Source: Amphiscolops sp. MND2022
Taxonomy: Eukaryota
Assembly (NCBI GenBank): GCA_964187785.1
Contig: OZ076409.1
Span: 12,154,001 to 12,218,000, forward strand
Length of the DNA: 64,000 nt
Direction of reading: 5' to 3'
The first letter of the stretch is position 1; each line of letters starts with the position of its first letter. A program made the position numbers and the translations under genes. Below, piece by piece: positions 1 through 64,000 of the stretch. Under the pieces are notes generated by a model, which saw only the letters and a program-made list of their open reading frames with translations, was not told the DNA's origin and searched no databases.

Positions 1-3000
1 CGTGCTGTTTTACGAGCTAAGTTGGTCACTTCGAACTTGGAAGCTTTCGCTTTCAGTAATGTTGTGATTAACTTTGCAACACCGAACCGATTGCTGAAGA
101 ACACTATATTCGTGGAAGACACTATAGCCACTGTTGGAGAGACAGGTTCGTTCTATGTCTCTGTTGGCAATCTGACAAGCAATGCCCAGAAAGTGAAGTG
201 CGGCACCATGCTTGGTACTGCTGCACCAGTACGCCTAGTCTACCATGCAGTTCCCCAAAGTGTGCTAGCGCATAAAGGCGACAGTGACGAAAAATCGGAC
301 TCCCCAAATGAGTTCGTCAACAGGGTCTATTCTGAAATGGACCTGAACTCGCATTCAAGATGTTCGTCGTCGTCGGAGTTCGAGTTTCTCTCCTCTACAG
401 ACCCATCGGAGGAGGGGTTGTCAGAGCGCGAGATCAGAAAGCGCACTGACCCTGATCTCTTGGCCCCTATTCCTGGACCCGAATCTCAGTTAGAGGAGGT
501 ACAAAAGTTGTGGGGGAAGACTGCCCGCGACTCGCTGAACAACATCCTTACGGAATTTGATGACCTATTCATGAAGCACAAAGCAGACATTGGTCGCTGC
601 ACAATAGCCAAGCATCCTGTTGAGTTGGAGCCTGGGGCTACACCGCACCGTGAAGGCGCGAGAAGAATGTCGCCCGACAAGGCGGAGCGCGCTAATCAAG
701 AAGTACGCAATCTCCTGGCTTTGGGCATGATCCAACCTTCGCTATCACCTTGGGCGAGTGGGATTGTGATGGTAAAAAAGAAAAATGGGGAGTTGCGATT
801 CTGCTGCGACTTTCGCCCCCTCAACGCTGTCACAATAAAGGACGCGTATCCCCTCCCACGCATCGATGAAAGCCTTTCACGCTTGGGTAAGGCCAAGATT
901 TACACCAGTATTGATTTGGCCTGGGCTTTCTGGCAGATACCAGTCCGCAAAGCAGATAGGCAGAAAACGGCCTTTGCCTGCAAGCTGGGTTTGTTTGAGT
1001 GGAGACGTATGCCCTTTGGGATGTGTAACGCTTCAGCTACTTTCCAGCGAGCAATAGCGCGAGCGCTACGGAAAATTGTGAACCGGGAAGGAAGCATGGT
1101 GATGGCGTACATTGACGACATCGTCATTGCTACCGAGACAGTCGAGGACCACATGGTACGCTTACGCGAGGTATTTGAATGTCTGCGCGAAGCTGGCTTC
1201 AAAATGAGAGTCGCTAAGTGCGACTTTATGAAGTCGGAAATCAAGTACCTGGGACGTGTGGTCTCTGCCGAAGGTATCAAACCTGATCCTAAAGCAGTGG
1301 TAAAACTACGCGATTGGGAAGTACCGAGGAACAAAACGGAGATGCAAAGCTTTTTGGGCTTCGCCAACTATTATCGAGAGTTTATTCCTTGGCACGCCAA
1401 GCTTGTGGTCCCCTTGCATGCTATTACCGGCCTGGGCGCGACTTTCGCCTGGGGGGATGAGCAGCAACAGGCTTTCAACACCGTCAAATTGGCTTTGATC
1501 GAGGCAACTGCCTTGGCGCAACCGGACTCGGAGGGCGAATTTGTGCTGGACACTGATGCCAGTGCTGTTGCAATTTCCGGCATTTTGCATCAATGGCAGG
1601 GTCCTCCGGGCGAAAGGCGCCTGAGACCAATTGTGTATGGTAGCAAGAAGTTGAATGCCAGTCAAGCGAAGTATGGCGCTCCCAAGCTTGAAATGTACGC
1701 AGCTTATTATTTCATCTTGAAGAATCACAGTTATCTCTGCTCCAAAAAGTTCATCCTTCGGGTTGACAATCAAGCTCTCTCTTGGCTCAAAACGTATTCC
1801 ACTGATCAGGCCTTGATTGGTCGATGGATTATGGCACTCGAGAAGTACCATTTCAAAGTGGAGCATCGTCCCAGGACACAGCATAGGAATGCCGATGGCC
1901 TCAGTAAACGAACCAATGATTATCGGTGGCGAGAGAAGCAGCTCGAGAAGCTGCCAGCTGTGACAGACAAATGGAATTTCCTCTCACAGGAGGAGTTTGA
2001 CCAGCTGCCCGTTGCACCTTGGTTCGATTTGCATGGTCGGGTGATACCCAATCACCCCCAATTGCCCGCTCACTTGCGGAACACTAAACCAGACCCCACA
2101 AATGCAGTTTGTCGTGTTGCACGACGGCGTAAGCGCCGTCAGGCCGCTGAGAAAAGGGAGAGGGCGCTACGCGCTCCTCTACCTGAGGCACCAGTGCCTA
2201 CATTGCAAGCTCACGAAGACTTCTATCCAGATTATCCTGAGGACTGGATTGACGTCACTGAAGAGGCTAGGCAAGATTACTTGCTGCCTACACATGTGGC
2301 AAATATCCCCTCACGCATGACATATGCCCTTGACGAAACAGTGGAGCAAGCCATGGCTTCCGCTCCAACGGTGGTTAGGCAAGCTGCCCTAGCCATCAAA
2401 GACTTAGACACGGAACTTCATGAACATGCCAACACGGTGCATGGCATCAAGGATCTGCTTTTGGCGCAGAATCGTGATGTGCATGTTCTAGCCATAAAGA
2501 AGTTGGTAGCACAAGAGTCTATTGATCATGACATTTTTCCTGACGACGTGCGTGCTTTCGCACGTAACTACTACAAGCAGAAAAAAGATCTTCTGTTTGT
2601 AAACAAAAATGGGATTCTTTGTGTTAAGTATCCACCTCAGCAACGTCCATTGCACGAACGTCCGTGCATGATTGTAATGCCACAATTGTACCAGCATGAA
2701 ATTTTGTTTCGTGCTCATGATGCCATGGGCCACCAAGGCATTGCAAAGGTGGTGTCGCGAATCCAAGAACGCCATACCTGGCCAGGTATTCGCCGCAGCG
2801 TTGGTCAGTACGTGAGTCAGTGCCTCACGTGCCAGCAAGTACGTGACAGGCCGGGTGACGTTCGGTTTCACTTGAAAAATATCCAAAGTGGGTATTTCAA
2901 TGAGTTGGTCCAGTATGACCATCTGAAAATATGCCCCTCCGATAACAATAACACCGGCATATTGGTGATAATTGACCATTTCTCCAAGTTTGCGGAGGCT

Positions 3001-6000
3001 GTACCCTGCAGCCATGAGGATTACGATGCAGTGACCACGTCTAGGTTGCTTTTGCAGAAATGGTTTGCCAGACACGGCACGCCTACGCGGATGCAATCAG
3101 ACAATGCCCCCAACTTGACCGCAGAGGTATCCAATGAGTTCATGAGGGCATCTCAGGTCACAAAAGTTACCTCTACGGCGGGTCACCCGCGCACCCAAGG
3201 CCTGGTTGAACGACAAAAACGGACTTTGCTGACTTTGTTGCGGGTATTCTGCTCGCGTCGCATGAGAGATTGGGACCAGCATTTGGATGAAGTCATGGGA
3301 GCGTATAACTCAACGCGCCACGCCACGACTGGGTTTTCACCCTACATGCTGACCCGAGGGACCGAAAAGGCTATTCCTCTCACCTATCTGTATCCGGAGT
3401 TCGCAGCCAGATCATTTGAATCGCATGGAGCTTATGTGGAGCATATTCTTGCTCGCCAGCAAGAGATTCATGACTTGGTGCGTAGAAACACGCATCAGGC
3501 GCAACAACGGCAAAAGCTAAAATATGATCGAGCTGTTCGTGCAAACGCATACAATGTGGGAGACCCCGTTTGGGTATTCTGCCGCTATGTACCTCAAAAA
3601 GGATCACCGAAGTTGATGAGAGCTTGGCGTGGTCCGCACAAGGTTGTCCATGTACTACAAGATGGCCGCGTCTATATCCTGGACTCAGGACAAAAAGTGC
3701 ACTTTGAGCGGCTGAAACCTCATCATGGTGGCCCTACAGAGTTTGTTGCGCTTCCCTCGGGGAGTGGCGAAGTGGTCGTTGTCATGGATCCTGAGCCTGA
3801 GCACTCTGCTGAGGAGATCCGAGATGACTGCTCACAACCCTCATATCGAGAGGAAGAACCGCTCTCTGAAGCATCAGATGTATCGCTACCATCAAGGAGA
3901 CGCCACTGGATGGACACCAGGTTGCGTACTAGAATGCGAGCTGGAGGCAGTCGTCTCCACTATCAGCAATTTGATTATTCCAGTTCCGACCCAGAGCGTT
4001 CGCGCTCTGACGACTTGCTGTCAGATGCCCGAGATCATTCCCAGGAAGAACCTCCGGCGCTATTCGAAGCTTCAATGCCTCCCGATGAACAACCTCTGTC
4101 ATTTGAACCTGCCAATGACTACGAGCTTCCATTTTTATCCGAATCTGAAGTTATTCCGGAAGTACCTCAATCGCAAGATATTCCCGTTGCAACTGGAGAA
4201 GCCGAAGTATCACTAGCGGGTACATCTGCTCCTCTATTGACAAATCCTACATTGACGGATGTGCCTATTAGTATTCCCCAATTGCCGAATGGTACCTCCA
4301 ACCTCCAAAACACTGAAACCCGTGACACCGAGTTATCCAACACCAACGAGCCAACTGCTCGGAACAATGTCCCTAGCACGCGCGGCAGGGGCAGATCGCG
4401 AGCTGCTCTATCTCGTTGTTCGACACGAGCAACAAATTCCCGGTCGCAGAACGTGAGCGTGCGCGTTCAAAGGACTCCCAGTCGCAGAGGACGTCCTCGA
4501 GGACGACCTCCTCGGAGGCCACGAGGACACACTATCTCTTCACGGCAAACAGCTCGTGAAAATGACACACAGCCATCAATTACATCCGATTCTGACTCTG
4601 ATGCGCCCACCGCGCAGCTTACATCCGATGTTGACCAAGGCGCAACGCAGGTTAACCCACACTATGGCTTACGCCGGAATCGAGTACCTCGATATCGATG
4701 TGGAACCTGTGGGCTTCGCGATTGCACTTGTGTCATGGCTCTGAACAAATCGCCCACTATCCCACTTGGACCTGTGAAAGCTCCGGTGGATCCAAAGCCT
4801 CAACCTCTTATCCACAATGGTAAACTTCTTGTCAGTCGCGTTGTCATCCGCGCAGAGAAGACATACACCGGACTAGAAAGAGAACGTATCTTCCCTGTAG
4901 ACGTCGTGCTGGAAGAATTATCTAAATCCAAGATTGCTGAGGAACCTTGTCCCCGCTTCAAAGAGTGGACAAGCGATCTCCGCGGATTGGAATTCACGCT
5001 TCCCGTCACAGTGCCTCCTGTCACTCCTAACATTGTATTTGGACCTTTCAATTATGAGAGGGAACCCATCCAAATGGTCCGCTGTATCACCGCTGACCTC
5101 CTATCTGACAAATACGGCATCACCTGTCAGCCTGGTGAAGTGTATCGCCCAGCCCAATATTGGTGGTTGCTTGTAACTGCCCCACATGCTCACTCTTTGG
5201 TCCAGCCTGACAGCTTGCGGAGCTGTCTAGAGAGTTTGCGGACTGTTGTCACTGAGGAACTCATTTTGTGCTTCCACATCGTCGATCTTTATCGTGGAAA
5301 ACTACGGTTTCGATGGTGGCTAGAGCTGATTATCACTTTGTTCGCCAGCTTCCCTCGTATCCGCCTTTTGGATGATTGGACCCATTCCTTCACCGAGCCT
5401 GTAACGATCCACACTGCACTTGGTATCCTGGATTCATGGTCAACAGCAAATGTGGATAATCAGTCCCTGTCGAGGTCCGTATGGCAGGATCTATCTGCTA
5501 TTCGTGGACAGAACCATATAGACCCAGCTGATGAAAAAGGTCCCGGACGTCAGATTGTGTTTCCTGGTGCCCTACGACCAAATTTGGTCGACTACATTGT
5601 TTACGACCAAACTGATTTCTTGCAGGTGCAGGGCCACGTGGCAATTTGCTGCCCTGCAGACCTTAATACCAATTCTGCTGCCTTGCGCTATATTCTTCGC
5701 GAGTGTGGCAGCGACAAAATATTCCAACTTCGCCCAACAGTTGGTGAAGTCCTCACTTTCCCATCCTCATTATCTTTTATGGATAATCAAGTTATTCACC
5801 TAATGATAACACGCCCCTCCCAGCGTTCACCACAAATCACCGATGACTTTGTCTTATGCTTGGAGCACTTGAAAGCTTCATTATTGTCCAACGAAACCCC
5901 TGATATTCATTTCCCCATAGTTGACCCTGAACGCCCACTTCGCAGTTTGGACAACTTTTATCATAGTGTCATGGACGTTTTTGCAGGAACTGATATCACT

Positions 6001-6066
6001 GTATTTCTGCATGATCGCGTCTATGTCTCCATTGCCAGTATTGAACAATTTCCTGGCATCACTTAG
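1..6066 (+). CDS. pol: Gypsy Pol polyprotein: RT, RNase H, integrase and a long C-terminal extension (AT-hooks, Cys motif, tandem macro-like domains); open from the window edge
   Basis: Uninterrupted frame >2000 aa. SPWASG, DFRPLN, YPLP, MPFG, YIDD (1108-1119); RNase H LDTDAS..DGLS; integrase H-x4-H..CxxC, QYD/QSD/VER core, WRGPH (GPY/F). Confidence 0.95.
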   Translation, partial: RAVLRAKLVTSNLEAFAFSNVVINFATPNRLLKNTIFVEDTIATVGETGSFYVSVGNLTSNAQKVKCGTMLGTAAPVRLVYHAVPQSVLAHKGDSDEKSDSPNEFVNRVYSEMDLNSHSRCSSSSEFEFLSSTDPSEEGLSEREIRKRTDPDLLAPIPGPESQLEEVQKLWGKTARDSLNNILTEFDDLFMKHKADIGRCTIAKHPVELEPGATPHREGARRMSPDKAERANQEVRNLLALGMIQPSLSPWASGIVMVKKKNGELRFCCDFRPLNAVTIKDAYPLPRIDESLSRLGKAKIYTSIDLAWAFWQIPVRKADRQKTAFACKLGLFEWRRMPFGMCNASATFQRAIARALRKIVNREGSMVMAYIDDIVIATETVEDHMVRLREVFECLREAGFKMRVAKCDFMKSEIKYLGRVVSAEGIKPDPKAVVKLRDWEVPRNKTEMQSFLGFANYYREFIPWHAKLVVPLHAITGLGATFAWGDEQQQAFNTVKLALIEATALAQPDSEGEFVLDTDASAVAISGILHQWQGPPGERRLRPIVYGSKKLNASQAKYGAPKLEMYAAYYFILKNHSYLCSKKFILRVDNQALSWLKTYSTDQALIGRWIMALEKYHFKVEHRPRTQHRNADGLSKRTNDYRWREKQLEKLPAVTDKWNFLSQEEFDQLPVAPWFDLHGRVIPNHPQLPAHLRNTKPDPTNAVCRVARRRKRRQAAEKRERALRAPLPEAPVPTLQAHEDFYPDYPEDWIDVTEEARQDYLLPTHVANIPSRMTYALDETVEQAMASAPTVVRQAALAIKDLDTELHEHANTVHGIKDLLLAQNRDVHVLAIKKLVAQESIDHDIFPDDVRAFARNYYKQKKDLLFVNKNGILCVKYPPQQRPLHERPCMIVMPQLYQHEILFRAHDAMGHQGIAKVVSRIQERHTWPGIRRSVGQYVSQCLTCQQVRDRPGDVRFHLKNIQSGYFNELVQYDHLKICPSDNNNTGILVIIDHFSKFAEAVPCSHEDYDAVTTSRLLLQKWFARHGTPTRMQSDNAPNLTAEVSNEFMRASQVTKVTSTAGHPRTQGLVERQKRTLLTLLRVFCSRRMRDWDQHLDEVMGAYNSTRHATTGFSPYMLTRGTEKAIPLTYLYPEFAARSFESHGAYVEHILARQQEIHDLVRRNTHQAQQRQKLKYDRAVRANAYNVGDPVWVFCRYVPQKGSPKLMRAWRGPHKVVHVLQDGRVYILDSGQKVHFERLKPHHGGPTEFVALPSGSGEVVVVMDPEPEHSAEEIRDDCSQPSYREEEPLSEASDVSLPSRRRHWMDTRLRTRMRAGGSRLHYQQFDYSSSDPERSRSDDLLSDARDHSQEEPPALFEASMPPDEQPLSFEPANDYELPFLSESEVIPEVPQSQDIPVATGEAEVSLAGTSAPLLTNPTLTDVPISIPQLPNGTSNLQNTETRDTELSNTNEPTARNNVPSTRGRGRSRAALSRCSTRATNSRSQNVSVRVQRTPSRRGRPRGRPPRRPRGHTISSRQTARENDTQPSITSDSDSDAPTAQLTSDVDQGATQVNPHYGLRRNRVPRYRCGTCGLRDCTCVMALNKSPTIPLGPVKAPVDPKPQPLIHNGKLLVSRVVIRAEKTYTGLERERIFPVDVVLEELSKSKIAEEPCPRFKEWTSDLRGLEFTLPVTVPPVTPNIVFGPFNYEREPIQMVRCITADLLSDKYGITCQPGEVYRPAQYWWLLVTAPHAHSLVQPDSLRSCLESLRTVVTEELILCFHIVDLYRGKLRFRWWLELIITLFASFPRIRLLDDWTHSFTEPVTIHTALGILDSWSTANVDNQSLSRSVWQDLSAIRGQNHIDPADEKGPGRQIVFPGALRPNLVDYIVYDQTDFLQVQGHVAICCPADLNTNSAALRYILRECGSDKIFQLRPTVGEVLTFPSSLSFMDNQVIHLMITRPSQRSPQITDDFVLCLEHLKASLLSNETPDIHFPIVDPERPLRSLDNFYHSVMDVFAGTDITVFLHDRVYVSIASIEQFPGIT

Positions 6067-6195
6067 CTTCAACGTAAACTTTTGTTTGGTTAATTTTCTA
6101 TTTGCTATCCTGATATCTCGTGCTTGATACGCGTTGCTTGTTACCTTCTGGTAGCATGCGTTGAAATCCATTGGCAGAACCACACTCCACTTTTC

Positions 6196-6209
6196 AAGGG
6201 GGGAAGGGG
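6196..6209 (+). other. Polypurine tract of Gypsy A
   Basis: AAGGGGGGAAGGGG immediately 5' of TGTCTTC, 130 bp after the pol stop. Confidence 0.8.
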
Positions 6210-7953
6210 TGTCTTCAACGACCAATCCATCCTCTCGCATTTTCTTTGCATTTTTTGTTAGTCATTGCTATCTTTAGATTAATGAAGGTGCTCAACGATT
6301 AAAGCCCGGGGAGTCCCAGTGCAATAAATAACCCAAAAACTCTACATGTATTGCTACGCCCGAAAGGTGCTATTTTTGTTTTTCTTTTCCAAGATTTCCA
6401 GAAGTTTCCTCCAGATTCCAACGTGATATCCGGAAAAAAAGGGAGAGCGCGCGCTCCTGGTCTGCAAATGGCAAAATTTGATCTACCTTTGTCTGCTTTA
6501 CTCCAGTGCTTACTCTTACGAGCAGTTCGTAGTTTGCTTCTGATGCGCTCCTTGACAGATGCTACTGAACTCTATACAGGTATGGAGCTGCACATCAGTG
6601 CGTGTTGCCCAAACCAAGCCGAACTGTAAAAAAAAGTATTAAAGAAACAGCTTGTCTTCCTTTTAAACAGTGGTTTTTCTGCTGAAAAGAAGTTTTAGCG
6701 AAAAGAACTTTTAACTGTGCTGCAAACTGAAATTTTATTGCCGTGGAAAAGATGTTTTGCTGAAAACCACGTGCGCTTTGGAGCGTGAGCGCTCCGTAAA
6801 AGAAATTTTAGACGTCCAAAAACCAAAGTGCTAGCAGGATCTTATTCAGACTTTTGCAGAAAACTCGTGCTAAAAAAGTGGTGCTTTTTTGATTGATGTA
6901 TGGAATCTTGGATTTGATTAATTTCAAGGTGCATTTTTGAGTACTGGTTTTCTAGCTCTCGAGCTAGCTCTGTTTCAACAGTTTCTGGACGATGCAGGTT
7001 CTCTGGATGGCAAGAAGCAAGACCTCATGGTTGCCCAATCAGCAAAAGATGACAGTGCCACTGGACCGTTGCAACATCACCAGTTTGAGACCCCCGTGGA
7101 TTGCACTCGTGATGTGGCGATGTATTCAATGCCAGCCTCTCCGCATGACAGGGACGTCATGCATAAAGCCCGGGGAGTGATGTAACGGCAAGCTCTGGTA
7201 CAGCAATATCAACCGATTTTGCAACTTTGACATGTTCAGAAATTTTGTCAAAAATTCTAATCCGATGTGTGACGTGGCACTGAGCATGTGATTGCTCTTT
7301 TCGCTGTTTCCACGAAATTGGCAGGTACTTCGACAACAAAGAGCAAGAACGAGCAAAAAGACGGGCGCGCCGCCATGAAAGAAGCCAGAGACGGCAAGAA
7401 CATCCGAAAATAGACTCTTTTTGAGGTGCTAACACCGGTTTTATCGATTTTCAGCATTATGCTACCCTATGTAGCGGAAACCGTAAAAATGAGTCTTTTC
7501 GCCTAAAGATCCTTGTTTGGTGCTTGGAGCCCCTGCGCCCCAGCTTTTTAGCTGTGTGGTTTGCCATATTCGTGCCTGTTTTCATGTATTTTCAGTGATT
7601 TTGGCTGTATTCAGTAGCGCTAGCGCTAGTTTAGATCTTATTCCCCAATTTTAGATCTTATTCACATGTCACCCTGGAACTGGAAATTTACCTTATTCTT
7701 GGCATTGTTTTTATATGCTAGTTAAGCGGTGGTCTTTAGAGAGTCAGAAAGATGCCCGTTACTATTAGCAATCAAAGACTAGGACCGGTTGGACAGTATT
7801 CGTCGAAGCACCCGCGGCCCCGGGACGTATTTCACCCCTGGAGGCAAAATGGATCTGTGGCGATGGGCGCCTGTCCCGAGCGATTCACCCATTCCTGCAG
7901 GTTCCTCCACCTCTGTTAACGTGTTAAGCGACCGATAACAGCTGGCCGTTACA
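6210..7953 (+). repeat. Putative 3' LTR of Gypsy A
   Basis: Starts TGT directly after the PPT. The end is chosen at ...GGCCGTTACA; there is no second copy in the window to confirm it. Confidence 0.5.
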
Positions 7954-7963
7954 TACAGTTGTT

Positions 7964-8168
7964 TGTCATACGGCTCAGCCGTCACTTACCATCTCTACCG
8001 AGTTTCGGTTACAGACACTACTTGCTTCTGTTTACAAACAACGAACTCCAGGTATAAAATTTAGATATACCAATTTATATTTTGTTTGATGTAGCTTTTA
8101 GTCTTACTAAGAAAAGAGATTATTTAAATATCTGTTTCTTTTTTTTTCGCTTGCATCTTCACAATACA
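7964..8168. repeat. Short solo-LTR-like repeat (TGTCATA...AATACA), related to 57533-57759
   Basis: Shares a TGTCATA start, a CTCTRCCGAGTTTCGGTT core, an AAATT(T)AGATA motif and an AATACA end with 57533-57759. No TSD seen. Confidence 0.4.
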
Positions 8169-10300
8169 ACACAGTTAACCTGAAATCTAAAGCTTCTCTT
8201 TTTCTTTTTGACTGTCTGAAAATTCTTCAAATGCAACAGGGGGTTAACTGTCGAATACCGTCTTTTCTTTTAAGAACTACAGCTTCAAGCCCACCATTGC
8301 TTGAGCACTTGGCTGCAAATATGGTACCCATAGCTTGCTATGGGGAGATGGTATCCGAAAGGGCGCCAGCTTAGAAAAGCAGAACTGCTTATTCGGCGTC
8401 CACATCGCGGAATTGGTGACATTAACTTCTCTCTCTTCTCGAAGTAACTTCATCAAATTCTGAAATTAACTCCAATTTTACCATTCAGAAATTGTAAGTT
8501 TTCTCGCTAGTTGCAGACAGTGAACGGATTGTGATGAGCGGTGGTTCGCTTCCCTCGTTACCTTCAACAATTTGTGCAAAAGGCACATACATATAGTATC
8601 CATAGTTCTGCGGGAGAAAGATAATGGATAATGTCTGACGCTTGATTACGCAACTGTGTTTGTTGAAATCGCGTCCATCAATTCGTCTTTCAAAGAAACA
8701 CCTGAATTTTTCTCTTGACGACGATTGATGAAAACAAGCAAGCATACAGTAAAACACTCGAAAGTAATATTTGAATAAAATATAACATTAAATTGAGCCA
8801 TTTCACTTTCATCTTTTGATCGTTGCCGCAGATTTGGAATCGAATTCGAATGGATGACTACAAAAGGATGATTCTTTTGTTTTTGTGTGATTGATTATGT
8901 CTATTATCAACGAACAATCGCGTAGGCATTGTTGAAAAATATCAACGTAAACCATTTGAACTCTAACTTAGCAAAGCTTGAAATATTTAAGAGCGTAAGT
9001 TCTCTTATCCTGTTTTTTCGATGACGTTTTCCATGAGTTTTTGTCAGCTGTTCGTTGTAACGTCATTTTTCCGAAAGGGTTTTTCTTTTTCTAATCAATT
9101 GATGTTTTCAGTAAATTATTTTGATGAATAAATTTAAATGACAATTTGCTCTCCTTAATTTGACAGTGCGCATATTTGGTGGTCTAATTTTGACGCAGAA
9201 GAACGATAATGAAATCAATTTAAACACTTTTTTCAGCAAACATTGTTAATCAGCAGTCATTAAACGTGATTGACGAATTTGGTGATAAAAAACAAATACA
9301 CACAGAGTCCCCTAACTAGGAGCCAAAATCAAAATGTCAACTCTGATTAGACATAATTGTGGCATAATTACAGCCTACAATTCTGGGTGCTGTGTTTTTT
9401 CAGTCTCCCTTTCATGCCTCGTTTATTTTGGGAAGTTGTCATATCATGTGATTGAAAAGCCTGAGGCTTGTAAAGTAACGGCACGTCGCTCTGTGTTTTC
9501 AGGTGTTACACACGGAACAATAAAATATTGTAGCAATGATAATCACATACAAAAATCACACAATTCAAAACTTATAAGAAATTTGACTGTGAGTTGTACA
9601 AGTGAATGGATTTTATCATGAAGAGTTCGATATAAAAGATTATAACCTTAGAGAATGCAACCGGGTTGTCAGAATGGCAAAACGTACTTAATGTAGCAAC
9701 GTTTGGTGCGTTCTCTTTCCTTAACGCAGGGTTATTTCTCTCGGATTTTGTACAGCTGAGTGTAACATGTTCAGAAAGAGGTTTGACTGATGCAGTTAAT
9801 TCAATAACCTGCCTGTTCTTTTCAATAAAACCCTGCTCAGTTCATAATCTCTCCTGTTCTCTTTCCTAATAACCAAAAGATTCAGCGTTGATGCCATTGC
9901 CCAAACGATTAGCAAAGGCATTGAAAAGGCCCTATTGATGATCATCACTGTAGTTACTCATGTTTTAGATTGGTACTTCTAGTTCTACATTTTGAGGAAA
10001 GATTGAGAATGAAATTGAAAAGGTTGAATTCGAAAAATACTGAATTCTGAGAATTAAAAAATATTCGGAATACAAAATAACGTGGTGAGCAGCTAAACGT
10101 CGTAATAGCAAATTTGTGTTTCGCAAGCGTTCTCGCACCTGTCAATTTCTCACAAACGTGGTCACCAACGTGAGTGCTTTATCCAATAATATTGCGCTGT
10201 TTAACTAATTTAGTCACGCCCAATTTAGTAACACACAGCCCAATTTAGTCGCAAAATTCCGGAAAAAATTGAAATCCTGGAAATCCTGGAAAAATCTTGA

Positions 10301-11029
10301 ATGGCACCCGAAAAAGGCACCCAACGTAATGTCGAATGTTCCAATAACTGCGGAATATGGTCCTCCGTATGGATGCCAGATAGCAAAACTGAAGAAATTG
10401 AAAATAAAGGCTTCATCTATGGATTTTGCAACTTCTCCAAAATCAAAGAACTAGATCAAATAATGTCAAATCTTAAACAACTACAACTGGATATAACAGA
10501 CATTACAAAGGATATGAAACAGAACGAAACTTCCGTTACAAGAATAAAAACCCTGGAAGAGAGGGATCTCTCCAAGTTCGAAGCCAACAGTGCAACCCTT
10601 CTAGCAAATGTTGAAACTGAAAAGAAAAAGCAGAAAGACAAGGAATCTAATGTGGTAATGCTTGGTTTGAAAAAACTATCCAAACACGAAGCGGAAGAAA
10701 AAGTGAAAGATATCCTATCATATCTTGACATAGAGACTGATCCGGTGAAGATAGAACCCATCGGAACAGTAAACAAGCAGGACAAGCAGCTCCTACTCGT
10801 AAAATTCCCTAACCCAAACACGAAGTGGAAAGTAATTCGATCACCTAAAAAATTACGAGGAGATACGAGATATGATGGCATCTATATTAATCCAGACTTA
10901 ACACCTGAACAGCGTAAATTAGAATTTGAACCTCGAAATAAACTTCGTGAAATACGAATTTCCAACCCCTGCAAAGGGTATCACATAAAATCGGGACAGA
11001 TTGTGGAAATCCCACAACAACAAGGATGA
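10301..11029 (+). CDS. LINE ORF1 protein (coiled coil + RRM-like C-terminal region)
   Basis: 242 aa. NVVMLGL...LLVKF...IYINPDLTPEQR motif typical of CR1/L2-group ORF1; lies immediately upstream of the endonuclease. Confidence 0.75.
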   Translation: MAPEKGTQRNVECSNNCGIWSSVWMPDSKTEEIENKGFIYGFCNFSKIKELDQIMSNLKQLQLDITDITKDMKQNETSVTRIKTLEERDLSKFEANSATLLANVETEKKKQKDKESNVVMLGLKKLSKHEAEEKVKDILSYLDIETDPVKIEPIGTVNKQDKQLLLVKFPNPNTKWKVIRSPKKLRGDTRYDGIYINPDLTPEQRKLEFEPRNKLREIRISNPCKGYHIKSGQIVEIPQQQG

Positions 11030-11050
11030 CTAAAACCCCCAATTAATACT

Positions 11051-13540
11051 TTGACACCAAAAACTTTTAGACTGCTCTCTTGGAATATAGAAGGTGTCAA
11101 AAACAAACTCAGTTATTGCGAAACATACAATTCATATGACATCATACTGCTTGTGGAAACACTGTCAACAGAACAACTGCAACTGAAGGATTATATCACA
11201 GTGGATGTACCTGCTAGAAAACATAAGAGAGGTAGACCGACCGGTGACATAATACTTGCCATAAGTCATTCTATAAGTGAAAGGTATACTGTGATATACA
11301 AATCTCAGCAAATTATTGCTGTTGTTTTTAGACGACGTAGAATTGCAATTATTGGGTCATACTTCCAACCAAACTTCGAAATTGAAGACTTGATTGGGGA
11401 ACTTGCCGATGCATTGAGTAAGGCCAATCCAGACTATCACATCATACTACTTGGAAATTACAACTGTAGATTAGATATACCGAATGAGAAGCAAGAAACT
11501 CTTCTCAGCTTTCTCCAAGATAACAGCTTCACTTGCCGGAATAACCCTGAAGTCATGACTTATATATCACATAATGAGAGGAGTACTATTGACTTGCTTT
11601 TTACTATTATTCCTAAACTATTAAAATAGTTCGTAATTATAGACAGCCCCCTCTCAAAACACTCTCAAATTACAGCTACCATTAGTGTGACTCTAATGAG
11701 AAGAAGTAAATTATCTCCAAGAATTCGAAAATGTGATCCTATACGGCTTTACAACAACGTGGAAGAGATGAGAAAACAAGCTTGGGAATACACATTTGAA
11801 AATACAAACGAGGAGGCGTTATTGCTGGCTAGCGGAATTAAAGGATGTATCAATAGAGCAGCTATCCCCGCTTCAAAAAGGAAATCTAAAGCATGGTTCA
11901 CTAACAAACATTATGAATTACATCACAATGTCAAAATAGCCTACAAACGGTATAGAGAAAACCCAATAAAAACAAACGCAAAAGTGTTGGTGGATGCCAA
12001 AAAAGATTCTAAAAAAGAATGTAGAATGGCTAAGAACTCTCAGAATGAGAAAAGAGAAAAACTATTATTTGGGTAGCCGAGAAAAATAGATCTCAGTTTT
12101 GAAAGATTCTCACAGCCAGAAAGCCGCCCCAGATGATCACCTGTCAGACAACGCAGACAGAACTGGAAATACATTTTAAAGCAATCTACTTTCTTCGAAA
12201 CATACCTACTTGGACATTGAACTCAATTAAAATGACGGATCACGTTTACGAACTTACTAGAAACGAAGATTTCAACATCATATTGGATGCAGAAATAAAC
12301 CTTACAGAGATTATAATGGCTTTCCAATCATTGAAAAGGAGAAAAGCTATAGGAATTGACAGGATCTCTGGAGAAGCACTGAAAGACAACTTTGAAATAC
12401 TCCAGCACTGTTTTTTGTACACTTTCAACAGGATATTCGAATCTGCAGTATGCCCAACAGAATGGAAGACTGCAATAGTCAACTTTTATATAAAGGTAAA
12501 GGCCCCAGAAATGACCCGGATAACTATAGTGGGATATCATATCTACCCGCGATGTACAAAGGATACTATAAAATCCTGTATGCAAGACTAGTGCAATGGT
12601 TAAATGCATATGACATTTTACCAGAATCACAGCATGGCTTCAGGAGCGGACATTCTACTATAACAGCTATATCTACCCTGATGAAGGATGTCGACAAAGC
12701 TCTGGACGAGTCCATGCCATACTATATTTGTTTTGTTGACTTTAGAAAAGCTTTCGATTCTATCAATAGACGTATACTCGTTACAAAATTGCATACTCTG
12801 GGTATTTCAGGTCATTTCCTTAATGTACTTTTCCAACGTGTTGTCAATAATTTTGTATACATACGTATCGACCAGTACCTTACAGACCAACTGCCCCAAA
12901 ATATTGGTGTTCCTCAGGGAGACAGATTGGCACCTTTACTTTTCACAGTTTTCATAGCCGACCTTGACAAAATTTTTGAGGAAAACAGGAGTTACAGTCG
13001 TCTTTTATGCAGATGATTTAGCCATTGGACATACCGATTTGTCAAAACTACAACGAGCACTGTTAACGCTAGGGAAATATTGTGAGAAGAATGATCTGGA
13101 AGTCAATACTGAAAAAACCAAAGTAATGAAAATGCGAAAAGCAGGAAGATTATGTCTTTATGATCTGCTAACTTACAAAAACACAGCACTGGAATTCGTG
13201 AATACCTTCAATTATATGGGAGCTGTATTGCAAACAAATGCGAATCCAACATCCAACTAAACATCTGAAACATCTAAGAAGAAAAGCTCTCATTGGAACA
13301 AAAACTCTGTCAGTGAAAATAGATTTAGCAAAAGTGCAATTAAGCACTGCTATGACACTATTTGAATCCATAATACTCCCTTCGGCAACTTATTCTCTGG
13401 AAGTATACAGAGGAAAAATCACAGAATCAATCAGACAACGGCATATCAAAATCTTACATAGTATATTCTACAAGAGATGGGCTGGAGTCCCAAGAAGACT
13501 ACCGACTGAACAACTGATGAACAGAATGCTCGAAGGTGAC
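11051..13540 (+). pseudogene. LINE ORF2 (APE endonuclease + RT), several stops/frameshifts, N-terminal part
   Basis: LLSWNIEG, LLVET, LGNYNCR, STIDLLF (APE); KAIGIDRI, QHGFR, FVDFRKAFDS, GVPQGD, FYADD (RT), spread over several frames. Confidence 0.9.
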
Positions 13541-15170
13541 TGTCGCAGCCTCATGGGTTCTCTGGACCTGTTCTGCAAGAGTAAAAAGGAAAACAAAGAA
13601 GCAGCCTGAAAGACAAACTCAATTTGATGAAACTCAATAAACTGCCTTCCCCCCTTTTATTTCTTTGCTTTTATTGTCTCGTTGTTTACCCTAACCAACG
13701 AATTAAGTCATGTAAATATTTATTTTATAGTTTCTTTGGTTGAATTGTGGAAGCCAGATGCGAATTAAGACATGTTGACTAAGTTTTCTTAACTTTTCAC
13801 CCTAGTTATTACTTGAAATATTGAGTTGTTTAGTTGAATTTAGGCCATAATCTCTGAATGGAACAATGATTAATCTAAACGTGACTTTTCAAATCAATGA
13901 GTATGCGTCACAGTACGAAAATGTGAAAATGAATACACTTCATCATGCTGTTTGTAATTAATAATTATGCACCATCATACGGAAAATTTCTAACGCATAT
14001 ACTGCAATATGCGGATTTTAACCACCGCTTATGCGGCACCATGCGGAAAACAGTAATTTCCTTCATACATTGTCACAGTGATATTTACACGTCACTATGC
14101 GGAAAATCGCCGGCGCTTATGCGTCAATATGCGGTTTTCCGCGTTTTTCATCATACGGTGTTATATCATTATTGCATTGTGATTATTCGTTGATATGCGG
14201 AAATTTAAGATCGTATATACGTCATTATGCAGTTTTCCAGGGTTTTTGCTGTAGCTGTACAATACTTGTTTCTGCTTGTCATGCAATGTATATTTAGAGT
14301 TATAAATAGAATTACGACACATGATGTAATCCTTTTTATAGAATATGAAGACCATGACACCCATAAAAACGGGTGTAATCCCCACCATTTTTTCCTTGTG
14401 CTCAGGACCTTAGACCCCAATCATTCTTTGAAATAACTCTCGCTGAAAACAGTTGATAAAACCCACACTCCAAACCGTTGTAAAAGCAGTTTCTCATAAT
14501 CAACAGTTGTCTCATTTTTCCAATTTGTTTTGTTGAAAATCTCAGCTGAATTCAAATTCTTCCCCAGCAAATCCAACACATTTTCACTTGAGAACAATGG
14601 GAAATAAGGGAAACAGAAGATCTAGAAGGCATGAAACACCTTCACCTGAGCGAGAATTGAGTGAAACACAATTAGAAACGCCAATGCAAGGTAATGAAAC
14701 TTTAACTAATGTTAGTACTGTTATTCAGGAACCTTTAGGTGAAAACGAGAACAGATCTAGTCTAATAGAACCTAGTCAAATCAGTAACGAAATCCAAGTT
14801 TGGACAGAGAACTTTGAACAAAAGAACAATGACAGGATAATGAAAATGAGAGAAGAGATGGAGAACAAATTTGATGCAATTTTGAAAGAAATAAGAACAA
14901 GCAAAACAACATCAACAATAACAAATCCCAGACCTGAAATTAATGGAATGCAAAACTCTCAACCTTCGGGATCCAAAAGTATTAGGTCTAATGGAGTTCA
15001 CGCATCAAACATAGAAAACTCAGATACTGAAAATGAGGATGATCATCCCCTCAGAGCCTCTGACATGAGAGAATTAAGGAATCCTGCTAGACCACTTTGT
15101 CAAAATGAACCGAACTTAGACGAAACGATAATATCAGAAAGAGACTCCGAGGAGGAGGAGGATTATCACA
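13541..15170 (+). repeat. 5' LTR of Gypsy B (1630 bp)
   Basis: TGTCGCAGCC...GATTATCACA; near-identical to 28262-29889 (about 15 substitutions and 2 small indels counted by eye). Confidence 0.97.
13903..14232 (+). repeat. 32-bp-phased array of 16-bp motif ATRCGKYANYATRCGG in the 5' LTR
   Basis: Motif starts at 13903, 13935, 13967, 13999, 14031; 14087, 14119; 14185, 14217. Confidence 0.85.
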
Positions 15171-16291
15171 TGGTGACAGGAGCCAACAGACAACTCCATA
15201 GACAAAGCTCCCAAAATCCTCAGTCTTTAAATGATACAGTTGGATCCTACGCAGATCAAACAACGTCACCATTGACAAACAAACCCCTTGACCCAGTTAA
15301 TCAAATTGCACAAGCAATCGAGAAACTGGCAAATAAAAACTCACAACAATCACTTTTTCACCCGAAAAACACATTGACATTCAATGGAAAAAACGAGAAA
15401 AACGAGAAATTCGAGTACTTTGAAGACCTGTTTCATACAACCCTTCGCATGCAGCCAAATCTAACAGAGGAAATGAAAATTAACCACTTTCATGCACACC
15501 TCAGAGGTTTGGCATTAAAAACATTCAAAAACATACAAAGAACGCCATCTACCACACTGGAAGACATTCTAAAAGTCTTTCGCAGAAAATACGTGAAACC
15601 AGAATCCAGTGCCTCAGCAAAGCACCGATTCAATAGACTTTTCTTTGACCCCGAAAACCAAAAACTACCAGATTGTCTTGAAGAACTCCAAGAAAGCGCT
15701 GAAAAAGCTTTCGGAGATAACGCACACCAGATGATAGAGAACCTACTCTATGCAAAGATGCCCCCTCACCTTAAAAAATCCATCAACCAAGCCTATCTCG
15801 AGAACGGCACATACGACCAGATCGTTAAACATCTCGAGAGGGAGATGGAGCTAAATGGTTTGGAAGCAGACGAAACCTCGGTCAAGACCCAAATGACCGT
15901 CACCAAAAAAGAACAAAATACTGAAAAACCAACTAAAAAACAAAATGAGAAGTCTAAAGCTCAGACTCCAAAAACAGTACCCAACAAGACACTTAAAAAT
16001 GACCAATGCCGTTACTGCAAGGAGACGGGTCATATGATGGCTGACTGCCCCAAGCTAGCAAAACGGCGTAAACTTGAAGAGGACCCGGATGCAGAAAAAT
16101 GCCAAAACTGCAATACACCAGGTCATGAGGAAGAAAACTGCTACTTCGGCGCCAACATGGATAACCGACCACCGAAGTGGAACCTCACCGAAGCCCAAAA
16201 GAAGGTTATCGAAGCTTACAAACAAGCTAGAAAACCTATAAAACCAAAAATAGAACGACCTCAACAATCCTCTTCCAAGGATTTAAACTAG
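14597..16291 (+). CDS. gag: Gag of Gypsy B; starts inside the 5' LTR
   Basis: ATG at 14597 (MGNKGNRRSRR); capsid-like middle region; two CCHC knuckles CRYCKETGHMMADC and CQNCNTPGHEEENC. Confidence 0.9.
   Translation: MGNKGNRRSRRHETPSPERELSETQLETPMQGNETLTNVSTVIQEPLGENENRSSLIEPSQISNEIQVWTENFEQKNNDRIMKMREEMENKFDAILKEIRTSKTTSTITNPRPEINGMQNSQPSGSKSIRSNGVHASNIENSDTENEDDHPLRASDMRELRNPARPLCQNEPNLDETIISERDSEEEEDYHMVTGANRQLHRQSSQNPQSLNDTVGSYADQTTSPLTNKPLDPVNQIAQAIEKLANKNSQQSLFHPKNTLTFNGKNEKNEKFEYFEDLFHTTLRMQPNLTEEMKINHFHAHLRGLALKTFKNIQRTPSTTLEDILKVFRRKYVKPESSASAKHRFNRLFFDPENQKLPDCLEELQESAEKAFGDNAHQMIENLLYAKMPPHLKKSINQAYLENGTYDQIVKHLEREMELNGLEADETSVKTQMTVTKKEQNTEKPTKKQNEKSKAQTPKTVPNKTLKNDQCRYCKETGHMMADCPKLAKRRKLEEDPDAEKCQNCNTPGHEEENCYFGANMDNRPPKWNLTEAQKKVIEAYKQARKPIKPKIERPQQSSSKDLN
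15171..15185 (+). other. Primer-binding site of Gypsy B (lies within the gag frame)
   Basis: TGGTGACAGG immediately after the LTR-terminal CA; tRNA identity not determined. Confidence 0.7.
16282..16288 (+). other. -1 ribosomal frameshift slippery heptamer (T TTA AAC)
   Basis: X XXY YYZ in the gag frame directly before the gag TAG; the -1 frame is open from 16282 into pol. Confidence 0.8.
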
Positions 16292-19200
16292 AAACGCCAC
16301 GCCTTAACAAACAAAACGCCCAAATAACAACTACAAAACCACAAGACGTCTGGCAGCGTCAAGTGGATACCATAAACATACAACTTAAACAGCTGACTAC
16401 AGAACCAGACTACACACCTCAAACACACAATCACTCCGACAACGATGAACCCCCACAGGAATCATACTATGAACTCATGAAAGATGCTCCTGACAAGTAT
16501 TTTTCAGACAATACTCAAACCTCCCCTGTACCTACAGACAATTCACCAGAAATCCACCACCCGAGTACTTTCTCTTGCAATGAACAAAAACAACCCCTTT
16601 TAGACGAAGATATCACAAACCACATCCAATTTGACCAAGAACGCAACCTGTCATACCTACCTATGTCAACCTCGTTAACATTGAAACGAAAACGCCACAT
16701 GTACTACATGCCAATGGACTTCGAAAAACTCACACTTGATGGACTCATTGACACAGGAGCCCTGACTAGTGCAATCTCCGAACAAGACCTTAACAAAATC
16801 AAATTAATTGCAAATGAAGCAATAAAAGATACTGGCCCACCGCCAAATTTCCAAATTATGGTGGCCAACGGTCAACTAGAGGTACCAACCGGCACAGTAC
16901 TACTTGAATTCGAAGTGGCTGATTTCATGTTACGAGAAAACTTCATCATCATGAAAAACCTACCAAACCCACTCATTGGTCTCTGCTTCCTTCGCAGAAA
17001 CAATGCAGTCTTTGATGTCACACAAGGCATCCTAACTTTTCCATACCTCTCAATGCAATTAAAACCAGACACACAAGTAACAATGCGTCAAGCAACACCA
17101 TTGTTTGCTGAAAATACATACACCCTTCAACCAGGCGAAACCCTCGCCATAGCAAGCAGAATGCCCCACCTGTTAGACCACGATGCAACAGGAATAGTCA
17201 CACCCTCACCACAATTCGAAAGCCACGACAGCATTTTCATCACATCGTCACTTAGTACGGTCAACAATAATGCTATCGGGTACCAAATAATCAACTTTTC
17301 AGAACTCCCATATACAATAGTTTATGACACCCATTTAGCAGACTTCAAAATCCTCACACCAGAACAAATCAAACATATACAACCTGTAGATCCAGCGATG
17401 TTGTCATTCATGATACAACATGAAGAAACAACCGAGATCTACATAATTGAACTACTGAAAGTTCCTTCACAAAACCCCGAACAAGAATCTTACTGGTTCC
17501 CAACACCAGAAGAACCAGGGGATCCTACAACGTATACCCCAATCCAACAACGAATATACAATGAACTCCTTGAGCTCAAAGAACTTGAACAACTCAACCC
17601 ACAAGACGATGCAAAATCAAGAAAAGCTTTCCTCTCGAATTTCGACTGGACTGACACAACGCTCAGCCAAGAAGAGCAGAAACAAATTGAAGAAATCCTC
17701 ATTGAATTTCACGATATTTTTGCCAGACACCGATTCGACATTGGCACCAATCGTGAATTCAAGGTTAAACTCACACCAAAAGATGATCGACCAGCCTACA
17801 GCCAAAGTTTGCCAACACCAATCAACCTCAAAGATGACATTACCGTAGAACTAGCACTTCTACACAAATATGGAATCATAACAACCCTACCTTTTTCAAA
17901 ATACGCTAGTCCAATTTTTGCACAACGCAAACCAAATGGACGCCTCAGACTACTTGTGGATCTCAGAAAAATCAACAATTTAATCACCGAAGACTACATC
18001 AACAATAACCACCCGGTAAGCACACTGTCGGATGCAGCACAACACATGGCAGGCAAGAAACTTTTCTGCAAATTAGACTGCTCCCAAGCTTACCACTGCC
18101 TTCAAATGGCAGACTACCAATCCATTCAGATGCTTGCTTTCAACTTTGCAAGCCGAACCTTTGCTTATCGCCGACTCGCTCAAGGCCTTAGCAGATCTCT
18201 CTCGGCTTTTTCTAGCTTCATGAGGGAGTACCTTGACAAGGCGATCAAAGCTGACCAATGTGCACAGTATGTCGATGACATTGGTATAGCAGCAAATGAC
18301 TTAAAACAGTTATGCGCCAACATCAGGACGGTCTTTGAATGTATCCGAAATGCTGGTCTAAAACTCACAATGTCCAAATGCCATTTCGGTGTCAAACAAG
18401 TAGATTTTCTAGGCCGCACAATCACACCTGTTGGCGTGGCCCCTCAAGCCGACAAAGTCAAAGATTTTTTGTCGAAATTGAGATTCCCCAAATCCAAAAA
18501 AGCACTCCAAAGGTACATAGGATTCCTAAACTATTACCGCAATTACATCCCGAGACTTTCTGAACGATTATCGCCGTTCTTCAAACTCCTCAAAGAAACC
18601 TCCAAATTCTATGTACCCACGAACTTGGTGGAAGACTTCTCCAACCTAAACAAACTTCTCGAAAACTCTTGCCAATTAGCCTTGAGACAACCTCTCAAAG
18701 ACAAACAACTCATAGTCATGTCTGATGCAAGCTTTACAGCAGCAGGATATGCTATCATGATAGAAGACGATCCCAGCCAAAAACTCCAGTCCAAACGCAA
18801 AACATATGCACCCATAGCATTTGGTTCGAAAACCTTCAACCCAACACAAACAAAATTGTCGATCTATGCGAAAGAATTCCTTTCCATATACTTTGCTTTT
18901 GTTGAATTTGGACACCTCATGTGGGGAAGCACTTTTCCAGTCATAGTGTTCACCGACAATAGATCTGTAACACGCTTTTTTCAAGCAAAACTCATTCCTC
19001 CAGCACTTTGGAACGCATGCGATTATGTCCTACAATACAATTTTGTCATTGCCCATGTTGCTGGTTCAATGAATACGGCGGCGGATTTCCTATCCAGAAC
19101 GGAAGTCAACCCAGTTGAAAAACTTGAAATGAGCATAAGAAACGATATCCAAACCAAAGCGATAAAAGTCAATATACAATCTTCTGGTATTGTGGAAGAA

Positions 19201-21160
19201 GAACAAATCTACATCCTTCCCGATGATGAATTTGACGAAAACAAACTTTGGGAAGAAAAGCAAAACGTGAGAAATCAAGCTCAAACTGAGACTCACAATG
19301 ACCCAGAAAACAATGTCACTGAACTTCAACAATTTCACAAACCGACATCAGGCTTAAACACATGCTCTGAAGGACATTTCCGAGACAATGCCAGAATTAG
19401 ACTCGAACAAAACAATGACATTGTCCTTAGGAACCTCAGAGCTAAAATAGAAGGAAACCCCTTTGATGAAAACGACTTGGCATCTGATTACAGATATCAG
19501 CATTACCTCCAAAACATAACCAGAATCGAAATCAAGCAAGAGGTTCTAACGAGAAGGTACTACACCGACACAGGAACCACCTCGCACTATCAGATTTTGT
19601 TACCAACACAACTCCTAGAAGAACTACTTCAAGCATTACACGGTCATAACTCAAACCATCCGGGTATCACAAAGATGATACAAGAAGTACGGCAGAAATA
19701 CTACTACCCTTGTATTGCAAAATACATTAAAAATGGGTGAGTAACTGCCAAACCTGCATACAAACCAAAAGGATCAATAATGACCTCCTCAGGACCGAAC
19801 TACTTAATTGCCCAGAATGGGATCTCGGCCCTGAAGACATTCTTCAAATGGACATTCTACCAAATCTACCACCCAGTGGTGGATATGACAGTATAATAAC
19901 AGCGATAGATGTTTTCTCTCGATACATGTTTGCATACCCAGTGACCCGCATCACTGCAACATCAGTAGCCAGAGTGATAATGGACATATTATGCAAACAT
20001 ACATACCTTCCAACAACAATCATCACAGACCTTGGCACACAATTCAATGCTCAAGTAACCAATGAAGTTACAGCTGTCCTTGGTGTTGAGCTAAAACATG
20101 CAACAATGAAACATGCTCAAACAATAGGACTTCTGGAAAGAACACATGCTTCAGTCAAAACCCAACTCAAAGCAGCAACTGGAGAATTTCGACATAATTG
20201 GCATAAATTTCTCCCGTTAGCAGTACTAAACCACAACACAACCTATCATGCATCGCTTGGTTGCGAGCCTTCACGAGTTTTCCATGGCCGCATCCCGCAC
20301 AACATACTGGATTACAAGTTAGGATACAATCCTAATCCGAAATATCAACCCCAAACTGACGTTGCAGAAGAAATACAACGACGAATGAGAATACTTTTAG
20401 ACCAGACCAAAAAGAACATAATGCAATCCTATCTCAAATACAAAGCCTATTATGATAGGAAAGCAAAAGCATCACCGTTAGAAACAACGGACTACTGCTA
20501 TATTTTAAACCCGAAAGCTGACACACAAGCAACAAAAATACCATTTCGGGAATTCAGATGGCAGGGTCCTTACAAAGTCGAAAAAGTCCTTCCTAATAAC
20601 AATTATATAGTTAGGAGACTGGGAACAAATAAAACACAACTTTTACATAGAATCAGGTTGAGAAAATTCACACCGCAAGCACCGTTAGCCGATATTTTCG
20701 TACGAGAATCTGATTGGCAAAAAGATGATCAAATGCCAGTGGCACATGATGACTTATATGCCCAATCATGGAACACCAATTTTGGGCCTAACCCATTTGA
20801 GGATAGCCCTCCAAATTATACACAAATTACTGATGACATTGAATATGTACCAGTTGAAGTACCTGAAAATAACCACCCTCCCACCCACGAATTTCCAAAA
20901 AATAGTGGGGGGAGCCCAGTGGAACAGACCACTGAACGCGAAGAAGAAAATTGTGATGAAAATCTACAAGAAATCCAAGATGAAAAATCAGAAATCTCCC
21001 AAAAAACCCCAAAAGAAAATACACCAGAAACGCAAACCCAAAAAACCCCAGAAAATTCCGAAAATACTCCATTGCAAGAAGAACCCATAAATACTCGTGG
21101 TGAAAAATACAATTTACGACCTAATCCCAACCCATTTACTCCGACTCCTACAGATACTAA
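16282..21160 (+). CDS. pol: Pol of Gypsy B (protease, RT, RNase H, integrase); 1-nt frameshift at ~19730; true end approximate
   Basis: LIDTGA protease, YVDD, MSDAS..ADFLSR, H..H..(frameshift)..CQTC, QMD/ITD/LER core, WQGPYKV. One A is missing in the AAAAA run at 19729-19733. Confidence 0.93.
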
Positions 21161-21353
21161 AAACACAGAGACTGACAACAATTTCTTTCCTTCCAGTCTA
21201 TCTTTTTCTCTGTTTGAAACTGTCTTCATTCTGCACTATATCCATCATAAACAATAATACCGATGGATTAATGAATACAATAACACAGAATTTTAAAGAA
21301 ATACATAAAAACAAAAATCGAAGTTTACAATCAGAAGTTTACACAATAGTGAA

Positions 21354-24300
21354 TCAATTCTTCTTGTTCTTTGTCGCCGTATCCTTTGCTTTTGGAGCAT
21401 CAGGCCCAACATTAACACAGCGTGGCAAAGAAATAGTAGCCTTTCCCAAAGACGAACGAGGGGATGGTGAGTTGCTGCTGGTGCCAGTGTCACTCCCGCA
21501 AGTAAGATCAACGTCGTCGGGAAGACACAGTTTAGGAGGGGCGATAACAACCTTCTTATATGAAGTCTCGAACGAATTCTGCAATGTTGCTCTCCTAGCA
21601 TTGCTACCTTTTAGAAAATTCCAGACCGAGAACTTACGGTCGTGAAGTAAATCCTTTCCCCTGCCCAACAATCGGAAAACACGGGAAATTGATCGTGGGT
21701 CCCGATACAAACTCGACACATTGGGTACAGTTGTAAATGATATCTGTACACCTGCCACACATGAACGAAAAACATCTGCATCAGCCCCCAATTCCGGAAT
21801 AGGAATCACGAAAGGGACAGGAACTTTAACCAACGGGGGTAAACATAAACTGGCATATTTGAATACCTGGTACAATTCAGGACGACACTGCATTTCGTAG
21901 TGCGAAACTAAAAACTGGAACCAGTCTTCAGGCTGAGGGACCTCGCAAGCTCTAAGCTTCGTGACAAATGAGCGATACTGACTGATGGTCTTAGTTTTCT
22001 CACTTGAAGTTAACCAACCAACACTCACAAAATGACCGGTAAGGCTTTCCACTGCAGCGACATATTGATCTTCTGTTCCGTACAAAATAACAGCAGAATC
22101 AAAGCATGCTAGTCCACGAACCAAACTGGATTTGTTGATCTCATGCGACAGAAGAAACGCACAGAATGATTTACAGAAGGATATAGTCTGCTCAACGAAC
22201 TTGCCCGGGCGTGGAAGCTTGCTGGTGGTAACAAGGCGATGATAGTCTTCGTTGAGAACGAATTGGTCGGCAGTTTTAAAGGGCAAATCAGTCCGGTTCA
22301 GATCGAGGCTTAGATACCGCTCCCATTCGGAAATATTGCCGAGGACACTATCAGGCAAGATACTCTGGAGTTGGCTGTATACAAAGACAGCATACTGGTT
22401 GTATAGCCTAAATCCAGCACCGAATTGATCGCGAATCTCTGAGAATGCGGAATCATCTGAAACATGAAAGATATTAAATGAGATAACACCAAATGTTGAG
22501 TATTAGACTGACAAAGCGTCAACATACAGTTTTGAAATGACGCCTATGCGTTACAATACAGCTATTAATAGACAATTATACACCACTGTGCGGTTTTGAA
22601 AAAACGCATATGCATCATCATGCGGTTTTCAGCCGACCACCATACGTTACCATACGTTTTTTAACGGACGACTATACGGTATCATGCGGTTTTCAGCCAG
22701 TGACTATGCGTCACTATACGGAATTCAATCAGTGTTCATATGCCATTGCGCGCATTATAGCTGACGTAAGAACAAGCTACGATGATCTAGCTGGTGAATA
22801 TGCATTACTATGCGGAATGTTATAAACGAGCATTCGCCACCATGCGAATGGTGAGTTTTGATTATGCGGTACCATACGGAAATTGTAGTATCGTATATAC
22901 GGCATCCTACAGAATTTGAAGATCAGCCACAAAGCGATGAAAGAAAGGGATGGACATGATTATGATTTTATCCAAAGTACATAAATGATTGTGGCAACGA
23001 AAAAGGTGTACGAAACGTGGCATGATTCAAAAGGAATCCTTCGTTGATTAGAGTTAGCAAATATACGGCGAATGAAGTTACGGAAAATAATTAAACAACT
23101 TTTGGACAAAATACCATATGAAAAGTCGAGAAATTGTGTGAAATTTATACTAACAGTGATCAAGAACACAGCGGATAATGAACAATCTGGCCAAATACGC
23201 CGTATCAAGGCGGAAGCACTCGTCAAGGGTGTTGGGCTATAATGATAAGAGAGAAAATAAAGACAGAACGGGAAAAAACCGAAATGATACTTCAGAAGGA
23301 AACAATACAAACCTCTCTCATGTGAAACCTGTAAGAAGGAAGTCGAGACACTCGGTTTAGGTGGTCGAGGACTTTATCCCAATGGATAGACAGGGTCTCA
23401 ATCAGAATGGATGCTTCCTTTGGAGAATATGAGAGGTCTATCACACACTGTAAAGCAAGTGGTTTAACACAGGAATTTCTATAACTATATTCATAGTGTG
23501 AACGAAACCTTACTTTGTAAAGGGTTGGAAGTGATTGGAGCCAATCTCTATCTAACGCTGTCCGCAGTTTCATTAAAAGAAAATCCAAGATAGTGCGGTA
23601 ATCGTGTCTCTCAAGGCTTCGAGACGTAGGCAAGGAAAGGCAGCGCTCCAATTCACTAGGGCCAAATCCATTGACAGAGGTGGGCCGTAGGCGACCAGGC
23701 AACGAAGCCTTAAAACAGGAATTAAGTCTTTCAGGACAATCAATAAGGCAAATGCAGGATGGGTGGACATCAAATAAACTCAAGAAGGATGAAACAACTC
23801 CCATCATCTTCTTTGGGACCAAAGTTCCACGTGGACCTGTTCCAAGACAGACTTGGTAGAAGACATTGCCTGCCCAGAAATTCAGAAAAATGTGTGTCTC
23901 GAATTGGTTGTTTTGAAATGATAATGAATATGTCTCGTTGCCAGAAATGGAAGTAACACAATGTTGTAGCAGTTCACGAAACATGAAAACAATGATACCC
24001 TGCAAACAAAAATGTTGTATCAGAGAATGGAATTAGCCCAACTATGAAAGGACAAAAGTATACTCACAAATAAGCGCTCTCGGTTCCAACTGAAAGTTGA
24101 CTCCTGGCTGTTCCCTGGGAAGAGCCGAACCATTTCACTCCACATCCCTGAGAGAGTGTCCACGTTGCCACCATGGCGAAGTCCGTACTCGAGGATAGCG
24201 ATTTGTGAAATGACATCTTCGCTGGGGTTGGAAGTGGTAGAGACGTCAGGGAGTCGATCTTGTCCCACTAGAAGGCGGCACGCATCTAACTGAGGCGCAA

Positions 24301-25834
24301 TCGGGTAGGTCTCTTTGGCTACCCTCTTGGCTTCCTGTAATGCACTTCCGGTGAGGGCTTTCGCAGAGCGGTCGAATAAAGGCACCCCCGGTATCTCTAA
24401 TCTGATGCGGTGTTCTTTGATTAAATGCGAATCAGTTTTGAAATGTGAGAGCAATTCAAGAACTCCTCTACTCATGAGCGATAACTCCACCCTGCATACC
24501 CGGCACCACCACTTATAAGGCGTCTTCTGTCGGTCTATCGGTCCGGTGGCGAAGAATTTCAGAACTGGGTGCTTACGCATCATGTGGGGTTTTAAGGAGT
24601 ATTTAGGCCTACGCCGTTTACCACTTGGGGCTGGCACATCTTCACAACTTGATTGAGTCATGGGCTCGTCCGGATCTCGAGCCGTTGTTTCCCTTACGGG
24701 TCCTTTGTCTGGAGAGACCGGCGGGTCTTCAATCACACTGAATGTAAAATTGTTGGTGGAAGCCGGATCAGGATCGTTCAACACTGTCTGAGGGATTCTT
24801 CCCAAAATACTGGTGATAGCTAGAACCTCTCGTCTGGTAATAACCGTTTTCGGGGGACCATCAGAGCTCGATCCTTGGATTTCATCAGGGACTGGTGTAT
24901 CCCTAAGCGGATTTTCCGGAGTTGACTCACTAAGCGGAATTCCGCACCCGTTCATCTGAGAGGTTCCTGGTGCATGATCTGTCTCCTCCACTCGTTTGAG
25001 AAAAGAAGAAAATCTGGGTGAAGTAGTGTGATAACTGTTCAAAGCTTCAGCAGCTTCAGTGACATCTTGTAAAAAGGGATCATTGACTGCCATTGATGAT
25101 AAATTGGACAACAACGGACTTACGTCACAAGCAGGGTCTTGCGGAGCACCTCCCTTCTCTGTCTCAGTCGTTTCCTGGATGACGAGTACCTTTGGAGATA
25201 AGGATGCGTCTAAATTATCTACAATCATTTGCTCTATCCCGTCATCATTCCGAGTTGTGGGTTGCTCAGGTAGTTCGTCCAATCTAGGAGACTCTACAGT
25301 AGTTTGGGAGGTCAAGACAGGAGTAGTTTCCGAAGTAGATTGAACAGGTTGTGGAGGATTCTCTGATTTAATTGCAGCAACTTCAAGCGGAATATATACT
25401 TTAGTAGGGGATCTAGCCGGCGACTTCTGCGTAGATCCGAAATCAACTGAAACAAATTGATTTAATGTCAATTTGGATAAAATTCGTTGATGAGCGAAAC
25501 TAATCCTACGGAACAACTGAAACCGGACGCGGTGTAAGGAAGTTTCAAAATTGGGCGGAAGTAGCTCAAGATCAAACCGGATGTAGAAATACTCCAAAAG
25601 AAATTTGAAAATTGCTTTTCATCATGAATAAACCAGTTTTCACTGAGTAGCCTGGCCAGCTATTCAAATTAAAATTCGTTTCTGATCAGAAAACTCTCAA
25701 ATCTCAAATCACAAACTAAACAATAAATGGAACGTACCAGGAGAAGTTGAAGTTGGCGATTTGTAGCCCCAATTTGCAAGCTCTTTCCGGAGGGTTTGTT
25801 GTCCTCTTGATTTTCTGCGATTAGGGGAATCCAT
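21354..25834 (-). CDS. Antisense five-exon accessory gene of Gypsy B: predicted 1115-aa BED-finger / hAT-transposase-derived protein. Exons 25834-25738, 25446-24068, 23999-23313, 23236-23155, 22456-21354
   Basis: Four GT-AG introns (donors GTACGT, GTGAGT, GTTTGT, GTTAGT; pyrimidine-rich YAG acceptors), with phases 1,0,0,1 matching at both ends. The 3348-nt spliced frame has no internal stop and links three separate ORF-track ORFs. Confidence 0.8.
22546..22912 (+). repeat. 32-bp-phased array of the same 16-bp motif in intron 4 of the antisense gene
   Basis: Motif starts at 22546, 22578, 22610, 22642, 22674, 22706; then 22800, 22832, 22864, 22897. Confidence 0.88.
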
Positions 25835-27249
25835 TTGCAGCGGAAATGAGGAGTAAAGTGAGCAGATAACAAATTGAATTGAATTTGTGAAGCAGTTTTA
25901 GCAGATGGGAATAAAGATTGGATCAGAATTGGAATTGGAAATGACAATAACTTTGACTGAAACTGATATGAAATACAAAGAAGACTACTAGAATAACCTG
26001 TACTAGAAAATTCAAACAAATTGCAATAACAATTGAAGGCGTGGCGTAAAAACGAAAGGCAAAAGAGTAAATGAATACTGAAATTTGCGCACTAATGCAG
26101 AAAATACTCAAATCTGATTGGTCAGTTAATTACCGTCCATTACTGCCAGAATGGACGAATACGTAATTATCGAACTTAACGACCGGTCAACGATGCGGAC
26201 TTCATGAATGGCCCTCATGCGGCATGGAGAGGAATTTCACCACTGTCTATGCGGCAGTATACGAAAACGACTTTATCAATAATGCGACAGTATGCGGAAA
26301 TTTGTAACCGCATATGCGGCAGAATACTGAAAGCCACCACCACACCTGCCGCAGTATGCGGAAATCCACAACCGCACGTGCGGCAGAATACTGAAAGTTA
26401 CCAATACACATACGGCACTATGCGGAAAATTACAACCGCGTGGGCGGTATAGTACAGCTTGACGACCTAACTATGTCTACATGTTTTAAAGGACATACAC
26501 GACTTAACTTCAACTTCTTACGATGCTGTGATGTTCAGTAGCTAACACTAGCTATTGAATATGCGAGAGTGATGATCTATTAACAGAATACATTTTTATG
26601 CATGCCAATTCAGACAAACCGAAAGAAAATGAAAAATAAACTAGATCTGATGCTCTTCTACCTTTTTGAGATATAACGCACTTTTCAAGTGCGGGACTCG
26701 AAACAAAACTTTGATGAACTACGGATAAATGTGATATTTCACAAAATTTAAATTTTCAGTCTTGAAAAACTTCATTCATAAATATAAACCTCGGTCATGT
26801 AAACCTAGATATGTATATCAATTTTCACTTCATTTCTCCATCAATGGGAGTTATTAGTCATGAAATCCTTTCAAGTTAGTTTAGTTATGATTTTGTTTTT
26901 ATCTCATTAAAATGGTTCAACACTGTCAAGCGTCTTGTGTGAAGATGAGATTCTCCCTGAAAACTGAAGAAACACCTTAAATGGTAGATGTTTATATCAA
27001 ATTAAAAGGAAACTTGATAATTTTCGCGGATTCAACAAGTTCTATCACAGAAAAGACCCTATAAGGAAAACGAAAACCCTGAAATCATGACACTCAGTTT
27101 TTCCGCGGGGTTTTATTATAAGCGAAAGAAACGGAAAAGACAATCACCATATGGTCTTTTGATTCGCCCAAAAGCAGTAACTTCAACTAAAACGAAAACT
27201 ACCTCCAAACCTTACCTGAGGAAATCATCCTACAACATAAGAAGAGAAC
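25835..27249. promoter_or_regulatory. Putative bidirectional internal promoter region of Gypsy B
   Basis: Non-coding interval between divergent ATGs (25834 minus, 27250 plus); contains an ATTGG/CCAAT box near 26117 and the phased array. Inferred from layout only. Confidence 0.45.
26217..26457 (+). repeat. 32-bp-phased array of the same 16-bp motif between the two divergent accessory genes
   Basis: Motif starts at 26217, 26249, 26282, 26314, 26346, 26378, 26410, 26442. Confidence 0.88.
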
Positions 27250-28305
27250 ATGAATAACCTGCAATTTACCCTTGAAGATAGCCCTTTGCTCTCAATTCAA
27301 TCTCCTGGGATTGTAGATATATCAAGCGATTCAGGAGAAGAATTTGTCGTTCATCCGAATGATCTGTCCGACGTAGAGGAAAGGTTCAGGGTTGGTGGAC
27401 CGAGATCGGATATGTTGACGGCATTCGTGGGCGCAACTTCGGCAGCACTTTTCACATCCGGACCAGAAGACCCCTCAATTGTTGAGACAATTGACACTGC
27501 TGGGACACAAATTGAGCGCCAGATGATGGAAATCATCGAAGAGCATCAATTCAGTAGAGGGTCTTCATCAACTTCATTCATTGATACGGAACTGGAAGAC
27601 TCACCCATGTCGCCATGGGAGTCGGCCGAACCTTCGGCACGACCTGTAAACAGCTACGGGAGGCCAGCTGCGGCAATCCTCCCTACACCAAGAAGCAACA
27701 ACCACGAAACGACAGTGGTTAATAGACCCATTCCTACTTACCCGCCTAATTTTGCAAACACTTACCCGATTTATCAACCCCAACAAATCACTGATCCTAG
27801 ACATCAAGCAGATCGCCCTCTCAATGGTATCCAACCAAGGACATTGGGTAACAGTGGGGCCTTCTCCGCTAACCCTAATGGTTTGCCTATATATAGTAAT
27901 GCACCAATAATGATCCAGATACCTCCCCATGAAGAAAGTGCCCATGTTTCACAATTGATTACTGGGCCTAATGCTGGACCCTCTCCTCACTTTCCGTTCC
28001 AAGCGGGACATAGCACAAACCTACTACTCTTGCCCTTTCAAGAAAGACTGCAATATTGACTTCTGCCCCCCGTGATGCCAAACGTCGCTGGATTTTGCGA
28101 TTGGTGTGGTAAATGCTATGATTTGATAGCATTGGAGACGCTGGGAGAGTACCTTATTGCAACCGCTTATGACGGGGAGACGGTCAGGGACAGAGGTGTC
28201 AGATCCCGTGCCTTTATAGATGGGTTCGAGGCTGCACTGTTCTCCTTTAAAGGTGCGGGACTGTCGCAGCCTCATGGGTGCTCTGGGCCTGTTCTGCAAG
28301 AGTAA
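27250..28305 (+). CDS. Accessory ORF3 of Gypsy B, unknown function; one in-frame TGA at 28057-28059; ends inside the 3' LTR
   Basis: ORFs 27250-28059 and 28072-28305 are the same frame separated by a single TGA. S/P-rich N-terminus; C-terminal GFCDWCGKC motif. Confidence 0.6.
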
Positions 28306-29889
28306 AAAAGGAAAACAAAGAAGCAGCCTGAAAGACAAACTCAATTTGATGAAACTCAATAAACTGCCTTCCCCCCTTTTATTTCTTTGCTTTTATTGTC
28401 TCGTTGTTTACCCTAACCAACGAATTAAGTCATGTAAATATTTATTTTATAGTTTCTTTGGTTGAATTGTGGAAGCCAGATGCGAATTAAGACATGTTGA
28501 CTAAGTTTTCTTAACTTTTCACCCTAGTTATTACTTGAAATATTGAGTTGTTTAGTTGAATTTAGGCCATAATCTCTGAATGGAACAATGATTAATCTAA
28601 ACGTGACTTTTCAAATCAATGAGTATGCGTCACAGTACGAAAATGTGAAAATGAATACACTTCATCATGCTGTTTGTAATTAATAATTATGCACCATCAT
28701 ACGGAAAATTTCTAACGCATATACTGCAATATGCGGATTTTAACCACCGCTTATGCGGCACCATGCGGAAAACAGTAATTTCCTTCATACATTGTCACAG
28801 TGATATTTACACGTCACTATGCGGAAAATCGCCGGCGCTTATGCGTCAATATGCGGTTTTCCGCGTTTTTCATCATACGGTGTTATATCATTATTGCATT
28901 GTGATTATTCGTTGATATGCGGAAATTTAAGACCGTATATACGTCATTATGCAGTTTTCCAGGGTTTTTGCTGTAGCTGTACAATACTTGTTTCTGCTTG
29001 TCATGCAATGTATATTTAGAGTTATAAATAGAATTACGACACATAATGTAATCGTTTTCATAGAATATGAAGACCATGACACCCATAAAAACGGGTGTAA
29101 TCCCCACCATTTTTTCCTTGTGCTCAGGACCTTAGACCCCAATCATTCTTTGAAATAACTCTCGCTGAAAACAGTTGATAAAACCCACACTCCAAACCGT
29201 TGTAAAAGCAGTTTCTCATAATCAACAGTTGTCTCATTTTTCCAATTTGTTTTGTTGAAAATCTCAGCTGAATTCAATTTCTTCCCCAGCAAACCCAACA
29301 CATTTTCACTTGAGAACAATGGGAAATAAGAGAAACAGAAGATCTAGAAGGCATGAAACACCTTCACCTGAGCGAGAATTGAGTGAAACACAAGTAGAAA
29401 CGCCAATGCAAGGTAATGAAACTTTGACTAATGTTAGTACTGTTATTCAGGAACCTTTAGGTGAAAACGAGAACAGATCTAGTCTGATAGAACCTAGTCA
29501 AATCAGTAACGAAATCCAAGTTTGGACAGAGAACTTTGAACAAAAGAACAAGGACAGGATAATGAAAATGAGAGAAGAGATGGAGAACAAATTTGACGCA
29601 ATTTTGAAAGAAATAAGAACAAGCAAAACAACATCAACAATAACAAATCCCAGATCTGAAATTAATGGAATGCAAAACTCTCAACCTTCGGGATCCAAAA
29701 GTATTAGGTCTAATGGAGTTCACGCATCAAACATAGAAAACTCAGATACTGAAAATGAGGATGATCATCCCCTCAGAGCCTCTGACATGAGAGAATTAAG
29801 GAATCCTGCTAGACCACTTTGTCAAAATGAACCGAACTTAGACGAAACCATAATATCAGAAAGAGACTCCGAGGAGGAGGATTATCACA
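28262..29889 (+). repeat. 3' LTR of Gypsy B (1628 bp), including a copy of the phased array (~28625-28954)
   Basis: Direct repeat of 13541-15170, followed by TSD GTGAC. Confidence 0.97.
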
Positions 29890-30077
29890 GTGACGACCTC
29901 GGAATATCTCATTCATACAGAACTAGCAGAAGAGAAATTGCTACCTTCTATAGTAATGGATGTCATCATTTGTTATGTCACATTGTGGGATGCTACGCGG
30001 TTACAGATTTGCCCTACCCTTGTAAATGTATACTTTGTGGTACAGAGATCATCAATTTGTGGTACAGAGATTCATAA
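29890..30077 (+). pseudogene. C-terminal Cys/His-rich end of LINE ORF2
   Basis: Removing Gypsy B and one TSD copy gives GAA GGT GAC GAC CTC (..MLEGDDLGISH..CHHLLCH..CKCILCG). Confidence 0.8.
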
Positions 30078-31070
30078 AATTTGTGTTTTATGCTGACAAA
30101 GAACATGTTCTAAACAGAATCACAAGAAGGGACCTGAGACTCTACTGTTTTGAAACCATAGAGTAACTTAGATTTAAATTTGTAGACTTTAAAATAAAAA
30201 TTTGTCATGGTTTTTGACGTTTCAATTCAATTCAATTCAATTCAAAAAATACGCGGCTACGTGGCGTTATTGCAAAGCACGATGGTGGTATGTCACCAAC
30301 TTTATTTGAATCATACATAACTATAGCTAAACATCATGAAGTAATCCCTTCTACTACAACACGGGATATGATTGTGATAATAGGGTGAAATACATGCACT
30401 ACTTTTCAATAGGGACGTTGTTGTTAAGGCATATGACGACTAGATATTCTAGTCGTTGATCATTAGAATTTCAATATCATGTAAAAAGTTTTAGTTTGGA
30501 TTTCATCTGGAATTTTGCAATGTGGTGATGTCGACTGTGGCGCTGTTGATTTTTGTAGTCTGACTAGTTTCCGTTGTCTTTTGGTTCTACTTCATTCTGT
30601 GCTGTTGTGTGTTCAACCACGTTGCTTTTTGTTGATTTCCATTTTGGTCAGCTATCACTCTTTAGCGCTGTGTATTTGACGTCATCATTAAATTCCAAAC
30701 ACGCAATCATGCCTCTGACATGACACGAGTATTAGGGTTTTTTGGGAAAATTAGTTATTGGGCATTAGCAAACAGACATTTGGCTGTGGAAACTGTCAGG
30801 CTGATCCATTTTTCTCTCTTGGCTGTGGAGATAATCCGCCTTCGGGTTCTTGTTACTTTTTCTTTTCAAGGGTTCTTTTCAAAAGAGACTCCAACTTTTC
30901 TCGTTTGTAATCATACAAAGCTTTTTATCACTTCAATCAGTAATCAAAAAGTGATAAAAACGCTTTTTTGAGTTTCTGAGCATGTTGGTTGTCAATTTCT
31001 ACATCGTTTTTCCTTCCATCATCAATATATGCTATGATACAACTGCGCAATCAGTCAACTACCGCATGAA

Positions 31071-31180
31071 TTACGAAACGAACTTTCAACCATAAAATTG
31101 GGAAGGTACAATCGATGTTTAGTGATTACAACACATCAATTATATCTCCCTAAGCTTATGGTTGAAAGTTCGTTTCTTAA
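31071..31180. repeat. ~110-bp palindromic mini-MITE
   Basis: GAAACGAACTTTCAACCATAA ... TTATGGTTGAAAGTTCGTTTC perfect 21-bp arms plus an imperfect inner stem. Confidence 0.7.
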
Positions 31181-31349
31181 GGTTTTTAGTCGGCGCTTTT
31201 TGTAGAAAACGCAGACTATAGCACTGATTTTTTCTTTTTTTAAGACCAACGAAGTGACAGATTTTATAAGTTTTATAAGCTGACTTCCACTAACACTAAC
31301 TGCCACACTACTTCTACTGGCACTTCAGATAGAGGTTAATTAGGCTTTT

Positions 31350-31542
31350 TTGAGGTCCCCGTTTACATTTTTCGGTACTATGCGACTTATCGGGAGACCA
31401 AAAAAATTTTTGAAAAAATTTCGATTTTTCAATTTTTTTTTCTCATGCGGGTACTGTAGAAAAGCATACTTGACACTTTGAAGTCCTTTTGCTATTTTTG
31501 AGCCTTAGATATGGCGCCGACTTGGGCCGTTCCCAACTTGTT
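31350..31542 (+). repeat. Dispersed short repeat ending ...GCCGACTTGGGCCGTTCCC..CTTGTT
   Basis: Related 3' ends at ~41050-41090, ~47200-47241 and ~57080-57120. Confidence 0.6.
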
Positions 31543-32952
31543 GTAGTATGCAAATGTTCCAAAGTTCAAACCGTTGTGGTCAAGATATGTACAAAAAATC
31601 GGATGAACAAAAATAAGTGTGTTTAATCGGTGTCATGACTCGACTTTTCCTCCTTTGCAATCTCGACCAGTGCGCCTTTAGCAGTTGCCATTTCAATCGC
31701 TGACAAATTGAATCTTTTGCATTTTCAAAGTTCCCCAACTTCGATGTTAATTTTGGCTAATTGTTCCTAATTCTCCTGAACTAATTTTTCACTAAAATAA
31801 ATTTTGATGAAATAAACAAGTCTAATTGTTAACCTTTTGAATTCCAACCGCGCGTATTGAACATACAATGGGAACAAAGGTGAAATCATTCTGAAATGGT
31901 TTTTCGTAAAAAACAGACAAGAACTTCCTGTCACTTTCATTGAAATGTCTTTTCGTGAATCGTACAAAAAACACCTACAAAACAAAAAGAAACTTTTTAT
32001 TTATTAAACCAATTGGGATCAGTTAGTCAACATTGAAGCAGATCCAAAATACAATAAGCTAACATTGTGGACAGTTAAAAATGGAACGGTTGGAATTGCA
32101 TAGAACAAAATGTCTGTAACCATTTGACGGGGTTGGCTGGTAGTATGTACCCAGTTTTGCGCATTATTTTTGTTTATTTGCTCAGTTTTGCTTCGTGGAC
32201 TTATTCAATTAGTGGGCTTTATCCTATTGGCATGACTTAGGGTAATAATTGTTGACTTCTAAATGACCTCCTTTCTCATGGTCAATAAAACAGAGAATGT
32301 CAAAGCCAATAAAAATGAACTTCAATATGAAAGGTTCCGTTTAAAATTCTGACTCCGTAATCGCTTTTTTCTCACCATGTACTAAAAATGATTGATTTAT
32401 AACTTGAAAATGAGGATGTGTCCATTTCTGATCCAAATTTCACGGTTTCAGTGGTAATAGAATGGTTACACGTCCTTTATGCGGGTTTGACATTGACATT
32501 TAAAGTTATCTATTTTCTTTTGAGAACGGTAGATAGTGCCATGATATCTCGTCGAATCTTAAATGCCCGGATAACCTTGGGAAGTAAATTCGCAACGTCC
32601 TGTATATTTAAAAGGGCAAAAATATACCTGACATATTACTTAAACATCGGAAATGAATCTTTGAACAATGTAACGCGAGAGATATTCTCTTGCTTGTAAA
32701 CCTACAGTCAACTTTCTTTTTAGTATTTTAGTTTGTGTACTCCAAAATAATGCTTACCTGTGGTTTCAATTAAATAAAATAAAATTAAAGACCTGTCAAT
32801 TAACTGGAGCAAATCGAAACTGATTTTAGCTCAATTTTACAGAGGCAAACTTCACAACTAGCTTTCTATCTGGGGGGGGGGTATAGGTAACTTCTTTGCT
32901 ACTTCAGAGATTTGTGTTGCCTAATCAGTTAGGATATGTTAAAAAAGCCTAA

Positions 32953-33198
<246 letters not shown>

Positions 33199-34930
33199 TA
33201 ATGGTTTAAAATGCAAATTGAGATAACTAGATGTGAAAAATAGCAGCGGTGGGTGGCTCTTTTCTGTTCCCCCCAACCACCTTTTTTTCAAATTGGTGAA
33301 AATTTTATAAAGACTTGAATACAAACCAAAAACCTTCAGCTTTAATTCATTTCCAGTGTGACAATTTGGAGTTGATATATAAAATTTGTTCACACTATTT
33401 TTCCTTATGAAGCCCTCCATTTTTGATTAGAAAATTAACAGCTTCCTGTTTTGAGTTACAAAAAAAACATTGAATACGATCAAAATTATTGTTCGAACAA
33501 AACATTTTCACACATTTTCACTAAAAACTATTCCAATATCTTCCTGTTACGAAAGAAGGTTTTACTTTTAATTAGGCTAGTCTGAAATTTTAGCGATGGT
33601 GGTGATCTTCAAATACCAGCATATACGTCTTGTATTCTAGAAATTCGTCAAATTTACTAGAATTTCACATTGCAGGGAAAGACACAAGCGTGAAACAAGT
33701 GTGAAAACAAGTTAGATACTAGCTTACTTTCACACTTTGTAACGGCAAGCAGTGATAGGTCGCTTGACCCGTTAATAGAGGTGGATGAACAAGCGCGGAA
33801 ACGTTAAACGTCCGTCCGGGACTGACCGCTTCGACACACCTGTCCCATTTCCCTCCTGAGGATGCCGGTACCAAGAATGGTGCATCGTCTTCTGGGATGC
33901 TCTCCAACCTTAGTCTGGTTTAATGCCGCTATAAATAACGGGCATACAGCTCGGCTACATGCCGAGGACCCCCGCCTAAGCAGCATCTAGAAACGTGATG
34001 CCGGAAAACCGATAAATTTCCATTAAAAAGAAGCAGCGTAATTTCAAGCAAAGCACCTCTCGAGCATGTAAATCAAAAGACCATCGCTAAAAAAACACAA
34101 CATAACAGCGACATTATGATCTAACGAGTTTTCTGGCGAAAGACCTTCCAGTCCGCAAGCTGGAGCACACTCCGGGCACTTTTGGGGCGATGACTATTCA
34201 ACCAGTATTCGGGTTGTCGATCCTACTACTAATGGGCAAAAAAAATTCATTGTTATGTGCTGGCAAACGCTTTTTTTCTGTAACTCTTTTTTTTTGGTCT
34301 CGCCCACACGCTCGTTTATGGGCTTGTTCGTTCTTTTTTTGCTCGGCTTTCTTTTCTTCTGTTCACACTGTTGGCAGATACTTAGACATGCTCGCTCACC
34401 AGCCAAAGTCTGCTCGTACGAATTGTTCAAAAACTTTCCGGGTGACAATAGGTGCACGTTACAATTGCTTTCATGTTTGGCTTACTCGGCAGTGCGAAAC
34501 TCCTGCATTATCTCTAGATATTTATAAGTAATCCTCTATACCTCCATATATGTATATATATCAACTTTTCTTTTCTTAATTATTATAATGAACAAATACA
34601 ATTTATGATAAAGGAAAATTCTTACAAAAGTTTCATTGATTGTACAAAGTGAGGAAGTTTTAAATATTACATATAATGGACATTGTCATTAGTAGTACCA
34701 ATTTAACAATTGAAAAAATACCTTTCAATCAAAGGAATCATTGGGATATATGCAATTTAATCCCGTTTTGACTTTCGAATCAGCAGTGATTTGGAGGGTC
34801 ATTTTGCATGTAGACTTCCACACAGTAGTTCAGACAGGGTTGGGTTGTTGCGAAGATCGCCAGGCCCAAAATTGACGTCCATCATAAATGGGGTTGTCCG
34901 GCACAAGCAAAAAACAGAAGGAATCTTTGT

Positions 34931-34968
34931 TATATATATATATATATCTATCTATCTATCTATCTATA
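34931..34968. repeat. (TA)n(TCTA)n microsatellite abutting the assembly gap
   Basis: Seen directly. Confidence 0.9.
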
Positions 34969-35168
34969 NNNNNNNNNNNNNNNNNNNNNNNNNNNNNNNN
35001 NNNNNNNNNNNNNNNNNNNNNNNNNNNNNNNNNNNNNNNNNNNNNNNNNNNNNNNNNNNNNNNNNNNNNNNNNNNNNNNNNNNNNNNNNNNNNNNNNNNN
35101 NNNNNNNNNNNNNNNNNNNNNNNNNNNNNNNNNNNNNNNNNNNNNNNNNNNNNNNNNNNNNNNNNNNN
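34969..35168. other. Assembly gap (200 N)
   Basis: Run of N. Confidence 1.
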
Positions 35169-35272
35169 CGTGAGGATAGGGTGTGATATCGAGGATATCG
35201 GAAGAACTGAGGTTGAACTATCTCGCTGCAAAATTTCTCTATCGGACTTGGAGTGAAAGCAGTAAGTGTGTT

Positions 35273-35486
35273 CTAGGGCCACTCAACCCATAGGGTTATC
35301 TAAGTTCCGGTGTATTCGTAGGCCACTCAGCCTGTCGGTGTATTTGTAGGCCACTCAGCCTGTAGGGTTAGTGTATTTGAAGGCCACTGAGCCTGGGTTA
35401 GTGTATTCGTAGGCCACTTAGCCTGTGTTAGTGTATTCGTAGACCACTTAGCCTGTGTTAGTGTATTCGTAGGCCACTTAGCCTGT
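35273..35486. repeat. Minisatellite, ~30-bp unit GTGTATTCGTAGGCCACTYAGCCTGTGTTA, ~7 copies
   Basis: Seen directly; units are adjacent, with no unique spacers. Confidence 0.85.
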
Positions 35487-37097
35487 TTACGATAGGATCA
35501 ACTACCGGACGCAAAGCAGCAAACCGTTTTTTGGATTACATCTGACTTCTTGTGTTTTAAAAATGGCGCAAACTTCGGCCAAAGTTACTTTTTCGGCAGT
35601 TAGTCATTTAAGTATTCGTAATTTGTCATCTTTCCTTTTTGGGGGCCTGACTAAGTGTTGAGCAAATCAGTTTTCCTTACTTCGGTATTGAGGATTCGTC
35701 AGATGTACATTTTCTCATCACGAGTCGGTCCTGGTTCCACCTCCTTGTCAATCATGACTGGTGGTTTTACTTCGTTTTCAATAAAATTTGAGGGGCGGTG
35801 TTACTGACTCAGTTTTTTCCACTTTTGTAAGCACAACTTAAACTTCGGCTTAATGATTGACATTTGCACTTTTTTTGCCAGGTCTCTTTTTCCCACAAGT
35901 TCCAGACAACTCTCTCCAGCTAAATCTGGCTGAAGGAAATAATACTCTACAATTTACAATGACCTAAAAGGCGAATTTATTTTATATTCTGAAAAGTCGA
36001 TTTTCGTGTTACACATTCTAAGTGCAAAAACTAGGTGTTCCGATCACCGAAGGCTGAAACTAAGCACACTCTTTGGAAGGACATTTAGAGGGCTACAAAA
36101 ACGTTATGATCATTATCTTTCTATTTCAACTCCTTCACGGTGAAAAACGCCCTTGAAATAAGGTAGTCAAAAATCAGGTTTTGACATTTGCAAAACTCTC
36201 AACTTTGGAGGGCTCGTACTCATTCAATTTGAAAGGTACAGCGTGGGGGCTTATATACATCGCTAGCCCAAGCCATTAAAGTATTTTGCACTTTAGATGA
36301 TGTCTCTATCTTTTCTCAACAAAATGTGATAGCACTTTTTCTGAAAGTAGTCATTTTCTCGATGTTTATGTCCGGACTTTCAACTTTGGAGGCCAATATG
36401 TCAAAACCAGGTCCTTTTTCGGAAAAACGCTTCTGCTAAACGCTTTGTGCATGAGTCTTGTGCGTCTACCCTGAAAGTTTTAGCTCGATATCGCCCAAAA
36501 CATGCGGGGGTAGCATTTTGGTAGGTCAACATCCCTACGGCAGAAAGAAATCACAACTTTAAATTCTTAGGGGTTCTTCGCTAGTGCGCCGCAGCACTCT
36601 ATTTATTATTCTATTCACTCCTCCACTTCAATTCTCAAGTACGCTGTGAAGGAGGCGGTTATTGTGCGCTTACACGTTGAGTACTAAGCGATAACTTGCG
36701 AACAACGGCTATTTTGGCCATTTTAGGGCTGTTTTTAACGTTTGCTGGCTCAGTTCTCAAAAACTGCTGAATATTATTTATTTTCCATTTCACACAAGTT
36801 AGAATATTTTATTATCTTTATTTTAAGCCCATTTCCGAACCTTTTCTGACAACTGCGATCACACGAAAATTTTAAAGGAGACTCAGTTAAAGGAAACCGT
36901 GTGCGGCGGCCGTTTTCTTATTAGCTATGCGTACAGCCACTCACAGCGCGTTCTTAATTTCATTCCTTTCGCTTTCTGACACGCTTAGCTGAGGTGCATT
37001 CTATGCTTATCACGCTCACTGTGAGGTTTCACACTTAGCCACTCTTATTTACATTCGTGAACATAGCAGTTTGACTAACTTTCTAATCATCTTAAAA

Positions 37098-38090
37098 ATG
37101 GCTTCTTCATCTAGTTCCCGTTCTTTAAAGTATTCTACTGATTACTCAACACGACGTCAATGCGTGGTTGAACGAATGAATGATATTTATACTGGTTTTG
37201 TTAACAATAATAATGTTTCTGATTTTACTATAATTCATGAACTTTGGCCGCGTTTCCCTACTATTTCCCCTGTTAATTTTAATTCAATTTCTCCCCCACA
37301 GCCATGTATTTTTGCCGGTGTAAATACTGAGCCTAGAGGCGTTCTAAAGCAATTTTCTGATCAATCTAATTTAACTTGGGCCGATTTAGAGAATATTCCT
37401 GATCATCCTTTAATTAACATTACAGAAGGCCCGAAGTATTCTGTAACTCGTGAATTCATTAATTCTATGCAAGGGGATATGGATTTTGTTAACTGTATTA
37501 CTTCTTTTTCATTTGTAGACCAAATTGTGACCAGTTGTGTAGGTTTATTAATCCAAGGCCCTTGGTTTTCGTATGCGCATATTGAAGTTGGTGGAGGCGC
37601 TTCTTATGCACTTTTGCATACAGGAATTAAGATCTGGTGTTCTACGACTACGGATAGTTCTTCCCGCTTATTAGAACGCTGTTGTAATAATGCTGGTAGT
37701 TTCATCGATTTCTTTCAAATGGCGCCGCGTGAACGAGAGGCGAGTTATTTAAGGTTCACCATTCAACGGCCGGGTGACCTAATTTATATTCCCAGTTTGC
37801 GGGCTCATGCAGTTCTCACCTTCGATACAGGTAAGCCGACAAATTTATCGGGTTGGGATGCTTCAACAATTGCGGATTCGTCTGTTATTACACGGACATT
37901 AGATGAGTACAACGTGGGGGTAGGGCGTGGCACCTGGAAAAAAATTCTACGGACGCAAGTCAGGGACGATTTACGAAAGTGGGCGTTTTCGCTAGCAAAG
38001 GGCCCTCAAGCCTCGAAAGAGCAACTTTTTAAACATTGGAGTTATTGGGAGACTTATTGTCCGCATTTACTTAACAATTTATCTATTTAA
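37098..38090 (+). CDS. Intronless JmjC-domain (2-oxoglutarate/Fe(II) dioxygenase) protein, 330 aa
   Basis: SYAHIE (HxE, 37578-37586), GIKIW, IQRPGDLIYIPSLRAHAV (distal His 37806); AATAAA at 38159. Confidence 0.8.
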   Translation: MASSSSSRSLKYSTDYSTRRQCVVERMNDIYTGFVNNNNVSDFTIIHELWPRFPTISPVNFNSISPPQPCIFAGVNTEPRGVLKQFSDQSNLTWADLENIPDHPLINITEGPKYSVTREFINSMQGDMDFVNCITSFSFVDQIVTSCVGLLIQGPWFSYAHIEVGGGASYALLHTGIKIWCSTTTDSSSRLLERCCNNAGSFIDFFQMAPREREASYLRFTIQRPGDLIYIPSLRAHAVLTFDTGKPTNLSGWDASTIADSSVITRTLDEYNVGVGRGTWKKILRTQVRDDLRKWAFSLAKGPQASKEQLFKHWSYWETYCPHLLNNLSI

Positions 38091-38657
38091 TGTTTGTTGT
38101 TGCCTGATTTGATATCACACCCGGTTAGTCTAATAGAACCTTGCTGAATAATAATTTAAATAAACATCATGAAGTAAGCGAAAAGTCAAAAATCCTACTA
38201 AGCACCTTGACGTTTTAATGAACTGTTTTTGCATAACTCTCGATCTCACAGAGTCCAAAACAAGGAAAAGAAAAAAAGTTCGAAACCTTTTGTTTCTTCG
38301 AGTTGCCTGAATGAAATTTCTATGGTCATCAGTTGGCGTAAAAAGGGTTCCTCGAGACTGTTTTCATGATAGAGGACCGAAGATTTAAAAAAGTCTAATT
38401 ACAACATAATACGTTATATCCGAATTTTACAACTTTTTTCGAAGTAATTTTGTTATTCTGTAAAATAGAAACTGTTATTAGTTCCACTCGATTTGAAATT
38501 GTTTTGTAGACAACGCTTTTTTAATAGTTTTGAACCCCCAAGTTCCGCCAACCAACAGGCAACAAACACCGTGGAAAACCTATCTTCGAAGTTTTGTCGC
38601 TGTATCTGGATTAAATCATTCTATAATTGGTATTTCTGAAAACAGTAACTGCAATTA

Positions 38658-40284
38658 CAGTGCCTCACGAAAGTGTAACAATAGATAGGCATATTTCTAA
38701 TAAAGGGTATTTTAGTTCATAGACAAATGTTATGTTAGAAACAACCATATAATAAAACAACCATACTCTTCTCATGTTGTTTTCAATCACCGGAAGTTGT
38801 TTTTCTTCACGCTTTTTTCTGGTTGCACGTTGAATCATAAAACATTTATTGTTACAATTTCGTGTGCGCCATTACAAAAAGCAAAAACCACTTCCTACAT
38901 TATTTCAACTGTTAAATTTCCGTTTACAATTTTCATTCTTTGTCACTCACAGTCTCTAATTACTTGTTTCTGTTATGAAAGTTATACCCATCTCAACCAA
39001 AACGCAGATTTTCGAGTATGTAGCGGAGGGTTTATCTACAAGGCAAATTGCCAAGAAGGTGCCATCTGTTAGTCATATGACGGTGACCCGATTGAGGAGC
39101 GAGCATTTCAATGGCCTTGCAAAACCAAAAGCAGGTCGTCCATCAAAATTAACTCCATATGACAAAAGAAAACTCGTCCGAGACATGTCGTCAGGAAGGA
39201 TACAAACAGCTGTTGATGCGGCTAAAGAGCTCTCAAATACAATGGAAACACAATTGCACCCTGAAGCTATCCGGCGAGTATTGAGGAAAAGTGGTTTGAA
39301 AGCAATCAAGAAAAAGAAGAAACCTTTCTTGAGTAGAAAACACAGACAACAAAGATTGGAATTCGCACGGAAGTATTCCAACTGGACACCAGAAGATTTC
39401 AAGCGTGTCATATGGTCTGATGAAACCAAAATAAACAGATTTGGTTCCGATGGGCTCCAGTGGGTGTGGAAAAAGCCTAAAGCACCATTATTGGACTGCC
39501 ACGTGCAGGGTACGTTTAAACACGGAGGTGGAAGCCTGATGCTATGGGGATGTATGACTTCTTTGGGAATTGGTCAGGCGTGTAAAATAGAGGGAAACAT
39601 GGACAGCCAGCTTTATTGCGAGATTTTATCAGATAATCTCATGGGTACAATACGACACTATGGATGGGGACGAGATGACATCGTTTTTCAACAGGATAAC
39701 GACCCTAAACACACCTCAAAATTGGCGAAAGACTGGTTTGAGGAAAATGGAATAACAGTTATGGACTGGCCTCCTCAATCACCGGATTTAAATCCAATTG
39801 AACACCTTTGGCACACGCTGAAGTACCAATTGCGAATGTATTCTAAACCTCCTGAGAGCGTTGCTGAGCTGTGGGAACGGGTGCAAGACGAGTGGAACAA
39901 AATACCAGTTGAGACAGTTCAAAACCTTATCGATAGTATGCCCAAGCGCATAAACGCTGTTTTGAAGGCTCGGGGTGGTTATACTAAATACTGAAACACT
40001 GTTCCTGTTCTTATATTCTGTTTTTTTAAGTGTATAAAAACGTTTATTCAAATTCATTTTCTAAAACATAACCACACACGAAATTGTAACAATACAATTT
40101 TTCAGTAGAGTGCTTGTGAATACATGTAAAAAACTCGAAAATATAAACCAAAACAATATACATTAATGCAACGTGTTTAACAAACATATTGAAAGCTTAC
40201 TTAGTTTAAATGCTGTACCCTTCTGAGAGAAAAAGAAGATCTCACTTTTTTAAAAGTCTATTGTTACAATTTCGTTAGGCACTG
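38658..40284 (+). mobile_element. Intact Tc1-family DNA transposon (1627 bp)
   Basis: TA TSD on both sides; 28-bp TIRs CAGTGCCTMACGAAAKTGTAACAATAGA (2 mismatches); transposase inside. Confidence 0.96.
38975..39994 (+). CDS. Tc1 DD34E transposase, 339 aa
   Basis: HTH N-terminus with GRP, VIWSDETK, FQQDNDPKH, SPDLNPIEHLW; 34 residues between the second D and the E. Confidence 0.96.
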   Translation: MKVIPISTKTQIFEYVAEGLSTRQIAKKVPSVSHMTVTRLRSEHFNGLAKPKAGRPSKLTPYDKRKLVRDMSSGRIQTAVDAAKELSNTMETQLHPEAIRRVLRKSGLKAIKKKKKPFLSRKHRQQRLEFARKYSNWTPEDFKRVIWSDETKINRFGSDGLQWVWKKPKAPLLDCHVQGTFKHGGGSLMLWGCMTSLGIGQACKIEGNMDSQLYCEILSDNLMGTIRHYGWGRDDIVFQQDNDPKHTSKLAKDWFEENGITVMDWPPQSPDLNPIEHLWHTLKYQLRMYSKPPESVAELWERVQDEWNKIPVETVQNLIDSMPKRINAVLKARGGYTKY

Positions 40285-43200
40285 TAGAATGATTCTGTTT
40301 GAAAAGATGATTAACCTGGCGTGAGATAGAATCGTACCCTTAACAACGCGTTTCATGCTTAACAAGACGCAGGAAGACAGAAAAATATTTTCCGAAGTTA
40401 TTACCGTTCAAATCGTTTACAAAATACGGTATTTCTGTTGATGAAAAAACAGATGAAAAAAACGATATTCCTGGAATAAAAAATTTCCAAACGAAAAATA
40501 TAGAGTTCGAAACATTTAAGGGGGACACTTTGTTGTAAAAAAAACAAGAACTACTTATATCAAAAATAAAGGGGACTCTTTTGAAAACTCCCAAAGCTTT
40601 TAGAAAAAGTGACGAAAATGAACAACAAAAATTTCTTGAACGTTGCAAAAGTATGATAGAAATAAAAGCGAGGATCATTTAAATTAATCAAAATCAAAAT
40701 CACGAAAAGCCACCATATTAGTCGCGTTTTATTCCGTGAAGCACCGACTAAGAATAAAGCCAAGCCGAGGAAACGTAAAAAGATAAAAAGTCGAGAAGCC
40801 TTCAAACTTTAGAGCATTTTAAAAAATCAATTCGTCTGCAAAATTCTTCTAACTGTTGCTAGTGTACTAAATGTTGCTGTCATCTTGCCTCCAAAAACAA
40901 TCGGGAGTAATATCTGGAGTAAAGAGCTATCCGAAGTTTTGACCTTGTATCCGGACTTCTTTGCGTTTTAATAAGGAGGAGGCAGAGGTTCGAAAACAGA
41001 AGTTTTTCATGGAAACATCCTATGCATATTTTGAAAAATGTGCTTTTTCAGCCTTAGGTATAGCACCGACTTTAGACGTTCTCTTGTTGTTCTTGTTTTG
41101 CATTTAGACGTTATTCCTCTTTCTAAATGACAAGAGAGTTGCGAAACATGAAAGAGTTTCTTCCTTCAGTCTCGAAACTTGAACTCGCAATTTCATAATT
41201 TTCCTGTTTGTGAAATATAATTACCTTTTATATATTACCTTTACCAAAATATTTACCACTGAAGTAGTTCATTATGATATCTCTTGCATTTCAACCTTGT
41301 AATTGAGCATTTCATCCTCTGAAAAAAATACATTTATCTTTTTTTTCAATGTATTTTTTGTAACAAGCACTTTGATAAAACTGACATTGTTACTTTTTTT
41401 AAACAAAATATCTGTTGAATGTTGTCAGGTAATGAATATGGAAAATGTCTTACTTCAAGACCAAATTAGGAGCATAAATCAATCTTTGACAATTTTTTTC
41501 AAGAGCTGCAGCTCAGTATGTTACCTTTAATGACGTCAATGCTACAACATAAATTTTTGGTTTTTTAGTTTGAAGTTGTTTCAAGTATTTTTGAAATAAT
41601 TTCAAGTACTTTTTGCAAGATTGAATGAAGGAGTTACCTCGGAATTGAGATTTTCACGGATCTCCAAATTAACAACTTTCGGGGATTAAAGTACTTGAAC
41701 TGTGTTCTGGTCTCGAATAGTACTTTCTGATGGAAAAAGTGCGATGTGATTATAAAAAAATAGTAGATTGGAGTTTTCAAAGGTGAGGCTATGCAGATGT
41801 TCTAGATTTAGAATTTTATATGGCGGCGACCTTCAGGAAATGAATTTTTTCATTTCATCATCATTTTTTGGGCTTTTTCAGTCGCCCCAACATTTGTTGT
41901 CAGAAAATTAGTGAAAATATTGAAACAAAAAACTTGAAACATAACCTGAAACCTGTAATTTTATTTTTTCTTAACTCAGTATGACAGTTTAAAAGCTAGA
42001 TACAAACTTTGTTCACCCTATTTTTCCTTGTGAATTCATGCAGGCTTAATGAGAAATTAATCAGCTTTCTGTTCTGAGTCACAAAAAAAGCAGTTAATTC
42101 AAGCACAATTAGTCAAAATGCGTGAAAAATGTTTTGTTCAATTGAAAAACTATCCTAATTGACGTTAACTTCCTGTTATGGAAGAAGATTTTGCTTCTAA
42201 TTAGGTCAGTCTGAAATTTGTTTGGAATTTTTTTGAGAATTTTTGATGATGGGGGAAAACAAGAAAAGAGCCAATGTTTGCTATATCATCTTATTGGTTA
42301 ACTAAAAAGGAAAGCTTATCCAAAAGTGCTCAAAAGATTTTATACCCATATAGCTACATAGATCCAACTTGACCCCCCACGTGTCTAAGTTTTAGGTCTT
42401 TTTTTTAAACATGGCTAGCAACCGAAATGTAGAAATTTATGCACTTCGGAGGGAGTATGGAAAACAAGACTGTAGCTATGACAATTGATTTTTCTACAAA
42501 AATTCTAGGCTCTTTTCAGTCCTCTCTCCCCCACATACTATCAAAATTTTGATAAGAATTTTTTAAAAAGTTTTTCAAATTGGCTTGATTAAAATTGAAT
42601 CCATCAGAATTTAACGTCTATTGGAATAGGTTTTCGTTTGAACAAACAATTTTTCACGCATTCTGATTGGGATTATGTTGAAAAATAACTGTTTCTTGTG
42701 GCGCAAAAAGGAAAACTGTTGATTTCCTAATCAACAATGCGTGACTTCGTTGGAAGAAAAAGTGTGAACAAAGTTCACTTCTGGGTCCTAAACTGTCACC
42801 TTGAAATTAAATTCAAAATTAAATGTTTCTAATTGGGTTTCATGTTTTTTTGTCTTAGTATTTTCACTAATTTCTAAAAAAAACTTTGGTGGTATAGGGA
42901 AAACAGAAAAGAAACAAATTGTAGCAACTTGATAATCCAACCCTCAAACAACTGCTGGCATTTTTCACTGGCGTTGGGCCAGACAATAGATATTTGCTGA
43001 AAGTGCTGGAGGTCTTGTGGTATCAAGACAGAAAAAACGCATCCGAAGGGTCATTATCTGTGTCTGGTGGCGAAAAGAAGAAACCCCAGATTACTATCTT
43101 TTGGCTAGGTTTTTTCAAGTGCCACTTTCATGTGGTCTCTGCAGACATTGAATTTTCGACGTGTAATATCTAGAACTGGTAAATTAAATGCAACCTTGAA

Positions 43201-43883
43201 TTCATTTCCACGCGCTATGAATGTTGTTAAAACAGAATATACGTCTCTATTGTCGCAAGTTTTCTTTAAAATCCAAGACCTCATGTCACTCTATGCTTTG
43301 TAAATAGACGGTATTGTCGCAATTTTTTCAAACTGATATAATTTTTCTCTATCGAATATTTTTCTGTCACACAAATGTACCTCGACGGGGAATTAATTAC
43401 TACATGTATTTTTTACCATTTTATGCTGGCATTATTCCGTTATACAACCGTCTTTAAGTAACAGAAAATAATGTTTTTTGTAGAAGGACTATTGTTGCGT
43501 GGGTTAATTGAAACTTTCAGCCAATTTTTTCATTAGCAAATCATTTCAGAAGATTGCAGCACTTGGGGCGCTTTGTCATTACTCAAATCAAAAATTGGAT
43601 ATTGTCTTGACAGGACACGATAGAAAAAAAAACACTTCAGGCTACTCGACTTCTCTCCATCCCTTAGAGCCTTTTCCATGCCTCTCTCATTATTTTATTC
43701 TCCTCTGGGATTAACTGCGTGAAATATTTCCACAGATTTAATCTAACCTCAATTCTGCCAAAATGAGTGTCTCTTGGCGCATGTTAAAACAACACAAATA
43801 TAATAACACTTTGACAGCAGGCCCTTCTGAAAGCACATGCGTTACTAGGTGAACCAAAAAAACAACACAGAAAAATATTCACT

Positions 43884-44025
43884 CTTCAAAATTGTAATAT
43901 TTGAAAACAAGACACACAGAATCTTTCATATTAGCCGTCAATCATCCTCTCATTACGTAATCCAATCTCCAACAAAGAATAATGCGAATCTTCAGAAAAA
44001 GTCGAGAAGTCTTTACAAGCCATTT
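43884..44025 (+). repeat. Dispersed repeat, second copy at ~47451-47591
   Basis: Shared TTCAAAATTGTAATRTTTGAAAACAAGACAC...CAATCATCCTCTCATTACGTAATCCAATCT...TCAGAAAAAGTC. Confidence 0.75.
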
Positions 44026-47000
44026 CGTTCACACTTTAGAAGCGTAAATGTTTCTTGGCTTCGACGAAAAGATGTCGAATTGAATAACTGGCAAGCCGCA
44101 TTGCAATGTTCAGAGTTGGTCGAAACGTTTGCTGACAAATACGTGAAACTATGAGAGACCAAAAATTATCATACGTTTCGTTTTTTATGATTCATCCAAA
44201 GTATTGTGGTTAAAAATCGTCCCACGGGGCGATTTTAGGCTCGATTTTTTCAAAATCTGTTGGTAATTTTGAAAAACATCCGAGATAAAAGTTTCTTATA
44301 ATTTCATCTGATTTTTATTAGTGCAGTGTTGTTGAAATTCTTCTGGGACAAAAATTGAGAAAGTTACAAATGGCTGCTTTTGAAAGTTTGGGACTTTTTT
44401 CCGTTTTTCCAATTTTTGACCACTTCATCCACAGTTTCATTGGCATGTTTTATGCTCAATTAAGTACCACAAATCTACTAAATCCATGCATGGCAAAAAT
44501 AAACCATTCTCGAAAAATCAGGTTTGGAAGGTAAAATTTGGTCGATTTATATGTATTAGGATAGGAGGTGAACGTTTCGCGATGAAAAGTGCGAATATTT
44601 TTTCTTTTGGAATGTTTTTGGAAGAAAAAATATATCATTGATTTCTAGACAATCTGCAGAAACCTATGAATTTAAAATTTATAGGAAACTTTTTCAGAAA
44701 CCTGTCCAAAACTGGGAAAATGGTAGAAGTGTTCTTCTTTCGGAGCCTGAGATTTCACTTGATGCGCCAATCAGAACTGAAAGTGAGAGCAAATAAGCAA
44801 TTCTAATAACAACCCTGGTTGGAACTGCTTGAACTTTTCACAAGTTTTTGTAGGTTACCAAGCTAATTTTTCATGATTTTGTAAAATTCTCGAGGAAACG
44901 TCCATGCATTAAAACTTCACGGATGCAATTCAAGTTTATCAGGCTGCCTATAAGATAAATCGCTAATTTGGCGGCAACATCGAGCCGCGAAGTTTTGCAG
45001 GTTTCATGAAGACGCCGTTCTAGTTTTGAAAGCAGCTGAGGCCATCATTTTCACCGCGGTTTCAATGCAAATAAATTTCAGTCACATTATAAGTTTCAAA
45101 GTAGCGTCATATTCAGCGTGCTATTTGACTAACGGTGTTTACATAAGATACTTACTTGAGAAACTTACGCGTGAAAACAAAGTGATCGCGGTGGTGAAGT
45201 AGAGGAAATATTTTTAGTTTCAACTCAAACAGTGAAAGCTGCATGGTAATCCTACAAAATGTTTCCATGCATGGTCCCTGAATTTTCCATGTTTTATAGA
45301 AAAAATTAGCCGGCATGTTTCAATGCAGCATGTAAAAAGTTCAGACAATCTCGGCTAGGGAACGCTCAGCGCATAGGGGGACGATTTCTTAATCACAGTT
45401 CTGTAGTAGTATCTAAAAATTGGCAATTTATTTTCCATCTTTCCCATTAACCAAGCAATATCTTGAATGTACAAAAGTGCAAAAATGAGACCATTTCAAA
45501 TTTTACTTTCTTTTTGTGACGTCAATTCGGAATTTGCCAAACAGTTTTTGCTGGAGACATTTTTGTGTCAATTTCATCAAAATACTGCAGTGGGTATTGA
45601 TCTTTTTGTGCACTTTTAGAATTTCAAATTTCAATATCTCTGTTTACTTGGCCTCAGTTTTTCACCTGGTTTTTCAAAATGAAAAGCACTTCCTCGTTAC
45701 CTGTGCAAAAAGTGCGGGCTGCAACTGAAAAGTGAGGCTTTGCTTGCATTGATATTCTAGTTTCAGGATATTACATATATGTGTATGGCCTTGGCTGATA
45801 AATTATGCAAGTCCTTACTAGACATGAAAGCTCCACTGAGAAGTTGCAACATTCCGCTAGACGTTATTTTTGCACAGAGGTGTTTATTGGGACGTTTAAG
45901 CTCCGATATCTAACATAAAAGAAATAAGCTGTCAAGAATTCTTCAACGAAACGTGAACTTGCGGAAAATGTGCATGCCGTGAATTGTGAGCTGTCTTCTT
46001 GATGACGCAATTAATTTTTAGTAGGCACTTTCTTTTCAAAGGAAAGGAGCGACTATATTAGTGGCTTTTTTCAAGACCAGCGAACTGACAGATTTTTATA
46101 AGCACCTCTGCTTATAATTTTAAACCATAGTAACTTCTACCTTCCTTTTGGGCTTTGAGTTAACTCGAATTTCTTAGAAGTTTGAGACGAGATATGATAT
46201 GAGAAGCATGAATTCCAGTCTCGCGCAATACCGAAATTGTTTTATGCTAGCAAAAGAATTTTTTTAATTTATGCATTTCATCAAACACCAACCAGGAGCG
46301 TTCGTATGAAACGAATTTTGTTTATAATGAAATTTCCAGCGGAAATATGGAAAAATATCAAATATGAAATCAGGGAAACCTCCCAAAGGATTTTGGAGCC
46401 AAATTTTTGAATAAGATTGATAACGTTGTAATAACACAGAGCAAAGTTTGGTACCAATTGACATATTGTCTTTTTAGACCTGTCACTGTAGTATACGAAT
46501 ACAGTATACTAATTTCAGTTCACCAATTCTTTATTTTAGTGGTGCTTAAGAGCATTACTTTTACTAAATATAAATGAAAGTTAAGGCCTTTTTTCTTGGA
46601 TTTTCCCAGATTTCTTGGCAAGACTCTTGGCATTTCGTGGATTGTCTTGGATTTCTTGACAAGATTCTTGGCATTTCTTGGATTTATTGACAAGATTCTT
46701 GGTTTTCCCCCGAGTGGTTTTTTGTACTAAAAACCCTTTTTGTGCATATTTTCAGTCGAAAAAATTAGGCATTTTTCTTGAAGTTCTTGGGAAGATCTTG
46801 CAAGATCGTACATATTCTTGGCTCTCTTGGTAAGAATCTTGTCAAGATTCTTACCAAGGCTTTCAGGAAATTGCAAGATTCTTTTCAAGAGTTTCAAGAT
46901 ATTTTCCACTGGGGGCCACTTTAGGTCTTTTCCGTACTATGCGACCTGCCAACCGTTTTTTGATAAATTTTTCGAGTGATCGAAGTGTACCCCCTTCACT

Positions 47001-48434
47001 TTATTAAATGTTCTCGGCTACCAAAAAACGTTTGGCTAGCGAAAAGCTGCTTTTTCGGCACTGTGAGACTTTTTTCCGAAAAAAAAATGTTTCGAAAATG
47101 AATTTTTCAAAAAAAATTCAGTTTTTCGATGCTCCCAGTTGGGAAAAAAGCGGATCTCCAGACTTGCGCGCATCCTTTTGCTTTTAAAAAAAACTTTTAT
47201 AACCTTAAGCGGGGTGCCGATTTGGGCAGTTCCCGGGTTGTTAAATGTTGCAGCATAAAAGCTCGGTAACTCCGAGCATTGTAACAACAGATTGGGTCTT
47301 TTGCACCAGAGTACTTGTACATGCTACTCTAGCTCACGCAGAGTGGTAATTGCGATTGTGTTTCATGAGACAAATGCTGAGCACCAGCAGTAGTTCTAGA
47401 GCAACAACGTATATTCAAGACTCGTCCATAACCACTGAATCTATTCGTTTTTCAAAATTGTAATGTTTGAAAACAAGACACTCAGGATATTTCATATTCT
47501 CCGCCAATCATCCTCTCATTACGTAATCCAATCTTCGACAAAGAATAATGCGAGCCTTCAGAAAAAGTCTAGAAGTCTTTACCAGCCATTTGAGCTTGTT
47601 TTTCGCCCATAACCACTTGTTCAAAAATGCGTTTAAAATTCAAAACTTGTTTAAAAATCAAAACATGGATTTTGGAATACTTTTCGGATCCTTTTTGTTA
47701 AGTTCAGCGTATTTCAATAGTAACTTTTTAGTACTTTTCAATTTGAGCACTTTTCAACAAGGAAAACTACTAAGCTCACGTGTAGCCAAAAGACTACAAA
47801 GTTGCAAAGAAAATGGAGAAATTGAAAAATTAATCACATTCTGGTTATATTTTACCATCACATTTTTTTTCATTTTTTGCATTTCCTTCATTCAACAATG
47901 TTCTTATTTCTTCATACAAGAGTATGCTGAGTCGTTGAACAATTTTTTGTTGAATTACTGGTTATTATTTTCCGACCCCACATTTTATGAATGGGAGGAA
48001 AATCATGATCTGTGACGCGTTTTTTTTTTCAAATTTTGCCAAATCTCCGCAATCTCCACCTTTTGATTACTTGACTATTTTATATAGCTACTAGTAACTA
48101 AAATAGTCAAGTAACTAAAATAGCATACAGCGGGAATAATATCTAAAGTCAAAAAAGGGAATAAGATCTAAAGTGAACAAGATCTAAAATTTCAGGGCAG
48201 GAATAAGATTTAAAAGGAATAAGATCTGAAATCACTAAATTTTAGATCTTATTCTTTAGATCCTATTCCCCCCTCCCAAAATAGCTATGGCTCAGTTGGT
48301 GAAGGCGAACAGGGCGGAAAATATCCCGGTGCTTAGCGGGCGTCTTGTTGAAGAACTAATTTGAATTGCCTAAAAATTGAAACTTGAGGAGAAAGAAAAC
48401 GTTTACTTGTGAATAAGTAGTCCTTCTTTTCTTT

Positions 48435-48817
48435 GTCAGCACTCTTTTCGGAAACTACTTCCCCATAGCAAGCCACGATACCATTTTTGCAACCAGATCG
48501 TCAAGCAATGGTTTCGTCAAGCAATGGTTGCGTCAAGCAATGGTTGCGTCAAGCAATGGTTGCGTCAAGCAACCAGATCGTCGCGTTCAAGTTGCGGTTT
48601 CGAAGTAAAATGCTCTCAATGTCACAAAAGCCTGACTAATCGTCGTTGCTCTTTTATTTTTGATTTCTTGGCGAAATGTGTGTTTTTCCAAAAAACCATG
48701 CCACTAAGCTAGATAAGAAGAACTAAGCTATTCATCAAATCAATCATGCCATGATCCGTTTGCAAAAATGGTATTGTGGCTTGCTATGAGGAAGTAGTTT
48801 CCGAAGAGAGTGCCGAC
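48435..48817. mobile_element. MITE with ~58-bp TIRs and an internal 16-bp tandem repeat (GCGTCAAGCAATGGTT)
   Basis: GTCAGCACTCTTTTCGGAAACTACTTCCCCATAGCAAGCCACGATACCATTTTTGCAA is inverted at 48760-48817 with 4 mismatches; a related fragment lies at ~8313-8360. Confidence 0.8.
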
Positions 48818-49840
48818 TTAGCAGAACTGCTCAACGGTTGAGCTAAGCAAAATTGAAATTGGACACCACCACAATATAGCCTAAAGTAATTTTCCTATCC
48901 CACTGAAAAAGAAAACGAAAAGTGTAGGAAACTTGCAAAAAGCAGTTGGAACATTAGGCATCTTTGAGGTGTACAATTTCGTAAAATTTCCAAAACCTTT
49001 CGCAATTTCTTGCCTTTTTTGAAATGAAAACTCCGGACTTCTCCATTAAAAAGTTCGCAAATCGGGAGAACTTTTTGTCGTGGCACTTGTCTGACAATCA
49101 CATCCACTGAAACTTTCACAAAAATAGGGAATTTTATAAAACCGTAAAAAAATTAAAATTCATTTTCATGGGTTTTTCAAATCAAAAGTAGCACATTTTT
49201 CTTCTAAACAGCGCGCTGAACTGCTATTTGAGGAAAATTTGGAACTTTAGTTGATTATTGGTTTTTTTTGGGATCAAAAATTGCAAAGCTGCATTGACCA
49301 ATTTCCGGAAAAAAACATTGCGAATTTCTCCTCCAGTACGTTTTAGAATGGGTTTTAATTTTTTCACCGTTTTCTTCTACCTTAAGCTACTAGTCGGCAT
49401 TTAACCTCCGCTCGTGTCCGAAATTGATTGCTTTGATTCTAAATTATTGAATCACAAAAGATGAAAGCTAAAAATTACGTAACCAATCCGATACTTTTTC
49501 ATTTAAGATGATGCAATATGTGAGGAGCTTAGCATGGACTTAAACTCCAGTCATCATTCAAAATTCGACTGTGAATATTAAAGTTCCTGAAGAATAAAGA
49601 ACAACAGACAAATTTAGATTAACTGTTGATAAACAATCCGTTGCTATTTTTAGTTACCAATTGTTATTGTTGTTTACTAACAACTACGTAGTTCTCTAGA
49701 ATACCCAGCTTTCGTTACGATAAACTTTGCTCTAGAGGAAACATTGTTTCTTACAAACTCTTGTATTACAAGTCTAGTTCGCAGTATACAACATGGCGCA
49801 GCCAACAATCTGAACTTACAGAAAACAAAAAACTGCAAAA

Positions 49841-52800
49841 ATGGAAGATGAACAAGACAACTTAACGGGAGAAGCAAGCAGCCAATCACTCCCAAACAAT
49901 ACAACAGCGAGATCGGCAGAACGGACAACAACACAAAAGTTGCCCATTCCGATCTTAGAAAAAACCGATCACACCAGTGCAAAACTCTGGTGGAGAAAAT
50001 TCACCCAATACATTAAAAGGACACGGGAAAAAAATCTATCAAAGATGACCAACTCCAAAGAAGTGCTTCCCCAATTCAGAGACCAACTCGAAGACGAAAT
50101 AAAAGACGTCTTCATCTGGGCGGTCGGGCAAGCAGCACTCACCGAAATGACAAAGACTGTAAGAGAAAGAGAACCAAATTCTCTACCATTATACCGTCTT
50201 TACGCACTATTCAGACTACACTTTATTCCGGAACGGAACAAACACCATAGCAGAGCCGATTTCTTCAACCTAAAGCGGGAACCCGGAGAATCCGCAGCAG
50301 AAACATGGTAAAGAATACTCGAAATCGAGAAAAACTGCGAATTCGAAGAAATAACAGCGGCAGAACTGCTGGCGTCAAAATTTCTTTCAGTAATCGGGAA
50401 AACCACGGGAGACAATGATCTAAAAAAGAAAATAAAGAAAGGGGACATGTCGGTAGAAGCAATAACCGACACAATCCACGAATACATGTATGAAAAAATG
50501 AACGAATCCCGATATACGGAAGAAGAAACAAAAATAAAACACGTGGACAGAAAAAGAAGCTACCAAAAACCGGAAAGAAACAAATCAAATAAACTCAGAA
50601 AAGTCGACTGCATTAGATGCGGAGCACCAAACTGGAACAAACAACATGATTGCCCAGCAAAAACAAAAAAGTGCCTAAATTGCGGAAAAACTGGTCAAAA
50701 TTTTGCCGTACAAAGCAGAGAACGGACCGAGGGATAAAACACATTCATCCGGAATCGGAAGCAACAAGCGCAGAAGAAGACGAATGGACACCAAACAAAA
50801 TTCACCTTATCACGAAAATAAACCATTCAACAAAACAAGCAGCCAGTGACGGACAGCCATTCATCACAAAAACGGCATTTGTTAATAACCGTCCAATCAA
50901 ATTCATTATAGACAGCGGATCACCGGTCACCCTGATTCCAAAACAAATGTGAGGAAATGAGGCCAAAACACCAATGAGGCCACTACAAACCGAATACAGA
51001 GATGTAAACAACAACAAAATCCAATTCGAAGGAAAAACAATAGCTAACTTTGAAATCAACGGGGAAACAAAAAAGCTGGAACTTCTGATAACTACGAAAA
51101 AAAAACGAATCCATTACTTGGACTAGATTGGATCAAACAACTGGGGATAAAGCTAGAAATGGAGAAGACTAACCCGAAGATCCAGAATGTAAAAGAAGAC
51201 CCGGACACAACCGAATTGAAGAGAAAATTCAAAAAACTATTCCACGAAAATAAAACAATGAAAGGAATAGAAGTAGATATCGAACTAAAACCGGACGCCA
51301 AGTTAATACAACAAAAAGGTCGTCCGATACCAATACATCTACAACCAGCAGTTGGTAAAGAAATCGAAAAGCTGAAGAAAAATGGACACATTGAGAAGGC
51401 AACAAACATCAACGAAAATTGTTTTGTCAGTCCGGCAGTAATAACCGTAAAAAAGACAAGTCGGTAAAAATTGCTTTAGATTCACGGAAACTAAATGAAA
51501 TAACCATGAAACGGAAAGCACAAATGCCGAATATGGAGGAACTCATCTCACGAATATCCAGAAAAATAGCAGACGGGGCATCCGACCAAATATGGATATC
51601 TAAATTCGACTTGGATTACGCCTACGGACAAATGCAGCTATCAAAACACGCAATGGATCTGTGTATATTCGCGATAACCGGAGGCAACTTCACTGGATAC
51701 TACAGATTACTGAAGGGATTTTACGGCCTGGCGGACATACCGACCATATTTCAAGAAAAGAAAGACCAAACACTGGAGAATACACATCCGGCGTGGTTAG
51801 ATGACATATTAGTCGTCACAAAAGGAACAAAAGAACAACATACACGTGAGTTAATCGAGGTATTAACAAAATTGGAAAACGCAGGGTGCAGATTGAGCGA
51901 AAACAAAACAGAATTTTATAAAACCGAAATTGAGTGAGTGGGTCACAAAATTGACCAAAACGGTATTAGACCGTTACAAGATAAACTAAAAGCGATACAA
52001 AAATTAAAAGAACCAAAGAACGAAAAGGAATTGAAAACATTTCTAGGGGCAATTCAATACCTCTCGAAATACATTGAAAACCTGTCAGCACAAACTGATT
52101 TGTTAAGACAGCTGTTAAAAAAGAAAAACAACTGGAACTGGTCAACGGAACACTCCGAAGCATTCAACCAATTAAAGCAAAAAAAAATCACGGAAATACC
52201 GTGTCTCGCTCACTACAGCTCCGTTCGACCGAACACACTCACAACCGACGCTAGTACAAAGGGATTGGGCGCAACCCTCTGGCAAGAACAAAATAACGGC
52301 GACTTAAAACCGATAGCATTCGCAAGCAGATTTCTATCGGACACAAAAAAAATATGCAATCAACGAGCGCGAATTATTAGCGGTAGTCTGGGGCTTAGAA
52401 CATTTCCGACTATACATTTACGGCAAGCCCGTCAAATTATTGACGGATCACCAAGCACTAGAACCTCTAATTAAACGCAACCGCTCAAACAAAACCAACA
52501 GCGCACGCTTAACACGCTGGCTCGACCGATTAGCACACTTCACAATTAATGTCAACCATATAGCCGGTAAACATTTAGCGCTCACGGATTACTTGAGTAG
52601 AAACCCGATCGAACCGGCGCAAAAGGACGAAGCATACGAAGAAGAGTATGTGATTAACAGCATAGCACCGCACTAATGATTCGTTTCAAAATTTGGTTGC
52701 CTTAGCAACCACTTCAACCAATCACATCGCGAGAACGGACCAAAAGCAGACAATAAGCGATCATCGGACAACGCGCGTGAACAAAACGCCATTAACAGCC

Positions 52801-55200
52801 TTAATCGCTTTTCAAACAGCAACGCAAATTTCAATCAAAATTCCGATTCAAAAAGAACCATTGACACGCTTGAATCAATCGATTCTTCTCAAGAGACTAC
52901 TGATTTAATTGAGAGAAGGCGAAACATTGTAAAGCCGGGAGTGTACCGACTATCGAACGGTAAGTGGAAGAAATACCACGAGTCGAAGTTCCTCCGCAAC
53001 GAGAGAAAAACTATTGAAGAAAGATTAATGGAAATTATTAGCAGATTAGAAAGCCCGGCCGTAGAAATTAGAAACCGGCCCACTCATATTCAACTACAAA
53101 ATGATTACCTACCCGACTGGCAGTTTACCGGAGCAAGAAACTTCGAAGGGGGATTCATCCCGAAAGATGCAAACCAACCCAGCACATCAACAGCTCGCCC
53201 GGTAGAAGCACCAATGGAAGAAGGGGAAAACTCGAGTGCTTCCGAGATGGCTCCGTCGGTACTGGAAGTACCGACCATTAACTGGGCCAACTACTTAGGC
53301 ATAAAGAGTGTTCAATACATCAAAATGGGACACGCGCCAAGAATACAAGCAATTGAACCGAACTACTGGGACCACGAAAACACCGTCAGAGAAACCGAAA
53401 AAGAATTCGCAACGGACCTCCAGTTACTAATGACGGAAACGACAAACGACCCGAAGCTATTGAAAACACTCGTATGCTTAGAAAGAAAGCAATACAACAG
53501 CATCCCCGAGGAATACAACCAATACAAGCGGAAATTATCCACAAGATATGGATTAGTATTCTTCGAAGAGAAAATTATTGTGCCCGCAAATCTAAGGACA
53601 ACCGTCATCTCGCTCCTCCACAAAGGACACCCAGCAATTAATAAGATGACCATTGAAGCGAAACACTTCTGGTGGCCGAAGCTAACCGAGGCAATTCAAA
53701 GAAAATGCGACAGCTGCATACCGTGTAAACTTTCCGGTAAGAATTAAAAACCTAATTTACCTAAGACGGAACAAAACTATTTACCGCTATTGAACTCACC
53801 GAACGAAGAAATCCAATTGGATTTCATCGGACCAATCACGGAAGAGAACCGTAGATTTTACATTTTACTATCCATTGACCGGTATAGTAAATGGCCGGCC
53901 GCCAATTTGTGCAAAATAACGGACGGAGAAACGGCTGTAAAATTTCTACAACAGTATATCAAACTGAACGGAATACCAAAAACAATACGAACCGATAAAG
54001 CGTCGGCGTTCACAGGTCGCTTCTTTAGAGAATTCTGTAAAAAGAACTACATTTCGATAATATACGGAACACCGTATATACATACCCCAACCGGCCTGGT
54101 GGAACGGGGCGTAAGAACTTTAAAGGAAAACTTATTAACGAATATAAAAGCGGGAGAACCATTCGGAAAAGTTCTCGTCCTAGCACTGTACGTAATGCGG
54201 ACTACACCACACACCAGACTAAAAAAATCGGCATTCGAACTACACTTCGGAAGGGAACCGAACACGGAACTGAGTAATATGTTAAAATTAAATGAAATCA
54301 AAAAACTAACAAATAACCATTCCTTTTTAGCAAAACCAGAGACTTTACAAGTCTACACATTCAGTGGAGAAGGCGGTAGCTCCGACCATATGCCAATGAA
54401 ACAAAAGAGAAAATCAACAAAGACGGTAAGCGAATACCCGTTTAAATTCTTTGAAAGAAAAAATCAAAAAACTGAGTTCGAGAGCCCCTACTCAGATCAG
54501 TTACAAACGGCAATAAAAGGGACCAATCATACGATAACTACAGCAGATAACAAAATAATCCATCGTAAACTAATTAGTAAACCAATTAAACCATTTGAAC
54601 AGGAACCATCCAACAGAGGCACCGGACCAAGAGGACCGGACTGACGATTCGCTCGCAAAGAGAGCAAATCACCAGGAACCCCCCAAAAAAGTCCCAATCA
54701 CAAGAAGATCAATTGGACACCAGTCCAGAGCCACCGAACACCAAAAAGAACGGAACATTTGGCAGAGGAAGACCAAAAATGGCCAAACTGATCAGAGAAA
54801 AAGGACAGCAAAGCCCACCCGAAGTGAGACCTGGGAATGGCAGCCACGACGGCAGCGACGAACACCTAGGCACACTAACTGCAAATGCAGAGCAAATGTC
54901 GGAATCCGACATTGAACAGATAATCGAGGACACACAAGAATCAGGCCAAGAACTTCATATCAGGGACCATAATGGTAAAGTAACCTACGATACTTTTGAT
55001 AAAATAGAAGAATCAGATAAGAACTAGCAAGCAATTTAAGTTCAAGCACTGAAATAGAAAAAGAACTAGAAAAAACAGAGGAAAATAACCTACGCCGGTC
55101 AAAACGCCTAACCAAAGCCAACCCTATAGTAAGATTGAACAACCCAGTTAACCACGATTGTTACAGGAAACACAGCAAAAAGACTAAATCTGTCACCTTT
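49841..55200 (+). pseudogene. gag-pol of Gypsy C, many stops/frameshifts; end approximate
   Basis: Knuckles CIRCG..HDC and CLNCGKTG; protease IIDSGS; RT WLDD; RNase H TTDAS..DYLSR; integrase HKGH..CDSC, QLD/RTD/VER. Confidence 0.9.
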
Positions 55201-55275
55201 ACCGGAGACACAGGAGGAGGTGGGAGAGCAGGACGGCGAAGAAAACAACTGAACCATTCAACGGAAAACCAAAAT

Positions 55276-55362
55276 GCCAATCACGGAAGCCCGGATTCAA
55301 CAATTGCTAATGACGGAAGCCCGGATTCAACAACTGCCAATCACGAAAGCCCGGATTCAACA
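55276..55362 (+). repeat. 30-bp tandem repeat x3 near the 3' end of Gypsy C
   Basis: CYAATSACGRAAGCCCGGATTCAACAA repeated three times. Confidence 0.8.
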
Positions 55363-57532
55363 AAGAGACGTGGCCAGGTTACCGACCACAAAACTATGGA
55401 CTGCAACGGAACCCCATTGGATAGTTCCCATCCAATTGTAGAGGGTTAAATGAAGAATAATGAACAACAGAAAAATTTAGATTAACTGTTGATAAACAAT
55501 CCGTTGCTATTTTTAGTTACCATTTGTTATTGTTGTTTACTAACAACTACGTAGGTCTCTAGAATACCCAGCTTTCATTACGATAAACTTTGCTCTAGAG
55601 AAAACATTGTTTCTTACAAACTCTTGTATTACAAGTCTAGTTCGCAGTATACAACAGTTCCAATCCGAAAAGAATTAAGCGACTTGATCTTTTGAAGTTA
55701 GCTTTGATAAGAGCAAATTTGATCAAATCAATGCCAATTCTGTTTCACACACACAAGTCATAGGTATTATCTGAGTTCTCAGTCCGTGAGCATGCAAAAA
55801 GCCAATTTTTTTTTCAACCGAGAGGAGTTAAATAGGCAGGTTATAAATTTTATAATTTATAAACGACGGACCATATTTCTTATGACCCCAAACTCAACCC
55901 CCCTCCCCCAGGGGGGGGGGAAGACAGAAAGTTCAAATACCATTATGTCGACATCGTTTGCGGTGAAATTTTGGTCCAATAAAATAAATGATCTTAAAAG
56001 TTGCTCATTAGATATTTGAATTTTTGCTATTTTGGACAATAATATTATAGCAATTACATCCAAAGTATTTACATTCAAATGATATTCTCGTAAAGTGAAA
56101 TATATTTTTCCAAGAATAAAATGCTTTTTCGTGTTGAGGGGGGTTGTGAATTCGAAACAAGGTGTACGGGGGCTGGGAAATAAAAAAACATGGTCCTAAA
56201 TGACTGCCAAACACTACACATAACATGAAAACTGTCGTTTGTAACTTTCTAGTTGTGATACGGGTTTTATTCCGCTTTGTTTTCGGAATATTCTGTACCT
56301 TAATGCCAGAAAAACCAATAATGTCTTCCTAATGTGCATGCGTTGCTTCAAAATACGCAAGAACAACTAACATGCAGCTACTGAGAATGAACAACCAAAA
56401 ACAGACGTGGCGGTGTTTAGAAACACGATGCTCAAACTAACCATAAAACACAGTCATCTCTCATTTTATTAGTCTGCCCTTTCGTAGAAAGAGGCGACCA
56501 TAGTAGTGGCTTTCTAAATTTTTTCAAGACCAACGATGTGACAGGCTTTATAAGCTTTATAAGCTGTTACGTGTACCGGATATAACGTTTCTTGGAGAAT
56601 TTTTAAAAGCTGTAGAAAGTGCCAAGGAGTCCCCTTCTACAAGAACACAACCGGATTCAACGCAAACCGGATATAACGAATTCTGGATGTAACTATACCG
56701 GATATATCGTTTCTTGTTTTTTTTTGAGACCGACGAATGGGCAGATTTTATCATTTCTATCATTTTTGTTCATTTTGTTCAACCTGCAGACAATCTCCTT
56801 AGAACATAAAAAACTTCTAACACGTACATAAATTCGGATAAGACGTTTTCAAAAATCGGATGCAACGTTTTCAAAGTTCGGATTTAACGTTTTCAAAGTT
56901 CGGGTATAAAGTTTTCATTTCTCGTATAACGCTATCATCCTCCCAAAAACAATTTCGCATAAATTGCGTCTAATGTAAAGCTTTAGGATCAGGTTTTCAG
57001 TACTATAAGACTTTTTTGGATTTTCGAAAAATCTTTAACAAGTGGTACTAAAACCACGTCCGTCGGGTACACTTTTGTGCTTTGAGCGGGGCGCAGACTT
57101 GGGCCGCTCCCGGCTTGTTTTGTATCAATTCAGGGTTACATGTGTCAAAATTTGCTAAATTAAGATTTCCTCGGTTAAAATCTTATCACAATCATCAGAT
57201 AAATTCAAATTATCGTTTTCAATAATCGGTCTTCGACTTTGCGCCTTCCGTCAAAACTAGCAGTTGGACCAGCAATGACACGTCGCTTCCATCCTGAATT
57301 TAGGGTGCCATGTGAACGTGGCCAATCAACGATATTTAATCGAGTGAGAGCTTTTTTGGCTTACTGCTTTGCTCCTGAAAATTTGGATTTTTGTTGTACT
57401 AAATTTGGATATAAAAACTGATATCTGACAAATTTCTCTTTGATTCATTCATTACTGTTCATTCATTCCACATGGATTTTGAATTGACTGAAGCGATTTT
57501 ATGACATTCTGTTGAAGAAATATCTAGGACAT

Positions 57533-57759
57533 TGTCATATTCTGTTCATTCCGGTTCCCGACCTCTGCCGAGTTTCGGTTCATAAACTGTCTACCTGAAT
57601 GTTGTTGACAAACAAACTCAAATGTATATTAAATTAGATACTCCATTATATACAAAATAGTATCTACGATACAGTCAGTGAACTATATATCTTCTCTTAA
57701 CCCATTCTTTTAACTTAGCTTCTAGTTAGTCAGAATAGAACAGTCAGGTTCGTAATACA
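57533..57759. repeat. Short solo-LTR-like repeat related to 7964-8168
   Basis: TGTCATA...GTAATACA with a shared internal core; no TSD seen. Confidence 0.45.
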
Positions 57760-58087
57760 TGTAGTACGTAATCTTGCTTCCGTTCGATTTTTAAAAAAAT
57801 TTGATATCCAAATCGTCAAAGCCTTTTGCAGAAGAGATCTGGGATCTTACAAGCAAATATCTGACAGTCGATGAACTTTCAACTATGCTTGAACAAGAAC
57901 CAAGTTTACTGTCAAAAATGTCTCAACGAATATAAAACAATTTAGTAGCTTGAAAAAAAATATTTTCCTCATCTCAAATGTTACATGAACGGAATGTAAT
58001 GATCCTAGCTTTTGAAATTGCCCTAGTTTCAAGATGTGAGGAGAAGCATACACGAGAGGAATGATGTAAGAATTTTGCTTGTTGCAG

Positions 58088-58289
58088 ACAGCTGTGTGAC
58101 CCTCAGATGACCTCGATCGAGCCGGAGACGTTTGGGAATGTGATGAAAGGCCTGGAGTTCCACAAGTTCTACTTCGAGAACCAGATCCAGAAGAACCAGA
58201 CAGCCAGCAAGAGCATGATGATGAAGCCGACCAACGTCACTCTCATGGGGTCGGATGCGGCCGTCATCAGCTACACCAGATTGGAACAG
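58088..58289 (+). CDS. CaMKII: CaMKII exon, association (hub) domain
   Basis: ttgcag|A CAG CTG TGT GAC: QLCDPQMTSIEPETFGNVMKGLEFHKFYFEN...DAAVISYTRLEQ|gtacct. Confidence 0.9.
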
Positions 58290-58563
58290 GTACCTTTCTC
58301 GTTGATACGTAACATTGATGTTACTGAGACCTCAAACTTGCGCTCTTTTCTGTTTTCCCCCAACCACCAAACTTTTTGAAAATAAATTTCTTTAACAAAA
58401 TTAGACTAGCCTAACTAAAAGTAAAACCTTCTTTCATAACGAGAAGTTAACGTCTATCAGAACAGTTTTTTTCTTGAACAACAAAAGGAAAAAGTCTGAA
58501 CAAAGTTTGTATCTGAACCCTAAACTATCACCCTGGGAATAAAAATAAAATTGAAGCTTTCTG

Positions 58564-58766
58564 GGATCTTTTCTGTTAATTTGCCCCACCCCTCTACAGT
58601 AAGCGCGAAAATTTTAATCCCCCCAGTATCAGCGATGAGTTTCAGTTGCAGTTGGAAATATAAATACCCCAATTTGATTGGTTGATACTATCAAATCAAT
58701 GATAATTTCACTTGACCGCTTAACTGGGGGAATTAAATCGGTGGGGGCGATTAACAGAAAAGGTCC
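58564..58766. mobile_element. ~200-bp foldback MITE
   Basis: GGATCTTTTCTGTTAAT..CCCCACC / GGTGGGG..ATTAACAGAAAAGGTCC inverted ends plus inner CCCCCAGT/ACTGGGGG arms. Confidence 0.7.
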
Positions 58767-60330
58767 GTTTTCTGGTTTGTATTCAAGTCTTTTTGTTATA
58801 AAATTTCCAAAAAATTATTGTGGTGGGAGAGGGGGGGCGAAAAAAGCCCAAACATGAACTTTGCTTGAACAATTGACTCATGCCTATAAGTTCTAATGCG
58901 GTAAAACAGTGTGGACAAATGTGGTATGTAACTCCATTTCTACTTATTCGACGATCTTTTAAGACCATCAGGTTATCCTTCTTTTGTTGTTTCTTGTATT
59001 GAATTACAACTATTCTGAAAGTTGAATTTTGCAAACACTAAAAGTCCTCACGAAACACTCAAATAGGCACTACTCTAGTTGAACCTGCAAGAAAATGTTC
59101 CATGTTTCATCCAAGCATGCTTCTAAATTTTTGATAAATGTAGGAAATACTGGAAGCACGCATGGAGAAATTTTGAAGGATTACAATCCAGCTTCAACTA
59201 TTTTATAAAATCATGAAAAATTAGCTCAGTAACCTACAAAACTTGTAAAAAGTTCAAGCAGTTTCACACAGTGTAATCTACAGATAAATGCAGAACCCAG
59301 GGTTTTAACATAGCTAATTTTTTTTCGCTAACTAATCGCAAAACCGCTAATTTCAAAATCATAATTCGCTGATAAACTGTTTCTTCAAGCTATAAAACGT
59401 TTGACTTCAAGTATGTTTTAAACTTAAATGATAACTAAATTCAGTCTTTGCGGGGAAAAAGCCTAGAATTTTTCATACTCTGTGGGTTATACAAAGGTAA
59501 AAGTTGGAATTTTTCGAAATTCTTTTTGAAACTCAGTGTATACTGAGATGAAGTTTTGAATTCGAACAGTTTCTTAGTTGCAGCTAATTTGAGTTGCTAC
59601 TAAAATCGCTGAAAACAATCTGCGCTAAATCGCTGATTAGTGATGTCAAAACTTTGGCAGAACCAGAGGGCAAAGCGGAGGCATCAGGTCTACCCATCGT
59701 AGGTGTCCTCAAAGGGTGTCAGCGAAGCAAGGCGATCAAGAGCGCAAAACTAGTCATCTTTAAAGTCTCCTGTTCTCAGCTGGAAATCCATCTCGAATCA
59801 TCATTTCTTAAGAATGACCTCATTAGCTATTGCTCCAGTAGAAAAATTATTCTACAGGAGCAATAGCTCATGAAAACTTTTCGTAGAAAATCCGGTAAGC
59901 AATTAGCAACCGAATCTAACAAAGACCGAATTCTAGTTATTTGCCACCCCAGTTCACATTCGCATAGTGAAACTTTCGCTCAGCAGAACTTTGTATCTTT
60001 CCCGTTCCTATTTAACTTTTCATTTGTGCCTTGATTTGTGCCTCTAAAGAAAAAGTGCCTCGCTGCTGCAATCATTGATTTCATTTTTGAGCTTTTTTCG
60101 GCTGAAAAATTTGTTTTGGTAAAATTTTATCTCAACTCAGAAACTTAGAATTTTTGTCTTTGATCAATACTGATGTTAAACCTTTAAAAAAGGATTTCCA
60201 GGGCTGGTTGGTCTTACCAGTCCTCTCCAAGTCTTTTCCGTATATTGCTGATAACTATGTAGTTTGTTCGAGGAGAAAAAAATCTTTTCTTTTTCTTTGG
60301 ATTTTGTGACGTCAAGATGAATTTTTGCAG

Positions 60331-60483
60331 GTACACGAGGAGGCAACCGGAGTTTTCAGAACCAGCGAGACAGCCGAGAGTTTAGTCTGGCACCGAAAGG
60401 ACGGAAAATGGCAACTGGTTCACTTCCACAAGAGCAACACTGGCTCTAGCACGTCAGTCGTGTCCACGACAGACAAAAAGTAA
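60331..60483 (+). CDS. CaMKII: CaMKII last coding exon
   Basis: tttttgcag|[35 protein letters not shown]...KK*; phase 0 matches the previous exon; AATAAA at 60842. Too short for the ORF track. Confidence 0.9.
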
Positions 60484-62202
60484 CGCAACAAAACCCTTTC
60501 AACGTTTCGCATTCCTTTGCGGCTTTATTAGGAAAAGAAATAACTAAAAATCATTGTCTGCGTAATTTTTATTCGTTTAAGACTACAAACAATGTACAGT
60601 TATTTATTGAAATTGTGCTAAATTTGAAATCTTCATTTCATTCGATAAGCATCGTTTTGTTAAAATCACACTTCTCAATTATGTTGTGCCGTCAACTTTT
60701 GTTCAAAAGATTTTGAATGTAGTATTGATAATGCAGATTATAATTTACGCTCTATTTCATTATTTGTTATGATTTGATTTTCGAGAGCAGTTTTTTTAGA
60801 AATTGAGAGCAAGTCGTTTTGACGTCTATTTCATGTCTATGAATAAATCTACTATTTTGCTGGATTAATATTAACTGTTTTATTGAGGTTTAAAAAGTTC
60901 GTCCTTCCATGGTTTTTTTCAATAGTATGCGCAAGATAGTTCAGCCACTTTCAATTTGGTCTAAGTCACCAAATTGTACTTATAGTAAAAAGTTGAGTTT
61001 AGTTGCTCATTGAAAAGCATTCCCTGGGGTAACTCACAAATTTTCTGGGTATGTTCTACAGAAGTTGTCAAACGTTACCAACATCGGTAAACGGCGTTTT
61101 TCAAAAGGGAGTCTATTATTTTCCGCCAATATTTTCACCTGGAAAAAGAGTTACGAAATGAGCTGCGTTTTTATCCAAATTTGTTGGTTCCAAAATGATA
61201 GCGGTTCTTTCACACAAAAGTAGTTTGGTTCGCAGCAAATGTGTTTGTGGATATACTTGAACTTTATTGGGGGAAAGTTTCTCCGGTAAACTTTAATTAG
61301 TTGCATAAATTTAGGTTAAGTTAGATAAAACTTGAGATATTAAATTTTAGAGTAGCCAATTTGGAGCTAAGTTTTTCCCAACAAAAATTCATATAAAATA
61401 TACAAATCATTGACGTTACTTAAGAGTTAATTACCACTTCCACTTTAATGCTAGTGTCGCTTGTTCAAAATCAACAGCACTGTCAACGGAACTGATTAGT
61501 TGAAATGAATGTCCGCTAAGACGCTTAATTGTTTTTGTGGGCGGTTTTTGTAACAAAAAGCGGTCGACTCTTACGGTCCACATTTTTGTTCATGTTGTTC
61601 AATTTCATCGATGATTTCATATCGTCGTGCAGCAAGTCTAAATATATCTAGGACCATATTACAAGGCTAGAACGTGGAAAAGGTTTTTTAGGCTCTGTGC
61701 AACTTTTCCCGGAGAAATAATTTCACCAACGGGCCCCCTTCGGTTTCCTTCTGTTTTGACTTTCGAAAAAACGTTTCACGTGCTTAAAGGTTCCCCGCTT
61801 TGAGTTTTTCGGCACTGTACTTCTTTTTGCGTCAGAAAATGTTTTCAAAAAAATTTCCAAATTGGTATTCTCTAACTATTGGACCTGTTATTCGCAGTTA
61901 TATTTTGACAAATTGCTTTTCGACGAGTTGCAATCGAGACGAGTTCTCTTAGATTACGCAAAACCATCCCAACTAATTTAAAAAACGATTTGTTCAATTT
62001 TTGACCTTCCTTATGCAATTTTTGGAATTGTTTCGGAACTTGTGTTGGTAAAAAATGTTCTCCAATTTCAACGAAACAACTAGCTATCCGGCATGCTTTT
62101 CAAAACATTTTTCCTGAAAAACTTTCCTAAAAACCTTGAAATATTTTTTGTACATTTTTGATGTTTTCGAACAACTGAAACATACTTTTAATATACATAT
62201 TT

Positions 62203-63828
62203 GTTATTTTCCGCCCATATTTCATATGGGAAAGGAAAATATTTAAATCAAACGGGTTTTTTTTTTTTTACAAAATTTGCCAAGATTTTATTTATATTTA
62301 AATTTAAGGGTGTTACCCATAGAATTCAACCCACATAAATTTAGCTTCGTGCGATATGTATTTGTAGAGATTTTTGAAGTTTTTTTAAAAAATGACGAAA
62401 ATGACGAAAATGACCCCTTAATGACAAAATGACCCCTTAATGACAAAATGACCCCGAAAATGACAAAAATTCCCAAATTTCTCATTTTTAAACATTTTTA
62501 TGCAATTTTTGCCATTTTTTGAGACACCGCGAATTAGAAAAATGGACAAGATGAATCGAAGCTTTCTTTTCTTCGAACTTCTCAGCGTTTTTATAGTGCA
62601 TTAGTTATTCTTGAGCCTCAAATTTATGTAGTTGTAGAACAGTTCGGGGCGGAAAATATCCCGCTCCTCAGCGGGCGTCTTGTTATAATTTTAATGGAAG
62701 CCTCAAAGTTTCTGAAAAGCTAAAAACACACAAAAAAACGGATTTTTTGAATAATTTCATGCGGATTCCGTACACTTTTGGATTGTTGGCGTGGGTAGGA
62801 ATATCCAGAGCTCAACAACAGAACATTCAGCCACTCAGTTTTTTTTGTATAAGAACATGATGTTTTGTCCTGGAAGGGCTGTATTTGTTTTTGCAAAATT
62901 TGTAGTTTTTTGGTTTTGAGTTGCTGCAAAGTTCAGTCACAGAGATGATATTTCAACATATACATATGCTACGAGCCTAACTTATGGTTGAATTCGGTTA
63001 AGGAATCTCCAAAATTTGAGATTAAAACTGGAGCATGGTAAATCTCATTTAGGAATACGCTAAGTACCGAATTGTTTTGTTGTTGAACTAAGTGAATACC
63101 AGTACCTAACCTACCAAAGTTGTATAGTATAAGTTTATAGTCACAAAAAGTCACTAAAAACTTCGAAAATTGGAAAAATTTGATATTTTCCACTCCTTTG
63201 GGTCGTTTTGACGCGCTCTTCAAAAAAGAATCTGCACATTTAGGTTCCGAAACGCCTACTGGATACCAGATTCAATCGATGGTGAATAATTACATCATTC
63301 TAACACACAAAACAGATCAAAAATTTTACAAAAAAAATCATTCAAAAAATTGCATGAAAACGTCAAACACTTTAGGGGTATTTCTGCGTATTTTTCTACC
63401 TGCAAAACTGTCCTTTGAAACGCGTACTGCTTAGGTAGTTATTTCAACTGGAGCGTAATGAAAAAAAAAATTTGAAACAAAAAATGTCAAAAAAATAAGA
63501 ATTGTACGAGTTCAAGCAAGTATGTCCCTTGTTGAATGTTTTTAACATTCTAAGCCCCCAATACTATCAAAAATTTAACCAAAATTGCATAAAAACGCTA
63601 AAAATTGAAAGTTTGTCACTTTTGGGTTATTCTAGGATCTTTGGGAGTCAACCAAAACAGTCTAAAAATCTGTACAAATACATATCGCATGAAACTAAAT
63701 TACATCAGTTGAATCCATGGGTGTAATTATTCATCTTAGATACAAATTTGGAACATAAATTATTTTGTAAAAAAAGCGTTTGATTTAAATATTTTCCTTT
63801 CCCATATGGAATATGGGCGGAAAATAAT
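62203..63828. mobile_element. Non-autonomous DNA element with ~170-bp imperfect TIRs
   Basis: TTATTTTCCGCCCATATTTCATATGGGAAAGGAAAATATTTAAATCAAACG and AATTTAG..TGCGATATGTATTTGTA.AGATTTTT recur inverted at 63663-63828. Confidence 0.7.
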
Positions 63829-64000
63829 GAAATAAAAAGCTAACTTAACTTGGTACTTTTGTTATCACACCGGAAACATGAGAGTAGAAAATAATTATGC
63901 TTCAGTTTTATGGTTTCTTGAGGAAATAGAAGCAGGAACATTTTCGTTCTTTGAAGCAAAAAATCCTTTTAAGACCAAATGCCCCCTCTGATTCTTTTGG

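Follow-up and report, generated by a model that had tools for sequence, protein, structure and literature searches.

How can a gene split by several introns persist inside a retrotransposon, and is it a working part of its carrier or something copied along without a role? LTR retrotransposons are usually thought to need only gag and pol, and introns in their sense RNA are lost at retrotransposition; introns of an antisense gene are unseen by the spliceosome on the genomic RNA and so persist. The locus that raises the question lies in Amphiscolops sp. MND2022, within a 64,000-nt stretch of contig OZ076409.1 (the window; all positions below are counted in it). An earlier note on this stretch had joined minus-strand reading frames into an intact antisense gene, placed the gene inside an LTR retrotransposon, and suggested that its orientation is what lets it keep its introns.

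The placement is borne out by the element itself: the LTR pair, the target-site duplication, and plus-strand gag and pol are all present.

13536..13540, no strand: target-site duplication GTGAC, left copy (identical five bases at 29890-29894)
13541..15170, plus strand: 5' LTR with TG..CA termini (direct repeat, ends read)
14597..16291, plus strand: gag with CCHC zinc knuckle (open frame taken from its first ATG; Pfam zf-CCHC)
16231..21257, plus strand: pol, with protease, RT, RNase H and integrase (Pfam)
27250..28059, plus strand: ORFx, a sense accessory ORF of 269 aa from the first Met, divergently oriented to the antisense gene
28262..29889, plus strand: 3' LTR (direct repeat, ends read)
29890..29894, no strand: target-site duplication GTGAC, right copy, pairing with the left

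Two sets of structural features assign the element to Ty3/gypsy: LTRs with TG..CA ends plus a target-site duplication, and the gag zinc knuckle together with the pol domain order (along gag-pol, Pfam gives zf-CCHC, gag-asp_proteas, RVT_1, RT_RNaseH, Integrase_H2C2 and rve). The LTRs are about 1.63 kb long and 98.8% identical over 1634 aligned columns (13538-15170 against 28259-29889), which makes the window copy young. The alternative of two elements in tandem, rather than long LTRs, was ruled out by the terminal TG..CA and by the 5-bp duplication present on both sides. The final ~575 nt of the 5' LTR code for the N-terminus of gag, and this coding part gave pN 0.225 and pS 0.639 against the LTR of one divergent copy. 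The host genome is metazoan (1.07 Gb, with 47 cadherin-repeat matches).

For comparison we used 20 other genomic copies, with 55-98% protein identity, chosen among the best hits rather than at random. The pol of the window copy has a frame change near 19731-19740, within the integrase zinc-binding domain; unlike it, 19 of the 20 other copies have both pol halves in one frame. ORFx, for which Pfam gave no family, was matched in 18 of the 20 copies at 36-100% identity and has pN below pS in deep comparisons (for example, 0.137 against 0.771). It stands head to head with the antisense gene across a 1.4-kb spacer.

The earlier note had built the antisense gene from five minus-strand exons (25834-25738, 25446-24068, 23999-23313, 23236-23155 and 22456-21354) separated by introns of 291, 68, 76 and 698 nt. 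Its junctions and phases are exact, all four of its introns run GT..AG, and the joined frame is 3348 nt and 1115 aa as stated, from MDSPNRRKSRG to KNKKN with a single terminal stop. The count of five exons did not survive, as one more intron lies within the third of them. The corrected gene has six exons and five introns, with 3282 nt encoding 1093 aa:

25738..25834, minus strand: exon 1 with the start codon (MDS...), 97 nt (TBLASTN, in 15 of 20 copies)
25447..25737, minus strand: intron 1, 291 nt, GT..AG (joined frame and copies)
24068..25446, minus strand: exon 2, 1379 nt (joined frame and copies)
24000..24067, minus strand: intron 2, 68 nt, GT..AG (joined frame and copies)
23514..23999, minus strand: exon 3, 486 nt, predicted RNase H-like half-domain (structure model)
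23448..23513, minus strand: intron 3, 66 nt, GTAAGG..TTACAG, absent from the earlier model (copies)
23313..23447, minus strand: exon 4, 135 nt (copies)
23237..23312, minus strand: intron 4, 76 nt, GT..AG (joined frame and copies)
23155..23236, minus strand: exon 5, 82 nt, 27 codons plus 1 nt (copies)
22457..23154, minus strand: intron 5, 698 nt, GT..AG, containing a CCGCATA-type array (joined frame and copies)
21354..22456, minus strand: exon 6 including the stop (exon 5 of the earlier model), predicted all-helical C-terminal domain

Intron 3 is in frame and stop-free in the window copy, where it is readable only by accident. When a GT and an AG were demanded between flanking peptide anchors in the 20 copies, the intron was located in 19, nine of them with in-frame stops and five more with a length that is not a multiple of three. 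An intron at the same place in the copies, with stops or frame-breaking lengths, makes the gene one of six exons and 1093 aa. Exon 1 was missed by TBLASTN in five copies, two of which have an MDS start ~300 nt upstream of exon 2; the small exon 5 is 89-100% identical in all 20. On the minus strand, the 360 nt that follow the stop codon contain no AATAAA.

The exons stand in the same order in all 20 fetched copies, and the splice sites are conserved among them: at the located junctions of the four introns named earlier, GT was found in 74 of 75 cases and AG in 73 of 75. Intron 1 has both dinucleotides in each of the 15 copies where the exons on either side could be located, and intron 2 has both in 20/20; intron 4 (the third of the earlier model) has GT in 19/20 and AG in 20/20, and intron 5 (the fourth) has GT in 20/20 and AG in 18/20. 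Intron lengths ignore the reading frame, ranging over 68-142 nt for intron 2, 63-84 nt for intron 3, 69-76 nt for intron 4 and 371-840 nt for intron 5; intron 1 measures 283-296 nt in all but one of the 15 located copies, the exception (L016) having 2354 nt. Intron bodies thus drift in sequence and length while the splice dinucleotides stay, as expected if the sense genomic RNA never shows these segments as introns. The proposal that orientation preserves the introns gains support here, since they have outlasted thousands of copies and synonymous saturation with their splice dinucleotides kept.

The cycle that we propose would run as follows. The genomic RNA is the complement of the antisense pre-mRNA, so that the five introns would not be recognised on the RNA that is reverse-transcribed, and every new copy of the element would inherit the intron-containing gene. 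A minus-strand internal promoter in the spacer shared with ORFx presumably drives the antisense gene, whose transcript would be spliced and translated into the 1093-aa protein. Expression and splicing are inferred, the latter from conservation only.

The gene's association with the element is constant. In 20/20 copies the integrase converges, on the opposite strand, on the antisense gene's stop codon. A first look across the genome gave 6359 candidates for the last exon, of which 112 were scored (all with E <= 6e-135, 85 of them stop-free), and 4976 candidates for exon 3, of which 150 were scored (135 stop-free); the stop-free counts are our own tally of the match table. With its position between pol and the 3' LTR, on the opposite strand, in 20/20 copies and thousands of candidates, the gene has what defines an antisense ORF carried by most members of a retrotransposon family. 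The word cargo, used for it earlier, is therefore too weak: the genomic comparison presents the gene as a fixed and ancient component, an old and long-kept accessory of a very abundant Ty3/gypsy lineage rather than a one-off passenger. Genome annotation would take exon sets of this kind, in their thousands, for host genes or overlook them entirely.

A possible objection is that the gene is a hitch-hiking relic, a hAT-type transposon or a host gene that landed backwards in the element and has been copied along without a role. It belongs to no known family, exon 2 is poorly conserved in its N-terminal half, and stops or frameshifts are common among the copies: only five of the 20 others have an intact exon 2 (6/21 with the window), and exons 2, 3/4 and 6 are jointly open in only three of the 20 sampled copies beyond the window. 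Such breaks in single copies are, however, usual for dead insertions of any element. The intact frame, which the earlier note took to suggest selection, proves little by itself, because the window copy is young and its own pol has a frame change. What the single frame could not tell, the family does. The substitution comparison between family copies that had been proposed as a check was run as pairwise pN/pS, with the following outcome. For the last exon, pN was below pS in 120/120 pairs (median pN/pS 0.30); for exon 3 of the earlier model, in 78/78 (median 0.29); and for exon 2, in 15/15 (median 0.47). All 213 pairwise comparisons agree, despite synonymous sites that are saturated between subfamilies (pS 0.8-0.9). 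As read from these substitution patterns, the antisense gene is under purifying selection. Against a relic there are also the splice dinucleotides kept while intron bodies diverged, the same place in 20/20 copies, even between lineages with only 55% identity in this gene, and the lack of the inverted repeats of a nested transposon. We regard the relic as very improbable, and return to a maintained accessory gene.

The gene has not always travelled with the same pol. The sharp contrast of a near-identical pol with a saturated accessory gene shows module exchange, in which, on this comparison, the body of the antisense gene has passed between retrotransposon lineages through recombination. The trading of env genes between retroviruses is a parallel.

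What does the gene encode? In the exon 2 product, a Ser/Thr/Pro-rich N-terminal half gives way to a basic cluster, beyond which lie a zinc finger of the form CxxC..HxxxxH and then helices; the stretch with the finger ranks among the most conserved in the protein. Even with E allowed up to 10, Pfam gave no family for the exons of the gene in the window copy, including the exon with the CxxC..HxxxxH stretch, and among 37 and 45 relatives it returned zinc-finger models and scattered chance rows only: zf-BED matched three of the 45, one of them above the Pfam cut-off (22.0 against 20.6 bits), and a C2H2 model matched five of the 45. The hAT dimerisation family (Pfam PF05699) matched none of 37 last-exon relatives, and a profile of the last exon found no PDB sequence at E up to 10. 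Searches for longer proteins gave no spliced member of the family and, for the last exon, no longer, spliced or annotated relative; apart from this they gave only a raw ORF of 718 aa, which runs through an intron that is in frame by chance. A protein-atlas look-up with exon 2 led weakly to FAM200/ZBED5 and SPIN-DOC-like finger clusters (0.82-0.87). For the last exon, an atlas lead to viral RNA polymerase (0.89-0.90; 111-122 of 256 features) was rejected, as the model is all-helical and the families disagree.

Two structure models were predicted separately, one for the last exon and the other (model 2) running from the zinc finger to exon 3, both of middling confidence (mean pLDDT 63 and 70). 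Model 2 has a strand-strand-helix finger (pLDDT > 90) and, past it, an RNase H-like order of strand-strand-strand-helix-strand-helix (pLDDT 60-73). When it was compared with 350,542 PDB chains by Foldseek, rows 1-8 of the table were the Hermes hAT transposase, with a best E of 2e-4, probabilities of 0.72-0.99 and TM-scores of 0.21-0.23, that is, remote matches. VIA-align superposed model 2 on Hermes (2bw3_A) over 106 residues with Z 6.7 and rmsd 3.1 A; other folds of the RNase H-like and actin-like kinds tie with it, and CoaX is first at Z 8.3. The RNase H-like domain of hAT transposases is found here as a predicted fold only. The last-exon model is all-helical, and its rank 1 among 48,161 chains was the C-terminal part of Hermes (Z 4.9, rmsd 11.2, 169 residues), a near-tie within 1 of unrelated helical proteins; Foldseek gave nothing for it at E <= 0.001 among PDB and viral models.

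The protein would then run from a disordered N-terminus through a basic cluster, a C2H2/BED-like finger and an RNase H-like domain to an all-helical C-terminal domain, an order that, as modelled, matches that of a hAT DNA transposase. The DDE triad is another matter, as its expected positions, which were placed by eye from the secondary structure of the model rather than by residue-level superposition, vary across copies: Q or H stands at the end of the first strand, and D, N or G after the fourth, and in the last exon the residue preceding an invariant R-x-F is variable. With these positions unconserved, the protein is probably not a working transposase of the usual kind. Nor was a nested DNA transposon with inverted repeats seen, no terminal inverted repeats being found around the gene in 21000-28300; the inverted pairs there were mostly of 11-17 nt, with a few of 20-26 nt at 73-85% complementarity, and were judged to be at chance level.

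The likeness to hAT could instead be convergent or an artefact of modelling, with the gene encoding a zinc-finger protein of other ancestry whose half-domain, RNase H-like or actin-like, is a generic one. In VIA-align, Hermes is equalled or outranked by CoaX, sugar kinases, actin-like ATPases and YqgF (Z 8.3 to 6), TM-scores are near 0.2 with a domain pLDDT of 60-73, and no hAT family is matched at the sequence level. Yet Hermes fills the first eight Foldseek rows, the independent model of another part of the protein likewise has it at rank 1, hAT transposases show this same succession of a finger, helices, an RNase H-like domain and a helical domain, and the weak atlas leads of exon 2 point to FAM200/ZBED5-type clusters. 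Other ancestry is possible but, in our judgement, the less probable account. We lean, without great confidence, towards hAT ancestry as suggested by the models, and in equal measure towards the view that catalysis has been lost.

A candidate for what such a protein might bind is the motif CCGCATA. The window has 19 occurrences where 3.25 are expected, a count reached in none of 100 shuffles; 18 of the 19 lie within the element, all but one of these on the strand of the antisense gene, with arrays at three kinds of places:

14008..14200, minus strand: five-motif CCGCATA array in the 5' LTR (same array in the 3' LTR)
~22617-22869, minus strand: CCGCATA-type array inside intron 5
26248..26425, minus strand: CCGCATA array with a 64-nt tandem unit, between the head-to-head accessory genes

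In 21/21 copies, a relaxed version of the motif is dense in two places, intron 5 and the region upstream of the gene. There it mostly reaches 2-16 per kb, falling to 1.4 and 1.5 in two copies, against 0-0.2 per kb elsewhere in 19 of the 21 (0.8 in L027 and 1.7 in L011). A divergent copy, whose gene is ~55% identical, has five motifs in its LTR.

A transposase-derived, sequence-specific DNA-binding protein might therefore act on the retroelement's own DNA, the same-orientation CCGCATA arrays in LTRs, spacer and intron 5 being its best candidate target and control of transcription or of the fate of element DNA its possible purpose. If this is true, the element carries its own DNA-binding factor acting on its own DNA. 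That the antisense protein binds the arrays is a tentative suggestion, since only co-occurrence ties the two and a host factor could bind them. A real accessory protein might equally do something else, such as directing integration towards certain chromatin or weakening the host's silencing of the element, and leave the arrays to a host transcription factor; BED-type fingers and transposase-derived proteins also act as tethers or chromatin proteins, and the array positions (in the LTR and in the spacer between divergent genes) are enhancer-like. The zinc-finger stretch being among the best-kept parts speaks against this, and the presence of the 7-mer in 21/21 copies, even in an intron of the gene, would fit a self-contained pair of protein and site, which is suggestive only. 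We give this alternative role a limited chance, like array binding itself.

The analysis shows the structure of the gene, its conserved splice sites and constant linkage to pol, the purifying selection on it, its recombinant history and the motif arrays. Taking these together with the models, we consider it probable that this is a genuine antisense accessory gene of a Ty3/gypsy lineage, with introns kept by orientation, encoding a transposase-derived DNA-binding protein. A bolder version, that an animal retrotransposon co-opted a whole DNA-transposon module (a disabled hAT transposase with its own binding-site arrays, which would now sit in the LTRs, in an internal two-way promoter and in an intron of the gene) that is traded between lineages by recombination, is one that we hold only loosely.

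Among known systems, the predicted protein shares its domain order with hAT transposases (Hermes; PDB 8edg, 4d1q and 2bw3) and the BED-finger proteins derived from them. It differs in that there is no sequence-level match, the catalytic positions are unconserved and inverted repeats are absent; unlike a hAT gene, it is carried and multiplied by a retrotransposon and split by five introns. hAT transposases bind subterminal repeats, which the short motifs near the antisense gene recall. Complex retroviruses encode spliced minus-strand regulatory proteins near their 3' end, such as HBZ of HTLV-1; such genes start in the 3' LTR, whereas the gene described here starts ~2.4 kb inside the element, and they have no relation to it in sequence or fold. 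Retroviral antisense genes are mentioned in general terms in the accessible part of PMC7264820.

Closer in layout are the plant Ty3/gypsy elements (maize Grande, rice RIRE2 and Silene Retand), which have antisense ORFs between pol and the 3' LTR; according to the accessible part of the same paper (PMC7264820), these are found in most family copies, are unlike known proteins and have been proposed to play a regulatory role, and the function of such extra antisense genes in plants and fungi is still unknown. Place and orientation are the same as here, and the likeness is one of layout only: the accessible part of PMC7264820 describes neither a multi-intron structure nor a transposase-like fold for the plant ORFs (the word 'intron' does not occur in that paper), whereas the gene here has both, the fold as a prediction. 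In fungi, Boty-like Ty3/gypsy elements of Botrytis cinerea carry the antisense gene brtn (Zhao et al. 2011, as cited in the part of PMC8365987 accessible to us). It too is an extra antisense gene on a gypsy element, judging from that citation, but a fungal one, while the gene here is in an animal, encodes 1093 aa and has a different architecture. In the open-access full texts searched (main text only), we found no description of an LTR retrotransposon from an animal that carries an antisense gene with introns or a hAT-like gene. Relative to the plant and fungal cases, the present one adds an animal host, a deeply conserved multi-intron structure and measurable purifying selection, as well as a recognisable architecture (a zinc finger, then a predicted transposase-like fold) and a candidate DNA target, so that the purpose of retrotransposon antisense genes becomes a directly testable question.

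The earlier note proposed that five minus-strand stretches form one intron-split gene, antisense inside an LTR retrotransposon. The element is of the Ty3/gypsy type, and the stretches lie between its pol and 3' LTR. They do join, into exactly 3348 nt encoding 1115 aa with a single terminal stop, and the four introns are all GT..AG with the proposed lengths (291, 68, 76 and 698 nt). The last exon gave 6359 first-look candidates in the host genome (1.07 Gb, metazoan by 47 cadherin-repeat matches); among the 112 candidates scored, every match had E ≤ 6e-135, identities ran from 55 to 100%, and 85 were stop-free by our own count. Twenty other copies were fetched across the 55-100% identity range, chosen non-randomly among the best hits. 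Exons 2-5 (numbered as in the five-exon model) are alike in order and spacing in all 20, and exon 1 was located by tblastn in 15. At the homologous places, intron 1 has both GT and AG in 15/15 located copies and intron 2 has both in 20/20; intron 3 has GT in 19/20 and AG in 20/20, and intron 4 has GT in 20/20 and AG in 18/20, the exceptions being confined to three copies (L020, L014 and L021). Intron sequences vary between copies, and their lengths do so without regard to frame (68-142 nt for intron 2, for example). Loss of the splice sites among related copies, which the earlier note had named as evidence against the gene, was not the rule, GT and AG being kept in nearly all copies.

One junction had escaped the five-exon model. 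In the more distant copies, exon 3 is interrupted by stops or frame changes between two conserved peptides, ...LHK and CV..., and between these anchors 19 of the 20 copies have a GT..AG interval of 63-84 nt, with in-frame stops in nine copies and a length that is not a multiple of three in five more; therefore the gene has a fifth intron at 23513-23448, 66 nt long in the window copy and open there by chance. The proposed junctions and frame are thus exact, but there are six exons rather than five, and the corrected gene is 3282 nt, encoding 1093 aa. Its exons are:

25834-25738, 25446-24068, 23999-23514, 23447-23313, 23236-23155 and 22456-21354, minus strand: the six exons of the antisense gene

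On this comparative evidence the antisense gene is real. The argument that introns in the sense RNA are lost on retrotransposition, while antisense introns are invisible to the spliceosome on the genomic RNA and persist, holds at the family level. In two copies, L031 (G000:C5:66603500-66605800) and P0258, intron 2 keeps the reading frame and holds no stop, giving raw two-exon ORFs of 693 and 718 aa.

The placement of the gene in an LTR retrotransposon was borne out. The LTRs form a direct repeat (13538-15170 versus 28259-29889; 98.8% identity over 1634 aligned columns) with TG..CA ends, a 5-bp duplication (GTGAC) flanks the element on the left and right, and the plus strand encodes gag with a CCHC knuckle, followed by protease, RT, RNase H and integrase. 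gag begins within the LTR, which holds about its first 191 codons, and hence both LTRs carry them (14597-15170 and 29319-29889); an ATG straddles the end of the LTR and the bases just beyond it. When the LTR is compared with that of a divergent copy, the gag-coding part is nearly the sole alignable part, besides one 27-nt match, and has pN 0.225 and pS 0.639.

In all 20 copies the integrase is encoded on the strand opposite the antisense gene, its end 100-250 nt away from that gene's stop codon, and a search around the gene for inverted repeats such as a nested DNA transposon would have found none. Judged from this arrangement, the antisense gene is part of the element and no passenger. A second accessory ORF, matched in 18 of the 20 copies, stands head to head (divergently) with it:

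27250-28059, plus strand: ORFx, 269 aa from the first Met, low-complexity and Pro-rich

ORFx had no family match; its pN is below pS in deep comparisons.

The earlier note took the intact frame as a sign of selection. This stands for the family, but the frame of the window copy alone is weak evidence, because its LTRs are just 1.2% apart and its own pol is frame-changed (at ~19731-19740, within the integrase zinc-binding domain, where 19/20 other copies read through). For the family, copies with a stop or a frame change were set aside, which of 21 left 16 for the last exon, 13 for exon 3 and 6 for exon 2.

Synonymous and nonsynonymous divergence among copies (exons numbered as in the five-exon model)
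Last exon: pN < pS in 120/120 pairs; median pN/pS 0.30
Exon 3, intron removed: pN < pS in 78/78 pairs; median pN/pS 0.29
Exon 2: pN < pS in 15/15 pairs; median pN/pS 0.47

Comparisons between subfamilies are saturated at synonymous sites (pS 0.8-0.9), which means that the true ratio is lower than computed; unsaturated pairs have pN/pS of 0.18-0.24. One near-identical pair, at 0.79, fits decay after insertion.

Parts of these elements differ in age. Between the window copy and three others (L020-L022), the integrase is 97.5% identical in nucleotide sequence (pS 0.03-0.04) and ORFx has pS of 0.01-0.10, whereas the antisense gene body is only ~67% identical (pS 0.90-0.93). The switch in identity is sharp at ~21169, in the C-terminal tail of pol, and the other boundary falls inside exon 2. 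L017 and L027 have a like mismatch. By these identity patterns, the accessory gene body passes between lineages as a block, via recombination or conversion. A mosaic block from ~21169 to ~25375 is seen against L020-L023 and L027, with pol and ORFx near-identical between copies whose antisense gene bodies are synonymously saturated.

No Pfam family matches any exon of the antisense gene, and protein searches found no longer annotated relatives; exon 2, searched against 1.84 billion representatives, hit 274 proteins, and the 150 of these listed are all short, exon-sized ORFs. The best-kept stretch (...HPVLKF.ATGP.D...PYKWWCRVCR.ELSLMSRG...) is a CxxC..HxxxxH finger with a basic cluster ahead of it; the zinc-finger model zf-BED was matched by three distant relatives, one above the cut-off, and C2H2 models by others. 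Two natural open frames, each covering part of the protein, were folded separately. The first model, of the last exon with 36 relatives, is all-helical (mean pLDDT 63) and had no match in Foldseek; in a wide structural search, the C-terminal part of the hAT transposase Hermes came first of 48,161 chains, a weak match (Z 4.9, rmsd 11.2, 169 residues), with unrelated helical proteins scoring within 1 Z. The second model, which covers L031 from the finger through exon 3 (44 rows), has the finger at pLDDT above 90 and past it helices, then strand-strand-strand-helix-strand-helix at pLDDT 60-73. The top eight Foldseek table rows over 350,542 chains were all Hermes (best E 2e-4), with probabilities of 0.72-0.99 and TM-scores of just 0.21-0.23; in VIA-align, Hermes 2bw3_A reached Z 6.7 (rmsd 3.1, 106 residues), level with CoaX, sugar kinases, actin-like ATPases and YqgF, which have RNase H-like or related folds. 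Two independent models thus lead to Hermes, and the predicted antisense protein has its domains in the order of hAT transposases. On these models we lean towards a hAT ancestry for it. The expected catalytic-acid sites, placed by eye, are not conserved (Q or H; D, N or G; a variable residue before an invariant R-x-F), and the protein probably does not function as a transposase.

The heptamer CCGCATA is found 19 times in the window, where 3.25 occurrences would be expected; the observed count was reached in none of 100 shuffles. All but one of these lie within the element (five per LTR, six in the spacer between ORFx and the antisense gene, upstream of the latter, and two in intron 5 of the six-exon gene), and all but one of those in the element are on the antisense gene's strand. 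The arrays, which share one orientation and persist in every copy examined, are:

14008-14200: CCGCATA array, LTR
22617-22869: CCGCATA array, intron 5
26248-26425: CCGCATA array, spacer
28730-28922: CCGCATA array, LTR

The commonest spacings from one motif to the next are 10, 22 and 64 nt; a half-site frequently repeats 10 nt after CCGCATA. A looser motif is dense upstream of the antisense gene and in intron 5 in 21/21 copies, mostly at 2-16 per kb (two copies fall lower, at 1.4 and 1.5), against 0-0.2 per kb elsewhere in 19 of the 21 (0.8 in L027 and 1.7 in L011). Five motifs are found in the LTR of a copy whose antisense gene is only ~55% identical. Close to the ends of their transposons, hAT transposases bind repeated short motifs; this analogy suggests that the antisense protein and the CCGCATA arrays may be a candidate pair.

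The window outside the element is crowded with other mobile elements:

1-6066, plus strand: 2021-aa open frame running off the window start, GC ~50%, with RT, RNase H and integrase belonging to another Ty3/gypsy element; its ~950 residues after integrase matched no family
10301-13016: non-LTR retrotransposon pieces (endonuclease, RT)
34969-35168: run of 200 N (assembly gap), adjoining short tandem repeats at 35308-35489
38960-39994: Tc1/mariner transposase ORF, 344 aa
49588-55656: further LTR element; its LTRs are 206 nt long and 97% identical, and its RT/integrase ORFs are split over several frames

The plant elements Grande, RIRE2 and Retand have additional antisense ORFs in the interval from pol to the 3' LTR, for which a regulatory role has been proposed (PMC7264820); a fungal antisense case, brtn of Boty, is cited in PMC8365987, and PMC8220671 mentions antisense ORFs in its introduction only. 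Full-text searches of one open-access library turned up neither an animal nor a hAT-like example of such a gene. The layout is of a known kind; what sets this case apart is the host, the size and intron number of the gene, its transposase-like product, the arrays of motifs and the exchange of the cassette.

Follow-up and report, generated by a model that had tools for sequence, protein, structure and literature searches.

A 32-bp-periodic motif array in a Ty3/Gypsy retrotransposon of Amphiscolops sp. and a candidate element-encoded binding protein

Introduction

What is the role of a 16-bp motif that is repeated at intervals of mostly 32 bp within the last predicted intron of an antisense gene of a retrotransposon? 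The array lies in a stretch of 64,000 nucleotides from Amphiscolops sp. MND2022 (GCA_964187785.1 OZ076409.1:12154001-12218000), which is called the window in the following, and a sequence-only reading of this window had proposed that the motif is bound cooperatively by a protein on one face of the helix and is not a neutral minisatellite. In the accessible part of PMC11963269 it is described as unknown what antisense accessory genes and tandem arrays do in long LTR retrotransposons.

Results and Discussion

The array and its carrier

Array 1 is located on the plus strand at 22514-22912 and consists of 11 units with a period of 32 bp. The ten 16-bp units noted before were all found again, starting at 22546, 22578, 22610, 22642, 22674, 22706, 22800, 22832, 22864 and 22897, and an eleventh unit is present ahead of them at 22514. 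Each unit is composed of an ATRCG-type half-site, the sequence YANN and an ATRCGG-type half-site, the last base of the first half-site usually being T. Exact ATRCGG is found in just 8 of the 20 half-sites of the ten units noted before. Similarly, the period had been called strict and turned out to be mostly 32 bp only, as the intervals are six times 32, then 94, 32, 32 and 33 bp, and the register is broken at 22738-22799. Autocorrelation of array 1 gave the lags 32, 64, 96 and 128 on top, followed by 42 and 10, with a maximum lag identity of 0.486 compared to a maximum of 0.358 over 200 dinucleotide shuffles. As had been claimed, the spacers are more diverged than the motif, the mean pairwise identity among the ten originally noted units being 0.68 for columns 1-16 and 0.38 for columns 17-32. 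Nevertheless they are not featureless: columns 17-20 are 81-100% A/T (26 units), and a degenerate inverted half-site often stands directly before a unit, which is a weak signal (best inverted score among spacer offsets -0.7, compared to -7.7 to -14.9 at offsets -16 to -5). Array 1 also holds a 2.6-copy 32-mer tandem repeat. CRISPR-like and iteron readings were dropped in view of the eukaryotic retrotransposon context and of ‘spacers’ that are fixed-length linkers with common features.

The array is part of a full-length Ty3/Gypsy LTR retrotransposon of 16.3 kb (13541-29889, plus strand), which shows paired TG...CA LTRs, a target-site duplication (GTGAC at 13536-13540 and 29890-29894), a primer-binding-site-like sequence and gag followed by PR-RT-RNase H-integrase. 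The 5' LTR (13541-15170, 1630 bp) with a TATA-like box at 14301 and the 3' LTR (28262-29889, 1628 bp) are ~99% identical, and we regard the element as young. None of the 16 substitutions between the LTRs falls into 13583-14210 (628 bp, post hoc P ~4e-4), a stretch that includes almost the whole LTR array described below, and conversion, assembly collapse or constraint could be the reason. The primer-binding-site-like sequence (15171-15183, plus strand) starts with TGG directly after the 5' LTR; no tRNA genes were found in the window. A weak purine-rich tract is located just upstream of the 3' LTR at 28249-28261. On the plus strand, gag (14597-16291) encodes a CCHC knuckle and shows a weak Ty3 capsid match, and pol (16231-21257) has a frame change near 19731-19740 in the present copy. 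As the ATG of gag at 14597 and the first ~190 codons are within the LTR (14597-15170), the 3' LTR carries a truncated gag ORF (29319-29889) reading into the flank. The gag protein is a singleton in the protein collection, and for the pol and integrase ORFs, taken from several ATG starts, no exact match was found there.

Regarding the surroundings, the element is inserted in a decayed LINE with endonuclease and RT pieces at 10301-13535 and from 29895 on. The window further contains a second Gypsy element at 49588-55656, in which motif arrays are absent and the ORFs are fragmented (LTRs of 206 bp, 97% identical), a Tc1/mariner transposase ORF of 344 aa at 38960-39994, an ORF with a weak JmjC match at 36993-38090, a 200-base N gap at 34969-35168 and two 30-bp tandem arrays at 35310-35486 and 55275-55363. 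Positions 1-5500 are GC-richer, with antisense-looking retroelement remains and a lone motif-like match at 198.

Between pol and the 3' LTR a region of 7.0 kb (21258-28261) harbours an antisense gene and a sense ORF. The long first visible exon of the antisense gene (24068-25618, minus strand), the 5' end of which is not defined, encodes a variable low-complexity N-terminal part, a basic KRRRP stretch, a C2H2 finger (Cx2Cx16Hx5H at ~24425-24505) and a helical domain. It is followed on the same strand by a predicted exon for a hAT-RNase-H-like region (23514-23999), predicted exons at 23313-23447 and 23155-23236, the latter of 82 bp being predicted from splice sites and phase, and a last exon for an all-helical domain (21354-22456). 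The four predicted GT-AG introns of 68, 66, 76 and 698 bp have matching phases, and we predict that the gene is spliced. In support of splicing, donors are present at the same positions in relatives, and in the distant relatives P0342, P0386 and P0392 the finger and the middle region are encoded in one ORF, in which the equivalents of the first two exons are joined. Since array 1 fills the last predicted intron (22457-23154, minus strand, 698 bp, phase 1 at both ends), its earlier description as an intron array was right.

The sense accessory ORF (27250-28305, plus strand) runs into the 3' LTR. Its reading frame contains a stop at 28057-28059 in the present copy and is open in four other copies (340-352 aa). 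The protein is acidic, rich in Ser, Pro and Gln, has a small Cys-containing C-terminal domain and belongs to a 47-member cluster; no Pfam match was found for it and it could be a cofactor or activator. Among the 15 members listed per cluster, 3 of 14 other sense ORF contigs were equal in length to contigs listed for the accessory exons, which lends partial support to the idea that the antisense gene moves together with the LTR element.

Distribution and constraint of the motif

Matching arrays, absent from the earlier reading, were identified in other parts of the element. One array of nine units in the 5' LTR (13903-14232, plus strand) ends 69 bp before the TATA box, at the predicted position of a U3 enhancer, and the same array is present in the 3' LTR (28625-28954, plus strand). 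Array 2 (26217-26457, plus strand) has eight units and is located between the divergent antisense gene and the sense ORF, upstream of both, at ~600 bp from the antisense ORF and 790 bp from the sense ORF; part of it is a recent 64-bp duplication. All arrays are in non-coding parts of the element, and the orientation of the 16-mer and the period are the same in array 1, the LTR arrays and array 2.

A motif matrix trained solely on the ten originally noted units of array 1 gave 41 plus-strand and 3 minus-strand matches above 9 bits in the window, none of the three minus-strand matches being a unit. All 28 matches with at least 13 bits are inside the four arrays and the best match outside reached 12.6 bits. 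A one-mismatch pattern, which was derived from all arrays and hence is not independent of them, found 23 matches, all within arrays, compared to a chance mean of 0.11. ATRCGG itself is 65-fold enriched, with 32 occurrences in 1454 bp of arrays and 21 in the 62,346 bp elsewhere. As a single control, the second Gypsy element of the window contains no unit, and no such accessory gene was seen there. The CpG observed/expected ratio is 1.25-1.89 in the arrays. Elsewhere in the element it is mostly 0.44-0.91, apart from the remaining intron sequence around array 1 with 1.4, and the flanking DNA has 0.96. This profile gives little sign of heavy methylation, and because the flanking DNA is not CpG-depleted any silencing that is opposed may not be DNA methylation.

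A scan with the doubled motif gave no viral matches and three metagenome matches, none of them homologous to the window in blastn and tblastn. Two of the latter are AT-rich contigs (L002 1660-1910 and L003 60-265) with ATGCGG or ATACGG every 10-12 bp and CCGCATCGATGCGG-type palindromes; they form 10-12-bp tandem arrays without a 32-bp unit and are possibly subterminal repeats of other DNA transposons. The third (L001 60-200) was rejected as a chance pattern match and consists of iteron-like repeats within an ORF resembling a phage replication initiator.

The motif is more conserved than the spacers in all three arrays and also between them, where the identity is 0.63-0.68 for the motif and 0.34-0.42 for the spacers. 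In a fixed register without motif filtering the values are 0.66 for the motif and 0.43 for the spacer in the LTR array and array 2 taken together, and 0.67 and 0.49 in array 1. Neutral decay at a uniform rate reached the motif-spacer contrast of 0.274 in 0/3000 simulations on a star and in 1, 0 and 0 of 2000 simulations each on trees (1/6000). Both models were run without conversion, the best 16-column window was allowed, and the mean identity in the tree simulations was below that of the data. Among 56 half-sites the CG position reads CG in 40, CA in 9, TG in none and otherwise in 7, and such a one-sided pattern, in which C never changes to T, would not be expected from neutral CpG decay. We read the array pattern as constraint on a double-stranded DNA motif.

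The phase of the units is probably, not certainly, constrained as well. Over all arrays 20 of 25 intervals are exactly 32 bp, a count biased by choosing units in register, but among the remaining intervals (33, 33, 56, 66 and 94 bp) those of 56 and 66 bp break the phase. The P value for conserved spacing is 0.22 at an indel rate of 0.03, 0.012 at 0.05 and 1e-8 at 0.12, the last being the rate that the LTR pair suggests with its 2 indels and 16 substitutions, and it thus depends on the rate that is assumed. The original proposal is partly supported. Binding of a protein is favoured over a neutral minisatellite, as the contrast was hardly ever reached in neutral simulations, the motif recurs 69 bp before the TATA box of the LTR and a zinc-finger gene is part of the same element. 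Cooperative binding on one helix face we infer from the spacing.

The antisense protein

For three antisense exons 86, 99 and 85 relative clusters with 33-95% identity were found, all of them unnamed; the sets of 86 and 99 clusters contain 794 and 782 member sequences in total. The gene family comprises about 90 subfamilies. A profile search against 1.84 billion representatives gave 152 matches, and the 39 of them that were scanned showed no significant Pfam family. In an alignment of 57 sequences (56 of the 86 relatives and the window sequence) with 48-93% identity, the finger ligands and the residues between them are nearly invariant. Related-locus scans of metagenome and viral contigs, run with the last-exon alignment, found no relative.

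The Atlas (language-model) search with P0055 285-695 pointed to hAT-type clusters at 0.87-0.93, the top ones at 0.93-0.92. Its named matches were DUF4371, the RNase-like region of FAM200-ZBED5/ZBED1, DUF659 and Dimer_Tnp_hAT, and the best ten families all (10/10) belong to one clan; viral-polymerase matches of the last exon, all below 0.9, were treated as noise. Judged by eye, the order of finger, helical domain, three-strand core and helical tail presumably fits that of hAT proteins. For the accessory exons no named family or fold and no hAT match was obtained with Pfam, with PDB profiles or in fold searches, the latter using models of two exons other than the RNase-H-like one with a mean pLDDT of 70. 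The finger had no Pfam BED match, and U1/matrin-type fingers score higher than the BED domain 2ct5, which was found at rank 29 with an E value of 6.1. Two candidate catalytic positions, placed by eye, have no conserved D in the close family. The first one, on the first core strand, is S or A in 42/49 sequences of the close family and E in 25/32 distant relatives, and the second is G in 28/49 and D in 14/49 of the close family. We consider it likely that the antisense protein is of hAT ancestry and has lost catalysis.

Four distant relatives with ~20% identity (P0342, P0378, P0386 and P0392) share the finger as well as the middle region, and in them a Glu is conserved on the first core strand. 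An ancestral, possibly free, transposon could become visible in their genomic surroundings.

Proposed mechanism and alternatives

We give about an even chance to the reading that the three arrays are phased binding sites for the element's own antisense-encoded protein, a probably catalytically dead hAT derivative, which would act as a self-regulator in a VANC- or TnpA-like manner. VANC binds to tandem motifs that are located in the introns as well as in intergenic and terminal parts of the element encoding it (PMC5735166, in part), and TnpA is transposase-derived and activates cognate copies (bioRxiv 10.64898/2026.08.24.746577, in part). Cooperative binding has been described for Ac on AAACGG repeats (PMC3260210, in part) and for the BED domains of Hermes on short subterminal repeats, which need an adjacent A/T tract and exact phasing, and Tol2 uses a palindrome with a third site 10 bp further on (both PMC10368747, in part). 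By analogy the antisense protein would bind the half-sites via its finger and as an oligomer. Two or three fingers would occupy a unit, in which the half-sites are spaced by 10 bp, a new unit would follow after every three helical turns, and the protein might step along the DNA in the way known from hAT transposases and their subterminal repeats. It would be a sequence-specific activator or an anti-silencing factor, and its occupancy might maintain an open or active state at the CpG-rich enhancer of the LTR and at the accessory promoters, which would result in positive feedback on the element family. That it activates and does not repress is a guess from the plant analogues.

Multimerised sites for host factors are usual in the U3 of LTRs, and the position of the LTR array before the TATA box would also fit enhancer sites for a Runx-like, GCM-like or BED-finger protein of the host that the element recruits, the antisense gene doing something else. 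TGYGGT, which we take to be the Runx-type motif, has four occurrences in array 1 and a single one in the LTR array, but it covers a minority of the half-sites and cannot accommodate ATACGG (A in 11/26 second half-sites), and ATRCGGG, presumably the GCM-type motif, does not occur in the three arrays. As a host factor would also leave the conservation of the element-borne finger and the near-absence of the motif from 62 kb of other DNA unexplained, we regard this explanation as rather unlikely. Alternatively the motif might act in the genomic RNA, being bound by the antisense matrin-like finger or by the sense accessory protein for a Rev-like export or packaging of the unspliced transcript, and the Cer1 CERV is said to provide an earlier case of an export factor within an LTR element. 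The sense strand carries all of the units, as reflected by the 41 plus- and 3 minus-strand matches, the finger model aligns best with U1/matrin-type fingers and array 2 folds better than its shuffles (z -3.18). Duplication and template switching would likewise lead one to expect a single orientation, though, and the spacings of 10 and 32 bp match turns of B-DNA. Array 1 does not fold better than its shuffles (z +0.43) and the LTR array does so only slightly (z -1.79), and RNA structure was dropped as a common feature of the arrays. Rfam gave no matches in 13000-31000, and we see a slim chance for a function in RNA.

To a neutral hypervariable minisatellite, which slippage and template switching would have spread among the LTR and internal regions as in the family-specific arrays of plant Retand/Ogre elements, we likewise assign a low probability. 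Such arrays are common in pol-3'LTR regions without known function (PMC11963269, in part), and the recent 64-bp duplication in array 2, the 2.6-copy 32-mer in array 1 and the non-significant spacing test at a low indel rate (P 0.22) would agree with it. Against it, the contrast of 0.274 was reached in 0/3000 and 1/6000 neutral simulations, conservation is non-uniform along the unit and one-sided at the CG, and the same columns are kept in three arrays whose spacers show near-background mutual similarity. The gene and the arrays might also be what is left of a hAT-like DNA transposon that is nested in the Gypsy element or was engulfed by it. In this case the arrays would be its subterminal repeats and would serve a residual transposase or chromatin-looping activity instead of transcription. 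The hAT-like protein, the resemblance of CGG-core repeats to the subterminal repeats of Ac and the acidic residue that distant relatives keep on the first core strand (E 25/32) point in this direction. The close family has S or A at this position (42/49) and G (28) or D (14 of 49) at the second one, though, and of the arrays one is in the intron of the gene and one in the LTR. Furthermore, no terminal inverted repeats with an 8-bp duplication were found around the antisense gene, the best candidate being complementary in 6/12 positions, and a nested hAT transposon as such was rejected for these missing ends; the relic as a whole appears very improbable to us.

Comparison with known systems

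With the binding of the arrays by the antisense protein as the best reading, the Gypsy element would work like the VANC and TnpA systems without being a member of them, as the carrier is different. VANDAL/VANC and Spm/TnpA likewise combine an accessory protein with arrays of a short motif, which lie in the introns and in intergenic and terminal non-coding parts of one and the same element, but their carriers are Mutator-like and CACTA DNA transposons of plants, for which binding and demethylation were shown, whereas here a Gypsy element with a predicted function is concerned (PMC5735166; bioRxiv 10.64898/2026.08.24.746577; both in part). Further differences are the hAT-like nature of the protein, the phasing of the sites at 10 and 32 bp and the finger being conserved instead of diversified across subfamilies.

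According to the available text of PMC11963269, the Retand elements (Grande, RIRE2, Tat) also have an extended pol-3'LTR region (2.9-6.6 kb compared to 7.0 kb here), antisense ORFs predicted to bind DNA and tandem arrays, and they are reported from flowering plants only. Their antisense-ORF domain TRP28 (PF04195) is not listed in our Pfam scans. In contrast to Retand, the antisense gene described here is predicted to be spliced and encodes a C2H2 finger, and a candidate target is named by the presence of the motif in the LTR as well.

An N-terminal finger, a helical domain, an RNase-H-like core (predicted here) and a helical C-terminal part are shared with hAT transposases, and the hAT sites (AAACGG for Ac, AAGT for Hermes and Tol2) are likewise short repeats, palindromic or spaced by 10 bp, beside A/T tracts (PMC3260210 and PMC10368747, in part). 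AAACGG of Ac is one base from ATACGG of the arrays and has the CGG core in common with it (PMC3260210, in part). Unlike in hAT elements, terminal inverted repeats and an 8-bp duplication are missing here, catalytic acids are not evident in the close family, Pfam and PDB matches were not obtained and the sites are in the LTR and the interior.

Among animal elements, the giant Gypsy element Burro from planarians is similarly oversized with extra coding capacity. Its extras are domains of the polyprotein (env, BIR, MATH and others), and the accessible part of the source describes no antisense transposase-derived gene or phased arrays (PMC6431247). In the literature covered, from which subscription journals and repeat databases are mostly absent, we found no account of a hAT-derived gene that is carried by a Gypsy element and combined with phased arrays in the LTR; comparable cases might be contained in the element tables for Retand and TnpA.

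Conclusion

In summary, the motif array is real and constrained and is part of a larger three-array system with a plausible element-encoded binder. The further idea that a whole lineage of animal Gypsy elements took over a hAT transposase along with the motif that it recognises, abolished its catalytic activity and now uses the protein as a private transcription and anti-silencing factor on helically phased arrays, which lie in the LTR, in the intron of its own gene and at its own promoter, is held tentatively, and we would not be surprised to see it fail. If true, a DNA-transposon enzyme would have been domesticated by a retrotransposon and not by the host. Here an antisense gene and arrays occur together with a candidate link between them, namely a conserved finger and one motif at the enhancer position of the LTR, so that a single protein fragment and a 32-bp probe would allow a direct test of the roles of such genes and arrays. 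Should this link be true, element-encoded sequence-specific self-activation would extend from plant DNA transposons to a retrotransposon, a module would have been transferred from class II to class I elements, and this could help to explain the continued activity of ~90 subfamilies with ~800 sampled copies.
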